A stretch of DNA of 64,000 nt, from the NCBI RefSeq assembly GCF_963921235.1, contig NC_086108.1:31002001-31066000 (forward strand), read 5' to 3'. The notes under the pieces were generated by a model. The model ran no database searches and had not been told where the DNA came from. It saw only the letters and a program-made list of their open reading frames with translations. This stretch comes from Mobula hypostoma. Lineage: Eukaryota. Shown in pieces: positions 1-64,000 of the stretch. Every line of letters starts with the position of its first letter. The stretch's first letter is position 1. A program made the position numbers and the translations under genes.

Positions 1-1342
1 TACCTTTCCTAACTTCTCTGAAATGTTGAAATTGAACCCACATCCAATACTTGCACTGACAGTTCTTTCTAGACTCTCGCCAATCTCTAAATGAAGACGC
101 TCCTCCCCCCATGTTCAATGTAAATATTTCACCTTTCACCTTTAACCTATGAACTCAAGTTGCAGTCACATCCAACGTCAGTGGAAAAACTTGCTTGCAC
201 TTACCCTATCTATGCAACTCATAATATTGTATAACTCTACCAAATCTTCCCTCAATCTTCTACATTCTAAGGTATATAGTCCTAATCTAGTCAGCTTTTC
301 CCTATAACTCAGGTTATCAAATCCCAGAAGCATTCTTGTAAATTTTCTCTGCACTCTTTCAATCTAATTTACGGCCTTCCTGCAGATAGGTGACCAAAAC
401 TGCACACAATACTCCAATTAAGTCTCAGCAACACCTTATTCAACTTCAATATAACCCAAATACCTAATCTTGAATGCCAAGAAAATGAACATTCTTGGCC
501 AACCTCCCTTGTCAAACATTGCTAAAGTCCACGTAGAAAACACCTACTGTCTTGACTTCATCAACTTTGCTGGTAACTTCCTCATAAAATTCGATAAGAT
601 TGGTTAGGCATGACCCACTACACACAAAGCTATGTTGGCTATTCCTAATTGGACTCTGTCAATCTAAATACTTATATATCCATTCCCTTAGAATACCTTG
701 CAATCAATATCTTTCCCACTACTGATGTCAGGCTTACCGGACTATAATTTCCTGGTTTATTTTTAGTGCCTTTCTTAAACAACAGAACAACATCAGCTAT
801 ACTCCAGTCTTCCTACACCTCACCCTTAGCTAAGAATATTTTAAATGTCTCTGCTCGGGCCCTGCAATTCCTGCACTACTGTCTCACAAGGTCTGAAGGA
901 ACACCATGTCAGGCCCTAGAGGTTTTTCCACCTAAATTTGCATCAAGACAGAAAACACAATGTCTTCTCTAATCTCTACGGTCTATGACCTCGCTGCTGC
1001 TTTGCCTCTTCTCTCCAGACTCTCTGTCCACCTCTTGAGTAAACACCGATCCAAAAACATCCAGTTAAGATCTCCCCCTTCTCCTTCAGCTCCATGCATA
1101 GATGACCACTCTCATCTTCCAGAGGGCCAGTTTTGTCCTTTGCTATCCTATTATTCTTAATATATCTTTAAAAGCTCTTGGGATTCTCCTTCACCTTGCC
1201 CGTGAGCAACTTCAAGTTTCCTGATTTCTTTCTTCAGTATTCCTTTGCATTTCTATACTTCTCAAGTACCTCATTTGCTCCTTCTGCCATACCTGCTATG
1301 TACCTTAACTAGGGCCTGAATATCTCTCAAAAACCAAGGCTT
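1..1342 (-). mobile_element. Decayed CR1 LINE, ORF2 RT and 3' portion with an internal deletion; continues beyond window start
   Basis: The reverse complement of gtgaccaaaactgcacacaatactcc (~390-416) gives EYCVQFWS. An SQHSF-like motif lies near 625-645. Many stops and frameshifts. Confidence 0.85.
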
Positions 1343-1353
1343 AACCAAAGCTT

Positions 1354-2307
1354 AAACACAAGATATTCTGCAGATACTGGAAATCCAAAGCAACACACAC
1401 AAAATGCTGGAGGAACTCAGCAGGTCAGGAAGCATCTATTCATTCATGGAAATGAATAGATGATCAACTTTTTGGGCTGAAACTCTTCTTCAGAACTGAA
1501 AAGGAATGGAGAAGATGCCAGAATTAAAAGGTGGGTAGAGGGGAAGGAGGCTAGCTGGAAGGCGATAGGTGAAGCCAGGTAGGAGGGAAAGGCAAAGAGC
1601 TGGAATTTGATAGGATAGGAGAGTGGATCATAAGAGAACGCCAAGGGAGTAGGGGATCCAGGGGAAAATGTTAGGCAGGTGAAAAGAGGTAAAAGGCCAG
1701 AGTGGGGAACAGAAGAAAAAGGGGGGGGGGTGGTGTTCAAAAAAAAATTACCGGAAAAAGAAATCGATAATCATGCCATCAGGTTAGAGGATACCTGGAC
1801 AGAATACAAGGATACAAGGTGTTGCTCCTCCACCCTGAGGGTGGTTTCATCTTGGCACAAGAGGAGGCCATGGACCAACATACAAGACTGGGAATGGGAT
1901 TCAGAATTAAAATGTTTGGCCACTGGGAGGCTCCAGTTTTGGCAGAGATAACGGAGGTGCTTGATGAAGTTTTCCTCCAATTTACGACAGGTCTCAACAA
2001 TGTAGAGGAGGGCACATCAGGAGCAATGAACACTATGGTTAACCCCAGCAAATTTGCAGGTGAAGTGTTGCCTTACCTGGAAGGACTGTTTGTGGCCCTG
2101 AATGGAGGTGTGAGTGGAAGGTGAATGGGTAGGTGAACACTTGCAAGGATAAATGCCAGGAGGGAGATTCGTGGGGAGGGACAAATGGACAAGGGAATCA
2201 TGGAGGGAGTGATTCCTGCAAAAATCTGGGGGTGGGGGCTGGGAGGTAAAGTTATGTTTCGTGGTAGGATCCCTTTGGAGATGGTGGAAGCTGCGGAGAA
2301 TGATGTG
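1354..2307 (-). mobile_element. Penelope-like element fragment (GIY-YIG region and 3' terminus with decayed hammerhead) inserted into the CR1
   Basis: Minus-strand LLYIVET and LPVAKHFNS..HS...LVHGLLLCQDETTLRVEEQHL motifs. The terminus caacacacacaaaatgctggaggaactcagcagg is shared with other PLE copies here. The CR1 rejoins across the insert (aaccaagg|ttccctaaacc). Confidence 0.85.
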
Positions 2308-3720
2308 TTCCCTAAACCTTTATCCTTACCTTTTATTTTGACAGGAAAATACAAACTCCGTACTCTCAAAATTTCACTTTTGAAGGGCTCCACTTACCAA
2401 GTACACCTTTTCCATAAAACAACCTGTCTGAATCCGGACTTGCCAGGTCCTTTCTGATACCATCAAAATTGACCTTTCTCCAATATTCAATCTCAACCTG
2501 AGGACCAGACCTATCTTTTTCCATAATTACCTTGAAACTAATGGTATTATAAACACTCTATGCAAAGTGATCCTTTACACAAACTTCTGCCACCTGCCCT
2601 GTCTCATTCCCTAATAGGAGATCTAGTATCACGCTCTGTTTAGTTGGGACATCTATGTACTGATTAAGGCAACTTTCCTGAATGCATTTGACAAACTCTA
2701 TCCCATCCAGCTCTTTTACAGTATGGGAGTCCCGGTCAATATATGGAAAGTTAAAGTCACCTACTCTCACAACCTTATTTCTTGTAACAGTGCGATTTTT
2801 CTACAAACCTGCTCTTCAAAATTCTTCGGACTCTTGCGTGGTCTGAAATATAATCCCATTAATGTGGTCGTCCCTTTCTTATTCCATAGTTCTACCCATA
2901 AAGCCTCACTAGAAGAGCTCTCCAGTCTGTCCTGCCTTTGCACTCACGTGACATTTTCCTTGACTAGTAATGCAACCAGTCTCCCTTTAATCCCTTCTGC
3001 TCAATCACGCCTAAAACAATGAAACCCTGAAACCTTGAGCTACTAGTCCTGCCCCTCCTGCAATCAAATCTGATTAATGGCTACAACGTCATCATTCCAT
3101 GTGCTGATCCATGCCCTAAGCTCATCTGCCTTTCTTACAATACTCCTTCCATTGAGATAGTCACAGCTCAGAATATTAGTCCCACCACGCTCAGGCTTTT
3201 GATTCCTGACTTTGGAAGAAGTCTTTACATCTTTCCCCATAGCCACAACACTATCTGCTCTGGTTCCCATCCCCTTGGAACTTTAGTTTCAACCCCCTGT
3301 GCAGCACTAACAAACCATCCCACTAAGACAGTAGTCCCCCTCCAGTTCAGGTGCAAACCATCCCTTCAGTACAGCTCCCAGCTTCTCTGGAAGAGAGCCC
3401 TGATCCAAAAATCTGAAGCGCACCCTTCTGCACCACCTCCTTAGTCACATGTTAAACTGTATGATCTTTGTTTATCTGGCTGCACTGGCACGTGGCACAG
3501 GTAGCAAAGCTGAGGTCACAACTCTGAAGGTCCGGTCCTTTAACTTAGCACCTAACTCCCTGAAATCACTTTGCAGGACTTCATTACCTCTCCTACCCAT
3601 GTCATTGGTACCGACATGGACCACAGCCTCTGGCTGCCCACCATTCCGCTTAAGAATGTCCTGGATTTGAATTAAGATATCTCTGACCCTGGCACCTGAG
3701 AGGCAGCATGCCATCCAAGA
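2308..3720 (-). mobile_element. Decayed CR1 LINE, ORF1 (SGNH esterase) and ORF2 APE endonuclease; 5' part of the element at 1-1342
   Basis: ORF 3472-3714: CLSGARVRDI...VVHVGTNDMGR. ORF 3064-3270: YLNGRSIVRKADEL. ORF 2558-2770: GDFNFPYID, LDLLLGNE. Confidence 0.9.
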
Positions 3721-4029
3721 ATCTCGTTCTCATTGAGAACAAGGGAGAGAATCTCAGAAGTACAAGCCTCAGCTATGTTCCTATGCAGCTCAGTTTTAAA
3801 TGATCACCATTTAACACCACTTCTGCTTTTAAGATGAAAGTGGGGCTGAGCCACAAACAGTAATGAGATTACAACAGCTACTAATTGTACTTGTGCCACT
3901 TGGGTATGACCAAGGATTTATTTAATATTGGAAAGAAAAATGAGTACCAGCTAGATGCATAAGCAGCTCAACTCATGGTCTATGTAAATAATTAACTGAG
4001 CTTCAATAGGTATAAAGGGAGCCCTATCT

Positions 4030-4710
4030 TTTCATAGAGCTTATGGAATATATACAGTAGAGAAAGAGGTCCTTTGGCCAAACTTAACCATTCCGAGCAA
4101 GCTGCCTACATATGCTGGTCCCATTTGCCTGTGTTTGGCCCATATCTCTCTAAATCTTTCCTATCCATGTTCCTGTTCAAATGTCTTTTACATAATTGTA
4201 CTCATCTCTACTTCTCTCTCACTCTCCCCCCTCCCCCCCCCCTCCTCTCCCTCTCTGGTGCTGCATTTCATATGCCTACCATCCCCTGTAGGGGGAAAAG
4301 GCCTTCTCTCATCCTAATTGCCTTTAAAATTTCTCCTTTCAGTTTAAATCTGTGCCCTTTAGTTTTAGACTACCCTACTCGAGGAAAAAAACTGTGATCG
4401 TCAACCCTATTAGTGCCCCTCATAATTTTATAAACCACCATTATACCCAGCCTCTTCTCCAGGGAAATCAGACCCAACCTATCCAATTTCTTATAATCCA
4501 AGAATTCCAGTGCAGGGAACATTCCTATGTAACTTTTTCTGTACTCTCTGTAGCAGGGGTCCCCAAACTAGGGTCCACAGATCCCTTGGTTAATGGTAGG
4601 GATCCACGGAATAAAAAAAAGGTTAGGAACCCCTGCTCTATAGCTTAATCACATGTTTCCTATAACATGGCAACCAGAATACACATAACCATCACCTAAT
4701 CAATGGTCTG
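4030..4710 (-). mobile_element. Old CR1 3'-end fragment interrupted by a MITE
   Basis: Similar to the 3' ORF2/UTR of other CR1 copies in the window (aatctgtgccctttagttttagac; ccagaatacacata). Heavily diverged. Confidence 0.65.
4554..4635. mobile_element. 82-bp hAT (Charlie-like) MITE
   Basis: TIRs CAGGGGTCCCCAAACT and AGGTTAGGAACCCCTG match at 13/16. An 8-bp TSD, ctctgtag (4546-4553) and ctctatag (4636-4643), is the length typical of hAT. Confidence 0.85.
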
Positions 4711-4719
4711 TACAACAGT

Positions 4720-5300
4720 AAATGACCTATTCAGAATGTCGCCACTGACTCTTACTAATTTTTGTAGATGCAACACAAGGAGCATCCTATCTTGATGCAT
4801 TGTAACTTGGTATGGTGACTGCTTTGTGCAAGACCACAAGAAACTGCGGAGAGTTGTGGATATAGGTCAGTGCATGACAAAAACCAACTGGCCTTCCCTG
4901 GACTCTGTCTACACTTTCTAGTACCTTGGAAAGGCAGCTAAAATAAGCAAGGACCCCCTTCCACCCCCAGTTCACCTTTCTCCTCACTCTCATTGGGCAG
5001 ATGGTACAAAAGCTTGAACACATACAATCAGATTCCAAGGCACCCACTACCCAGCTGCTATAAGACTCTTGAGCAGGCTGCATATACAATAAAGGTGAAT
5101 TTTTGATCCCTCAGTCAGCCCTTTGCTTTAATTGAAAACCTGCCCTGCTCTTTCTCTGTAAGTGCAGTTTAATAGTCTGCATTTTGCTTTTCTTTTCCTT
5201 TTGTACTACCTCAACGTACTTATGTATAGAATGGTCTGTCTGGATGGGTGGCAAGAAAAAGTGTTTAACTTACCTTAGTATATGCAAACATAATAATCCA
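4720..5300 (+). mobile_element. Rex1/Babar-like LINE 3' fragment
   Basis: Degenerate translation MSPLTLTNFCRC..SIL..CIVTWYGDC..QDHKKLRRVV, matching the Rex1 RT C-terminus, followed by a 3' UTR. Confidence 0.75.
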
Positions 5301-5580
5301 ATTATTAATTATTCCCGAGCCTTGGCGATTGTGCCGCAGTGCATTCTTTACCAGAGTCTATCTGTTTTGCCACTCACAGGGAGCTTTGTACTTTAACCTA
5401 AGGTTTTGCTGCATAAAATACACTCAGCCAGGGCCCTGCCAGTGTCTTTGGCGCTCTGCTGTTCATTATGGAAGGATTTATGTAAAAGATATTGGCTCCA
5501 TAGCATCAATCCATTTGTGCACACTGATACATCTAGTTAAGCTTTGTACTTGGCAAGACTTTCCGGCCACAGATCCATGG

Positions 5581-5590
5581 TCTCGCGAGA
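5581..5590. promoter_or_regulatory. TCTCGCGAGA palindromic CGCG element (BANP/Kaiso-associated motif); function unverified
   Basis: Exact 10-mer, extending to the 12-bp palindrome gtctcgcgagac, in a stretch with no recognisable repeat. Not in a CpG island. Confidence 0.3.
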
Positions 5591-6087
5591 CTAACGGATG
5601 CCATCCATGGAAGATAAGTGAAGCACAGAGAGTTCTGCTGAAAATGCAGGAAAGGGAATGCATATGTGTGAAAGGCAGCAGTGAAATGTCACCCACAGTG
5701 GAGACAAGTCTTTATGGAGCAGGAGGAAGGATGCAGTTGTCCATTGCAAGCACAATTATGAGCAACTTTAGGGAGTGATTACAAGAATAGAGGCTGAGTC
5801 AATAAAATTAACACATAAAATTACCACAAAAGGTAAAAATATATTTGGAGTAAAATCTCTCATGTATCAAGGGAGTTCATGACACTTACAACAAGTATAA
5901 TTTCACTCACTGGTCATTGTGAATCACAGGGAGATGTAGAGAAACCAGACCATTTGATCCACTGAGATTGTGTCAGTGTCACATTAATCCCATATTAATC
6001 TCCTTTTATTCTCCTCACATCCTCAAGGTTAGCACCCAAGGGCAAGAATGAACCCTACTGGCTGTGCCACTATTTTGTCCTACCGAG

Positions 6088-6912
6088 AAACTTTATACTT
6101 TATTGTCACCAAACAATTGGTACTAGAACGTACAATCATCACAGTGATATTTGATTCTGTGCTTCACACTCCCTGGATTACAAATATTAAATATTATAAA
6201 TATTAAAAATAGTTAAAATTAGTAAATACTAAAAATTTAAATTATAAATCATAAATAGAAAATAGAAAAATGGGAAGTAAGGTAGTGCAAAAAAAAACCG
6301 AGAGGCAGGTCCGGATATTTGGAGGGTATGGCCCAGATCCGGATCAGGATCCGTTCAGCAGACTTATCACAGTTGAAAAGAAGCTGTTCCCAAATCTGGC
6401 CGTACGAGTCTTCAAGCTCCTGAAACTTCTCCCGGAGGGAAGAGGGATGAAAAGTCTGTTGGCTGGGTGGGTCATGTCCTTGATTATCCTGGCAGCACTG
6501 CTCCGACAGTGTACGGTGTAAAGTGAGTCCACGGATGGAAGATTGGTTTGTGTGATGTGCTGCGCCGTGTTCACGATCTTCTGCAGCTTCTTTCGGTCTT
6601 GGACAGGACAACTTCCATACTAGGTTGTGATGCACCCTAGAAGAATGCTTTCTACGGTGCATCTATAAAAATTAGTGATCGTTTTAGGGGACAGGCCAAA
6701 TTTCTTTAGTTTTCTCAGGAAGTAAAGGCGCGGGGGAATTTAAATGGAGGAATTTAGCAACTGGTATCCCCGGACCTAAAAGCCGCAGCTCTAGCCTTTA
6801 AAAGGGACTTAACCTCATAACTCATCCAAGGTTTCTGGTTAAGGAATACCCGGATCGTCTTGCGAGACGCAGAGTCCTCCGTGCATTTCCAAATAAAGTC
6901 CGTGACAGCTGA
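6088..6912 (-). mobile_element. Fairly young Rex1/Babar-like LINE with the RT core deleted
   Basis: 6757-6912(-) reads SAVTDFIWKCTEDSASRKTIRVFLNQKPWMSYEVKSLLKARAAAFRSGD. 6344-6730(-) reads LRKLKKFGLSPKTITNFYRCTVESILLGCITT...HPANRLFIPLPSGRSFRSLKTRTARFGNSFF. The 3' tail is caataaagtataaag. Confidence 0.85.
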
Positions 6913-7229
6913 GGAATTTAAATTTCAATTTCAATTTCAATCAAACTATATGGATTGAATTATGTAGGTCCCCCTCCAAATCACACACCATCACCAGTGT
7001 TGATTTTTGCTGAATCCAAGTCACAAACCTCCTTCTCCAACATTATTTCCTTAAATATCCAGAAGGATTCCATCCAGCTGCTTGCTACTGCAAGGCACAG
7101 AAGAATGATATCATCATGCAGAGGCAGAGAAAACTGGCAAAGCAGTAAATGCAGTGGAAAATGACCTCATCAAAGAGAGGATGTGGGGGATTTTCTGTGA
7201 TAATTGTCCAAAGGCAGATAATTATCCTG

Positions 7230-7945
7230 ATGGAGAAATTCTGTAAATGGGGGAAGCTCAGAGGAAATTAAGTGTTCCATGAATCACAAGATGTTAGAAG
7301 GTTGGTCCAACAAGTAGCTTATCAGGTAAGAAGAGTTTGTGTTTTATTGCAAAGGGTTTGGAGTTTGAGAACATGATGGTTTTACTGCAGTTTGTACATG
7401 CTGCTACTGAGATCACAACTAGAACATTGTGCACAGTTTTGGTTGCCGTACCTAAAAATAAAGATACAATATTATTGGTGCTGTCCAAAGGAGATTCTTC
7501 AGGCTAATTCCTGGAGTGAGAAGTGCATCTTATCAGGAGAGTTAAAACAGTCCAGGTTTTTAATTCAAAAATGAGAAAATCTACAGATGCTGGAAATTGC
7601 TAGGTCTTCAGTTGCTTGATTTAGAAGAATGGGGGTTCTCTTACTCAATGAATAAGGACCTAAGGGGTTTGACAGGGTTGATGTGGAGATGTTCTCACCA
7701 GTGTGAGAATCATAAACAAGGGGTTATAACTAAAACTGAATCTCCACAATGTTCCGCCCCTGAAGGTGAAGGAGATTAGAACATTAGATGTATTCAATGT
7801 GCGAAAAGATAAATATTGAGGAGTTGAGGGAACTTTACAGAGAAATTTGAGGCCAGCATAGATCAGCCATGATCATATTAAATGACAAGACAGGCTTGAG
7901 AGACTTGACAGTCCATCCCTCCACGTATTTTCTTGTGGTTTCAAT
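7230..7945 (+). mobile_element. Old CR1 3' fragment
   Basis: LEHCAQFWLPYLK motif in ORF 7392-7574 and the CR1-type 3' UTR agatcagccatgatc. Confidence 0.75.
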
Positions 7946-8319
7946 TTATACAGCCCATAATCCAAATCCACAAAGTGAAAAAGCACATCTAAGACCACAT
8001 GAAGATCAGAAAAGCCCTGGCAGTGTGCACAGGTATATTTTGCTGAATCTTTCCCAACTTGCAGCAGGAAGATGAGAAAGATTCAACAAAATCTACCAGT
8101 ATAGTTCTGTGTCTAACTTCATGAAGCAGGCCTTTTCCATAGAAGGCATCTGTTGCCCTAACTAAAGCTATGACCCTGGAGACAGAGGTAATCTCTTAAT
8201 CTCTTGAGGGAGAACTGGCATGGGATCAGATGAACAATGTATTTTAATTGAATAGTCAATGAAAGTAATTTTGTAAGTGCAGAGTTTTGAAGATAAAAGT
8301 CACATAAACCATAATATGC

Positions 8320-9625
8320 AGATCATAAGGCCATATGACCATAAGATACAGGAGCAGAATTATGCCATTCAGCCCATCAAGTCTGATCTGTCATTTGATC
8401 ATGACAGATTTATTTTCCCTCTCAATCCCATTCTCCTACCTTTTCCCTGCAACCTTTGATGTCCTTACTAATCAAGAACCTATCAACCACCACTTTAGCT
8501 ACCCCAATGACTTGGCCTCTACAGCTGTACTTGGTAATGAATTCCATAGATTCACTACCCTCTGGCTAAAGAAATTTCCCTTCACCTGTTCTAAAAAGAC
8601 ATCTTAGGCTACACCCTTTAGTCCTAGACACTCCCACTATTGGAAACATGCTCTCCACGTCCACTCTTTCTGGGCCTTTCAATATTCGGTAGTTTTCAAT
8701 GAGATTCCCCCACTTCCTAACTCCCCTTTCTTCTCATCTCCAGTGAGTATCAAAAATTCCTCATCAGTTAACAGTTTCATTCTCACATCATTCTTGTAAA
8801 TCTCCTCTGGATCCTCTCCACTGTTGGCACATCCTTTCTTAGACATGGGGCCCAAAACATCCAACAATATTCCATATGTGTCTGGTGACCAATGCCTTAT
8901 AAAGCCTCAACATTACATCCTTGCTCTTATATTCTGGTACTCTTGAAATGAATGCTAACATTGCTTTCCTTACCTTCAGCTCAACATGTAAGTTAACCTT
9001 TAGGGAATCCTGCACAAGGAATGCCAAATCCCTTTGTTCCTCCAATTTCTAAATTTGCTCCCTGTTTAGAAAACTGTCTATGCCTCATGCAATTGCATGA
9101 CCATACACTGCACTGCATTCCAGCTGTCTCTTCTTTGCCTATTCTCCTAATCTGTCCAATTTGTCTGCTTCTGCAGACTCCCTGCTTCCTCAGCACTACA
9201 CATCCCTCCACCTATCTTTGTATCATCCACAAACATGGCTACAAAGCTATCAATTCAATCATCCAGATCATTAACATTTAGTGTGAAAAGCAGCAGACTC
9301 CAATGTTGACCCTTACGGAAACACATTAGTTATTGGCAACCAACAAGAAAAGGCCCCCTTTATTTCCACTCTGCCTTCCGCCAGTCAACCAACCTTCTGC
9401 CTTAGCTAGTTTCTTTCCTGTGTGGCTTTTATCTTGTTTAGCAGCCTCATGAGTGGGACCTTGTCAAAGGCCTTCTGAAAATCCAGGTAACAACATGCAA
9501 TAACACTCCTTTGTCCATCCTGTCTGTTATTTCCTCAAAGAATTCCAACTGACTTATCAGGAAAGATTTTCCATTAAGGAAACCATGCTGACTTCAGCCT
9601 ATTTTATCGAAGTACCCCAAAACCT
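8320..9625 (-). mobile_element. Decayed 5'-truncated CR1 (RT to 3' tail)
   Basis: MLAFISRVPEYKSKDVMLRLYKALV (ORF 8839-9045). DFQKAFDKVP near 9455-9485. A (cataag..)n-like tail lies at ~8320-8350. Confidence 0.85.
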
Positions 9626-9629
9626 CACA

Positions 9630-9780
9630 TTCAATCATCTCATCTATTGTAAGCTATGATGACTTTCTACACTATCCGCAACACCACCAATCTTCACATC
9701 ATCTGCAAACTTACTAACCCTCCCTTCCACTTCCTCATCCAAGTCATTTATAAAAATCACAAAGATCAAGGGTCACAGAA
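9630..9780 (-). mobile_element. Short CR1 RT fragment
   Basis: The reverse complement gives VSKFADDVKIGGV. Confidence 0.7.
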
Positions 9781-9789
9781 CCTCAATAT

Positions 9790-10321
9790 TGTGTCAGGAA
9801 CCTGTGAACCGTGGTTCTTGAGGAGACATTTAATCGTGCATAATTAGGCACTTGACCAGGGCTGATAAAAGGAAGCTAGGTTTAATTGGGGCAGCCATTA
9901 CATGAGTGGACCAGTGTTAGAGTGGGGAGTTCAGACATTGACTCATAGAGGTTTTGATGTAGAGACAAATGGTGTTGGTAGATTTTCCATTTAATTTTTC
10001 TTTCTATCTTATTGCACAGTTAGAGCAGTGGGAATACCAGGCAGGATAGTAGAATACTCCTCCTGTAGTATGTGAGAAGGCAGGGAGGCCTCCAGTGTCC
10101 CTGCCAACTATACCTGCAAGAAGTGTTTCCAACTGAAGCCTCTTTCAGACTGTGTTAAGGAACTGGAACTGAATGAACTTTGAATTATTTGGGAGGCTGA
10201 GAGGTTGATCCGTAGGACATACAGAGAGGTACCTACACCCAAAGTGCAAGACACGTAACTGGTTGACTATCAGGAAGGGGAAAGGGGAGAGGTGGCCAGT
10301 GCAGAGTACCCCTATGGCCAT
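9790..10321 (+). mobile_element. CR1 5' UTR and ORF1 N-terminal zinc-finger fragment
   Basis: Degenerate E(Y/C)SSCSM*EGREASSVPANYTCKKCFQLK...VKELEL at ~10050-10170, resembling the CR1 ORF1 Zn-finger/coiled-coil region. Confidence 0.65.
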
Positions 10322-11598
10322 CTGATCACTTGGCTCTCCTACCTGAATACAAGCAGAGACTTAACAGCAAAGCACCAGAGATTAGGACAACAAAGAGGTG
10401 GCTGAGAGAGACAGAGGAACGGCAACGGGATTGCTTCGAGATGGTGGTTCGGGCAGTGTTCAAGAATTCATCTGTGGATCTAAGTGAAAACACTATGGTT
10501 GTCACGGACTTTATTAACTCTATTGTAGACAAGCATGTCCCCACAAAATCATTCAGAGTCTTCCCCAAGCAGAAGCCCTAGATGAACTATGAAATCCACA
10601 ATCTGCTGAGGGCCGGATCAAAAGCATACAAGTTTGGTGACAAAGAAGGTTACATGTGATCCAGGTACAAGCTCTGAAACTTGACAATTCCAGATTAAGC
10701 TTGAATCAACGAAGGATGCTCGAAGGTTGTGGCAACGCTTGAATACTATCACCTCTTAAAAGTTAAAGCAAATGGCATAGGCAACAAAAGGGCTTCAATT
10801 CCAAATGAGCTCAATGCTTTCTATGCTCACTTTGACCATAAAAACATTGAGGAAACTTCACAAACTCCCACAGCCCTGAAGATCCTGTGATTTCATTCTT
10901 TGAAGCCAATGTGCGAGTAGCCTTTGAGAGGGTGAACCCACAAAAAGCATCCAGTGCAGATAGGGTACCCAGCCTAGCACTAAAGACCTGTGCTGATCAG
11001 TTTGCTGGAGTGTTCATCGATTATTTCTAAATTTTCACTTCAGCAGTCTGAGCTACCCATCTGTTTCAAGTAGAATTCAACCCTATCAGTACCCAAGGAG
11101 AATGCAGTAACCTACCTCATTGACTATCATCCAGTGATGAAGTCTTTTGAGAGGTTGATGATGAAACATAACAACTCCTTCCTGAGAAGCAACTTGGATC
11201 CACTCCAATTTGTCTACTGGAACAATAGGTCCACAGCAGATGCCATCTCATTGGCACTTCACTCAACCCTGGAATATCTGGGCAGCAAAGATGCATATAT
11301 CAGGATGCTTTTTATTGACTACAGTTCAGCATTCAATACTGTCATCCCCTCAAAACTAATCAGTAAGCTTCAAGACCTTGGCCTCAATATCTAATGTGCA
11401 ATTGGATCCTCGAATTTCTCATGTACAGATCCCAGACAGTTTGGATTGGCAATAACATCTCCTCCACAACCTCTTTCAGCACAGGTGCACCACAAGGCTG
11501 TGTGCTTAACTCTCTGCTCTACCTGCTTTACACTTACAATCTTGTGGCTAAGCACAACTCCAATGTCATATTCAAGTTTGTTGATGATTCCGCTGTCA
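10322..11598 (+). mobile_element. Decayed Rex1/Babar-like LINE (endonuclease end, linker and RT up to the catalytic motif)
   Basis: SDHLALLPEYKQRL; VTDFI...RVFPKQKP; MKSFERL...[21 protein letters not shown]...[29 protein letters not shown]. Confidence 0.9.
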
Positions 11599-11980
11599 AT
11601 TCCTTGAATATCTAAGATTGATCAATGATTTGATAGAGGTATACAAAATCATGAGGGATAGAGATAGGGTAAATGCAAGCAATCTTTCACTGAGGTTGGG
11701 TGAGACTAAAACTAGAGATTAAAGGTGAAAAGTGAAATATTTAAGGGAAACATGAAGAGGAACTTCTTCACTCAGAGGGTGGTGAGAGTGTGGAGCAAGC
11801 TGCCAGTGGAAGTGGTGGATGAAGGTTCATTTTCAGCATTTAAAAGAAATTTGCACTCATGGGAGGGTTATGGAGAATATTGTCCAGGTACAGGTCAATA
11901 GGACTTGGTAGAATAATAGTTCAGTACAGACTAGATAGGCTGAAGGACTTGTTTCTGTACTGTAGGACTCTATGTCACTC
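11599..11980 (+). mobile_element. CR1 3' end fragment
   Basis: DLIEVYKIMRGIDRV...NFFTQRVVRVW, followed by a CR1 3' UTR. Confidence 0.85.
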
Positions 11981-12254
11981 TGACTGAGTCCCTCCTGGAC
12001 ACATCTAAAGCTTTTGCATAAAGGAGATGCCAATCAATGTTATGGAAGTTGAAGTAACCCATGACCACAACCCTGTTATTTCTGCACCTTTCCAAAATCT
12101 GCTTCCTGATCTTCTCCTCAGTGTTTTTGTTGCTTCTGGCATTTCCAACACAGTGATTGCCTCCTCCTTCTTTCTGACTCCCACTGACTCATTAGACGAT
12201 CATGCCACAACTTTCTCCCTTTCTGCAGCTGTGATACTAACAAACATTGGTGTT

Positions 12255-12667
12255 TTTCTTACATCCATGTGCCCATCTGAGAGTGTCTTAAAAGTATTTG
12301 TAATACCAGCCTCTAACACCACCACCCCGGCAATGCATTCCAGGCAGCTACTACTCTCTCTGTAAAAAATTCTGGCCTCTGAAATATCCCATAAACACTT
12401 CATCACTCACCTTCAATGGATGTCGTCTGATACTGACCATTGCCTATCTGGGAAAAGGAATGCCTCTCAAAATCTCATACACCTTCATCAAGTTGCCTCT
12501 CATATTCCGCTGTTCCAAAGTGAAAAGCCCTATCTGGCTCAACCTCTCCCCATAAGATATTTTCACTAATCCAGGCAGCATTCTGGTGAATATCCTCTGC
12601 ACCCTCTCTAATGCTTTCATATCCTTCCTATAATGAGACAACCAGAACAGGACTCAATACTTCAAGT
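12255..12667 (-). mobile_element. CR1 3' fragment
   Basis: ORF 12444-12641: HYRKDMKALERVQRIFTRMLPGL...RGNLMKVYEIL. Confidence 0.85.
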
Positions 12668-13153
12668 TGACATGGCTCGGACTTGGCTCGGAAACATAAA
12701 GCAGGGGCTCCTCCTTGGACACAGGACATAGAGCCTGGACTCTTCTTAGACAGAAGGCACAAAATACTGAGACCACTCCCCCCTCAGGGTAGCAGCAAAC
12801 GGCCGGAACTACCCAGCAGAGGAGAGAACATGGAGAACCAAAACCACACAATGATAGACTGTTCTTTTCCAAGTAGCGGCAAGCCCTCGATGCGGCCCAG
12901 GAACTACGGACAGCGGCTCTAGTCTCATTCCAGTGGGTTAACTTGACGGGGATTCTGACAAGGTTACTGACAAGGACGGTCCAGCAAGAAATCACTGGAT
13001 CCGAGAGCTATTTATGTTGCCAGCCCAAAACGAGAATCAGGTGCCTCAATTAAGGTGCCCAACAGAATAAGGGAAAAAAGGAATAGCTGGAATACGGAAT
13101 CCACGGACCGGACTGTAAACCGGAATGCGGACTTCATGGACCAGACCATGACA
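12668..13153. mobile_element. Probable LTR fragment (Gypsy-like) inserted in the CR1
   Basis: Compositionally distinct, CpG-richer segment with short internal repeats (ggctcgga x2; cggac motifs). It ends in ccatgaca, a ...TGACA LTR-type terminus. No second intact end or TSD was seen. Confidence 0.45.
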
Positions 13154-13224
13154 TCAGGTTTATTGGAGGCTGCTGGAGCATGGCTCAAAGGGTGGAAGTA
13201 CCTGTATCACAAAGTAAATAGGTA

Positions 13225-14815
13225 ACTTACCCTTCCACTTCCTCATCTGATTCATTTATAAAAATGACAAAGAGCTGGGGTCACAGAACAGATCACTGGG
13301 GAACATCACTCGTCACACATATCTAGGCCGAATATTTTCCATTTGCTACCCATCTCTGACTTCTGAAAGTAAGCTAGTTCCAAATCCATGCAGACAGGTT
13401 TCCATGGATCCCATGCCTCATGAATTTCTGGATGAGCCTACAATGTGGAACTTTGTCAAACCCCTGACTAAGATCCATATAAACCTCATCTGCCACTCTA
13501 CCTTCATCAATTTGTTTTTCCACCTCCTCGACAAACTCAATCAGGTTTGTGAGGTAGAATTACCCCTCACAACACTATGATGACTATCTCATTGTAACTA
13601 TGCTTCTCCAAATGATTGTAAACCCTGTTCTTAAGAACCTACCTCATTAGTTGGCTGCTCTATAATTCCCAGGATTATGACCATTAATATTCTTGAAGAA
13701 AGCAAAAGCATTTACCATCCTCCAATCCTTTAATACCTCTCCGGTGGCCAAGGAGGACACGAAGATCATCACCAATGACCAACAATCTCTTCCTTCACAT
13801 TGTGTAGTAACCTGGGGTAAATCCTGCCCGACCTGCATTTTATCTATATTTTTAAAAGGCTCCAATAGTGTATCTTTGTTAACCTCAGCATAAGCAAGCA
13901 CATTAGTCTGTTTTAGCTGATCTTACATTTATTAAAGTTCCTGTCCCTGGTGAATACTGAAGCATTATATTTGTTAATGACTTCCACTACCTCCTTCTCT
14001 TCCAGGCACATTTCTGAGTGGTCTTATCTTCATTCTAGTCATCCTCCTATTCTTCACATACGTGTAGAATGTCTGGGGGTTGCCTTAATCCTACCCACTA
14101 ACATCTTCTCAACAGCCCTTTCAGCTCTCCTAAGTATCATTTAGAGCCACCTTTTAACTTCCATGAGTCCTTTCTAATTCTTGGCACCTAAAACTGAAGT
14201 ATGCTTCCTTCCCCTTTTGTTTCACCTCTTTTGTCAACCATGGTTCCTTCAGCATACCATCTATCCCCTATTTCTGGGACAAATCCAGAACCTCATGCAA
14301 ATATTCCCTATACAACCCCCACATCTCTGTTTTACATTTCCCTGAGGACAGTTGTCTTCAAGTTACACTCCAAAATCCCAGCCTAATAATATTGCAATGA
14401 TCCTTCTCCCAGTTAAATACCTAACCATATCACCTTCTCCTATTCTTGTCTATGCATATGTTAAAGGTCAGGGAGTCGAGTACACTCTCTCCATAATGCT
14501 CACGCACCCAGAATTATCTCACCTGACCAGATTTATTGTCTAGTACTCAATCCAGTAAGGTCTTTTCTCTGGTTGGCCTAACCACAAACTGTATCAGGAA
14601 TTCTTCCTGGACACACTTAACAATTTCTGCTCCACCTAAACCTTTTGCACTAAAGAGTTAGTGCAAATCAATATTAGGGAAGTTCAATATACCCATGACA
14701 ACAATTTTTGCACCTTTCCAAAATCTGTCTACTTATCTGTTCCTCAGTATCTTGGTTGCTACTGGGGGGAGGGGGTGCTATAGAATGTTCCCAATAAAGT
14801 GATTGCTCTTTTCTA
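13225..14815 (-). mobile_element. Decayed CR1 ORF2 (endonuclease, linker, RT N-terminal part)
   Basis: FDKVPH (~13443-13460), NPGNYR (ORF 13647-13901) and NFPNID (~14668-14685). Probably the same element as 12255-12667. Confidence 0.8.
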
Positions 14816-15018
14816 ACTAAGAAATTTAAATGGTTCCACATTCAAGAATGAAAGAATTTGAATCTTAAAATGAATAATTGGAGGAAAAAGGGACTGCCGT
14901 GAACATGATGAAATGGTGGACAATAGGAAACAATGTTCATTCTAAATCAGTTCATGGTAACACACATCAAAGTTGCTGGTGAACGCAGCAGGCCAGGCAG
15001 CATCTATAGGAAGAGGCG

Positions 15019-15056
15019 CAGTCGACGTTTCAGGCCAAGACCCTTCATCAGGACTA
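15019..15056 (-). ncRNA. Minimal type I hammerhead ribozyme motif (mirror copy)
   Basis: The minus strand reads TAGTC-CTGATGA-AGG(GTCTTGG)CCT-GAAA-CGTC^GACTG. Confidence 0.75.
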
Positions 15057-15082
15057 ACTGAAGGAAGAACTCTTCCTTTAGT

Positions 15083-15120
15083 TAGTCCTGACGAAGGGTC
15101 TCGGCCTGAAACGTCGACTG
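15083..15120 (+). ncRNA. Minimal type I hammerhead ribozyme motif (PLE-associated)
   Basis: TAGTC-CTGACGA-AGG(GTCTCGG)CCT-GAAA-CGTC^GACTG. Stem I is UAGUC/GACUG, the CUGANGA and GAAA core is intact, stem II is AGG/CCU, the cleavage triplet is GUC (cut after 15115) and stem III is a palindromic ACGU. Confidence 0.75.
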
Positions 15121-15776
15121 TGCCTCTTCCTATAGATGCTGCCTGGCCTGCTGCGTTCACCAGCAACTTTGATGTGTGTTGCTTGAATTTCCAGCATCTG
15201 CAGAATTCCTGTTGTTTGCAGATCATGGTAAAATCACTTCTGGACTTGGGGACCACCATTATCGTTCACGCTGCCTTGGAAATTAGTGACAGCTGGTGTT
15301 GACAGAAGCAAGAGAACATATGGGCCTGATCTTACATGCCTCAAATTTGCATCATAAATGCCAAGAGCATGACTGTCAATTTTGTAAACATATATGACAT
15401 ATTCGTGCAAAATCAATTCATATAACAGGGAACAGGATATCTGTTTGTCCTTTGAAGTAACAGGAAGTAATTAGAACTCTTATGTTTAAAAAAGTAATAT
15501 CCTTTGAAGAAGCTAAGTGAATGTCTGTGCTTTGTGAGGTCCAACCCATTTTATTCACGATAGCAACACACAATTCCAGTTAATTTGGTGAAATGCTTGA
15601 GAAAGCCCAAATCCTCTGCCAAGTTTCCCACTTATTTATCATTGCTGACCTTGAAATGATATCCTGGAAATTGGTAAAAGGGAATGCGCATAAATATAAA
15701 CATCCTGAATGAGGCTGTTTTGGCTTTCCTACAAGATTATTTCCAATATTGTTTTAGGTTTTGCCATTCTGATATT

Positions 15777-17154
15777 ACATAGAAACATAGAAACATAGAA
15801 ACATAGAAAATAGGTGCAGGAGTAGGCCATTCGACCCTTCGAGCCTGCACCGCCATTTATTATGATCATGGCTGATCATCCAACTCAGAACCCCGCCCCA
15901 GCCTTCCCTCCATACCCCCTGATCCCCGTAGCCACAAGGGCCATATCTAACTCCCTCTTAAATATAGCCAATGAACTGGCCTCAACTGTTTCCTGTGGCA
16001 GAGAATTCCACAGATTCACCACTCTCTGTGTGAAGAAGTTTTTCCTAATCTCTGTCCTAAAAGGCTTCCCCTTTATCCTCAAACTGTGACCCCTCGTTCT
16101 GGACTTCCCCAACATCGAGAACAATCTTCCTGCATCTAGTCTGTCCAATTAGGATTTTATACGTTTCAATCAGATCCCCCCTTAATCTTCTAAATTCCAA
16201 CAAGTACAAGCCCAGTTCATCCAGTCTTTCTTCATATGAAAGTCCTGCCATCCCAGGAATCAATCTGGTGAACCTTCTTTGTACTCCTTCTATGGCAAGG
16301 ATGTCTTTCCTCAGATTAGGGGACCAAAACTGCACACAATACTCCAGGTGTGGTCTCACCAAGGCCTTGTACAACTGCAGTAGTACCTCCCTGCTCCTGT
16401 ACTCGAATCCTCTCGCTATAAATGCCAGCATACCATTCGCCTTTTTCACCACCTGCTGTACCTGCATGCCCACTTTCAATGACTGGTGTATAATGACACC
16501 CAGATCTCGTTGCACCTCCCATTTTCCTAATCGGCCACCATTCAGATAATAATCTGTTTTCCTATTTTTGCCACCAAAGTGGATAACTTCACATTTATCC
16601 ACATTAAATTGCATCTGCCATGAATTTGCCCACTCACCCAACCTATCCAAGTCACTCTGCATCCTCTTAGCATCCTCCTCACAGCTAACACTGTCACCCA
16701 GCTTCGTGTCATCCGCAAACTTGGAGATGCTGCATTTAATTCCCTCATCCAAGTCATTAATATATATTGTAAACAACTGGGGTCCCAGCACTGAGCCTTG
16801 CGGTACCCCACTAGTCACCGCCTGCCATTCTGAAAAGGTCCCGTTTATTCCCACTCTTTGCTTCCTGTCTGCTAACCAATTCTCTATCCACATCAATACC
16901 TTACCCCCAATACCGTGTGCTTTAAGTTTGCACACTAATCTCCTGTGTGGGACCTTGTCAAAAGCCTTTTGAAAATCCAAATATACCACATCCACTGGCT
17001 CTCCCCTATCCACTCTACTAGTTACATCCTCAAAAAATTCTATGAGATTCGTCAGACATGATTTTCCTTTCACAAATCCATGCTGACTTTGTCCGATGAT
17101 TTCACCTCTTTCCAAATGTGCTGTTATCACATCTTTGATAACTGACGCCAGCAT
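15777..17154 (-). mobile_element. Young 5'-truncated CR1 LINE (RT domain to 3' tail) with one frameshift
   Basis: ORF 16057-17154 contains SQHGFVKGKSCLTNL, YLDFQKAFDKVPH, SGVPQGSVLGP and KFADD. The C-terminus is in another frame (15885-16148). It has a (catagaaa)n tail and a TSD attctgatatt (15766-15776) / attctgatgtt (17155-17165). Confidence 0.95.
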
Positions 17155-17239
17155 ATTCTGATGTTTAAGTTCAAAAATGGATCAGTTTCAAAACATTAAA
17201 TATAAAAGATAAATATAAAAGATTAACAGATTTATACTG

Positions 17240-17565
17240 GCCAGACTTCCCAACTGTTTCTCTGCTATGTTGATGCTGCTTCCACGACCGATGCTGAGCT
17301 CATCAATTTCACTTTGCGTCCAACTTCTACCCTGGCCCTCAAATTTAATTGTTCCATCACTGACACTTCTCACTCTTTTCTCAATTTCTTTGTCTCCATC
17401 TTTGGAGACAGACATCTTTTACAAACCCACTGACTCTCAACAGTTATCTCGACTATAATTCTTCCCACACTTTAGGTTGTAAAACTGCAATTCCCTTTTC
17501 CCAGTTCCTCCATTTCTGCTACATCTGTTCTCAGGATGAGGTTTTCTGTTTTAGAACACTTGAGA
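17240..17565 (+). mobile_element. Penelope-like RT C-terminal fragment
   Basis: Degenerate FASNF(Y/H)P..LKF, TDIFYKPTDS..YLDYNSSH and CKTAIPFSQFL..ICSQDE motifs. Confidence 0.8.
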
Positions 17566-17567
17566 TG

Positions 17568-17808
17568 TGTGGTACAGCAGTGTAATACTTAGTGTGCCAG
17601 CAACCCAGGTTCAATTCTTTCCACTATCTGTTTCTGCACGTGTTCTCCCCATGACCGTGTGGGTTTCCTCTGGGGGTTCCAGTTGCCTTCCACATTCCAA
17701 AGGCATACGGGTTAGTAGGTTAATTTGTCACGTGGGTGGTGTAACTAGGCTTCATGGATTTGTTGGGCCAGAAGGCCCTGTTACCATGCTGTGACTCTGA
17801 ATAAATAT
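17568..17808 (+). mobile_element. V-domain SINE with a CR1-like 3' tail, inserted in the PLE
   Basis: tRNA-like head with ggttcaattc B-box, V-core tgttctccccatgaccgtgtgggtttcctctggg...ccacattccaaag, and tail gggccagaaggccctgtt. Confidence 0.8.
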
Positions 17809-17814
17809 TATAAA

Positions 17815-18410
17815 AATGTTCTCTTTTTTTCAAAGAAAGTTGTTTCCCACCCATCATCATTGTTGCTGTCCTCAATACGTCTTCCCCATTTCCTGCACAT
17901 CCGCCCTTACCCCATCTTCTTGTCATCAGAACAGCTCAAGATGCTCCAAATTCAGCACATGATTCTCTGTAAGTTCCACCACCTATAATGGGATGCTATC
18001 ACTCAGCACATCTTCCCCTCCACTACTCCCTTTGTATTCTGTAGGGTTCTCTATCCACTTGTGCACTCCCCCCTCCCCACTGATCTCTCTCCTGCACTTA
18101 TCTTAGTAAGTGTGACAAGTGCTACACCTTCTTGCTCACCAACATTCAGAGCCACAAGCAGTCCTTTCAGGAGAGTCAATGCTTCATACTGACCTTTCCC
18201 TTCACTTGGTCTCACCTATCACCTGACAGGTTGGACTCCTTCTTCTTCTCCACCTTCATATTCTGGTTTCTGTCCTCTTCCTTCCCGATCCTGATGAAGG
18301 GTCTGAGTGAGAAGCATCGTCTGTTTATTTCTCTCTATAGCTACTGCCTGACCTGCAGAGTTCCTCTGGAATTTTGTGTGTGCTGCTCAAGTTGTAGAGT
18401 CTCTGTGTTT
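17815..18410 (+). mobile_element. Penelope-like element continuation (linker and 3' terminus with decayed hammerhead)
   Basis: Cys-rich linker remnant KCDKCYT. A degenerate core ctgatgaagggtc...gaagcatcgtctg lies at 18291-18323, and the terminus ttttgtgtgtgctgc follows. Confidence 0.7.
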
Positions 18411-18547
18411 GTGGTAATTGATTATACTGTTAGTTCTGACAATAACTAGTGGTACAGTTTATTGTCAAGAAAATTAATTATTTGTGAAATGAAAGACAGT
18501 CATATATTTGAACTGAATGTGCCTGACTCTGTGAGGAATTCCAAAGA

Positions 18548-19112
18548 TCCTTAATGTTGTCATAGCTGCGGTTGGAGGTGGGGAAAAGCTCCCACTACCT
18601 ACGAAATGTTCACCATGGCATGTATCTCAAATAGCCTCTGACCTTCATGCTAGTAAGCCCAGCAGAGCCATTTCTACTGACAGGAGGCGGGGCAAAAGTG
18701 GTTACTGACACCTTAAAAATAGTCACTTCAGGAAGATGGGGCTCGTCAGCTGTGGTTGGCAGCTCATCTAGGAGAAGGAAAACTCAGATCTCAAACCTCT
18801 GCTGCCTTACAGCTAAACTTACTCATGGAGAAGGCTTGAGAAGTAAACTCCTAGAAAAAAAAACAGAGCTGGATTCCCTAAGGCAGTCCTACATTGAGTT
18901 CAATGTTGACTGGGAACTCCTCTGATGCTGCTGGTTCTAAACTCTATTGACCTCTGCCATCATTTGGATGCATCAGTTGTGTGTGGGGGGGGGGGAAGCT
19001 TGTTGCTTCGGCAACAGCTTGTACTCTATATCGCCCTGCCCAGCTTGTGTATCTTGTAGATAACTAGTACACAACATCCATGGCCAGCTCTAGCCAACAG
19101 AGGGCCTCCTCG
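18548..19112 (+). mobile_element. 565-bp non-coding element with a 10-bp TSD and an RTE-like 5'-UTR motif
   Basis: attccaaaga flanks both ends (18538-18547, 19113-19122). Internal tctaggagaaggaaaactcagatctcaaacc resembles the conserved 5'-UTR motif of RTE-clade LINEs. Confidence 0.55.
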
Positions 19113-19564
19113 ATTCCAAAGAACAGCTCTAGTTCAGGTAAATAAAAGTTGCAGCTGTGAACAAATCTAGTCAATTGAAGTCTTTAAAACAAAACATGTT
19201 TTGAGCTGGTTATAGTTAAGTAAAGGGACTGTCATAGAAAACAAATGGAAATCAACAGCTTTGACTGGCATTTTTGCACACAATGCAATTCATTTACCGA
19301 GCTTTTGGCCAGGGAAAATCATTGCTGTTATTCATTGGTAAATTGATATACCCAGTTATACAACCAACTCCTTGTATTGCAATTGTGGTACTGGTAGACA
19401 TTTTTTCTACAGTAACTAGTATTGGCATATCCCATTGACTTTTTAATTTGACCATGGCAGCTTAGGTTAACAAATATGGCTTTAACTTTTGATGTGCTTG
19501 AACTTGAAGTTCAGGATAAAACAATAAATATACTAAATGATTTTGATATAACCCAAACCTCTCA

Positions 19565-20015
19565 CTTGCAAGCGGATAGCATCTCTTTCTCTCAGTTATT
19601 TCTGTCTCCACTGTATCTGGTCTCAATATGAGGTTTTCCAGTGCAGAATATTTGAAATATCCACATTTTTCAGGAAATGTGACTTCCTCAGCATTGTGGT
19701 TAAATATTAGCTTTATTTGTCACGGGTATGTCGAAACATCCAGTGAGATGCTCTGTTTGCATCAAATCAAATCATCGAGGGTTGAGCTGGGCAGCCTGCA
19801 TTTGATGGAGGCCCACTCCCATGCCCCCATTTCCTGCACTACTGCTCTCACCCAGCATTCCCTTCCCAGACAGAACAGAGACAGACTTCCCTTGATCCTC
19901 ACCTTTTACCCTACCAGCCTCCATCCCTATTACACCATTTTTCATCATTTCTGCCAGCTACAACAAGATCCCACTACCAGTCATGTCTCCTCCCACAATG
20001 TCCTGCTCTCCACAC
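19565..20015 (+). mobile_element. Old Penelope-like fragment (RT end and linker), with a short insert at ~19700-19800
   Basis: SISFSQLFL...; QNRDRLPLILTFYPTSLH..TIFHHFCQLQQDPTTSH in ORF 19628-20032. Confidence 0.7.
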
Positions 20016-20669
20016 GCATCACAGGTGGATAGGGTAGTTAAAAAAGCTTATGGGATGTTAGCTTTCATAAGTCGAGGGATAGAGTTTAAGAGTCGCGATG
20101 TAATGATGCAGCTCTATAAAACTCTAGTTAGGCCACACTTGGAGTACTGTGTCCAGTTCTGGTCACCTCACTATAGGAAGGATGTGGAAGCATTGGAAAG
20201 GGTACAGAGGAGATTTACCAGGATGCTGCCTGGTTTAGAAAGTATGGATTATGATCAGAGATTAAGGGAGCTAGGCCTTTACTCTTTGGAGAGAAGGAGG
20301 ATGAGAGGAGACATGATAGAGGTGTACAAGATAATAAGAGGAATAGATAGAGTCGATAGCCAGCACCTCTTCCCCAGGGCACCACTGCTCAATACAAGAG
20401 GACATGGCTTTAAGGTAAGAGGTGGGAAGTTCAAGGGGGATATTAGAGGAAGGTTTTTTACTCAGAGAGTGGTTGGTGCGTGGAATGCACTGCCTGAGTC
20501 AGTGGTGGAGGCAGATACACTAGTGAAGTTTAAGAGACGACTAGACAGGTATATGGAGGAATTTAAGGTGGAGGTTTATATGGGAGGCAGGGTTTGAGGG
20601 TCGGCACAACATTGTGGGCCAAAGAGCCTGTACTGTGCTGTACTATTCTATGTTCTATGTTCTATGTTC
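20016..20669 (+). mobile_element. Young 5'-truncated CR1 (intact ORF2 C-terminus and (TTCTATG)n tail) inserted in the PLE
   Basis: Stop-free QVDRVVKKAYGMLAFI...LEYCVQFWSPHYRKD...FFTQRVVGAWNALP to the stop at 20597. The tail is attctatgttctatgttctatgttc. Confidence 0.95.
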
Positions 20670-21425
20670 ACTCTCTTCATAACTCCTGCCCATCCTTCCC
20701 TGTCCCATGACACTTTCCCCTGCAACCATAGGAGGTGTAACACTTCCTCCCTCTCCGCCATCTGGAGCCCTCCCCATCCCCTTACAGGATTCATGTGCAC
20801 CTCCTCCAACCTTGTTCATTGCTTTCAGTGCTCACAATGTGCCCTCCATTGGCAAGACCAAACTCAGTCCAGACGCCCCACTTGGCTGAGCATCCACGCT
20901 CTGTCCACTGTGGACACCTTGAAATATTGGCTGCATTGCTGTCTCAGTTCCTCTCCCCATTCCCATCTGTCCTCATCCTTCTTCACTGCCAGGATGAGGC
21001 CAAATGCAGACTAGGGGTTCAGCAGTTTGACTCCTGGCAGTCTGCAGCCCAATGGTATTAACTTGCTCCTCCCTCTGTTCCTTTCTTTCCCCTTCTGATT
21101 CAGCCAAGTCCCCTCCTTTCCAACATCCACCCTGTCTCACTTCCCTGTTACACATTTTCTTCTCTTGCCTTATTCCATCTGTCTATCATCCATACACACT
21201 ACTTACTCGGTCCACTATCCTCTTCTCTACACCCGCTGTTGCCATCTCCCCGGTACCTCTTTGTCTCACTTCACTCATCAACTTCTTTCTAATCAGCTTC
21301 CATAGTCTGCAGCCCTTTGTTATCTCCAGTTATTACCTCCAGCCTCTGTCAATTTCTCCACTCCTCCCTTGTCCACCTGTCGTAACCTGCCTACTCAAAC
21401 CCTCCCCACCTGGATCCACTACATA
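20670..21425 (+). mobile_element. Old Penelope-like fragment (Cys-rich linker, GIY-YIG, 3' region)
   Basis: TFPCNHRRCNT; FMCTSSNLVHCFQCSQC; IGKTK; LAEHPRSV; LHCQDEAKCRLGVQ. Confidence 0.8.
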
Positions 21426-21429
21426 CTTT

Positions 21430-22116
21430 GCAAACAAGAGAGAATTGGCAGATGCTGGAAATCATTGCAACTCACACAAAATGCTGGAGGAACTTAGCAG
21501 GCCAGGTAGCATCTACGGAAAAGAGTAAACATTTGACGTTTCGGGCTGAGACCCTTCATTAGAACTGGAGAAAAAAGATGAAGTCAGAGTAAGAAGGTGA
21601 GAGGAGGGGAGGAAGAATTAAACAGTAGTAGATGATAGGTGAAACTGGGAGGGGGAGGGGTGTTGTTCGAGAAATCAATGTTTTATGCCTTCTATTCCAT
21701 CTGGGTAGCCTCCAACCTGATGGCATGAACATCAATTTCTCAAACTTCCAGTAATCGCGCCCATCTCTCCCTCACCATCCCCCATTCCCGTTTCCCTCTC
21801 TCACCTTATCACCTCCCTCCAGTGCTTCTCCCCCTTCCCCTTCTTCCATGGCCTTCTGTCCTCTCCTATCAGATTCCCCCTTCTCCAGCCATTTATCTCT
21901 TTCATTAATCGACTTCCCAGTTCTTTACTTCACCTCTCACTTACCACCTGCTAAATTGTATTTCTTTCTCCCTTCCCCGCCCCCACCTTCTTACACTGAC
22001 TTTACATCATGTTTCTCCCATTCTGATGAAGGGTCTCAGCTTGAAACATCGACTGTTTACTCCTTTCCACGGATGCTGCCTGGCCTGCTGAGTTCCTGCA
22101 GCATTTTGTGTGTGTT
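21430..22116. mobile_element. Penelope-derived insertion with inverted termini (minus-strand terminus 21430-21685; plus-strand 3' end 21690-22116), both with decayed hammerheads
   Basis: cacacaaaatgctggaggaacttagcaggccagg at ~21474 is mirrored by cctggcctgctgagttcctgcagcattttgtgtg at ~22080. The cores are ctaatga..gaaacgtc (-, ~21535-21565) and ctgatga..gaaacatc (+, 22023-22050). Confidence 0.75.
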
Positions 22117-22569
22117 ACTTCCACTTTTTACCTACCAGTTCTTGCTTCATTTATTCTCTTCATGCCTTCTTTCTCTCACCCTTTAATATCTTGTATAATT
22201 TGTATAGTATTTAATTTCTGTGTACCTACGTGTCTGGCAAGCAAGGTTTTCATTGTACCTGTACTGCACTGTACTTGTGCATGTGACATCAGCTTGGCTT
22301 GGCTGTCTCCCCATTATGCGCTCAGTCCTGATGCAGTCCAAAGCTTCACCTATCTCTTTGCCTCCACCTGACCAACTGAGTTGCTCCAGCAGCTTGCTTT
22401 TTGCTCCACATCCCAGGATCTGCAGTCCCTTGAGACTTTTTCGATGTAACCAAACCTGGATGGAATTAAAAACAAAGCAAGATGAATTGGGAAAAGGCCT
22501 ACAGAACATCGGGATTATCCCATGGTGTCAGCAGTCATAGAATCAAGACACTATAACTGAGAAATAACT

Positions 22570-22750
22570 GGATGGCACATTTGGAAAAGCTGCTGCCTCC
22601 AGCACCAAAGACTCAAATTCAAACTAGACTTCAAGTGTTGCCCGCGTAGACTTTGCTTATTTTCCCTGTAATCATGTGGATAATCATGTAATCCAGCTGC
22701 TGAGGTGTCTTCCCACATCCCAAAGATGTGCCTGCTGATGGTTTAATGTT
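22570..22750 (+). mobile_element. V-domain SINE 5' part, split by a CR1; its 3' part is at ~23455-23630
   Basis: gctgctgcctccagcacc head and tcttcccacatcccaaagatgtg V-core. The sequence resumes after the CR1 with tgtaatttgcctttagt. Confidence 0.6.
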
Positions 22751-22751
22751 T

Positions 22752-23450
22752 CTGGGATCTGGGAATACAGGTCCATAACTCTTTGACGGTTGCATCGCAA
22801 GTAGATCGGTTCATAAACAATGCCCTTGGCACACTGGCCTTCATAAACCAAAGTGCTGAGTACTGGAGATGTGATGTTATATTGAAGTTGTATAAGAAAT
22901 TGGTGAGGCCTAATTTTAAGCTTTGTGTGCAGTTTTAGTCATCTACCTCCAGGAAAGATGTGAATAAGCTTGAAAGAGTACAGAGAAAATTTACAAGGGT
23001 GTTGCCGGGTCTGGAGGATCTGAGTTATATGGAAAGATTGAATAGGTTCAGATTTTATTCCTTGGTAAGTAGAAGATTGAGAGATTTGATAGAGGTATAC
23101 AAAATTATGAGGGGCATAGATAGGGTAATTGCAAGTAGGGTTTCTCCACTGAAGTTGAGTGAGACTACAAATGGAGTCATGGTTAAAGGTGAAAGGTTTA
23201 AGGGGAAAATGAGTGGAAACTTCTTCACTCAGAGGGTTGTGTGAGTGAAGGATGAGCTGCCAGCACAAGTGGTGCATGCAAGCTCGATTTCAACATTTAA
23301 GAGAAGTTTCGATAGGTTCATGGATAGTAGGGATATGGAAGGCTACAGTCCCAGTGCAGGTAGATAGGAGTAGGCAGTTTAAATGGTTTGGCACAGACTG
23401 GATGGGCTGAAAGGCCTGTTTCTGTGAGGTACTTTTCCCTGACTCTAAGA
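22752..23450 (+). mobile_element. 5'-truncated CR1 3' end
   Basis: ORF 22960-23244 (KLERVQRKFTRVLPGL...NFFTQRVV), followed by a CR1 3' UTR. Confidence 0.9.
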
Positions 23451-23739
23451 ATCTATGTGTAATTTGCCTTTAGTATGTACATGAGCGTTAGAATCTCGAA
23501 GGGTTTGATGGAAATGTAAGGAGAATAAAATAAGGATAAATGTAGGATGCTTATAATGGGCAATTGATAGTCAGCACAGACTAACTGGGAAATTTCTGTA
23601 TAAGTTTATAATATATCCATGACTATATCAATTCATGGTTGATAATTTTTTTTCTCATGCATTGATTGTGATCAAATTTCAGTGGTGAATGAATGGGTGA
23701 TGAAAGAGGAAGCAGTGAAGACTAATGCACAAGCTTATC

Positions 23740-24380
23740 GGTAATTGGTTTATTACATCACATGTACTGAGGTAGAGTGAAAAGTTGTTTCACATGCCAT
23801 AAATGCAGATCACTTCAGTACATCAGTACATCGAGGCAGTACAAAGGAAAATCAAGAAGAAAATGCTAATATAATGTTACAGAGAAAGTGCAGGGCAGGC
23901 AAGCAATAAGGTGCAAGGCCATGATGGCGTAGATTGTGAGATCAAGAGTGCATCTCATTGTATAAAAGATCCATTTAATAGACTTGCAACAGTGGGACAG
24001 AAGCTGTTTTCGAGTCTGGTGGCTGCCTGTAAGCAAACAAATCTCAGGTGTACCATCTATACATCTTTTGATAATAAATATATTTGAATCTATGTACTTT
24101 GGGAAGGGAAGAAGCCAGAATGTCTGGGATGAGAAGGGTCTTTGATTAAGTTGGAGGCTATAGTGAGGCTGCAGGGTGTGTTGACAAAATCCAACGAGGG
24201 ACTTCAGTTTTCACGATGTGCTGAGCAGTCTACAATTTCATGCCGTCTTGAGCAGAGCCTTTGCTATACCTAGCTATGATACATCAGCATAAAATGCTTT
24301 CTATAGTTTGTCTATAAAAAGTGGTGAAGGTCAATCAAGGCATGACAAATTTCCTTCGCCTCCTGAGGAAGTAGTGCACT
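23740..24380 (-). mobile_element. Old Rex1/Babar-like 3' fragment
   Basis: The minus strand reads YFLRRRRKFVM...TFTTFYRQTIESIL...IARYSK, followed by a 3' UTR ending in aataaacc. Confidence 0.65.
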
Positions 24381-25157
24381 TTCCTGAGCATGGCATCTAC
24401 AGGTATATGGCTGAACCAGAACAAGCAATTGATCTCATTTCAGTGAAAGAAAGTTGAACTTGATTAAATGGGATTGATTTCCTGAGTAAGTGAGGACATC
24501 AGTTACTTGGGGATCTACCCCTACAGCCAGACCTGCAATAAAATGCACTTGACTCAAAAATGCACCAACATTAAAGGAGATAGCTATGCTGTACAAGAAT
24601 GAATGATTAATCAAGCTTCATATCCCTGCATGCCACTTAATTGAACTTTTAAAAGAAGCTGAGCTGAAGGAAATGCTTGAGCAGTTACCTCTTTGTAGAA
24701 GCAAACAGGAAATTGGGCATATGAACGGAATGATCAAATCATGTGGTGACATGTTTATTTATATCTGACTGCCTGCCTGTCTCCTATGAAACTCTTGTGG
24801 TCTGGCTATCTATGAGTTTGGAATAAACCCCAACAAACACTGGAAATGTCAATTCCCAGATCATTACTGAAGTGAAATCTATTCATCAACTATTCAAAAT
24901 ACTAACTAGCCCAGAACTTTTTCGCATAACACAGAGGATGACCTTTCCTTGTGGAACAGGAGTGAATGGGAACTACAAGAAAGATTTGCTTCAACAATGC
25001 AAAGTTAAAATAAAGATGTTACAATAGTTTGAAGTTGTACTGGTCTACTCGTCATGGGTATTATATTGGTAAAAATCAACACCGGCCATTTTGGGGCTAA
25101 CTTTAACAACTTCTGAGGGGGAAAAAAACAGCCAGGATTGATCAGCTGTACACATCA

Positions 25158-25385
25158 ACATAGAAAGTACAGGATAGGAACAAGCCTTTTGGTCTACTGT
25201 GTCTGCACTGACAACCTTGCCAAGTTAAACAAATCCAACCTGCCTGCATGTCATCTATATCTATCTATTCAGTGCCCACTTGTTTGTCTGTTTAAATGCA
25301 TCTTAAATGTTGCTTCCAGTTAGAATATCAATATCTGCTTCTACCATCTCCTTTAATGACAATTCTATTGCACTGCGTGAAAAAA
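25158..25385 (-). mobile_element. Short CR1 3'-UTR fragment
   Basis: acatagaaagtacagga..ggaacaagccttttggtc matches the CR1 3' end in reverse orientation. Confidence 0.55.
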
Positions 25386-25399
25386 AAACGACTTGTCTT

Positions 25400-25483
25400 T
25401 GCTGCCACAATGAGGCCAGACTCAGGTTGGTTGAGCAACACTTCATACTCTGTCTGGGTAACTCCCAACTCCATGGCCTGAAC
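25400..25483 (+). mobile_element. Penelope-like GIY-YIG C-terminal fragment directly abutting the satellite
   Basis: It reads CHNEARLRLVEQHFILCLGNSQLHGLN. Compare CQDETTLRVEEQHL (1771-1980, minus) and LFHLGSLQPDGMN (21692-21730). Confidence 0.8.
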
Positions 25484-28400
25484 TATCATCTCCCAGCTTC
25501 ACAAGTTACCCCACATCCCCCTCACCTGGTCTCATATATCAACTCCCAGTTTCTCACATTATACCCCATCCCCTTCACATCGTCTCATATATCACCTCCC
25601 AGTTTCTCACGTTATCCCCCATCCCCCTCACCTGGTCTCATATATCACTTCACAGTTTCTCACCTTATCCCCAATCCCCCTCACCTGGTCTCATATATCA
25701 CCTCCCAGTTTCTCACATTATACCCCATCCCCCTCACATCGTCTCATATATCACCTCCCAGTTTCTCACCTTAACCCCCATCCCCCTCACACAGTCTCAT
25801 ATATCACCTCCCAGTTTCTCACGTTATCCCCCATCCCCCTAACCCGGTCTCATATATCACCTCCCAGTTCCTCACGTTATCCCCCGTCCCCCTCACCTGG
25901 TCTCATATATCACCACCCAGTTTCTCACCTTATCCCCCATCCCCCTCACCTGTTCTCATACATCACCTCCCAGTTTCTCACGTTATACCCCGTCCCCCTC
26001 ACCTGGTCTCATATATCACCTCCCAGTTTCTCACCTTATCCCCCATTCCCCTTACCTCGTCTCATCTATCACTTCACAGTTTCTCACCTTATCCCCCATC
26101 CCCCTCACCTCGTCTCATATATCACTTCCCCGTTTCACACGTTATCGCCCATCCCCCTCACCCGGTCTCATATATCACATCCCAGTTTCTCACCGTATTC
26201 CCCCATCCCCCTCACCTGGTCTCATATATCACCACCCAGTTTCTCACGTTATCCCCCGTCTACCTCACCTGCTCTCATATATCAACTCCCAGTTTCACAC
26301 CGTATCCCCCATCCCCCTCACCTCGTCTCATATATCACTTCACAATTTCTCACCTTATCCCCCATCCCCCTCACCCGGTCTCATATATCACCTCCCAGTT
26401 TCTCACCTTATCCCCCATCCCCCTCACCTCGTCTCATATATCACCTCCCAGTTTCTCACCTTATCCCCCATCCCCCTCACCCGGTCTCATATATCACCTC
26501 CCAGTTTCTAACGTTATCCTCCATCCCGCTCACCTGGTCTCATATATCACCTCCCAGTTTCTCACGTTATCCCCCATCCCCCTCACAAGGTCTCATATAT
26601 CACCTCCCAGTTTCTCACCATATCCCCCATCCCCCTGACCTGGTCTCATATATCAACTCCCGGTTTCTTACATTATCCCCCATCTCCCTCACCTGCTCTC
26701 ATATATCACCTCCCAGTTTCTCACCTTATCCCCCATCCCCCTCACCTCATCTCATATACCACTTCACAGTTGCTCACCTTATCCCTCATCCCCCTAACCC
26801 GGTCTAAAATATCACCTGCCAGTTTCTCACGTTATCCCCCGTCCCCCTCACCTGGTCTCATATATCACCTCCCAGTTTGTAACCTTATCCCCCATCCCCC
26901 TCACCTGGTCTCATAGATCACCTCCCAGTTTCTCACGTTATCCCCCATCCCCCTCAAGCGGTCTCAAATGTCACCTCACAGTTTCTCATCTTACCCACAT
27001 CCCCTTCACCTGGTCTCATATATCACTTCACAGTTTCACACCTTATCCCCCATCCCCCTCACCCAGTCTCATATATCACCTCCCAGTTTCTCACCTTATC
27101 CCCCATCCCCCTCACCTCATCTCATATACCACTTCACAGTTGCTCACCTTATCCCTCATCCCCCTAACCCGGTCTAAAATATCACCTGCCAGTTTCTCAC
27201 GTTATCCCCCGTCCCCCTCACCTGGTCTCATATATCACCTCCCAGTTTCTCACTTTATACCCCATCCCCCTCATCTGGTCTCACACATCACCTCCCAGTT
27301 TCTCACGTTATCCCCTATCCCCCTCAAGCGGTCTCAAATGTCACCTCCCAGTTTCTCATCTTACCCACATCCCCTTCACCTGGTCTAATATATCACTTCA
27401 CAGTTTCACACCTTATCCCCCATCCCCCTCACCCAGTCTCATATATCACCTCCCAGTTTCTCACCTTATCCCCCATCCCCCTCACCTCGTCTCATATATC
27501 ACCTCACAGTTTCTCACCTTATCCCCCATCCCGCTAACCCGGTCTCATATATCACCTCCCAGTTTCACACATTATCCACCGTCCCCCTCACGTGGTCTCA
27601 TATATCACCTCCCAGTTTCTCACCTTATCCCCCATCCCCGTCACCTGTTCTCATATATCACCTCCCAGATTCTCACGTTATCCCCAGGCCCCTCACCTGA
27701 TCTCATATATCACCTCCCAGTTTCTAACCTTATCCCCCATCCCCCGCACATGGTCTCATATATCATCTCCCAGTTTCTCACCTTATCGCCCATCCCGCTC
27801 ACCTGGTCTCATATATCACCTCCCAGTTTCTCACCTTATCCCCCATCCCCCTCACCCGGTCTCATATATCACCTCCCAGTTTCAAAAGTTATCCTCCATC
27901 TCGCTCACCTGGTCTCATATATCACCTCCCAGTTTCTCACCATATCTCCCATCCCCCTCACCTGGTCTCATATATCAACTCCCGGTTTCTTACCTTATCC
28001 CCCATCTCCCTCACCAGCTCTCATATATCACCTCCCGGTTTCTCACGTTATCCCCCATCTCCCTCACCTCGTCTCATATATCACTTCACAGTTTCTCACC
28101 TTATCCCCCATCCCCCTCACCTCATCTCATATACCACTTCACAGTTGCTCACCTTATCCCTCATCCCCCTAAACCGGTCTAAAATATCACCTGCCAGTTT
28201 CTCACGTTATCCCCCGTCCCCCTCACCTGGTCTCATATATCACCTCCCAGTTTCTCACTTTATACCCCATCCCCCTCATCTGGTCTCATGGATCACCTCC
28301 CAGTTTCTCACGTTATCCCCCATCCCCCTCAAGCGGTCTCAAATGTCACCTCCCAGTTTCTCATCTTACCCACATCCCCTTCACCTGGTCTCATATATCA

Positions 28401-31400
28401 CTTCACAGTTTCACACCTTATCCCCCATCCCCCTCACCCAGTCTCATATATCACCTCCCAGTTTCTCACCTTATTCCCCCATCCCCCTCACCTCATCTCA
28501 TATACCACTTCACAGTTGCTCACCTTATCCCTCATCCCCCTAACCCGGTCTAAAATATCACCTGCCAGTTTCTCACGTTATCCCCCGTCCCCCTCACCTG
28601 GTCTCATATATCACCTCCCAGTTTCTCACTTTATACACCATCCCCCTCATCTGGTCTCATAGATCACCTCCCAGTTTCTCACGTTATCCCCCAACCCCCT
28701 CAAGCGGTCTCAAATGACACCTCCCAGTTTCTCATCTTACCCACATCCCCTTCACCTGCTCTCATATATCACTTCACAGTTTCACACCTTATCCCCCATC
28801 CCCCTCACCCGGTCTCATATATCAACTACCAGTTTCTCACCTTATCCCCCATCCCCCTCACCTCGTCTCATATATCACTTCCCAGTTTCTCACGTTATCC
28901 TCCATCCCCCTCACCTGGTCTCATATATCACCACCCAGTTTCTCACGTTATCCCCCGTCTACCTCACCTGGTCTCATATATCACCTCCCAGTTTCTCACG
29001 TTAACCCCCATCCCCCTCACCTGGTCTCATATATCACCTCCCAGTTTCTCACCTTATCCCCCATCCCCCTCACCCGGTCTCATATATCACTTCCCAGTTT
29101 CTAACGTTATCCTCCATCCCGCTCACCTGGTCTCATATATCACCTCCCAGTTTCTCACGTTATCCCCCATCCCCCTCACAAGGTCTCATATATAACCTCC
29201 CAGTTTCTCACCATATCCCCCATCCCCCTCATCTGGTCTCATAGATCACCTCCCAGTTTCTCACGTTATCCCCCATCCCCCTCAAGCGGTCTCAAATGTC
29301 ACCTCCCAGTTTCTCATCTTACCCACATCCCCTTCACCTGGTCTCATATATCACTTCACAGTTTCACACCTTATCCCCCATCCCCCTCACCCGGTCTCAT
29401 ATATCACCTCCTAGTTTCTCACCTTATCCACCATCCCCCTCACCTCGTCTCATATATCAATTCACAGTTTCTCACTTATCCCCCATCCCCCTCACCCGGT
29501 CTCATATATCACCTCCCAGTTTCTCACCATATCCCCCATCCCCCTCACCTCATCTCATATATCACCTCCAAGTTTATCACGTTAAACCCTATCTCCCTCA
29601 CCTGGTCTCATATATCACCTCCCAGTTTCTAACCTTATCCCCCATCCCCCTCACCTGTTCTCATATATCACCTCCCAGTTTCTCACGTTATCCCCCGTCC
29701 CCCTCACCTGCTCTCATATATCATCTCCCAGTTTCTCACGTTATCCCCCGTCCCCCTCACCTGGTCTCATATATCACCTCCCAGTTTCTCACCTTATTCG
29801 CCCATCCCCCTCACCTGGTCTCATATATCACCTCCCAGTTTCTCACGTTATCCCCCATCCCCCTCACCTGGTCTCATATATCACCTCCCAGTTTCTCACC
29901 TTATCTCCCATCCCCCTCACCTGGTCTCATATATCACCTCCCGGTTTCTCACGTCATCCCCTATCGCCCTCACCTGGTCTCATATATCACCTCCAAGTTT
30001 CTCACCTTATCACCCATCCCCCTCACCTGGTCTCATATATCACCTCCCATTTCCTCACGTTCTCCCCCATCCCCCTCACCTGGTCTCATGTATGACCTCC
30101 CAGTTTCTCACCTTATCCCCCATCCCCCTCACCTGGTCTCAAATATCACCTCCCCGTTTCTCCGGTTATTCCCCATCCCCCTCACCTGGTCTCATAGAGC
30201 ACCTCCCAGTTTCTCACGTTATCCCCCATCCCCCTCACGCGGTCTCACATATCACCTCCCAGTTTCTCACCGTACCCCCATCCCCTTCACCTGGTCTCAT
30301 ATATCACCTCCTAGTTTCTCACCTTATCCCCCATCCCCCTAACCCAGTCTCATATATCACCTCCCAGTTTCTCAGGTTATCCCTCGTCCCCCTCACCTGG
30401 TCTCATATATCACCTCCCAGTTTCACACCGTATCCCCCATCCCCCTCACCTGGTCTCATATATCACTTCCCAGTTTCTAACGTTATCCTCCATCCCGCTC
30501 ACCTGGTCTCATATATCACCTCCCGGTTTCTCACGTTATCCCCCATCTCCCTCACCTCGTCTCATATATCACTTCACAGTTTCTCACCTTATCCCCCATC
30601 CCCCTCACCCGGTCTCATATATCACCTCCCAGTTTCTTACCTTATCCCCCATCCCCCTCACCTCATCTCATATACCACTTCACAGTTGCTCACCTTATCC
30701 CTCATCCCCCTAACCCGGTCTAAAATATCACCTGCCAGTTTCTCACGTTATCCCCCGTCCCCCTCACCTGGTCTCATATATCACCTCCCAGTTTCTCACT
30801 TTATACCCCATCCCCCTCATCTGCTCTCATAGATCACCTCCCAGTTTCTCACGTTATCACCCATCCCCCTCAAGCGGTCTCAAATGTCACCTCCCAGTTT
30901 CTCATCTTACCCACATCCCCTTCACCTGGTCTCATATATCACTTCACAGTTTCACACCTTATCCCCCATCCCCCTCACCCAGTCTCATATATCACCTCCC
31001 AGTTTCTCACCTTATCCCCCATCCCCCTCACCTCGTCTCATATATCACCTCACAGATTCTCACCTTATCCCCCATCCCGCTAACCCGGTCTCATATATCA
31101 CCTCCCAGTTTCTCACATTATCCACCGTCCCCCTCACGTGGTCTCATATATCACCTCCCAGTTTCTAACCTTATCCCCCATCCCCCGCACCTGGCCTCGT
31201 ATATCATCTCCCAGTTTCTCACCTTATCGCCCATCCCGCTCACCTGGTCTCATATATCAACTCCCAGTTTCTCACCTTATCCCCCTTCCCCCTCACTAGC
31301 TCTCAAATATCAACTCCCGGTTTCTTACCTTATCCCCCATCCCCCTTACCTGCTCTCATATGTCACCTCCCGGTTTCTCACGTTATCCCCCATCCCCCTC

Positions 31401-34400
31401 ACCTCGTCTCATATATCACTTCACAGTTTCTCACATTATCCCCCATCCCCCTCACCAGGTCTCATATATCACCTCCCAGTTTAACACCTTATCCCCCATC
31501 CCCCTCACCTCATCTCATATACCACTTCACAGTTTCTCACCTTATCCCTCATCCCCCTAGCCCGGTCTAAAATATCACCTCCCAGTTTCTCACGTTATCC
31601 CCCGTCCCCCTCACCTTGTCTCATATATCACCTCCCAGTTTGTAACCTTATCCCCCATCTCCCTCACCTGTTCTCATATATCACCTCCCAGTTTCTCACT
31701 TCATACCCCATCCCCCTCAACTGGTCTCATAGATCACCTACCAGTTTCTCACGTTAACCCCCATCCCCCTCAAGCGGTCTCAAATATCACCTCCCAGTTT
31801 CTCATCATACCCACATCCCCTTCACCTGGTCTCATATATCACTTCACAGATTCACACCTTATCCCCCATCCCCCTCACCCAGTCTCATATATCACCTCCC
31901 AGTTTCTCACCTTATCCCCCATCCCCCTCACCTCATCTCATATACCACTTCACAGTTGCTCACCTTATCCCCCATCCCCCTCACCCAGTCTCATATATCA
32001 CCTCCCAGTTTCTCACCTTATCCCCCATCCCCCTCACCTCATCTCATATACCACTTCACAGTTGCTCACCTTATCCCCCATCCCCCTCACCTCGTCTCAT
32101 ATATCACTTCCCAGTTTCTCACGTTATCCTCCATCCCCCTCACCTGGTCTCATATATCACCTCCCAGTTTCTCACCTTATCCCCCATCCCCCTCACCTCA
32201 TCTCATATACCACTTCACAGTTGCTCACCTTATCCCCCATCCCCCTCACCTCGTCTCATATATCACTTCCCAGTTTCTCACGTTATCCTCCATCCCCCTC
32301 ACCTGGTCTCATATATCACCACCCAGTTTCTCACGTTATCCCCCGTCTACCTCACCTGGTCTCATATATCACCTCCCAGTTTCTCACGTTAACCCCCATC
32401 CCCCTCACCTGGTCTCATATATCACCTCCCAGTTTCTCACCTTATCCCCCATCCCCCTCACCCGGTCTCATATATCACTTCCCAGTTTCTAACGTTATCC
32501 TCCATCCCGCTCACCTGGTCTCATATATCACCTCCCAGTTTCTCACGTTATCCCCCATCCCCCTCACAAGGTCTCATATATAACCTCCCAGTTTCTCACC
32601 ATATCCCCCATCCCCCTCATCTGGTCTCATAGATCACCTCCCAGTTTCTCACGTTATCCCCCATCCCCCTCAAGCGGTCTCAAATGTCACCTCCCAGTTT
32701 CTCATCTTACCCACATCCCCTTCACCTCGTCTCATATATCACTTCACAGTTTCTCACCTTATCCCTCATCCCCCTAGCCCGGTCTAAAATATCACCTCCC
32801 AGTTTCTCACGTTATCCCCCGTCCCCCTCACCTTGTCTCATATATCACCTCCCAGTTTGTAACCTTATCCCCCATCTCCCTCACCTGTTCTCATATATCA
32901 CCTCCCAGTTTCTCACTTCATACCCCATCCCCCTCAACTGGTCTCATAGATCACCTACCAGTTTTTCACGTTAACCCCCATCCCCCTCAAGCGGTCTCAA
33001 ATATCACCTCCCAGTTTCTCATCATACCCACATCCCCTTCAGCTGGTCTCATATATCACTTCACAGTTTCACACCTTATCCCCCATCCCCCTCACCCAGT
33101 CTCATATATCACCTCCCAGTTTCTCACCTTATCCCCCATCCCCCTCACCTCATCTCATATACCACTTCACAGTTGCTCACCTTATCCCCCATCCCCCTCA
33201 CCCAGTCTCATATATCACCTCCCAGTTTCTCACCTTATCCCCCATCCCCCTCACCTCATCTCATATACCACTTCACAGTTGCTCACCTTATCCCCCATCC
33301 CCCTCACCTCATCTCATATACCACTTCACAGTTGCTCACCTTATCCCCCATCCCCCTCACCCGGTCTCATATATCACTTCCCAGTTTCTAACGTTATCCT
33401 CCATCCCGCTCACCTGGTCTCATATATCACCTCCCAGTTTCTCACGTTATCCCCCATCCCCCTCACAAGGTCTCATATATAACCTCCCAGTTTCTCACCA
33501 TATCCCCCATCCCCCTCATCTGGTCTCATAGATCACCTCCCAGTTTCTCACGTTATCCCCCATCCCCCTCAAGCGGTCTCAAATGTCACCTCCCAGTTTC
33601 TCATCTTACCCACATCCCCTTCACCTGGTCTCATATATCACTTCACAGTTTCACAGCTTATCCCCCATCCCCCTCACCCGGTCTCATATATCACCTCCTA
33701 GTTTCTCACCTTATCCACCATCCCCCTCACCTCGTCTCATATATCACTTCACAGTTTCTCACTTTATCCCCCATCCCCCTCACCCGGTCTCATATATCAC
33801 CTCCCAGTTTCTCACCTTATCCCCCATCCCCCTCACCTCATCTCATATATCACCTCCCAGTTTCTCACCTTATCCCCCATCCCCCTCACCTGTTCTCATA
33901 TATCACCTCCCAGATTCTCACGTTATTCCCAGCCCCGTCACCTGGTCTCATATATCACCTTCCAGTTTCTAACCTTATCCCCCATCCCCCTCACCTGTTC
34001 TCATATATCACCTCCCAGTTTCTCACGTTATCCCCCGTCCCCCTCACCTGCTCTCATATATCATCTCCCAGTTTCTCACGTTATCCCCCGTCCCCCTCAC
34101 CTGGTCTCGTATATCACCTCCAAGTTTCTCAGAATATCGCCCATCCCGCTCACCTGGTCTCATATATCACCTCCCAGTTTCTCACCTTATTCGCCCATCC
34201 CCCTCACCTGGTCTCATATATCACCTCCCAGTTTCTCACGTTATCCCCCATCCCCCTCACCTGGTGTCATATATCACCTCCCAGTTTCTCACCTTATCTC
34301 CCAACCCCCTCACCTGGTCTCATATATCACCTCCCGGTTTCTCACGTCATCCCCTATCGCCCTCACCTGGTCTCATATATCACCTCCAAGTTTCTCACCT

Positions 34401-37400
34401 TATCACCCATCCCCCTCACCTGGTCTCATATATCACCTCCCAGTTCCTCACGTTATCCCCCATCCCCCTCACCTGGTCTCATGTATGACCTCCCAGTTTC
34501 TCACCTTATCCCCCATCCCACTCACCTGGTCTCAAATATCACCTCCCCGTTTCTCACGTTATTCCCCATCCCCCTCACCTGGTCTCATAGAGCACCTCCC
34601 AGTTTCTCACGTTATCCCCCATCCCCCACACGCGGTCTCACATATCACCTCCCAGTTTCTCACCGTACCCCCATCCCCTTCACCTGGTCTCATATATCAC
34701 TTCACAGCATCACACCTTATCTCCCATCCCCCTCACCCGGTCTCATATATCACCTCCTAGTTTCTCACCTTATCCCCCATCCCCCTAACCCAGTCTCATA
34801 TATCACCTCCCAGTTTCTCAGTTTATCCCTCGTCCCCCTCACCTGGTCTCATATATCACCTCCCAGTTTCACACCGTATCCCCCATCCCCCTCACCTGGT
34901 CTCATATATCACTTCCCAGTTTCTAACGTTATCCTCCATCCCGCTCACCTGGTCTCATATATCACCTCCCGGTTTCTCACGTTATCCCCCATCTCCCTCA
35001 CCTCGTCTCATATATCACTTCACAGTTTCTCACCTTATCCCCCATCCCCCTCACCCGGTCTCATATATCACCTCCCAGTTTCTTACCTTATCCCCCATCC
35101 CCCTCACCTCATCTCATATACCACTTCACAGTTGCTCACCTTATCCCTCATCCCCCTAACCCGGTCTAAAATATCACCTGCCAGTTTCTCACGTTATCCC
35201 CCGTCCCCCTCACCTGGTCTCATATATAACCTCCCAGTTTCTCACCATATCCCCCATCCCCCTCATCTGGTCTCATAGATCACCTCCCAGTTTCTCACGT
35301 TATCCCCCATCCCCCTCAAGCGGTCTCAAATGTCACCTCCCAGTTTCTCATCTTACCCACATCCCCTTCACCTGGTCTCATATATCACTTCACAGTTTCA
35401 CAGCTTATCCCCCATCCCCCTCACCCGGTCTCATATATCACCTCCTAGTTTCTCACCTTATCCACCATCCCCCTCACCTCGTCTCATATATCACTTCACA
35501 GTTTCTCACTTTATCCCCCATCCCCCTCACCCGGTCTCATATATCACCTCCCAGTTTCTCACCTTATCCCCCATCCCCCTCACCTCATCTCATATATCAC
35601 CTCCCAGTTTCTCACCTTATCCCCCATCCCCCTCACCTGTTCTCATATATCACCTCCCAGATTCTCACGTTATTCCCAGCCCCGTCACCTGGTCTCATAT
35701 ATCACCTTCCAGTTTCTAACCTTATCCCCCATCCCCCTCACCTGTTCTCATATATCACCTCCCAGTTTCTCACGTTATCCCCCGTCCCCCTCACCTGCTC
35801 TCATATATCATCTCCCAGTTTCTCACGTTATCCCCCGTCCCCCTCACCTGGTCTCGTATATCACCTCCAAGTTTCTCAGAATATCGCCCATCCCGCTCAC
35901 CTGGTCTCATATATCACCTCCCAGTTTCTCACCTTATTCGCCCATCCCCCTCACCTGGTCTCATATATCACCTCCCAGTTTCTCACGTTATCCCCCATCC
36001 CCCTCACCTGGTCTCATATATCACCTCCCAGTTTCTCACCTTATCTCCCAACCCCCTCACCTGGTCTCATATATCACCTCCCGGTTTCTCACGTCATCCC
36101 CTATCGCCCTCACCTGGTCTCATATATCACCTCCAAGTTTCTCACCTTATCACCCATCCCCCTCACCTGGTCTCATATATCACCTCCCATTTCCTCACGT
36201 TATCCCCCATCCCCCTCACCTGGTCTCATGTATGACCTCCCAGTTTCTCACCTTATCCCCCATCCCACTCACCTGGTCTCAAATATCACCTCCCCGTTTC
36301 TCACGTTATTCCCCATCCCCCTCACCTGGTCTCATAGAGCACCTCCCAGTTTCTCACGTTATCCCCCATCCCCCTCACGCGGTCTCACATATCACCTCCC
36401 AGTTTCTCACCGTACCCCCATCCCCTTCACCTGGTCTCATATATCACTTCACAGCATCACACCTTATCTCCCATCCCCCTCACCCGGTCTCATATATCAC
36501 CTCCTAGTTTCTCACCTTATCCCCCATCCCCCTAACCCAGTCTCATATATCACCTCCCAGTTTCTCAGTTTATCCCTCGTCCCCCTCACCTGGTCTCATA
36601 TATCACCTCCCAGTTTCACACCGTATCCCCCATCCCCCTCACCTGGTCTCATATATCACTTCCCAGTTTCTAACGTTATCCTCCATCCCGCTCACCTGGT
36701 CTCATATATCACCTCCCGGTTTCTCACGTTATCCCCCATCTCCCTCACCTCGTCTCATATATCACTTCACAGTTTCTCACCTTATCCCCCATCCCCCTCA
36801 CCCGGTCTCATATATCACCTCCCAGTTTCTTACCTTATCCCCCATCCCCCTCACCTCATCTCATATACCACTTCACAGTTGCTCACCTTATCCCTCATCC
36901 CCCTAACCCGGTCTAAAATATCACCTGCCAGTTTCTCACGTTATCCCCCGTCCCCCTCACCTGGTCTCATATATCACCTCCCAGTTTCTCACTTTATACC
37001 CCATCCCCCTCATCTGGTCTCATAGATCACCTCCCAGTTTCTCACGTTATCACCCGTCCCCCTCAAGCGGTCTCAAATGTCACCTCCCAGTTTCTCATCT
37101 TACCCACATCCCCTTCACCTGGTCTCATATATCACTTCACAGTTTCACACCTTATCCCCCATCCCCCTCACCCAGTCTCATATATCACCTCCCAGTTTCT
37201 CACCTTATCCCCCATCCCCCTCACCTCGTCTCATATATCACCTCACAGTTTCTCACCTTATCCCCCATCCCGCTAACCCGGTCTCATATATCACCTCCCA
37301 GTTTCTCACATTATCCACCGTCCCCCTCACGTGGTCTCATATATCACCTCCCAGTTTCTAACCTTATCCCCCATCCCCCGCACCTGGCCTCGTATATCAT

Positions 37401-40400
37401 CTCCCAGTTTCTCACCTTATCGCCCATCCCGCTCACCTGGTCTCATATATCAACTCCCAGTTTCTCACCTTATCCCCCTTCCCCCTCACGAGCTCTCAAA
37501 TATCAACTCCCGGTTTCTTACCTTATCCCCCATCCCCCTTACCTGCTCTCATATGTCACCTCCCGGTTTCTCACGTTATCCCCCATCCCCCTCACCTCGT
37601 CTCATATATCACTTCACAGTTTCTCACATTATCCCCCATCCCCCTCACCAGGTCTCATATATCACCTCCCAGTTTAACACCTTATCCCCCATCCCCCTCA
37701 CCTCATCTCATATACCACTTCACAGTTTCTCACCTTATCCCTCATCCCCCTAGCCCGGTCTAAAATATCACCTCCCAGTTTCTCACGTTATCCCCCGTCC
37801 CCCTCACCTTGTCTCATATATCACCTCCCAGTTTGTAACCTTATCCCCCATCTCCCTCACCTGTTCTCATATATCACCTCCCAGTTTCTCACTTCATACC
37901 CCATCCCCTTCAACTGGTCTCATAGATCACCTACCAGTTTCTCACGTTAACCCCCATCCCCCTCAAGCGGTCTCAAATATCACCTCCCAGTTTCTCATCA
38001 TACCCACATCCCCTTCACCTGTTCTCATATATCACTTCACAGTTTCACACCTTATCCCCCATCCCCCTCACCCAGTCTCATATATCACCTCCCAGTTTCT
38101 CACCTTATCCCCCATCCCCCTCACCCGGTCTCATATATCACCTCCCAGTTTCTCACCTTATCCCCCAACCCCCTCACCTCGTCTCATATATCACCTCCCA
38201 GTTTCTCACCTTATCCCCCATCCCCCTCACCCGGTCTCATATATCACCTCCCAGTTTCTAACGTTATCCTCCATCCCGCTCACCTGGTCTCATATATCAC
38301 CTCACAGTTTCTCACGTTATCCCCCATACCCCTCACAAGGTCTCATATATCACCTCCCAGTTTCTCACCATATCCCCCATCCCCCTGACCTGGTCTCATA
38401 TATCAACTCCCGGTTTCTTACCTTATCCCCCATCTCCCTCACCTGCTCTCATATATCACCTCCCAGTTTCTCACCTTATCCCCCATCCCCCTCACCTCAT
38501 CTCATATACCACTTCACAGTTGCTCACCTTATCCCTCATCCCCCTAACCCGGTCTAAAATATCACCTGCCAGTTTCTCACGTTATCCCCCGTCCCCCTCA
38601 CCTGGTCTCATATATCACCTCCCAGTTTCTCACTTTATACCCCATCCCCGTCATCTGGTCTCACACATCACCTCCCAGTTTCTCACGTTATCCCCTATCC
38701 CCCTCAAGCGGTCTCAAATGTCACCTCCCAGTTTCTCATCTTACCCACATCCCCTTCACCTGGTCTAATATATCACTTCACAGTTTCACACCTTATCCCC
38801 CATCCCCCTCACCCAGTCTCATATATCACCTCCCAGTTTCTCACCTTATCCCCCATCCCCCTCACCTCGTCTCATATATCACCTCACAGTTTCTCACCTT
38901 ATCCCCCATCCCGCTAACCCGGTCTCATATATCACCTCCCAGTTTCACACATTATCCACCGTCCCCCTCACGTGGTCTCATATATCACCTCCCAGTTTCT
39001 CACCTTATCCCCCATCCCCGTCACCTGTTCTCATATATCACCTCCCAGATTCTCACGTTATCCCCAGTCCCCCTCACCTGATCTCATATATCACCTCCCA
39101 GTTTCTAACCTTATCCCCCATCCCCCGCACATGGTCTCATATATCATCTCCCAGTTTCTCACATTATCGCCCATCCCGCTCACCTGGTCTCATATATCAC
39201 CTCCCAGTTTCTCACCTTATCCCCCAACCCCCTCACCCGGTCTCATATATCACCTCCCAGTTTCAAACGTTATCCTCCATCTCGCTCACCTGGTCTCATA
39301 TATCACCTCCCAGTTTCTCACCATATCTCCCATCCCCCTCACCTGGTCTCATATATCAACTCCCGGATTCTTACCTTATCCCCCATCTCCCTCACCAGCT
39401 CTCATATATCACCTCCCGGTTTCTCACGTTATCCCCCATCTCCCTCACCTGGTCTCATATATCACCTCCCAGTTTCTCACGTTATCCCCCATCCCCCTCA
39501 CAAGGTCTCATATATAACCTCCCAGTTTCTCACCATATCCCCCATCCCCCTCATCTGGTCTCATAGATCACCTCCCAGTTTCTCACGTTATCCCCCATCC
39601 CCCTCAAGCGGTCTCAAATGTCACCTCCCAGTTTCTCATCTTACCCACATCCCCTTCACCTGGTCTCATATATCACTTCACAGTTTCACACCTTATCCCC
39701 CATCCCCCTCACCCGGTCTCATATATCACCTCCTTGTTTCTCACCTTATCCACCATCCCCCTCACCTCGTCTCATATATCACTTCACAGTTTCTCACTTT
39801 ATCCCCCATTCCCCTCACCCGGTCTCATATATCACCTCCCAGTTTCTCACCTTATCCCCCATCCCCCTCACCTCATCTCATATATCACCTCCAAGTTTAT
39901 CACGTTAAACCCCATCCCCCTCACCTGGTCTCATATATCACCTCCCAGTTTCTCACCTTATCCCCCATCCCCCTCACCTGTTCTCATATATCACCTCCCA
40001 GATTCTCACGTTATTCCCAGTCCCCGTCACCTGGTCTCATATATCACCTTCCAGTTTCTAACCTAATCCCCCATCCCCCTCACCTGTTCTCATATATCAC
40101 CTCCCAGTTTCTCACGTTATCCCCCGTCCCCCTCACCTGCTCTCATATATCATCTCCCAGTTTCTCACGTTATCCCCCGTCCCCCTCACCTGGTCTCATA
40201 TATCACATCCAAGTTTCTCAGAATATCGCCCATCCCGCTCACCTGGTCTCATATATCACCTCCCAGTTTCTCACCTTATTCGCCCATCCCCCTCACCTGG
40301 TCTCATATATCACCTCCCAGTTTCTCACGTTATCCCCCATCCCCCTCACCTGGTCTCATATATCACCTCCCAGTTTCCCAACTTATCTCCCATCCCCCTC

Positions 40401-43400
40401 ACCTGGTCTCATATATCACCTCCCGGTTTCTCACGTCATCCCCTATCGCCCTCACCTGGTCTCATATATCACCTCCAAGTTTCTCACCTTATCACCCATC
40501 CCCCTCACCTGGTCTCATATATCACCTCCCATTTCCTCACGTTATCCCCCATCCCCCTCACCTGGTCTCATGTATGAACTCCCAGTTTCTCACCTTATCC
40601 CCCATCCCCCTCACCTGGTCTCAAATATCACCTCCCAGTTTCTCACCTTATCCGCCATCCCCCTCACGCAGTCTCACATATCACCTCCCAGTTTCTCACC
40701 GTACCCCCATCCCCTTCACCTGGTCTCATATATCACTTCACAGCTTCACACCTTATCCCCCATCCCCCTCACCCGGTCTCATATATCACCTCCTAGTTTC
40801 TCACCTTATCCCCCATCCCCCTAACCCAGTCTCATATATCACCTCCCAGTTTCTCAGGTTATCCCTCGTCCCCCTCACCTGGTCTCATATATCACCTCCC
40901 AGTTTCACACCGTATCCCCCATCCCCCTCACCTGGTCTCATATATCACTTCCCAGTTTCTAACGTTATCCTCCATCCCGCTCACCTGGTCTCATATATCA
41001 CCTCCCGGTTTCTCACGTTATCCCCCATCTCCCTCACCTCGTCTCATATATCACTTCACAGTTTCTCACCTTATCCCCCATCCCCCTCACCCGGTCTCAT
41101 ATATCACCTCCCAGTTTCTTACCTTATCCCCCATCCCCCTCACCTCATCTCATATACCACTTCACAGTTGCTCACCTTATCCCTCATCCCCCTAACCCGG
41201 TCTACAATATCACCTGCCAGTTTCTCACGTTATCCCCCGTCCCCCTCACCTGGTCTCATATATCACCTCCCAGTTTCTCACTTTATACCCCATCCCCCTC
41301 ATCTGGTCTCATAGATCACGTCCCAGTTTCTCACGTTATCACCCATCCCCCTCAAGCGGTCTCAAATGTCACCTCCCAGTTTCTCATCTTACCCACATCC
41401 CCTTCACCTGGTCTCATATATCACTTCACAGTTTCACACCTTATCCCCCATCCCCCTCACCCAGTCTCATATATCACCTCCCAGTTTCTCACCTTATCCC
41501 CCATCCCCCTCACCTCGTCTCATATATCACCTCACAGTTTCTCACCTTATCCCCCATCCCGCTAACCCGGTCTCATATATCACCTCCCAGTTTCTCACAT
41601 TATCCACCGTCCCCCTCACGTGGTCTCATATATCACCTCCCAGTTTCTAACCTTATCCCCCATCCCCCGCACCTGGCCTCGTATATCATCTCCCAGTTTC
41701 TCACCTTATCGCCCATCCCGCTCACCTGGTCTCATATATCAACTCCCAGTTTCTCACCTTATCCCCCTTCCCCCTCACGAGCTCTCAAATATCAACTCCC
41801 GGTTTCTTACCTTATCCCCCATCCCCCTTACCTGCTCTCATATGTCACCTCCCGGTTTCTCACGTTATCCCCCATCCCCCTCACCTCGTCTCATATATCA
41901 CTTCACAGTTTCTCACGTTATCCCCCATCCCCCTCACCTCGTCTCATATATCACTTCACAGTTTCTCACATTATCCCCCATCCCCCTCACCAGGTCTCAT
42001 ATATCACCTCCCAGTTTAACACCCTATCCCCCATCCCCCTCACCTCATCTCATATACCACTTCACAGTTTCTCACCTTATCCCTCATCCCCCTAGCCCGG
42101 TCTAAAATATCACCTCCCAGTTTCTCACGTTATCCCCCGTCCCCCTCACCTTGTCTCATATATCACCTCCCTGTTTGTAACCTTATCCCCCATCTCCCTC
42201 ACCTGTTCTCATATATCACCTCCCAGTTTCTCACTTTATACCCCATCCCACTCAACTGGTCTCATAGATCACCTACCAGTTTCTCACGTTAACCCCCATC
42301 CCCCTCAAGCGGTCTCAAATATCACCTCCCAGTTTCTCATCATACCCACATCCCCTTCACCTGGTCTCATATATCACTTCACAGTTTCACACCTTATCCC
42401 CCATCCCCCTTACCCAGTCTCATATATCACCTCCCAGTTTCTCACCTTATCCCCCATCCCCCTCACCTCGTCTCATATATCACCTCACAGTTTCTCACCT
42501 TATCCCCCATCCCGCTAACCCGGTCTCATATATCCCCTCCCAGTTTCTCACATTATCCACCGTCCCCCTCACGTGGTCTCATATATCACCTCCCAGTTTC
42601 TAACCTTATCCCCCATCCCCCGCACCTGGCCTCGTATATCATCTCCCAGTATCTCACCTTATCGTCCATCCCGCTCACCTGGTCTCATATATCAACTCCC
42701 AGTTTCTCACCTTATCCCCCTTCCCCCTCACGAGCTCTCAAATATCAACTCCCGGTTTCTTACCTTATCCCCCATCCCCCTTACCTGCTCTCATATGTCA
42801 CCTCCCGGTTTCTCACGTTATCCCCCATCCCCCTCACCTCGTCTCATATATCACTTCACAGTTTCTCACATTATCCCCCATCCCCCTCACCAGGTCTCAT
42901 ATATCACCTCCCAGTTTAACACCTTATCCCCCATCCCCCTCACCTCATCTCATATACCACTTCACAGTTTCTCACCTTATCCCTCATCCCCCTAACCCGG
43001 TCTAAAATATCACCTCCCAGTTTCTCACGTTATCCCCCGTCCCCCTCACCTTGTCTCATATATCACCTCCCAGTTTGTAACCTTATCCCCCATCTCCCTC
43101 ACCTGTTCTCATATATCACCTCCCAGTTTCTCACTTTATACCCCATCCCCCTCAACTGGTCTCATAGATCAACTCCCAGTTTCTCACGTTAACCCCCATC
43201 CCCCTCAAGCGGTCTCAAATATCACCTCCCAGTTTCTCATCATACCCACATCCCCTTCACCTGGTCTCATATATCACTTCACAGTTTCTCACTTTATCCC
43301 CCATCCCCCTCACCCGGTGTCATATATCACCTCCCAGTTTCTCACCTTCTCCCCCATTCCCCTCACCCAGTCTCATATATAACCTCCCACTTTTCTCATC

Positions 43401-46400
43401 TTATCCCCCATCCCCCTCACCTGGTCTCATATATCACCTCCCAGTTTCTCACGTTATCCTCCATCCCCCTCACCTGGTCTCATATATCACCTCCCAGTTT
43501 CTCAACTTATCACCCATCCCCCTCACCTGGTCTCATATATCACCTCCCATTTCCTCACGTTATCCCCCATCCCCCTCACCTGGTGTCATGTATAACCTCC
43601 CAGTTTCTCACCTTATCCCCCATCCCCCTCACCTGGTCTCATATATCACCTCTCGGTTTCTCACCTTATCCCCCATCACCCTCACCTGGTCTCATAGATC
43701 ACATCCCAGTTTCTCACCTTACCCCCATCCCCCTTACCTCGTCTCATATATCACTTCACAGTTTCTCACCTTATCCCCCATCCCCCTAACCCGGTCTCAT
43801 ATATCACCTACCAGTTTCTCAGGTTATCCCCCGTCCCCCTCACCTGGTCTCATATATCACCTCCCAGTTTCTCACGTTATCCTCCATCCCCCTCACCTGG
43901 TCTCATATATCACCTCCCCGTTACTCACGTTATCCCCCATCCCCCTCACCTGGTCTCATAGATCACCTCCCAGTTTCTCACGTTATCCCCCAGCCCCCTG
44001 ACCCGGTTTCATATATCACCTCCCAGTTTCTCACCTTATTCCCCCATCCCCCTAACCTAGTCTCATATATCACCACCCAGTTTCTCACGTTATCCCCCGT
44101 CCACCTCACTTGGTCTCATATATCAACTCCAAGTTTCACACCATATCCCCCAGCCCCCTCACCTCGTCTCATATATCACTTCACAGTTTCTCACCTTATC
44201 CCCCATCCCCCTCACCTCATCTCATATACCACTTCACAGTTGCTCACCTTATCCCTCATCCCCCTAACCCGGTCTAAAATATCACCTGCCAGTTTCTCAC
44301 GTTATCCCCCATCCCCCTCACCTAGTCTCATATATCACCTCCCCGTTTCTCACGTTATCCCCCATCCCCCTCACCTGGTCTCATAGATCACCTCCCAGTT
44401 TCTCACGTTATCCCCCATCCCCCTGACCCGGTTTCATATATCACCTCCCAGTTTCTCACCTTATTCCCCCATCCCCCTAACCCAGTCTCATATATCACCT
44501 CCCAGTTTCTCAGGTTATCCCTCGTCCCCCTCAACTGGTCTCATATATCACCTCCCAGTTTCACACCGTATCCCCCATCCCCCTCACCTGGTCTCATATA
44601 TCACTTCCCAGTTTCTAACGTTATCCTCCATCCCGCTCACCTGGTCTCATATATCACCTCCCGGTTTCTCACGTTATCCCCCATCTCCCTCACCTCGTCT
44701 CATATATCACTTCACAGTTTCTCACCTTATCCCCCATCCCCCTCACCCGGTCTCATATATTACCTCCCAGTTTCTTACCTTATCCCCCAGCCCCCTCACC
44801 TCATCTCATATACCACTTCACAGTTGCTCACCTTATCCCTCATCCCCCTAACCCGGTCTAAAATATCACCTGCCAGTTTCTCACGTTATCCCCCGTCCCC
44901 CTCACCTGGTCTCATATATCACCTCCCAGTTTCTCACTTTATACCCCATCCCCCTCATCTGGTCTCATAGATCACCTCCCAGTTTCTCACGTTATCACCC
45001 ATCCCCCTCAAGCGGTCTCAAATGTCACCTCCCAGTTTCTCATCTTACCCACATCCCCTTCACCTGGTCTCATATATCACTTCACAGTTTCACACCTTAT
45101 CCCCCATCCCCCTCACCCAGTCTCATATATCACCTCCCAGTTTCTCACCTTATCCTCCATCCCCCTCACCTCGTCTCATATATCACCTCACAGTTTCTCA
45201 CCTTATCCCCCATCCCGCAAACCCGGTCTCATATATCACCTCCCAGTTTCTCACATTATCCACCGTCCCCCTCACGTGGTCTCATATATCACCTCCCAGT
45301 TTCTAACCTTATCCCCCATCCCCCGCACCTGGCCTCGTATATCATCTCCCAGTTTCTCACCTTATCGCCCATCCCGCTCACCTGGTCTCATATATCAACT
45401 CCCAGTTTCTCACCTTATCCCCCTTCCCCCTCACGAGCTCTCAAATATCAACTCCCGGTTTCTTACCTTATCCCCCATCCCCCTTACCTGCTCTCATATG
45501 TCACCTCCCGGTTTCTCACGTTATCCCCCATCCCCCTCACCTCGTCTCATATATCACTTCACAGTTTCTCACATTATCCCCCATCCCCCTCACCAGGTCT
45601 CATATATCACCTCCCAGTTTAACACCTTATCCCCCATCCCCCTCACCTCATCTCATATACCACTTCACAGTTTCTCACCTTATCCCTCATCCCCCTAGCC
45701 CGGTCAAAAATATCACCTCCCAGTTTCTCACGTTATCCCCCGTCCCCCTCACCTTGTCTCATATATCACCTCCCAGTTTGTAACCTTATCCCACATCTCC
45801 CTCACCTGTTCTCATATATCACCTCCCAGTTTCTCACTTTATACCCCATCCCCCTCAACTGGTCTCATAGATCACCTCCCAGTTTCTCACGTTAACCCCC
45901 ATCCCCCTCAAGCGGTCTCAAATATCACCTCCCAGTTTCTCATCATACCCACATCCCCTTCACCTGGTCTCATATATCACTTCACAGTTTCACACCTTAT
46001 CCCCCATCCCCCTCACCCAGTCTCATATATCACCTCCCAGTTTCTCACCTTATCCCCCATCCCGCTAACCCGGTCTCATATATCAACTCCCAGTTTCTCA
46101 CATTATCCACCGTCCCCCTCACGTGGTCTCATATATCACCTCCCAGTTTCTAACCTTATCCCCCATCCCCCGCACCTGGCCTCGTATATCATCTCCCAGT
46201 TTCTCACCTTATCGTCCATCCCGCTCACCTGGTCTCATATATCAACTCCCAGTTTCTCACATTATCCCCCTTCCCCCTCACGAGCTCTCAAATATCAACT
46301 CCCGGTTTCTTACCTTATCCCCCATCCCCCTTACCTGCTCTCATATGTCACCTCCCGGTTTCTCACGTTATCCCCCATCCCCCTCACCTCGTCTCATATA

Positions 46401-49400
46401 TCACTTCACAGTTTCTCACATTCTCCCCCATCCCCCTCACCAGGTCTCATATATCACCTCCCAGTTTAACACCTTATCCCCCATCCCCCTCACCTCATCT
46501 CATATACCACTTCACAGTTTCTCACCTTATCCCTCATCCCCCTAACCCGGTCTAAAATATCACCTCTCAGTTTCTCACGTTATCCCCCGTCCCCCTCACC
46601 TTGTCTCATATATCACCTCCCAGTTTGTAACCTTATCCCCCATCTCCCTCACCTGTTCTCATATATCACCTCCCAGTTTCTCACTTTATACCCCATCCCC
46701 CTCAACTGGTCTCATAGATCACCTCCCAGTTTCTCACGTTAACCCCCATCCCCCTCAAGCGGTCTCAAATATCACCTCCCAGTTTCTCATCATACCCACA
46801 TCCCCTTCACCTGGTCTCATATATCACTTCACAGTTTCTCACTTTATCCCCCATCCCCCTCAGCCGGTCTCATATATCACCTCCCAGTTTCTCACCTTCT
46901 CCCCCATTCCCCTCACCCAGTCTCATATATAACCTCCCACTTTTCTCATCTTATCCCCCATCCCCCTCACCTGGTCTCATATATCACCTCCCAGTTTCTC
47001 ACGTTATCCTCCATCCCCCTCACCTGGTCTCATATATCACATCCCAGTTTCTCAACTTATCACCCATCCCCCTCACCTGGTCTCATATATCACCTCCCAT
47101 TTCCTCACGTTATCCCCCATCCCCCTCACCTGGTGTCATGTATAACCTCCCAGTTTCTCACCTTATCCCCCATCCCCCTCACCTGGTCTCATATATCACC
47201 TCTCGGTTTCTCACCTTATCCCCCATCACCCTCACCTGGTCTCATAGATCACATCCCAGTTTCTCACCTTACCCCCATCCCCTTCACCTGGTCTCATATA
47301 TCACTTCACAGCTTCACACCTTATCCCCCATCCCCCTCACCCGGTCTCATATATCACCTCCTAGTTTCTCACCTTATCCACCATCCCCCTCACCTCGTCT
47401 CATATATCACTTCACAGTTTCTCACCTTATCCCTCATCCCCCTAACCCGGTCTAAAATATCACCTGCCAGTTTCTCACGTTATCCCCCATACCCCTCACC
47501 TAGTCTCATATATCACCTCCCCGTTTCTCACGTTATCCCCCATCCCCCTCACCTGGTCTCATAGATCACCTCCCAGTTTCTCACGTTATCCCCCATCCCC
47601 CTGACCCGGTTTCATATATCACCTCCCAGTTTCTCACCTTATTCCCCCATCCCCCTAACCTAGTCTCATATATCACCACCCAGTTTCTCACGTTATCCCC
47701 CGTCCATCTCACCTGGTCTCATATATCAACTCCCAGTTTCACACCATATCCCCCAGCCCCCTCACCTCGTCTCATATATCACCTCCCAGTTTCTCACTTT
47801 ATACCCCATCCCCCTCAACTGGTCTCATAGATCACCTCCCAGTTTCTCACGTTAACCCCCATCCCCCTCAAGCGGTCTCAAATATCACCTCCCAGTTTCT
47901 CATCATACCCACATCCCCTTCACCTGGTCTCATATATCACTTCACAGTTTCACACCTTATCCCCCATCCCCCTCACCCAGTCTCATATATCACCTCCCAG
48001 TTTCTCACCTTATCCCCCATCCCCCTCACCTCGTCTCATATATCACCTCACAGTTTCTCACCTTATCCCCCATCCCGCTAACCCGGTCTCATATATCACC
48101 TCCCAGTTTCTCACATTATCCACCGTCCCCCTCACGTGGTCTCATATATCACCTCCCAGTTTCTAACCTTATCCCCCATCCCCCGCACCTGGCCTCGTAT
48201 ATCATCTCCCAGTTTCTCACCTTATCGTCCATCCCGCTCACCTGGTCTCATATATCAACTCCCAGTTTCTCACCTTATCCCCCTTCCCCCTCACGAGCTC
48301 TCAAATATCAACTCCCGTTTTCTTACCTTATCCCCCATCCCCCTTACCTGCTCTCATATGTCACCTCCCGGTTTCTCACGTTATCCCCCATCCCCCTCAC
48401 CTCGTCTCATATATCACTTCACAGTTTCTCACATTATCCCCCATCCCCCTCACCAGGTCTCATATATCACCTCCCAGTTTAACACCTTATCCCCCATCCC
48501 CCTCACCTCATCTCATATACCACTTCACAGTTTCTCACCTTATCCCTCATCCCCCTAACCCGGTCTAAAATATCACCTCCCAGTTTCTCACGTTATCCCC
48601 CGTCCCCCTCACCTTGTCTCATATATCACCTCCCAGTTTGTAACCTTATCCCCCATCTCCCTCACCTGTTCTCATATATCACCTCCCAGTTTCTCACTTT
48701 ATACCCCATCCCCCTCAACTGGTCTCATAGATCACTTCCCAGTTTCTAACGTTATCCTCCATCCCGCTCACCTGGTCTCATATATCACCTCCCGGTTTCT
48801 CACGTTATCTCCCATCTCCCTCACCTCGTCTCATATATCACTTCACAGTTTCTCACCTTATCCCCCATCCCCCTCACCCGGTCTCATATATCACCTCCCA
48901 GTTTCTTACCTTATCCCCCATCCCCCTCACCTCATCTCATATACCACTTCACAGTTGCTCACCTTATCCCTCATCCCCCTAACCCGGTCTAAAATATCAC
49001 CTGCCAGTTTCTCACGTTATCCCCCGTCCCCCTCACCTGGTCTCATATATCACCTCCCAGTTTCTCACTTTATACCCCATCCCCCTCATCTGGTCTCATA
49101 GATCACCTCCCAGTTTCTCACGTTATCACCCATCCCCCTCAAGCGGTCTCAAATGTCACCTCCCAGTTTCTCATCTTACCCACATCCCCTTCACCTGGTC
49201 TCATATATCACTTCACAGTTTCACACCTTATCCCCCATCCCCCTCACCCAGTCTCATATATCACCTCCCAGTTTCTCACCTTATCCCCCATCCCCCTCAC
49301 CTCGTCTCATATATCACCTCACAGTTTCTCACCTTATCCCCCATCCCGCTAACCCGGTCTCATATATCACCTCCCAGTTTCTCACATTATCCACCGTCCC

Positions 49401-52400
49401 CCTCACGTGGTCTCATATATCACCTCCCAGTTTCTAACCTTATCCCCCATCCCCCGCACCTGGCCTCGTATATCATCTCCCAGTTTCTCACCTTATCGCC
49501 CATCCCGCTCACCTCGTCTCATATATCAACTCCCAGTTTCTCACCTTATCCCCCTTCCCCCTCACGAGCTCTCAAATATCAACTCCCGGTTTCTTACCTT
49601 ATCCCCCATCCCCCTTACCTGCTCTCATATGTCACCTCCCGGTTTCTCACGTTATCCCCCATCCCCCTCACCAGGTCTCTTATATCACCTCCCAGTTTAA
49701 CACCTTATCCCCCATCCCCCTCACCTCATCTCATATACCACTTCACAGTTTCTCACCTTATCCCTCATCCCCCTAGCCCGGTCTAAAATATCACCTCCCA
49801 GTTTCTCACGTTATCCCCCGTCCCCCTCACCTTGTCTCATATATCACCTCCCAGTTTGTAACCTTATCCCCCATCTCCCTCACCTGTTCTCATATATCAC
49901 CTCCCAGTTTCTCACTTTATACCCCATCCCCCTCAACTGGTCTCATAGATCACCTCCCAGTTTCTCACGTTAACCCCCATCCCCCTCAAGCGGTCTCAAA
50001 TATCACCTCCCAGTTTCTCATCATACCCACATCCCCTTCACCTGGTCTCATATATCACTTCACAGTTTCTCACTTTATCCCCCATCCCCCTCACCCGGTC
50101 TCATATATCACCTCCCAGTTTCTCACCTTCTCCCCCATTCCCCTCACCCAGTCTCATATATAACCTCCCACTTTTCTCATCTTATCCCCCATCCCCCTCA
50201 CCTGGTCTCATATATCACCTCCCAGTTTCTCACGTTATCCTCCATCCCCCTCACCTGGTCTCATATATCACCTCCCAGTTTCTCAACTTATCACCCATCC
50301 CCCTCACCTGGTCTCATATATCACCTCCCATTTCCTCACGTTATCCCCCATCCCCCTCACCTGGTGTCATGTATAACCTCCCAGTTTCTCACCTTATCCC
50401 CCATCCCCCTCACCTGGTCTCATATATCACCTCTCCGTTTCTCACCTTATCCCCCATCACCCTCACCTGGTCTCATAGATCACATCCCAGTTTCTCACCT
50501 TACCCCCATCCCCTTCACCTGGTCTCATATATCACTTCACAGCTTCACACCTTATCCCCCATCCCCCTCACCCGGTCTCATATATCACCTCCTAGTTTCT
50601 CACCTTATCCACCATCCCCCTCACCTCGTCTCATATATCACTTCACAGTTTCTCACCTTATCCCCCATCCCCCTAACCCGGTCTCATATATCACCTACCA
50701 GTTTCTCAGGTTATCCCCCGTCCCCCTCACCTGGTCTCATATATCACCTCCCAGTTTCTCACGTTATCCTCCATCCCCCTCACCTGGTCTCATATATCAC
50801 CTCCCCGTTACTCACGTTATCCCCCAACCCCCTCACCTGGTCTCATAGATCACCTCCCAGTTCCTCACGTTATCCCCCAGCCCCCTGACCCGGTTTCATA
50901 TATCACCTCCCAGTTTCTCACCTTATTCCCCCATCCCCCTAACCTAGTCTCATATATCACCACCCAGTTTCTCAAGTTATCCCCCGTCCACCTCACCTAG
51001 TCTCATATATCAACTCCCAGTTTCACACCATATCCCCCAGCCCCCTCACCTCGTCTCATAAATCACTTCACAGTTTCTCACCTTATCCCCCATCCCCCTC
51101 ACCTCATCTCGTATACCACTTCACAGTTGCTCACCTTATCCCTCATCCCCCTAACCCGGTCTAAAATATCACCTGCCAGTTTCTCACGTTATCCCCCATC
51201 CCCCTCACCTAGTCTCATATATCACCTCCCCGTTTCTCACGTTATCCCCCATCCCCCTCACCTGGTCTCATAGATCACCTCCCAGTTTCTCACGTTATCC
51301 CCCATCCCCCTGACCCGGTTTCATATATCACCTCCCAGTTTCTCACCTTATTCCCCCATCCCCCTAACCCAGTCTCATATATCACCTCCCAGTTTCTCAG
51401 GTTATCCCTCGTCCCCCTCATCTGGTCTCATATATCACCTCCCAGTTTCACACCGTATCCCCCATCCCCCTCACCTGGTCTCATATATCACTTCCCAGTT
51501 TCTAACGTTATCCTCCATCCCGCTCACCTGGTCTCATATATCACCTCCCGGTTTCTCACGTTATCCCCCATCTCCCTCACCTCGTCTCATATATCACTTC
51601 ACAGTTTCTCACCTTATCCCCCATCCCCCTCACCCGGTCTCATATATCACCTCCCAGTTTCTTACCTTATCCCCCATCCCCCTCACCTCATCTCATATAC
51701 CACTTCACAGTTGCTCACCTTATCCCTCATCCCCCTAACCCGGTCTAAAATATCACCTGCCAGTTTCTCACGTTATCCCCCGTCCCCCTCACCTGGTCTC
51801 ATATATCACCTCCCAGTGTCTCACTTTATACCCCATCCCCCTCATCTGGTCTCATAGATCACCTCCCAGTTTCTCACGTTATCACCCATCCCCCTCAAGC
51901 GGTCTCAAATGTCACCTCCCAGTTTCTCATCTTACCCACATCCCCTTCACCTGGTCTCATATATCACTTCACAGTTTCACACCTTATCCCCCATCGCCCT
52001 CACCCAGTCTCATATATCACCTCCCAGTTTCTCACCTTATCCCCCATCCCCCTCACCTCGTCTCATATATCACCTCACAGTTTCTCACCTTATCCCCCAT
52101 CCCGCTAACCCGGTCTCATATATCACCTCCCAGTTTCTCACATTATCCACCGTCCCCCTCACGTGGTCTCATATATCACCTCCCAGTTTCTAACCTTATC
52201 CCCCATCCCCCGCACCTGGCCTCGTATATCATCTCCCAGTTTCTCACCTTATCGCCCATCCCGCTCACCTGGTCTCATATATCAACTCCCAGTTTCTCAC
52301 CTTATCCCCCTTCCCCCTCACGAGCTCTCAAACATCAACTCCCGGTTTCTTACCTTATCCCCCATCCCCCTTACCTGCTCTCATATGTCACCTCCCGGTT

Positions 52401-55400
52401 TCTCACGTTATCCCCCATCCCCCTCACCTCGTCTCATATATCACTTCACAGTTTCTCACATTATCCCCCATCCCCCTCACCAGGTCTCATATATCACCTC
52501 CCAGTTTAACACCTTATCCCCCATCCCCCTCACCTCATCTCATATACCACTTCACAGTTTCTCACCTTATCCCTCATCCCCCTAGCCCGGTCTAAAATAT
52601 CACCTCCCAGTTTCTCACGTTATCCCCCGTCCCCCTCACCTTGTCTCATATATCACCTCCCAGTTTGTAACCTTATCCCCCATCTCCCTCACCTGTTCTC
52701 ATATATCACCTCCCAGTTTCTCACTTTATACCCCATCCCCCTCAACTGGTCTCATAGATCACCTCCCAGTTTCTCACGTTAACCCCCATCCCCCTCAAGC
52801 GGTCTCAAATATCACCTCCCAGTTTCTCATCATACCCACATCCCCTTCACCTGGTCTCATATATCACTTCACAGTTTCACACCTTATCCCCCATACCCCT
52901 CACCCAGTCTCATATATCACCTCCCAGTTTCTCACCTTATCCCCATCCCCCTCACCTCGTCTCATATATCACCTCACAGTTTCTCACCTTATCCCCCATC
53001 CCGCTAACCCGGTCTCATATATCACCTCCCAGTTTCTCACATTATCCACCGTCCCCCTCACGTGGTCTCATATATCACCTCCCAGTTTCTAACCTTATCC
53101 CCCATCCCCCGCACCTGGCCTCGTATATCATCTCCCAGTTTCTCACCTTATCGTCCATCCCGCTCACCTGGTCTCATATATCAACTCCCAGTTTCTCACC
53201 TTATCCCCCTTCCCCCTCACGAGCTCTCAAATATCAACTCCCGGTTTCTTACCTTATCCCCCATCCCCCTTACCTGCTCTCATATGTCACCTCCCGGTTT
53301 CTCACGTTATCCCCCATCCCCCTCACCTCGTCACATATATCACTTCACAGTTTCTCACATTATCCCCCATCCCCCTCACCAGCTCTCATATATCACCTCC
53401 CAGTTTAACACCTTATCCCCCATCCCCCTCACCTCATCTCATATACCACTTCACAGTTTCTCACCTTATCCCTCATCCCCCTAACCCGGTCTAAAATATC
53501 ACCTCCCAGTTTCTCACGTTATCCCCCGTCCCCCTCACCTTGTCTCATATATCACCTCCCAGTTTGTAACCTTATCCCCCATCTCCCTCACCTGTTCTCA
53601 TATATCACCTCCCAGTTTCTCACTTTATACCCCATCCCCCTCAACTGGTCTCATAGATCACCTCCCAGTTTCTCACGTTAACCCCCATCCCCCTCACCCG
53701 GTCTCATATATCACCTCCTAGTTTCTCACCTTATCCACCATCCCCCTCACCTCGTCTCATATATCACTTCACAGTTTCTCACCTTATCCCCCATCCCCCT
53801 AACCCGGTCTCATATATCACCTCCCAGTTTCTCACGTTATCCTCGATCCCCCTCACCTGGTCTCATATATCACCACCCCGTTACTCACGTTATCCCCCAT
53901 CCCCCTCACCTGGTCTCATAGATCACCTCCCAGTTTCTCACGTTATCCCCCAGCCCCCTGACCCGGTTTCATATATCACCTCCCAGTTTCTCACCTTATT
54001 CCCCCATCCCCCTAACCTAGTCTCATATATCACCACCCAGTTTCTCACGTTATCCCCCGTCCACCTCACCTGGTCTCATATATCAACTCCCAGTTTCACA
54101 CCATATCCCCCAGCCCCCTCACCTCGTCTCATATATCACTTCACAGTTTCTCACCTTATCCCCCATCCCCCTCACCTCATCTCATATACCACTTCACAGT
54201 TGCTCACCTTATCCCTCATCCCCCGAACCCGGTCTAAAATATCACCTGCCAGTTTCTCACGTTATCCCCCATCCCCCTCACCTAGTCTCATATATCACCT
54301 CCCCGTTTCTCACGTTATCCCCCATCCCCCTCACCTGGTCTCATAGATCACCTCCCAGTTTCTCACGTTATCCCCCATCCCCCTGACCCGGTTTCATATA
54401 TCACCTCCCAGTTTCTCACCTTATTCCCCCATCCCCCTAACCTAGTCTCATATATCACCACCCAGTTTCTCACGTTATCCCCCGTCCACCTCACCTGGTC
54501 TCATATATCAACTCCCAGTTTCACACCATATCCCCCAGCCCCCTCACCTCGTCTCATATATCTCTTCACAGTTTCTCACCTTATCCCCCAGCCCTCTCAC
54601 CTCGTCTCATATACCACTTCACAGTTGCTCACCTTATCCCTCATCCCCCTAACCCGGTCTAAAATATCACCTGCCAGTTTCTCACGTTATCCCCCATCCC
54701 CCTCACCTAGTCTCATATATCACCTCCCCGTTTCTCACGTTATTCCCCATCCCCCTCACCTGGTCTCATAGAGCACCTCCCAGTTTCTCACGTTATCCCC
54801 CATCCCCCTCACCTAGTCTCATATATCACCACCCCGTTACTCACGTTATCCCCCATCCCCCTCACCTGGTCTCATAGATCACCTCCCTGTTTCTCACGTT
54901 ATCCCCCAGCCCCCTGACCCGGTTTCATATATCACCTCCCAGTTTCTCACCTTATTCCCCCATCCCCCTAACCTAGTCTCATATATCACCACCCAGTTTC
55001 TCACGTTATCCCCCGTCCACCTCACCTGGTCTCATATATCAACTCCCAGTTTCACACCATATCCCCCAGCCCCCTCACCTCGTCTCATATATCACTTCAC
55101 AGTTTCTCACCTTATCCCCCATCCCCCTCACCTCATCTCATATACCACTTCACAGTTGCTCACCTTATCCCTCATCCCCCGAACCCGGTCTAAAATATCA
55201 CCTGCCAGTTTCTCACGTTATCCCCCATCCCCCTCACCTCGTCTCATATATCACCTCCCCGTTTCTCACGTTATCCCCCATCCCCCTCACCTGGTCTCAT
55301 AGATCACCTCCCAGTTTCTCACGTTATCCCCCATCCCCCTGACCCGGTTTCATATATCACCTCCCAGTTTCTCACCTTATTCACCCATCCCCCTAACCTA

Positions 55401-58400
55401 GTCTCATATATCACCACCCAGTTTCTCACGTTATCCCCCGTCCACCTCACCTGGTCTCATATATCAACTCCCAGTTTCACACCATATCCCCCAGCCCCCT
55501 CACCTCGTCTCATATATCACTTCACAGTTTCTCACCTTATCCCCCAGCCCCCTCACCTCGTCTCATATACCACTTCACAGTTGCTCACCTTATCCCTCAT
55601 CCCCCTAACCCGGTCTAAAATATCACCTGCCAGTTTCTCACGTTATCCCCCATCCCCCTCACCTAGTCTCATATATCACCTCCCCGTTTCTCACGTTATT
55701 CCCCATCCCCCTCACCTGGTCTCATAGAGCACCTCCCAGTTTCTCACGTTATCCCCCATCCCCCTCACGCGCTCTCACATATCACCTCCCAGTTTCTCAC
55801 CTTACCCCCATCCCCCTCACCCGGTCTCATATATCACCTCCTAGTTTCTCACCTTATCCACCATCCCCCTCACCTCGTCTCATATATCACTTCACAGTTT
55901 CTCACCTTATCCCCCATCCCCCTAACCCGGTCTCATATATCACCTACCAGTTTCTCAGGTTATCCCCCGTCCCCCTCACCTGGTCTCATATATCACTTCA
56001 CAGTTTCTCACCTTATCCCCCATCCCCCTCACCTCATCTCATATACCACTTCACAGTTGCTCACCTTATCCCTCATCCCCCTAACCCGGTCTAAAATATC
56101 ACCTGCCAGTTTCTCACGTTATCCCCCGTCCCCCTCACCTGGTCTCATATATCACCTCCCAGTTTCTCACTTTATACCCCATCCCCCTCATCTGGTCTCA
56201 TAGATCACCTCCCAGTTTCTCACGTTATCCCCCAACCCCCTCAAGCGGTCTCAAATGTCACCTCCCAGTTTCTCATCTTACCCACATCCCCTTCACCTGG
56301 TCTCATATATCACTTCACAGTTTCACACCTTATCCCCCATCCCGCTCACCCAGTCCCATATATCACCTCCCAGTTTCTCACCTTATCCCCCATCCCCCTC
56401 ACCTCGTCTCATATATCACCTCACAGTTTCTCACCTTATCCCCCATCCCGCTAACCCGGTCTCATATATCACCTCCCAGTTTCTCATATTATCCACCGTC
56501 CCCCTCACGTGGTCTCATATATCACCTCCCAGTTTCTCACCTTATCCCCCATCCCCGTCACCTGTTCTCATATATCACCTCCCAGTTTCTCACGTTATCC
56601 CCCGTCCCCCTCACCTGATCTCATATATCACCTCCCAGTTTCTAACCTTATCCCCCATCCCCCGCACCTAGTCTCATATATCATCTCCCAGTTTCTCACC
56701 TTATCGCCCATCCCGCTCACCTGGTCTCATATATCAACTCCCAGTTTCTCACCTTATCCCCCTTCCCCCTCACGAGCTCTCAAATATAAACTCCCGGTTT
56801 CTTACCTTATCCCCCATCCCCCTGACCTGCTCTCATATGTCACCTCCCGGTTTTTTCACGTTATCCCCCATCCCCCTCACCTCGTCTCATATATCACTTC
56901 ACAGTTTCTCACATTATCCCCCATCCCCCTCACCAGGTCTCATATATCACCTCCCAGTTTCTCACCTTATCCCCCATCCCCCTCACCTCATCTCATATAC
57001 CACTTCACAGTTTCTCACCTTATCCCTCATCCCCCTAACCCGGTCTAAAATATCATCTCCCAGTTTCTCACGTTATCCCCCGTCCCCCTCACCTGGTCTC
57101 ATATATCACCTCCCAGTTTTTAACCTTATCCCCCATCTCCCTCACCTGTTCTCATATATCACCTCCCAGTTTCTCACTTTATACCCCATCCCCCTCAACT
57201 GGTCTCATAGATCACCTCCCAGTTTCTCAAGTTAACCCCCATCCCCCTCAAGCGGTCTCAAATATCACCTCCCAGTTTCTCATCTTACCCACATCCCCTT
57301 CACCTGGTCTCATATATCACTTCACAGTTTCTCACTTTATCCCCCATCCCCCTCACCCGGTCTCATATATCACCTCGCAGTTTCTCACCTTATCCCCCAT
57401 TCCCCTCACCTCGTCTCATATATCACCTCACAGTTTCTCACCTTATCCCCCATCCCCCTAACCCGGTCTCATATATCACCTCCCAGTTTCTCACATTATC
57501 CCCCGTCCCCCTCACGTGGTCTCATATATCACCTCCCAGTTTCTCACCTTATCCCCCATCCCCCTCACCTGTTCTCATATATCACCTCCCAGATTCTCAC
57601 CTTTTCCCCCATCCCCCTCACCTCGTCTCATATTTCACCTCCCATTTCCTCACGTTATCCCCCATCCCCCTCACCTGGTCTCATATATCACCTCCCGGTT
57701 TCTCACCTTATCCCCCATCCCCTTCACCTGGTCTCAAATATCACCTCCCCGTTTCTCACGTTATTCCCCATCCCCCTCACCTGGTCTCATAGAGCACCTC
57801 CCAGTTTCTCACATTATCCCCCATCCCCCTAACCCGGTCTCATATATCACCTCCCAGTTTCTCACCTTATCCCCCATCCCCCTCACCTCATCTCATATAC
57901 CACTTCACAGTTTCTCACCTTATCCCTCATCCCCCTAACCCGGTCTAAAATATCATCTCCCAGTTTCTCACGTTATCCCCCGTCCCCCTCACCTGGTCTC
58001 ATATATCACCTCCCAGTTTTTAACCTTATCCCCCATCTCCCTCACCTGTTCTCATATATCACCTCCCAGTTTCTCACTTTATACCCCATCCCCCTCAACT
58101 GGTCTCATAGATCACCTCCCAGTTTCTCAAGTTAACCCCCATCCCCCTCAAGCGGTCTCAAATATCACCTCCCAGTTTCTCATCTTACCCACATCCCCTT
58201 CACCTGGTCTCATATATCACTTCACAGTTTCTCACTTTATCCCCCATCCCCCTCACCCGGTCTCATATATCACCTCGCAGTTTCTCACCTTATCCCCCAT
58301 TCCCCTCACCTCGTCTCATATATCACCTCACAGTTTCTCACCTTATCCCCCATCCCCCTAACCCGGTCTCATATATCACCTCCCAGTTTCTCACATTATC

Positions 58401-61400
58401 CCCCGTCCCCCTCACGTGGTCTCATATATCACCTCCCAGTTTCTCACCTTATCCCCCATCCCCCTCACCTGTTCTCATATATCACCTCCCAGATTCTCAC
58501 CTTTTCCCCCATCCCCCTCACCTCGTCTCATATTTCACCTCCCATTTCCTCACGTTATCCCCCATCCCCCTCACCTGGTCTCATATATCACCTCCCGGTT
58601 TCTCACCTTATCCCCCATCCCCTTCACCTGGTCTCAAATATCACCTCCCAGTTTCTCACCTTATCCCCCATCCCCCTCAGCTCGTCTCATATATCACCTC
58701 ACAGTTTCTCACCTTATCCCCCAACCCGCTAACCCGGTCTCATATATCACCTCCCAGTTTCTCACATTATCCACCGTCCCCCTCACGTGGTCTCATATAT
58801 CACCTCCCAGTTTCTAACCTTATCCCCCATCCCCCTCACCCAGTCTCATATATCACCTCCCAGTTTCTCACGTTATCCCCCATCCCCCTCACCTCGTCTC
58901 ATATAACACTTCACAGTTTCTCACATTATCCCCCATCCCCCTCACCAGGTCTCATATATCACCTCCCAGTTTCACACCTTATCCCCCATCCCCCTCATCT
59001 CATCTCATATACCACTTCACAGTTTCTCACCTTATCCCTCATCCCCCTAACCCAGTCTAAAATATCACCTCCCAGTTTCTCACGTTATCCCCCGTCCCCC
59101 TCACCTGGTCTCATATATCACCTCCCAGTTTGTAACCTTATCCCCCATCTCCCTCACCTGTTCTCATATATCACCTCCCAGTTTCTTACTTTATACCCCA
59201 TCCCCTCAACTGGTCTCATAGATCACCTCCCAGTTTCTCACGTTAACCCCCATCCCCCTCAAGCAGTCTCAAATATCACCTCCCAGTTTCTCATCTTACC
59301 CACATCCCCTTCACCTGGTCTCATATATCACTTCACAGTTTCTCACCTTATCCCCCATTCCCCTCACCTCGTCTCATATATCACCTCCCAGTTTCTCACA
59401 TTATCCCCCGTCCCCCTCACGTGGTCTCATATATCACCTCCCAGTTTCTCACCTTATCCCCCATCCCCCTCACCTGTTCTCATATATCACCTCCCAGATT
59501 CTCAGCTTTTCCCCCATCCCCCTCACCTCGTCTCATATTTCACCTCCCATTTCCTCACGTTATCCCCCATCCCCCTCACCTAGTCTCATATATCACCACC
59601 CCGTTTCTCACGTTATCCCCCATCCCCCTCACCTGGTCTCATAGATCACCTCCCAGTTTCTCACGTTATCCCCCATCCCCCTGACCCGGTTTCATATATC
59701 ACCTCCCAGTTTCTCACCTTATTCACCCATCCCCCTAACCTAGTCTCATATATCACCACCCATTTTCTCACGTTATCTCCCGTCCACCTCACCTGGTCTC
59801 ATATATCAACTCCCAGTTTCACACCATATCCCCCAGCCCCCTCACCTCGTCTCATATATCACTTCACAGTTTCTCACCTTATCCCCCAGCCCCCTCACCT
59901 CGTCTCATATACCACTTCACAGTTGCTCACCTTATCCCTCATCCCCCTAACCCGGTCTAAAATATCACCTGCCAGTTTCTCACGTTGTCCCCCATCCCCC
60001 TCACATAGTCTCATATATCACCTCCCCGTTTCTCAGGTTATTCCCCATCCCCCTCACCTGGTCTCATAGAGCACCTCCCAGTTTCTCACGTTATCCCCCA
60101 TCCCCCTCACGCGCTCTCACATATCACCTCCCAGTTTCTCACCTTACCCCCATCCCCCTCACCCGGTCTCATATATCACCTCCTAGTTTCTCACCTTATC
60201 CACCATCCCCCTCACCTCGTCTCATATATCACTTCACAGTTTCTCACCTTATCCCCCATCCCCCTAACCCGGTCTCATATATCACCTACCAGTTTCTCAG
60301 GTTATCCCCCGTCCCCCTCACCTGGTCTCATATATCACTTCACAGTTTCTCACCTTATCCCCCATCCCCCTCACCTCATCTCATATACCACTTCACAGTT
60401 GCTCACCTTATCCCTCATCCCCCTAACCCGGTCTAAAATATCACCTGCCAGTTTCTCACGTTATCCCCCGTCCCCCTCACCTGGTCTCAATATCACCTCC
60501 CCGTTTCTCACGTTATTCCCCATCCCCCTCACCTGGTCTCATAGATCACATCCCAGTTTCTCACGTTATCCCACCTCCCCCTCACCTGGTCTCAATATCA
60601 CCTCCCCGTTTCTCACGTTATTCCCCATCCCCCTCACCTGGTCTCATAGAGCACCTCCCAGTTTCTCACCTTATCCCCCATCCCCCTCACGCGGTCTCAC
60701 ATATCACCTCCCAGTTTCTCACCTTACCCCCATCCCCTTCACCTGGTCTCATATATCACTTCACAGCTTCACACCTTATCCCCCATCCCCCTCACCCGGT
60801 CTCATATATCACCTCCTAGTTTCTCACCTTATCCCCCATCCCCCTAACCCGGTCTCATATATCACCTCCCAGTTTCTCAGGTTATCCCTCGTCCCCCTCA
60901 CCTTGTCTCATATATCACCTCCCAGTTTCACACCGTATCCCCCAGCCCCCTCACCTCGTCTCATATATCACTTCACAGTTTCACACCTTATCCCCCATCC
61001 CCTCACCCAGTCTCATATATCACCTCCCAGTTTCTCACCTTATCCCCCATCCCCCTCACCTCGTCTCATATATCACCTCACAGTTTCTCACCTTATCCCC
61101 CATCCCGCTAACCCGGTCTCATATATCACCTCCCAGTTTCTAACCTTATCCCCCATCCCCCTCACCCAGTCTCATATATCACCTCCCAGTTTCTCACGTT
61201 ATCCCCCATCCCCCTCACCTCGTCTCATATCTCACTTCACAGTTTCTCACATTATCCCCCATCCCCCTCACCAGGTCTCATATATCACCTCCCAGTTTAA
61301 CACCTTATCCCCCATCCCCCTCACCTCATCTCATATACCACTTCACAGTTTCTCACCTTATCCCTCATCCCCCTAACCCGGTCTAAAATATCACCTCCCA

Positions 61401-64000
61401 GTTTCTCACATTATCCCCCGTCCCCCTCACCTGGTCTCATATATCACCTCCCAGTTTGTAACCTTATCCCCCATCTCCCTCACCTGTTCTCATATATCAC
61501 CTCCCAGTTTCTCACTTTATACCCCATCCCCCTCAACTGGTCTCATAGATCACCTCCCAGTTTCTCATGTTAACCCCCATCCCCCTCAAGCGGTCTCAAA
61601 TAATACCTCCCAGTTTCTCATCACACCCACATCCCCTTCACCTGGTCTCATATATCACTTCACATTTTCTCACTTTATCCCCCATCCCCCTCACCCGGTC
61701 TCATATATCACCTTCCAGTTTCTCACCTTCTCCCCCATTCCCCTCACCTCGTCTCATATATCACCTCACAGTTTCTCAACTTATCCCCCATCCCCCTAAC
61801 CCGGTCTCATATATCAACTCCCAGTTTCTCACATTATCCCCCGTCCCCCTCACGTGGTCTCATATATCACCTCCCAGTTTCTCACCTTATCCCCCATCCC
61901 CCTCACCTGTTCTCATATATCAACTCCCAGATTCTCACCTTTTCCCCCATCCCCCTCACCTCGTCTCATATTTCACCTCACAGTTTCTCACGTTATCCCC
62001 CATCCCCCTCACCTGGTCTCATATATCACTTCACAGTTTCTCACCTTATCCCCAACCCCCCTCACCTGGTCTCATTTATCACCTCCCACTTTCTCACCTT
62101 CTCCCCCATCCCCCTCACCCAGTCTCATATATAACCTCCCACTTTTCTCATCTTATCCCCCATCCCCCTAACCCGGTCTCATATATCACCTCCCAGTTTC
62201 TCAGGTTATCCCTCGTCCCCCTCACCTTGTCTCATATATCACCTCCCAGTTTCAAACCGTATCCCCCAGCCCCCTCACCTCGTCTCATATATCACTTCAC
62301 AGTTTCACACCTTATCCCCCATCCCCTCACCCAGTCTCATATATCACCTCCCAGTTTCTCACCTTATCCCCCATCCCCCTCACCTCGTCTCATATATCAC
62401 CTCACAGTTTCTCACCTTATCCCCCATCCCGCTAACCCGGTCTCATATATCACCTCCCAGTTTCTAACCTTATCCCCCATCCCCCTCACCCAGTCTCATA
62501 TATCACCTCCCAGTTTCTCACGTTATCCCCCATCCCCCTCACCTCATCTCATATACCACTTCACAGTTTCTCACCTTATCCCTCATCCCCCTAACCCTGT
62601 CTAAAATATCACCTCCCAGTTTCTCACATTATCCCCCGTCCCCCTCACCTGGTCTCATATATCACCTCCCAGTTTGTAACCTTATCCCCCATCTCCCTCA
62701 CCTGTTCTCATATATCACCTCCCAGTTTCTCACTTTATACCCCATCCCCCTCAACTGGTCTCATAGATCACCTCCCAGTTTCTCATGTTAACCCCCATCC
62801 CCCTCAAGCGGTCTCAAATATCACCTCCCAGTTTCTCATCATACCCACATCCCCTTCACCTGGTCTCATATATCACTTCACATTTTCTCACTTTATCCCC
62901 CATCCCCCTCACCCGGTCTCATATATCACCTTCCAGTTTCTCACCTTCTCCCCCATTCCCCTCACCTCGTCTCATATATCACCTCACAGTTTCTCAACTT
63001 ATCCCCCATCCCCCTAACCCGGTCTCATATATCAACTCCCAGTTTCTCACATTATCCCCCGTCCCCCTCACGTGGTCTCATATATCACCTCCCAGTTTCT
63101 CACATTATCCCCCATCCCCCTCACCCAGTCTCATATATAACCTCCCACTTTTCTCATCTTATCCCCCATCCCCCTCACCTGGTCTCATATATCACCTCCC
63201 AGTTTCTCACCTTATCCCCCATCCCCCTCACCTGGTCTCATGTATCACCTCCCAGTTTCTCACCTTATCCCCCATCCCCCTCACCTGGTCTCATATATCA
63301 CCTCTCGGTTTCTCACCTTATCCCCCATCACCCTCACCTGGTCTCATAGATCACATCCCAGTTTCTCACTTTATCCCACCTCCCCCTCACCTAGTCTCAT
63401 ATATCACCTCCCCGTATCTCACGTTATCCCCCATCCCCGTCACCTGGTCTCATATATCACTTCACAGCTTCACACCTTATCCCCCATCCCCCTCACCCAG
63501 TCTCATATATCACCTCCTAGTTTCTCACCATATCCGCCATCCCCCTCACCTCGTCTCATATATCACTTCACAGTTTCTCACCTTATCCCCCATCCCCCTA
63601 ACCCGGTCTCATATATCACCTCCCCGTTACTCACGTTATCCCCCATCCCCCTCACCTGGTCTCATAGATCACCTCCCAGTTTCTCACGTTATCCCCCATC
63701 CCCCTCACCTGATCTCATATATCACCTCCCAGTTTCTAACCTTATCCCCCATCCCCCGCACCTGGTCTCATATATCATCTCCCAGTTTGTCACGTTATCG
63801 CCCATCCCGCTCACCTGGTCTCATATATCAACTCCCAGTTTCTCACCTTATCCCCCTTCCCCCTCACGAGCTCTCAAATATAAACTCCCGGTTTCTTACC
63901 TTATCCCCCATCCCCCTGACCTGCTCTCATATGTCACCTCCCGGTTTCTCACGTTATCCCCCATCCCCCTCACGCGGTCTCACATATCACCTCCCAGTTT
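25484..64000. repeat. 53-bp tandem satellite, about 725 monomers, continuing past the window end
   Basis: Consensus GGTCTCATATATCACCTCCCAGTTTCTCACCTTATCCCCCATCCCCCTCACCT; the period can be read at 32411 to 32464. ORF translations repeat every 53 aa (three monomers). No interrupting element was seen. Confidence 0.98.

What the first reader, a model, noticed from the sequence alone, without database searches (positions are those of the whole stretch)
25400..25640. The >38-kb satellite appears to originate from a Penelope-like element, with the birth junction visible
Seen: the array begins immediately after a PLE GIY-YIG C-terminus (...catggcctgaac|tatcatctcccagcttc...). The monomer resembles PLE 3' sequence elsewhere in the window. 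ttcacttggtctcacctatcacctgacag (18201-18229) matches ctcacctggtctcatatatcacctcccag at 23/29. acctggcttcacctatcgccttccag (minus, ~1555-1580) matches at 20/26. aatcgacttcccagttctttacttcacc (~21907) resembles the other half. The first monomer is divergent and keeps PLE-like ctatca and cagcttc. Inference: a ~53-bp segment of the PLE 3' region, upstream of the hammerhead, was amplified in place after loss of roughly 175 bp (estimated from the copy at 21730-21906).
Basis: partly seen in the sequence, partly recalled or inferred. Interest (0 to 1): 0.75.

Follow-up and report, generated by a model that had tools for sequence, protein, structure and literature searches.

The report
Satellite grown from Penelope retroelement tail
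A block of more than 700 head-to-tail copies of a 53-base sequence in a ray-like fish genome descends from a short piece of a Penelope-type jumping gene and starts inside a dead copy of that gene; this is a clear new example of a known way satellite DNA arises, though birth at this exact spot is not proven.

Summary
The array is real: 727 uninterrupted 53-bp monomers, 25484 to the window end. It starts right after the last ~88 bp of a Penelope-like element (PLE) ORF. A naive gapped match of monomer to flank does not beat shuffles. Ungapped matches do: the two best hits fall in two separate PLE copies, both 74 bp upstream of the hammerhead core. The monomer equals a PLE 3' UTR unit bounded by a ~14-bp direct repeat, and the array begins at that unit's first base. 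A related species (~2.9% diverged) shares the junction and first 1.5 monomers, so the junction is old and not an assembly artefact. PLE origin is about 90% likely; birth at this locus about 60%. The junction is a 156-176 bp deletion scar in a stretch where the ORF end mimics the monomer boundary, so secondary capture fits too. The first monomer is not more PLE-like than the consensus. The far end could not be read. Satellites from Penelope and other retroelements are already in print.

The parts
25484..64000 (+). 53-bp satellite array, 727 monomers, open at the right end; C-rich on +, G-rich on -
   Evidence: mean 4.2 differences from consensus, 7.3 between pairs, 296 distinct types; recent block duplications of 23-33 monomers that differ at 3-8 bases in 1.2-1.7 kb
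25484..25536 (+). First monomer; the most isolated of the 727 (nearest neighbour 6 differences, all others 4 or fewer); also present in organism B
   Evidence: (X7 record 17)
25397..25483 (+). 5'-truncated, decayed C-terminus of a Penelope-like ORF (end of the GIY-YIG region); left edge about 25397-25403
   Evidence: loose ends before 25402 and behind 25460 show how paralogous copies continue
25463..25500 (+). Junction: ORF end joined to the first base of the 3' UTR unit; resembles both the ORF end (15/21 to copy E) and the unit boundary (26/36 gapless to copy A 1588-1553)
25157..25396 (-). Decayed 3' end of another LINE (CR1-like; label recalled, not tested) beside which the PLE fragment sits; right edge approximate
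   Evidence: local scores above the best of 200 shuffles against 5 of 7 other LINE ends of the window
1568..1612 (-). Single-copy source unit in PLE copy A (45 bp, bounded by a direct repeat 14/18 alike), 74 bp upstream of the hammerhead core at 1493
18193..18232 (+). Right half of the unit in PLE copy C, same 74-bp register to the hammerhead core at 18291; copy C has a ~460-bp internal deletion that lands in the unit
21689..22120 (+). PLE copy E (ORF end, 3' UTR, hammerhead core 22023); gives the 176-bp deletion estimate; its unit is too diverged to be significant alone
21429..21688 (-). Inverted PLE end next to copy E; its alignable part begins inside the unit

Best explanation
The satellite is an amplified internal piece of a Penelope-like retroelement, most likely grown at this locus. 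(1, shown) This PLE family carries in its 3' UTR a C/T-rich unit of variable length, bounded by a ~14-bp imperfect direct repeat and ending 74 bp before the hammerhead core; the monomer is that unit. (2, shown) A 5'-truncated copy here keeps ~88 bp of ORF end joined directly to the unit's first base; 156-176 bp of UTR are missing. (3, inferred) Misalignment between the two direct repeats duplicated the unit (slippage or unequal exchange); the G-rich strand of this unit is quadruplex-prone by score, which may have helped. (4, inferred, supported by array structure) Unequal exchange and block duplication then expanded and homogenised it, leaving the left-edge monomers out. (5, shown) Junction and first monomers predate the split from organism B. 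Whether the deletion came before or after the first duplications is open.
For: Top two ungapped hits in 51 kb of flank (both strands) are in PLE copies C (31/40) and A (40/60), both with monomer base 1 exactly 74 bp from the hammerhead core; 0 of 400 shuffles reached either score in anchored windows; 1 of 500 and 0 of 500 flank-wide. The monomer aligns to copy A's repeat-bounded unit at 30 of 45 columns with one 8-bp gap, 0 of 2000 shuffles as good, and the best of 53 rotations is the one at which the array starts; two joints (25456 to 25590, one contig each in X1 and X7; 25460 to 25507, one contig in X1) put the ORF end and monomer-like sequence on one dispersed contig; 20 X7 contigs continue past 25460 with ordinary ORF end, not with the monomer; 6 of the 12 joints shown (18 found) imply unit lengths of 56-73 bp, outside the array's 51-55; one 1522-bp X7 contig spans 24300-25562 with 36 substitutions and 1 gap. 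The first 21 monomers lie in no duplicated block, while 82% of the array does. G4Hunter-type peak 2.0 for the monomer against 0.92 for copy A's unit.
Against: Gapped scan not above shuffles; first 1.3 monomers against all of copy A in gapped mode score 33 against a shuffle maximum of 32, at a different place. Only 2 of the 4 window copies with a UTR upstream of the hammerhead give significant matches (E p=0.15, inverted copy p=0.21). First monomer ties with the consensus for PLE-likeness. The junction homeology would also attract exchange with an array born elsewhere. One search shows other unit variants, one at depth 156 with 51-bp spacing, so other seeds or arrays probably exist. Only 1 canonical G3N1-7 quadruplex pattern in the whole array. 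Far end unread; 304 loose ends and 2088 pieces were not shown.
Confidence: 0.6

Rival explanations
1. PLE-derived monomer, but born elsewhere. This locus captured the array later by ectopic exchange, gene conversion or break repair, using the likeness between the PLE ORF end and the monomer boundary. The junction is then a secondary seam.
For: The 21 bases before the junction match the unit end of copy A at 14/21 and the monomer end at 11/21, so in-phase joining needs no common birth. The missing 156-176 bp need no separate deletion under this reading. The first monomer is not more ancestral than the consensus. Other spacing variants exist (table 5c).
Against: The first monomer has the PLE-type C at position 14, found in 7 of the other 726 monomers and not listed as different in organism B. 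Deletions landing in this unit occur without any array (copy C). Divergence of the ORF fragment from paralogues (about 14% at best over 25402-25460, table 8) is of the same order as that of monomer from dispersed units. Edge monomers are old and shared with organism B.
Confidence: 0.25
2. The seed was made by the element's own reverse transcriptase at insertion: it copied the repeat-bounded unit several times by realigning on the direct repeat, then jumped to the ORF end and stopped after 88 bases. DNA-level amplification came later.
For: One event would explain tandem seed, deletion and 5' truncation. Strand fits: the RNA would be the C-rich strand, the cDNA G-rich. Breaks fall in this unit in copy C (clear) and the inverted copy (5' break) as well as here. 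PLE RTs share their closest ancestor with telomerase RT (PMC8557442, start of abstract listing).
Against: No direct evidence; three breaks noticed after the fact. Ordinary slippage between direct repeats suffices. The monomer differs from window PLE copies at fixed sites (positions 52-53 in both), which fits a copy that had aged before amplifying.
Confidence: 0.08
3. Chance. Both sequences are C/T-rich, and an unrelated satellite happens to abut one of many PLE scraps.
For: Gapped scan within the shuffle range; PLE pieces are frequent in the flank; Tandem array and UTR are both low in complexity.
Against: Ungapped scores, identical 74-bp register in two copies, best rotation equal to array start; dispersed contigs that link ORF end and unit.
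Confidence: 0.05
4. Reverse direction: the PLE family picked the unit up from an older satellite.
For: Homology alone gives no direction.
Against: The unit sits at a fixed place in diverged PLE copies (A, C) and varies in length among dispersed copies, while monomers are only 8% from their consensus.
Confidence: 0.02

Closest known systems
SINE-derived satellites (sSats) of squamate reptiles (Vassetzky, Kosushkin, Ryskov 2023, PMC10702118; abstract, Background and Discussion read)
   Same: Tandem array of an internal retroelement segment with a longer terminal unit running into the parent element; loci up to 1000 units; longer arrays more homogeneous.
   Different: Parent here is an autonomous Penelope-like element, not a SINE; the retained end is separated from the unit by a deletion; cartilaginous fish.
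Satellites from tandem repeats in LTR-retrotransposon 3' UTRs (Vondrak et al., PMC7004042, abstract only; review PMC12692304 section 4.1)
   Same: 3' UTR of a retroelement as seed, local expansion into long arrays.
   Different: There the element already carries a short array; here window copies carry one unit between two short direct repeats.
Penelope-related satellites: HviSat02-2707 of Harttia catfish (PMC11955569, passages); 'Penelope elements' listed as a satellite source (PMC12692304)
   Same: Satellite related to a Penelope element, also in a fish.
   Different: By its name the Harttia monomer is 2.7 kb; the passages seen report a similarity, not a mapped source segment or junction.
Hammerhead-bearing tandem repeats (newt and schistosome satellites, non-LTR retrozymes; reference titles, listing)
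   Same: Tandem DNA tied to PLE termini.
   Different: This monomer stops 74 bp short of the hammerhead; none of the 6 core matches in the window is in the array, so no ribozyme-driven rolling circle is implied.

Membership tests
EN+ Penelope-like element (junction fragment and window copies) | Single ORF with RT followed by C-terminal GIY-YIG endonuclease | tested here: met
   By proxy. Fragment 16/29 identical to P0001 414-442; copy A 59-61% to P0001/P0002; these carry GIY-YIG below Pfam's cutoff; 5 of 6 longer relatives scanned carry RVT_1 plus GIY-YIG, both above cutoff only in P0006. The fragments themselves hit no Pfam family.
EN+ Penelope-like element (junction fragment and window copies) | Minimal hammerhead in the terminal repeat | tested here: inconclusive
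   Core-like motif at 6 places, all in the flank (the raw count is reached by 5 of 100 shuffles); Rfam gave 0 matches in 1-27000; folds of 5 copies did not give a clean hammerhead. For the junction copy it would lie at the far end.
EN+ Penelope-like element (junction fragment and window copies) | Target-site duplication and 3' terminus of the junction copy | not testable with these tools
   Beyond the window; no genome held.
EN+ Penelope-like element (junction fragment and window copies) | Clade (Neptune, Poseidon, other) | not tested
   No tree with named references was built.
Retroelement-derived satellite with retained element end (sSat type) | Long head-to-tail array with homogenisation | tested here: met
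Retroelement-derived satellite with retained element end (sSat type) | Monomer homologous to an internal segment of an interspersed element | tested here: met
   not by the gapped scan.
Retroelement-derived satellite with retained element end (sSat type) | Terminal unit continues into the parent element in orientation and phase | tested here: met
   5' side only, across a 156-176 bp deletion.
Retroelement-derived satellite with retained element end (sSat type) | Element resumes at the other end; subtelomeric or heterochromatic position | not testable with these tools
   Array runs off the window.
Non-LTR retrozyme / hammerhead satellite | A hammerhead in each monomer | tested here: not met
   0 of 6 core matches in 25484-64000; all monomers within 10 differences of a consensus without the core.

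The most novel reading that the evidence does not exclude
The array was seeded by telomerase-like reiteration: a Penelope reverse transcriptase, sister to telomerase RT, copied a direct-repeat-bounded C-rich stretch of its own RNA several times into a G-rich strand during one insertion, then jumped to the ORF end. The unit would be a built-in stall and realignment site that makes this family a recurrent satellite factory.
Probability: 0.07. Interest if true: 0.85.

Novelty: new member of a known kind. Interest (0 to 1): 0.4.

Why it matters
Most links between satellites and mobile elements rest on a similarity hit. Here the source segment is mapped to the base, the likely trigger (a short direct repeat in the 3' UTR) is visible in unamplified copies, and one edge is shared with a related species. 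If the far end resumes the element, the locus is a dated, two-sided record of satellite birth from a Penelope element, and lets one ask why one of very many copies expanded. Earlier unchecked notes on this genome describe two more arrays grown from retroelement pieces, so the genome may offer a small comparative series.

Tried and rejected
Whole genome: none held, so no genomic PLE consensus, no map of other arrays, no far end; the notes tool does not reach past the window. Pattern scans for the unit or monomer found 0 loci in viral, prokaryote and metagenome collections, as expected for a vertebrate repeat. Protein search with the translated array: none of 8000 candidates scored; the open frames in the array follow from a monomer without stop codons and are not taken as genes. 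Rfam: 0 matches. Gapped local alignment as a test of homology: rejected, composition dominates it. No-deletion reading (first monomer = natural ORF end read on): at most 9/21 gapless to copies A and E against 17/21 to the monomer start; rejected, though a short shared word may have guided the join. First monomer as ancestral relic: not supported beyond one base. A second ORF-end-to-unit deletion in the inverted copy at 21665-21689: 20/25 but not above shuffles (26 against 28), so counted only as a break inside the unit. Copy number from contig depth: not usable, depths are summed over overlapping contigs. Organism C runs (X9, X10; share 0.16) have no contig across the junction; a hole, not absence. 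No regular higher-order period: best lags 198 and 17 barely lower the mean distance (6.45 and 6.66 against 7.30). Earlier notes by place, sequence and words returned nothing on this array.

Full report
Setting. The flank is a patchwork of decayed LINE ends and Penelope-like element (PLE) scraps. The best protein relatives of PLE copy A are named from the rays Hypanus sabinus and Mobula hypostoma (4 hits among 99 candidates, 48-61% identity). An earlier unchecked note calls this genome a manta ray; I did not test that. No whole genome is held, so everything rests on the window, on public contigs laid on 24300-25610 and on proteins.

The array. Period 53, 727 copies, 25484-64000. Monomer lengths are 53 (649), 52 (50), 54 (24), 51 (3) and 55 (1). 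Mean distance is 4.2 bases to the consensus (649 full-length monomers) and 7.3 between pairs; 554 of 727 have an identical partner; 82% lie in duplicated blocks of 4 or more monomers, but none of the first 21 does. The four longest blocks differ by 3-8 bases in 1.2-1.7 kb, so expansion by block duplication was recent. There is no regular higher-order period.

The left flank. 25397-25483 translates without a stop and matches residues 414-442 of P0001 at 16/29 (0 of 2000 shuffles). P0001 and P0002 carry a weak GIY-YIG match, and 5 of 6 longer relatives scanned carry RVT_1 followed by GIY-YIG: the layout of an endonuclease-bearing PLE. Paralogous contigs join the window at 25402 and continue leftwards with PLE sequence (table 7), so this copy is 5'-truncated there. 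Left of it lies the decayed 3' end of another LINE on the minus strand.

Is the monomer PLE-derived? The first test failed: gapped local alignment over the 25.5-kb flank scored 73, within the range of 100 dinucleotide shuffles (mean 60, max 75). Both sequences are C/T-rich and gaps exploit that. Ungapped scoring separates them. The two best segments on both strands of the flank end at 18232 (+, score 22) and 1529 (-, score 20); 1 of 500 shuffles reached 22 and 0 of 500 had a second hit of 20. Anchoring on hammerhead-like cores found without the monomer (6 anchors), 2 gave significant matches, copy C 31/40 and copy A 40/60, each beyond all 400 shuffles, and in both the monomer's first base lies 74 bp upstream of the core. 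The other four did not: two have no UTR upstream, and E and its inverted partner gave p=0.15 and 0.21. In copy A this position is the second copy of a short direct repeat (14/18), 45 bp after the first. The monomer aligns end to end to that unit (30 of 45 columns, one 8-bp gap; 0 of 2000 shuffles), and of 53 rotations the best is the one at which the array starts.

Evidence from public contigs (runs X1 of organism A, which holds 0.88 of the words and may be the source sample, X7 of organism B, X9 and X10 of organism C). Two joints place the ORF end and monomer-like sequence on the same dispersed contig (25456 to 25590 in X1 and X7; 25460 to 25507 in X1; one contig each, shorter side only 21-24 letters, so weak singly). 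Of 18 joints with letters between, 12 are shown; by my count from their coordinates they imply unit lengths of 43, 48, 51, 52, 52, 54, 56, 58, 70, 71, 72 and 73 bp, eleven at depth 8-22 and one at 156. Six are outside the array's range on the long side, so dispersed relatives with a longer C-rich spacer exist; 21 X1 and 5 X7 contigs show the same as loose ends at 25557. I could not read these contigs further, so that they are PLE copies is inferred from their likeness to copies A and C.

The junction. Twenty X7 contigs run past 25460 with the ordinary ORF end, not with the monomer. But the junction lies in a look-alike stretch: 25463-25498 matches copy A's unit boundary at 26/36 without gaps, and the ORF end and the unit start share a short word. 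That explains why a deletion would fall here, and equally why a foreign array could be joined here in phase. Copy C shows that such deletions happen without an array: it aligns to A up to 2061, then resumes 6 bases later at A 1592, inside the unit. The inverted copy beside E also begins inside the unit.

Age. One 1522-bp X7 contig at single-copy depth covers 24300-25562 with 36 substitutions and 1 gap (2.9%) and ends two letters later. It crosses the junction and 1.5 monomers. At 25504, 25513 and 25542 organism B has the array-consensus base. An 83-bp X7 contig at depth 614 (flank 4.3) follows the 53-bp spacing without gaps, so B has the satellite too. The junction is therefore not an assembly error and predates the A/B split. 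X1's own long contig stops at 25429, so the junction in A is not bridged by a listed X1 piece. Organism C has multi-copy monomer-like words but no contig across the junction.

First monomer. It is the most isolated monomer, which any array edge would be. Against the PLE states in copies A and C it gains one match (position 14) and loses one (position 6), tying with the consensus; 82 of 727 monomers score as high or higher.

Mechanism. Shown: source unit, direct repeat, phase, deletion, shared edge, block duplications. Inferred from general knowledge of tandem repeats: first duplication by misalignment of the direct repeats, then unequal exchange. The minus strand has two G5 runs per monomer and a G4Hunter-type peak of 2.0 against 0.92 for copy A's unit, but only one canonical quadruplex pattern in the array; a role for quadruplexes is a guess. 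I put PLE origin at about 0.9 and birth at this locus at about 0.6-0.65 given that; capture from elsewhere 0.25; seeding by RT reiteration 0.08; chance 0.05.

What is known. A 2025 review lists Penelope elements among satellite sources and notes 3' UTR arrays of LTR elements (PMC12692304, passages and section 4.1). A catfish satellite is related to Penelope (PMC11955569, passages). SINE-derived satellites with a retained element end and up to 1000 units are described in squamates (PMC10702118; abstract, Background, Discussion). Minimal hammerheads in PLE repeats, including fish, are described in PMC4209133 (passages). PMC12910113 (passages) added nothing on this. Seven searches listed no description of this repeat or of a mapped PLE-satellite junction in a cartilaginous fish; I read only listings for most hits, the library lacks most subscription papers, and supplementary repeat libraries were not examined, so this is not proof of novelty.

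Verdict. Real, well-supported parentage, unproven birthplace; a new member of a known kind. Interest 0.4. Reading the far end is the single decisive step.

Noticed in passing
window 18186-18193; 21659-21689 (-); 25483-25484: Three of the six PLE copies with 3' parts in the flank (C, the inverted copy beside E, the junction copy) break inside or at the edge of the same ~50-bp unit; possible stall or template-jump site. Small numbers, seen after the fact.
   Followed up: partly
window 14952-15220: Near-perfect fold-back of two young PLE ends, hammerhead cores at 15051 (-) and 15088 (+), with only a short spacer.
   Followed up: no
window 21429-22120: Inverted PLE pair (tail-out) inserted at the end of another PLE copy (20660-21425); a further hammerhead-like end at ~22320-22430 may be that copy's remainder (read by eye).
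   Followed up: no
window 20012-20668: Well-preserved LINE 3' end with a short repeated tail, inserted into a PLE copy whose RT part (19558-19987) and endonuclease part (20715-21065) flank it.
   Followed up: no
window 25484-64000: Variant spectrum is rich in C>A (676) and C>G (471) beside C>T (535); these are counts of cells, not events, but transversions on a G-run strand might reflect oxidative damage.
   Followed up: no
table 5c, joint 25550 to 25517 in X1: A unit variant with 51-bp spacing at depth 156 (flank 12.4): possibly a second, small array or subfamily from the same unit.
   Followed up: no
window 17560-17815: A short interspersed element interrupts the RT part of PLE copy C (read by eye; gap in the alignment).
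   Followed up: no
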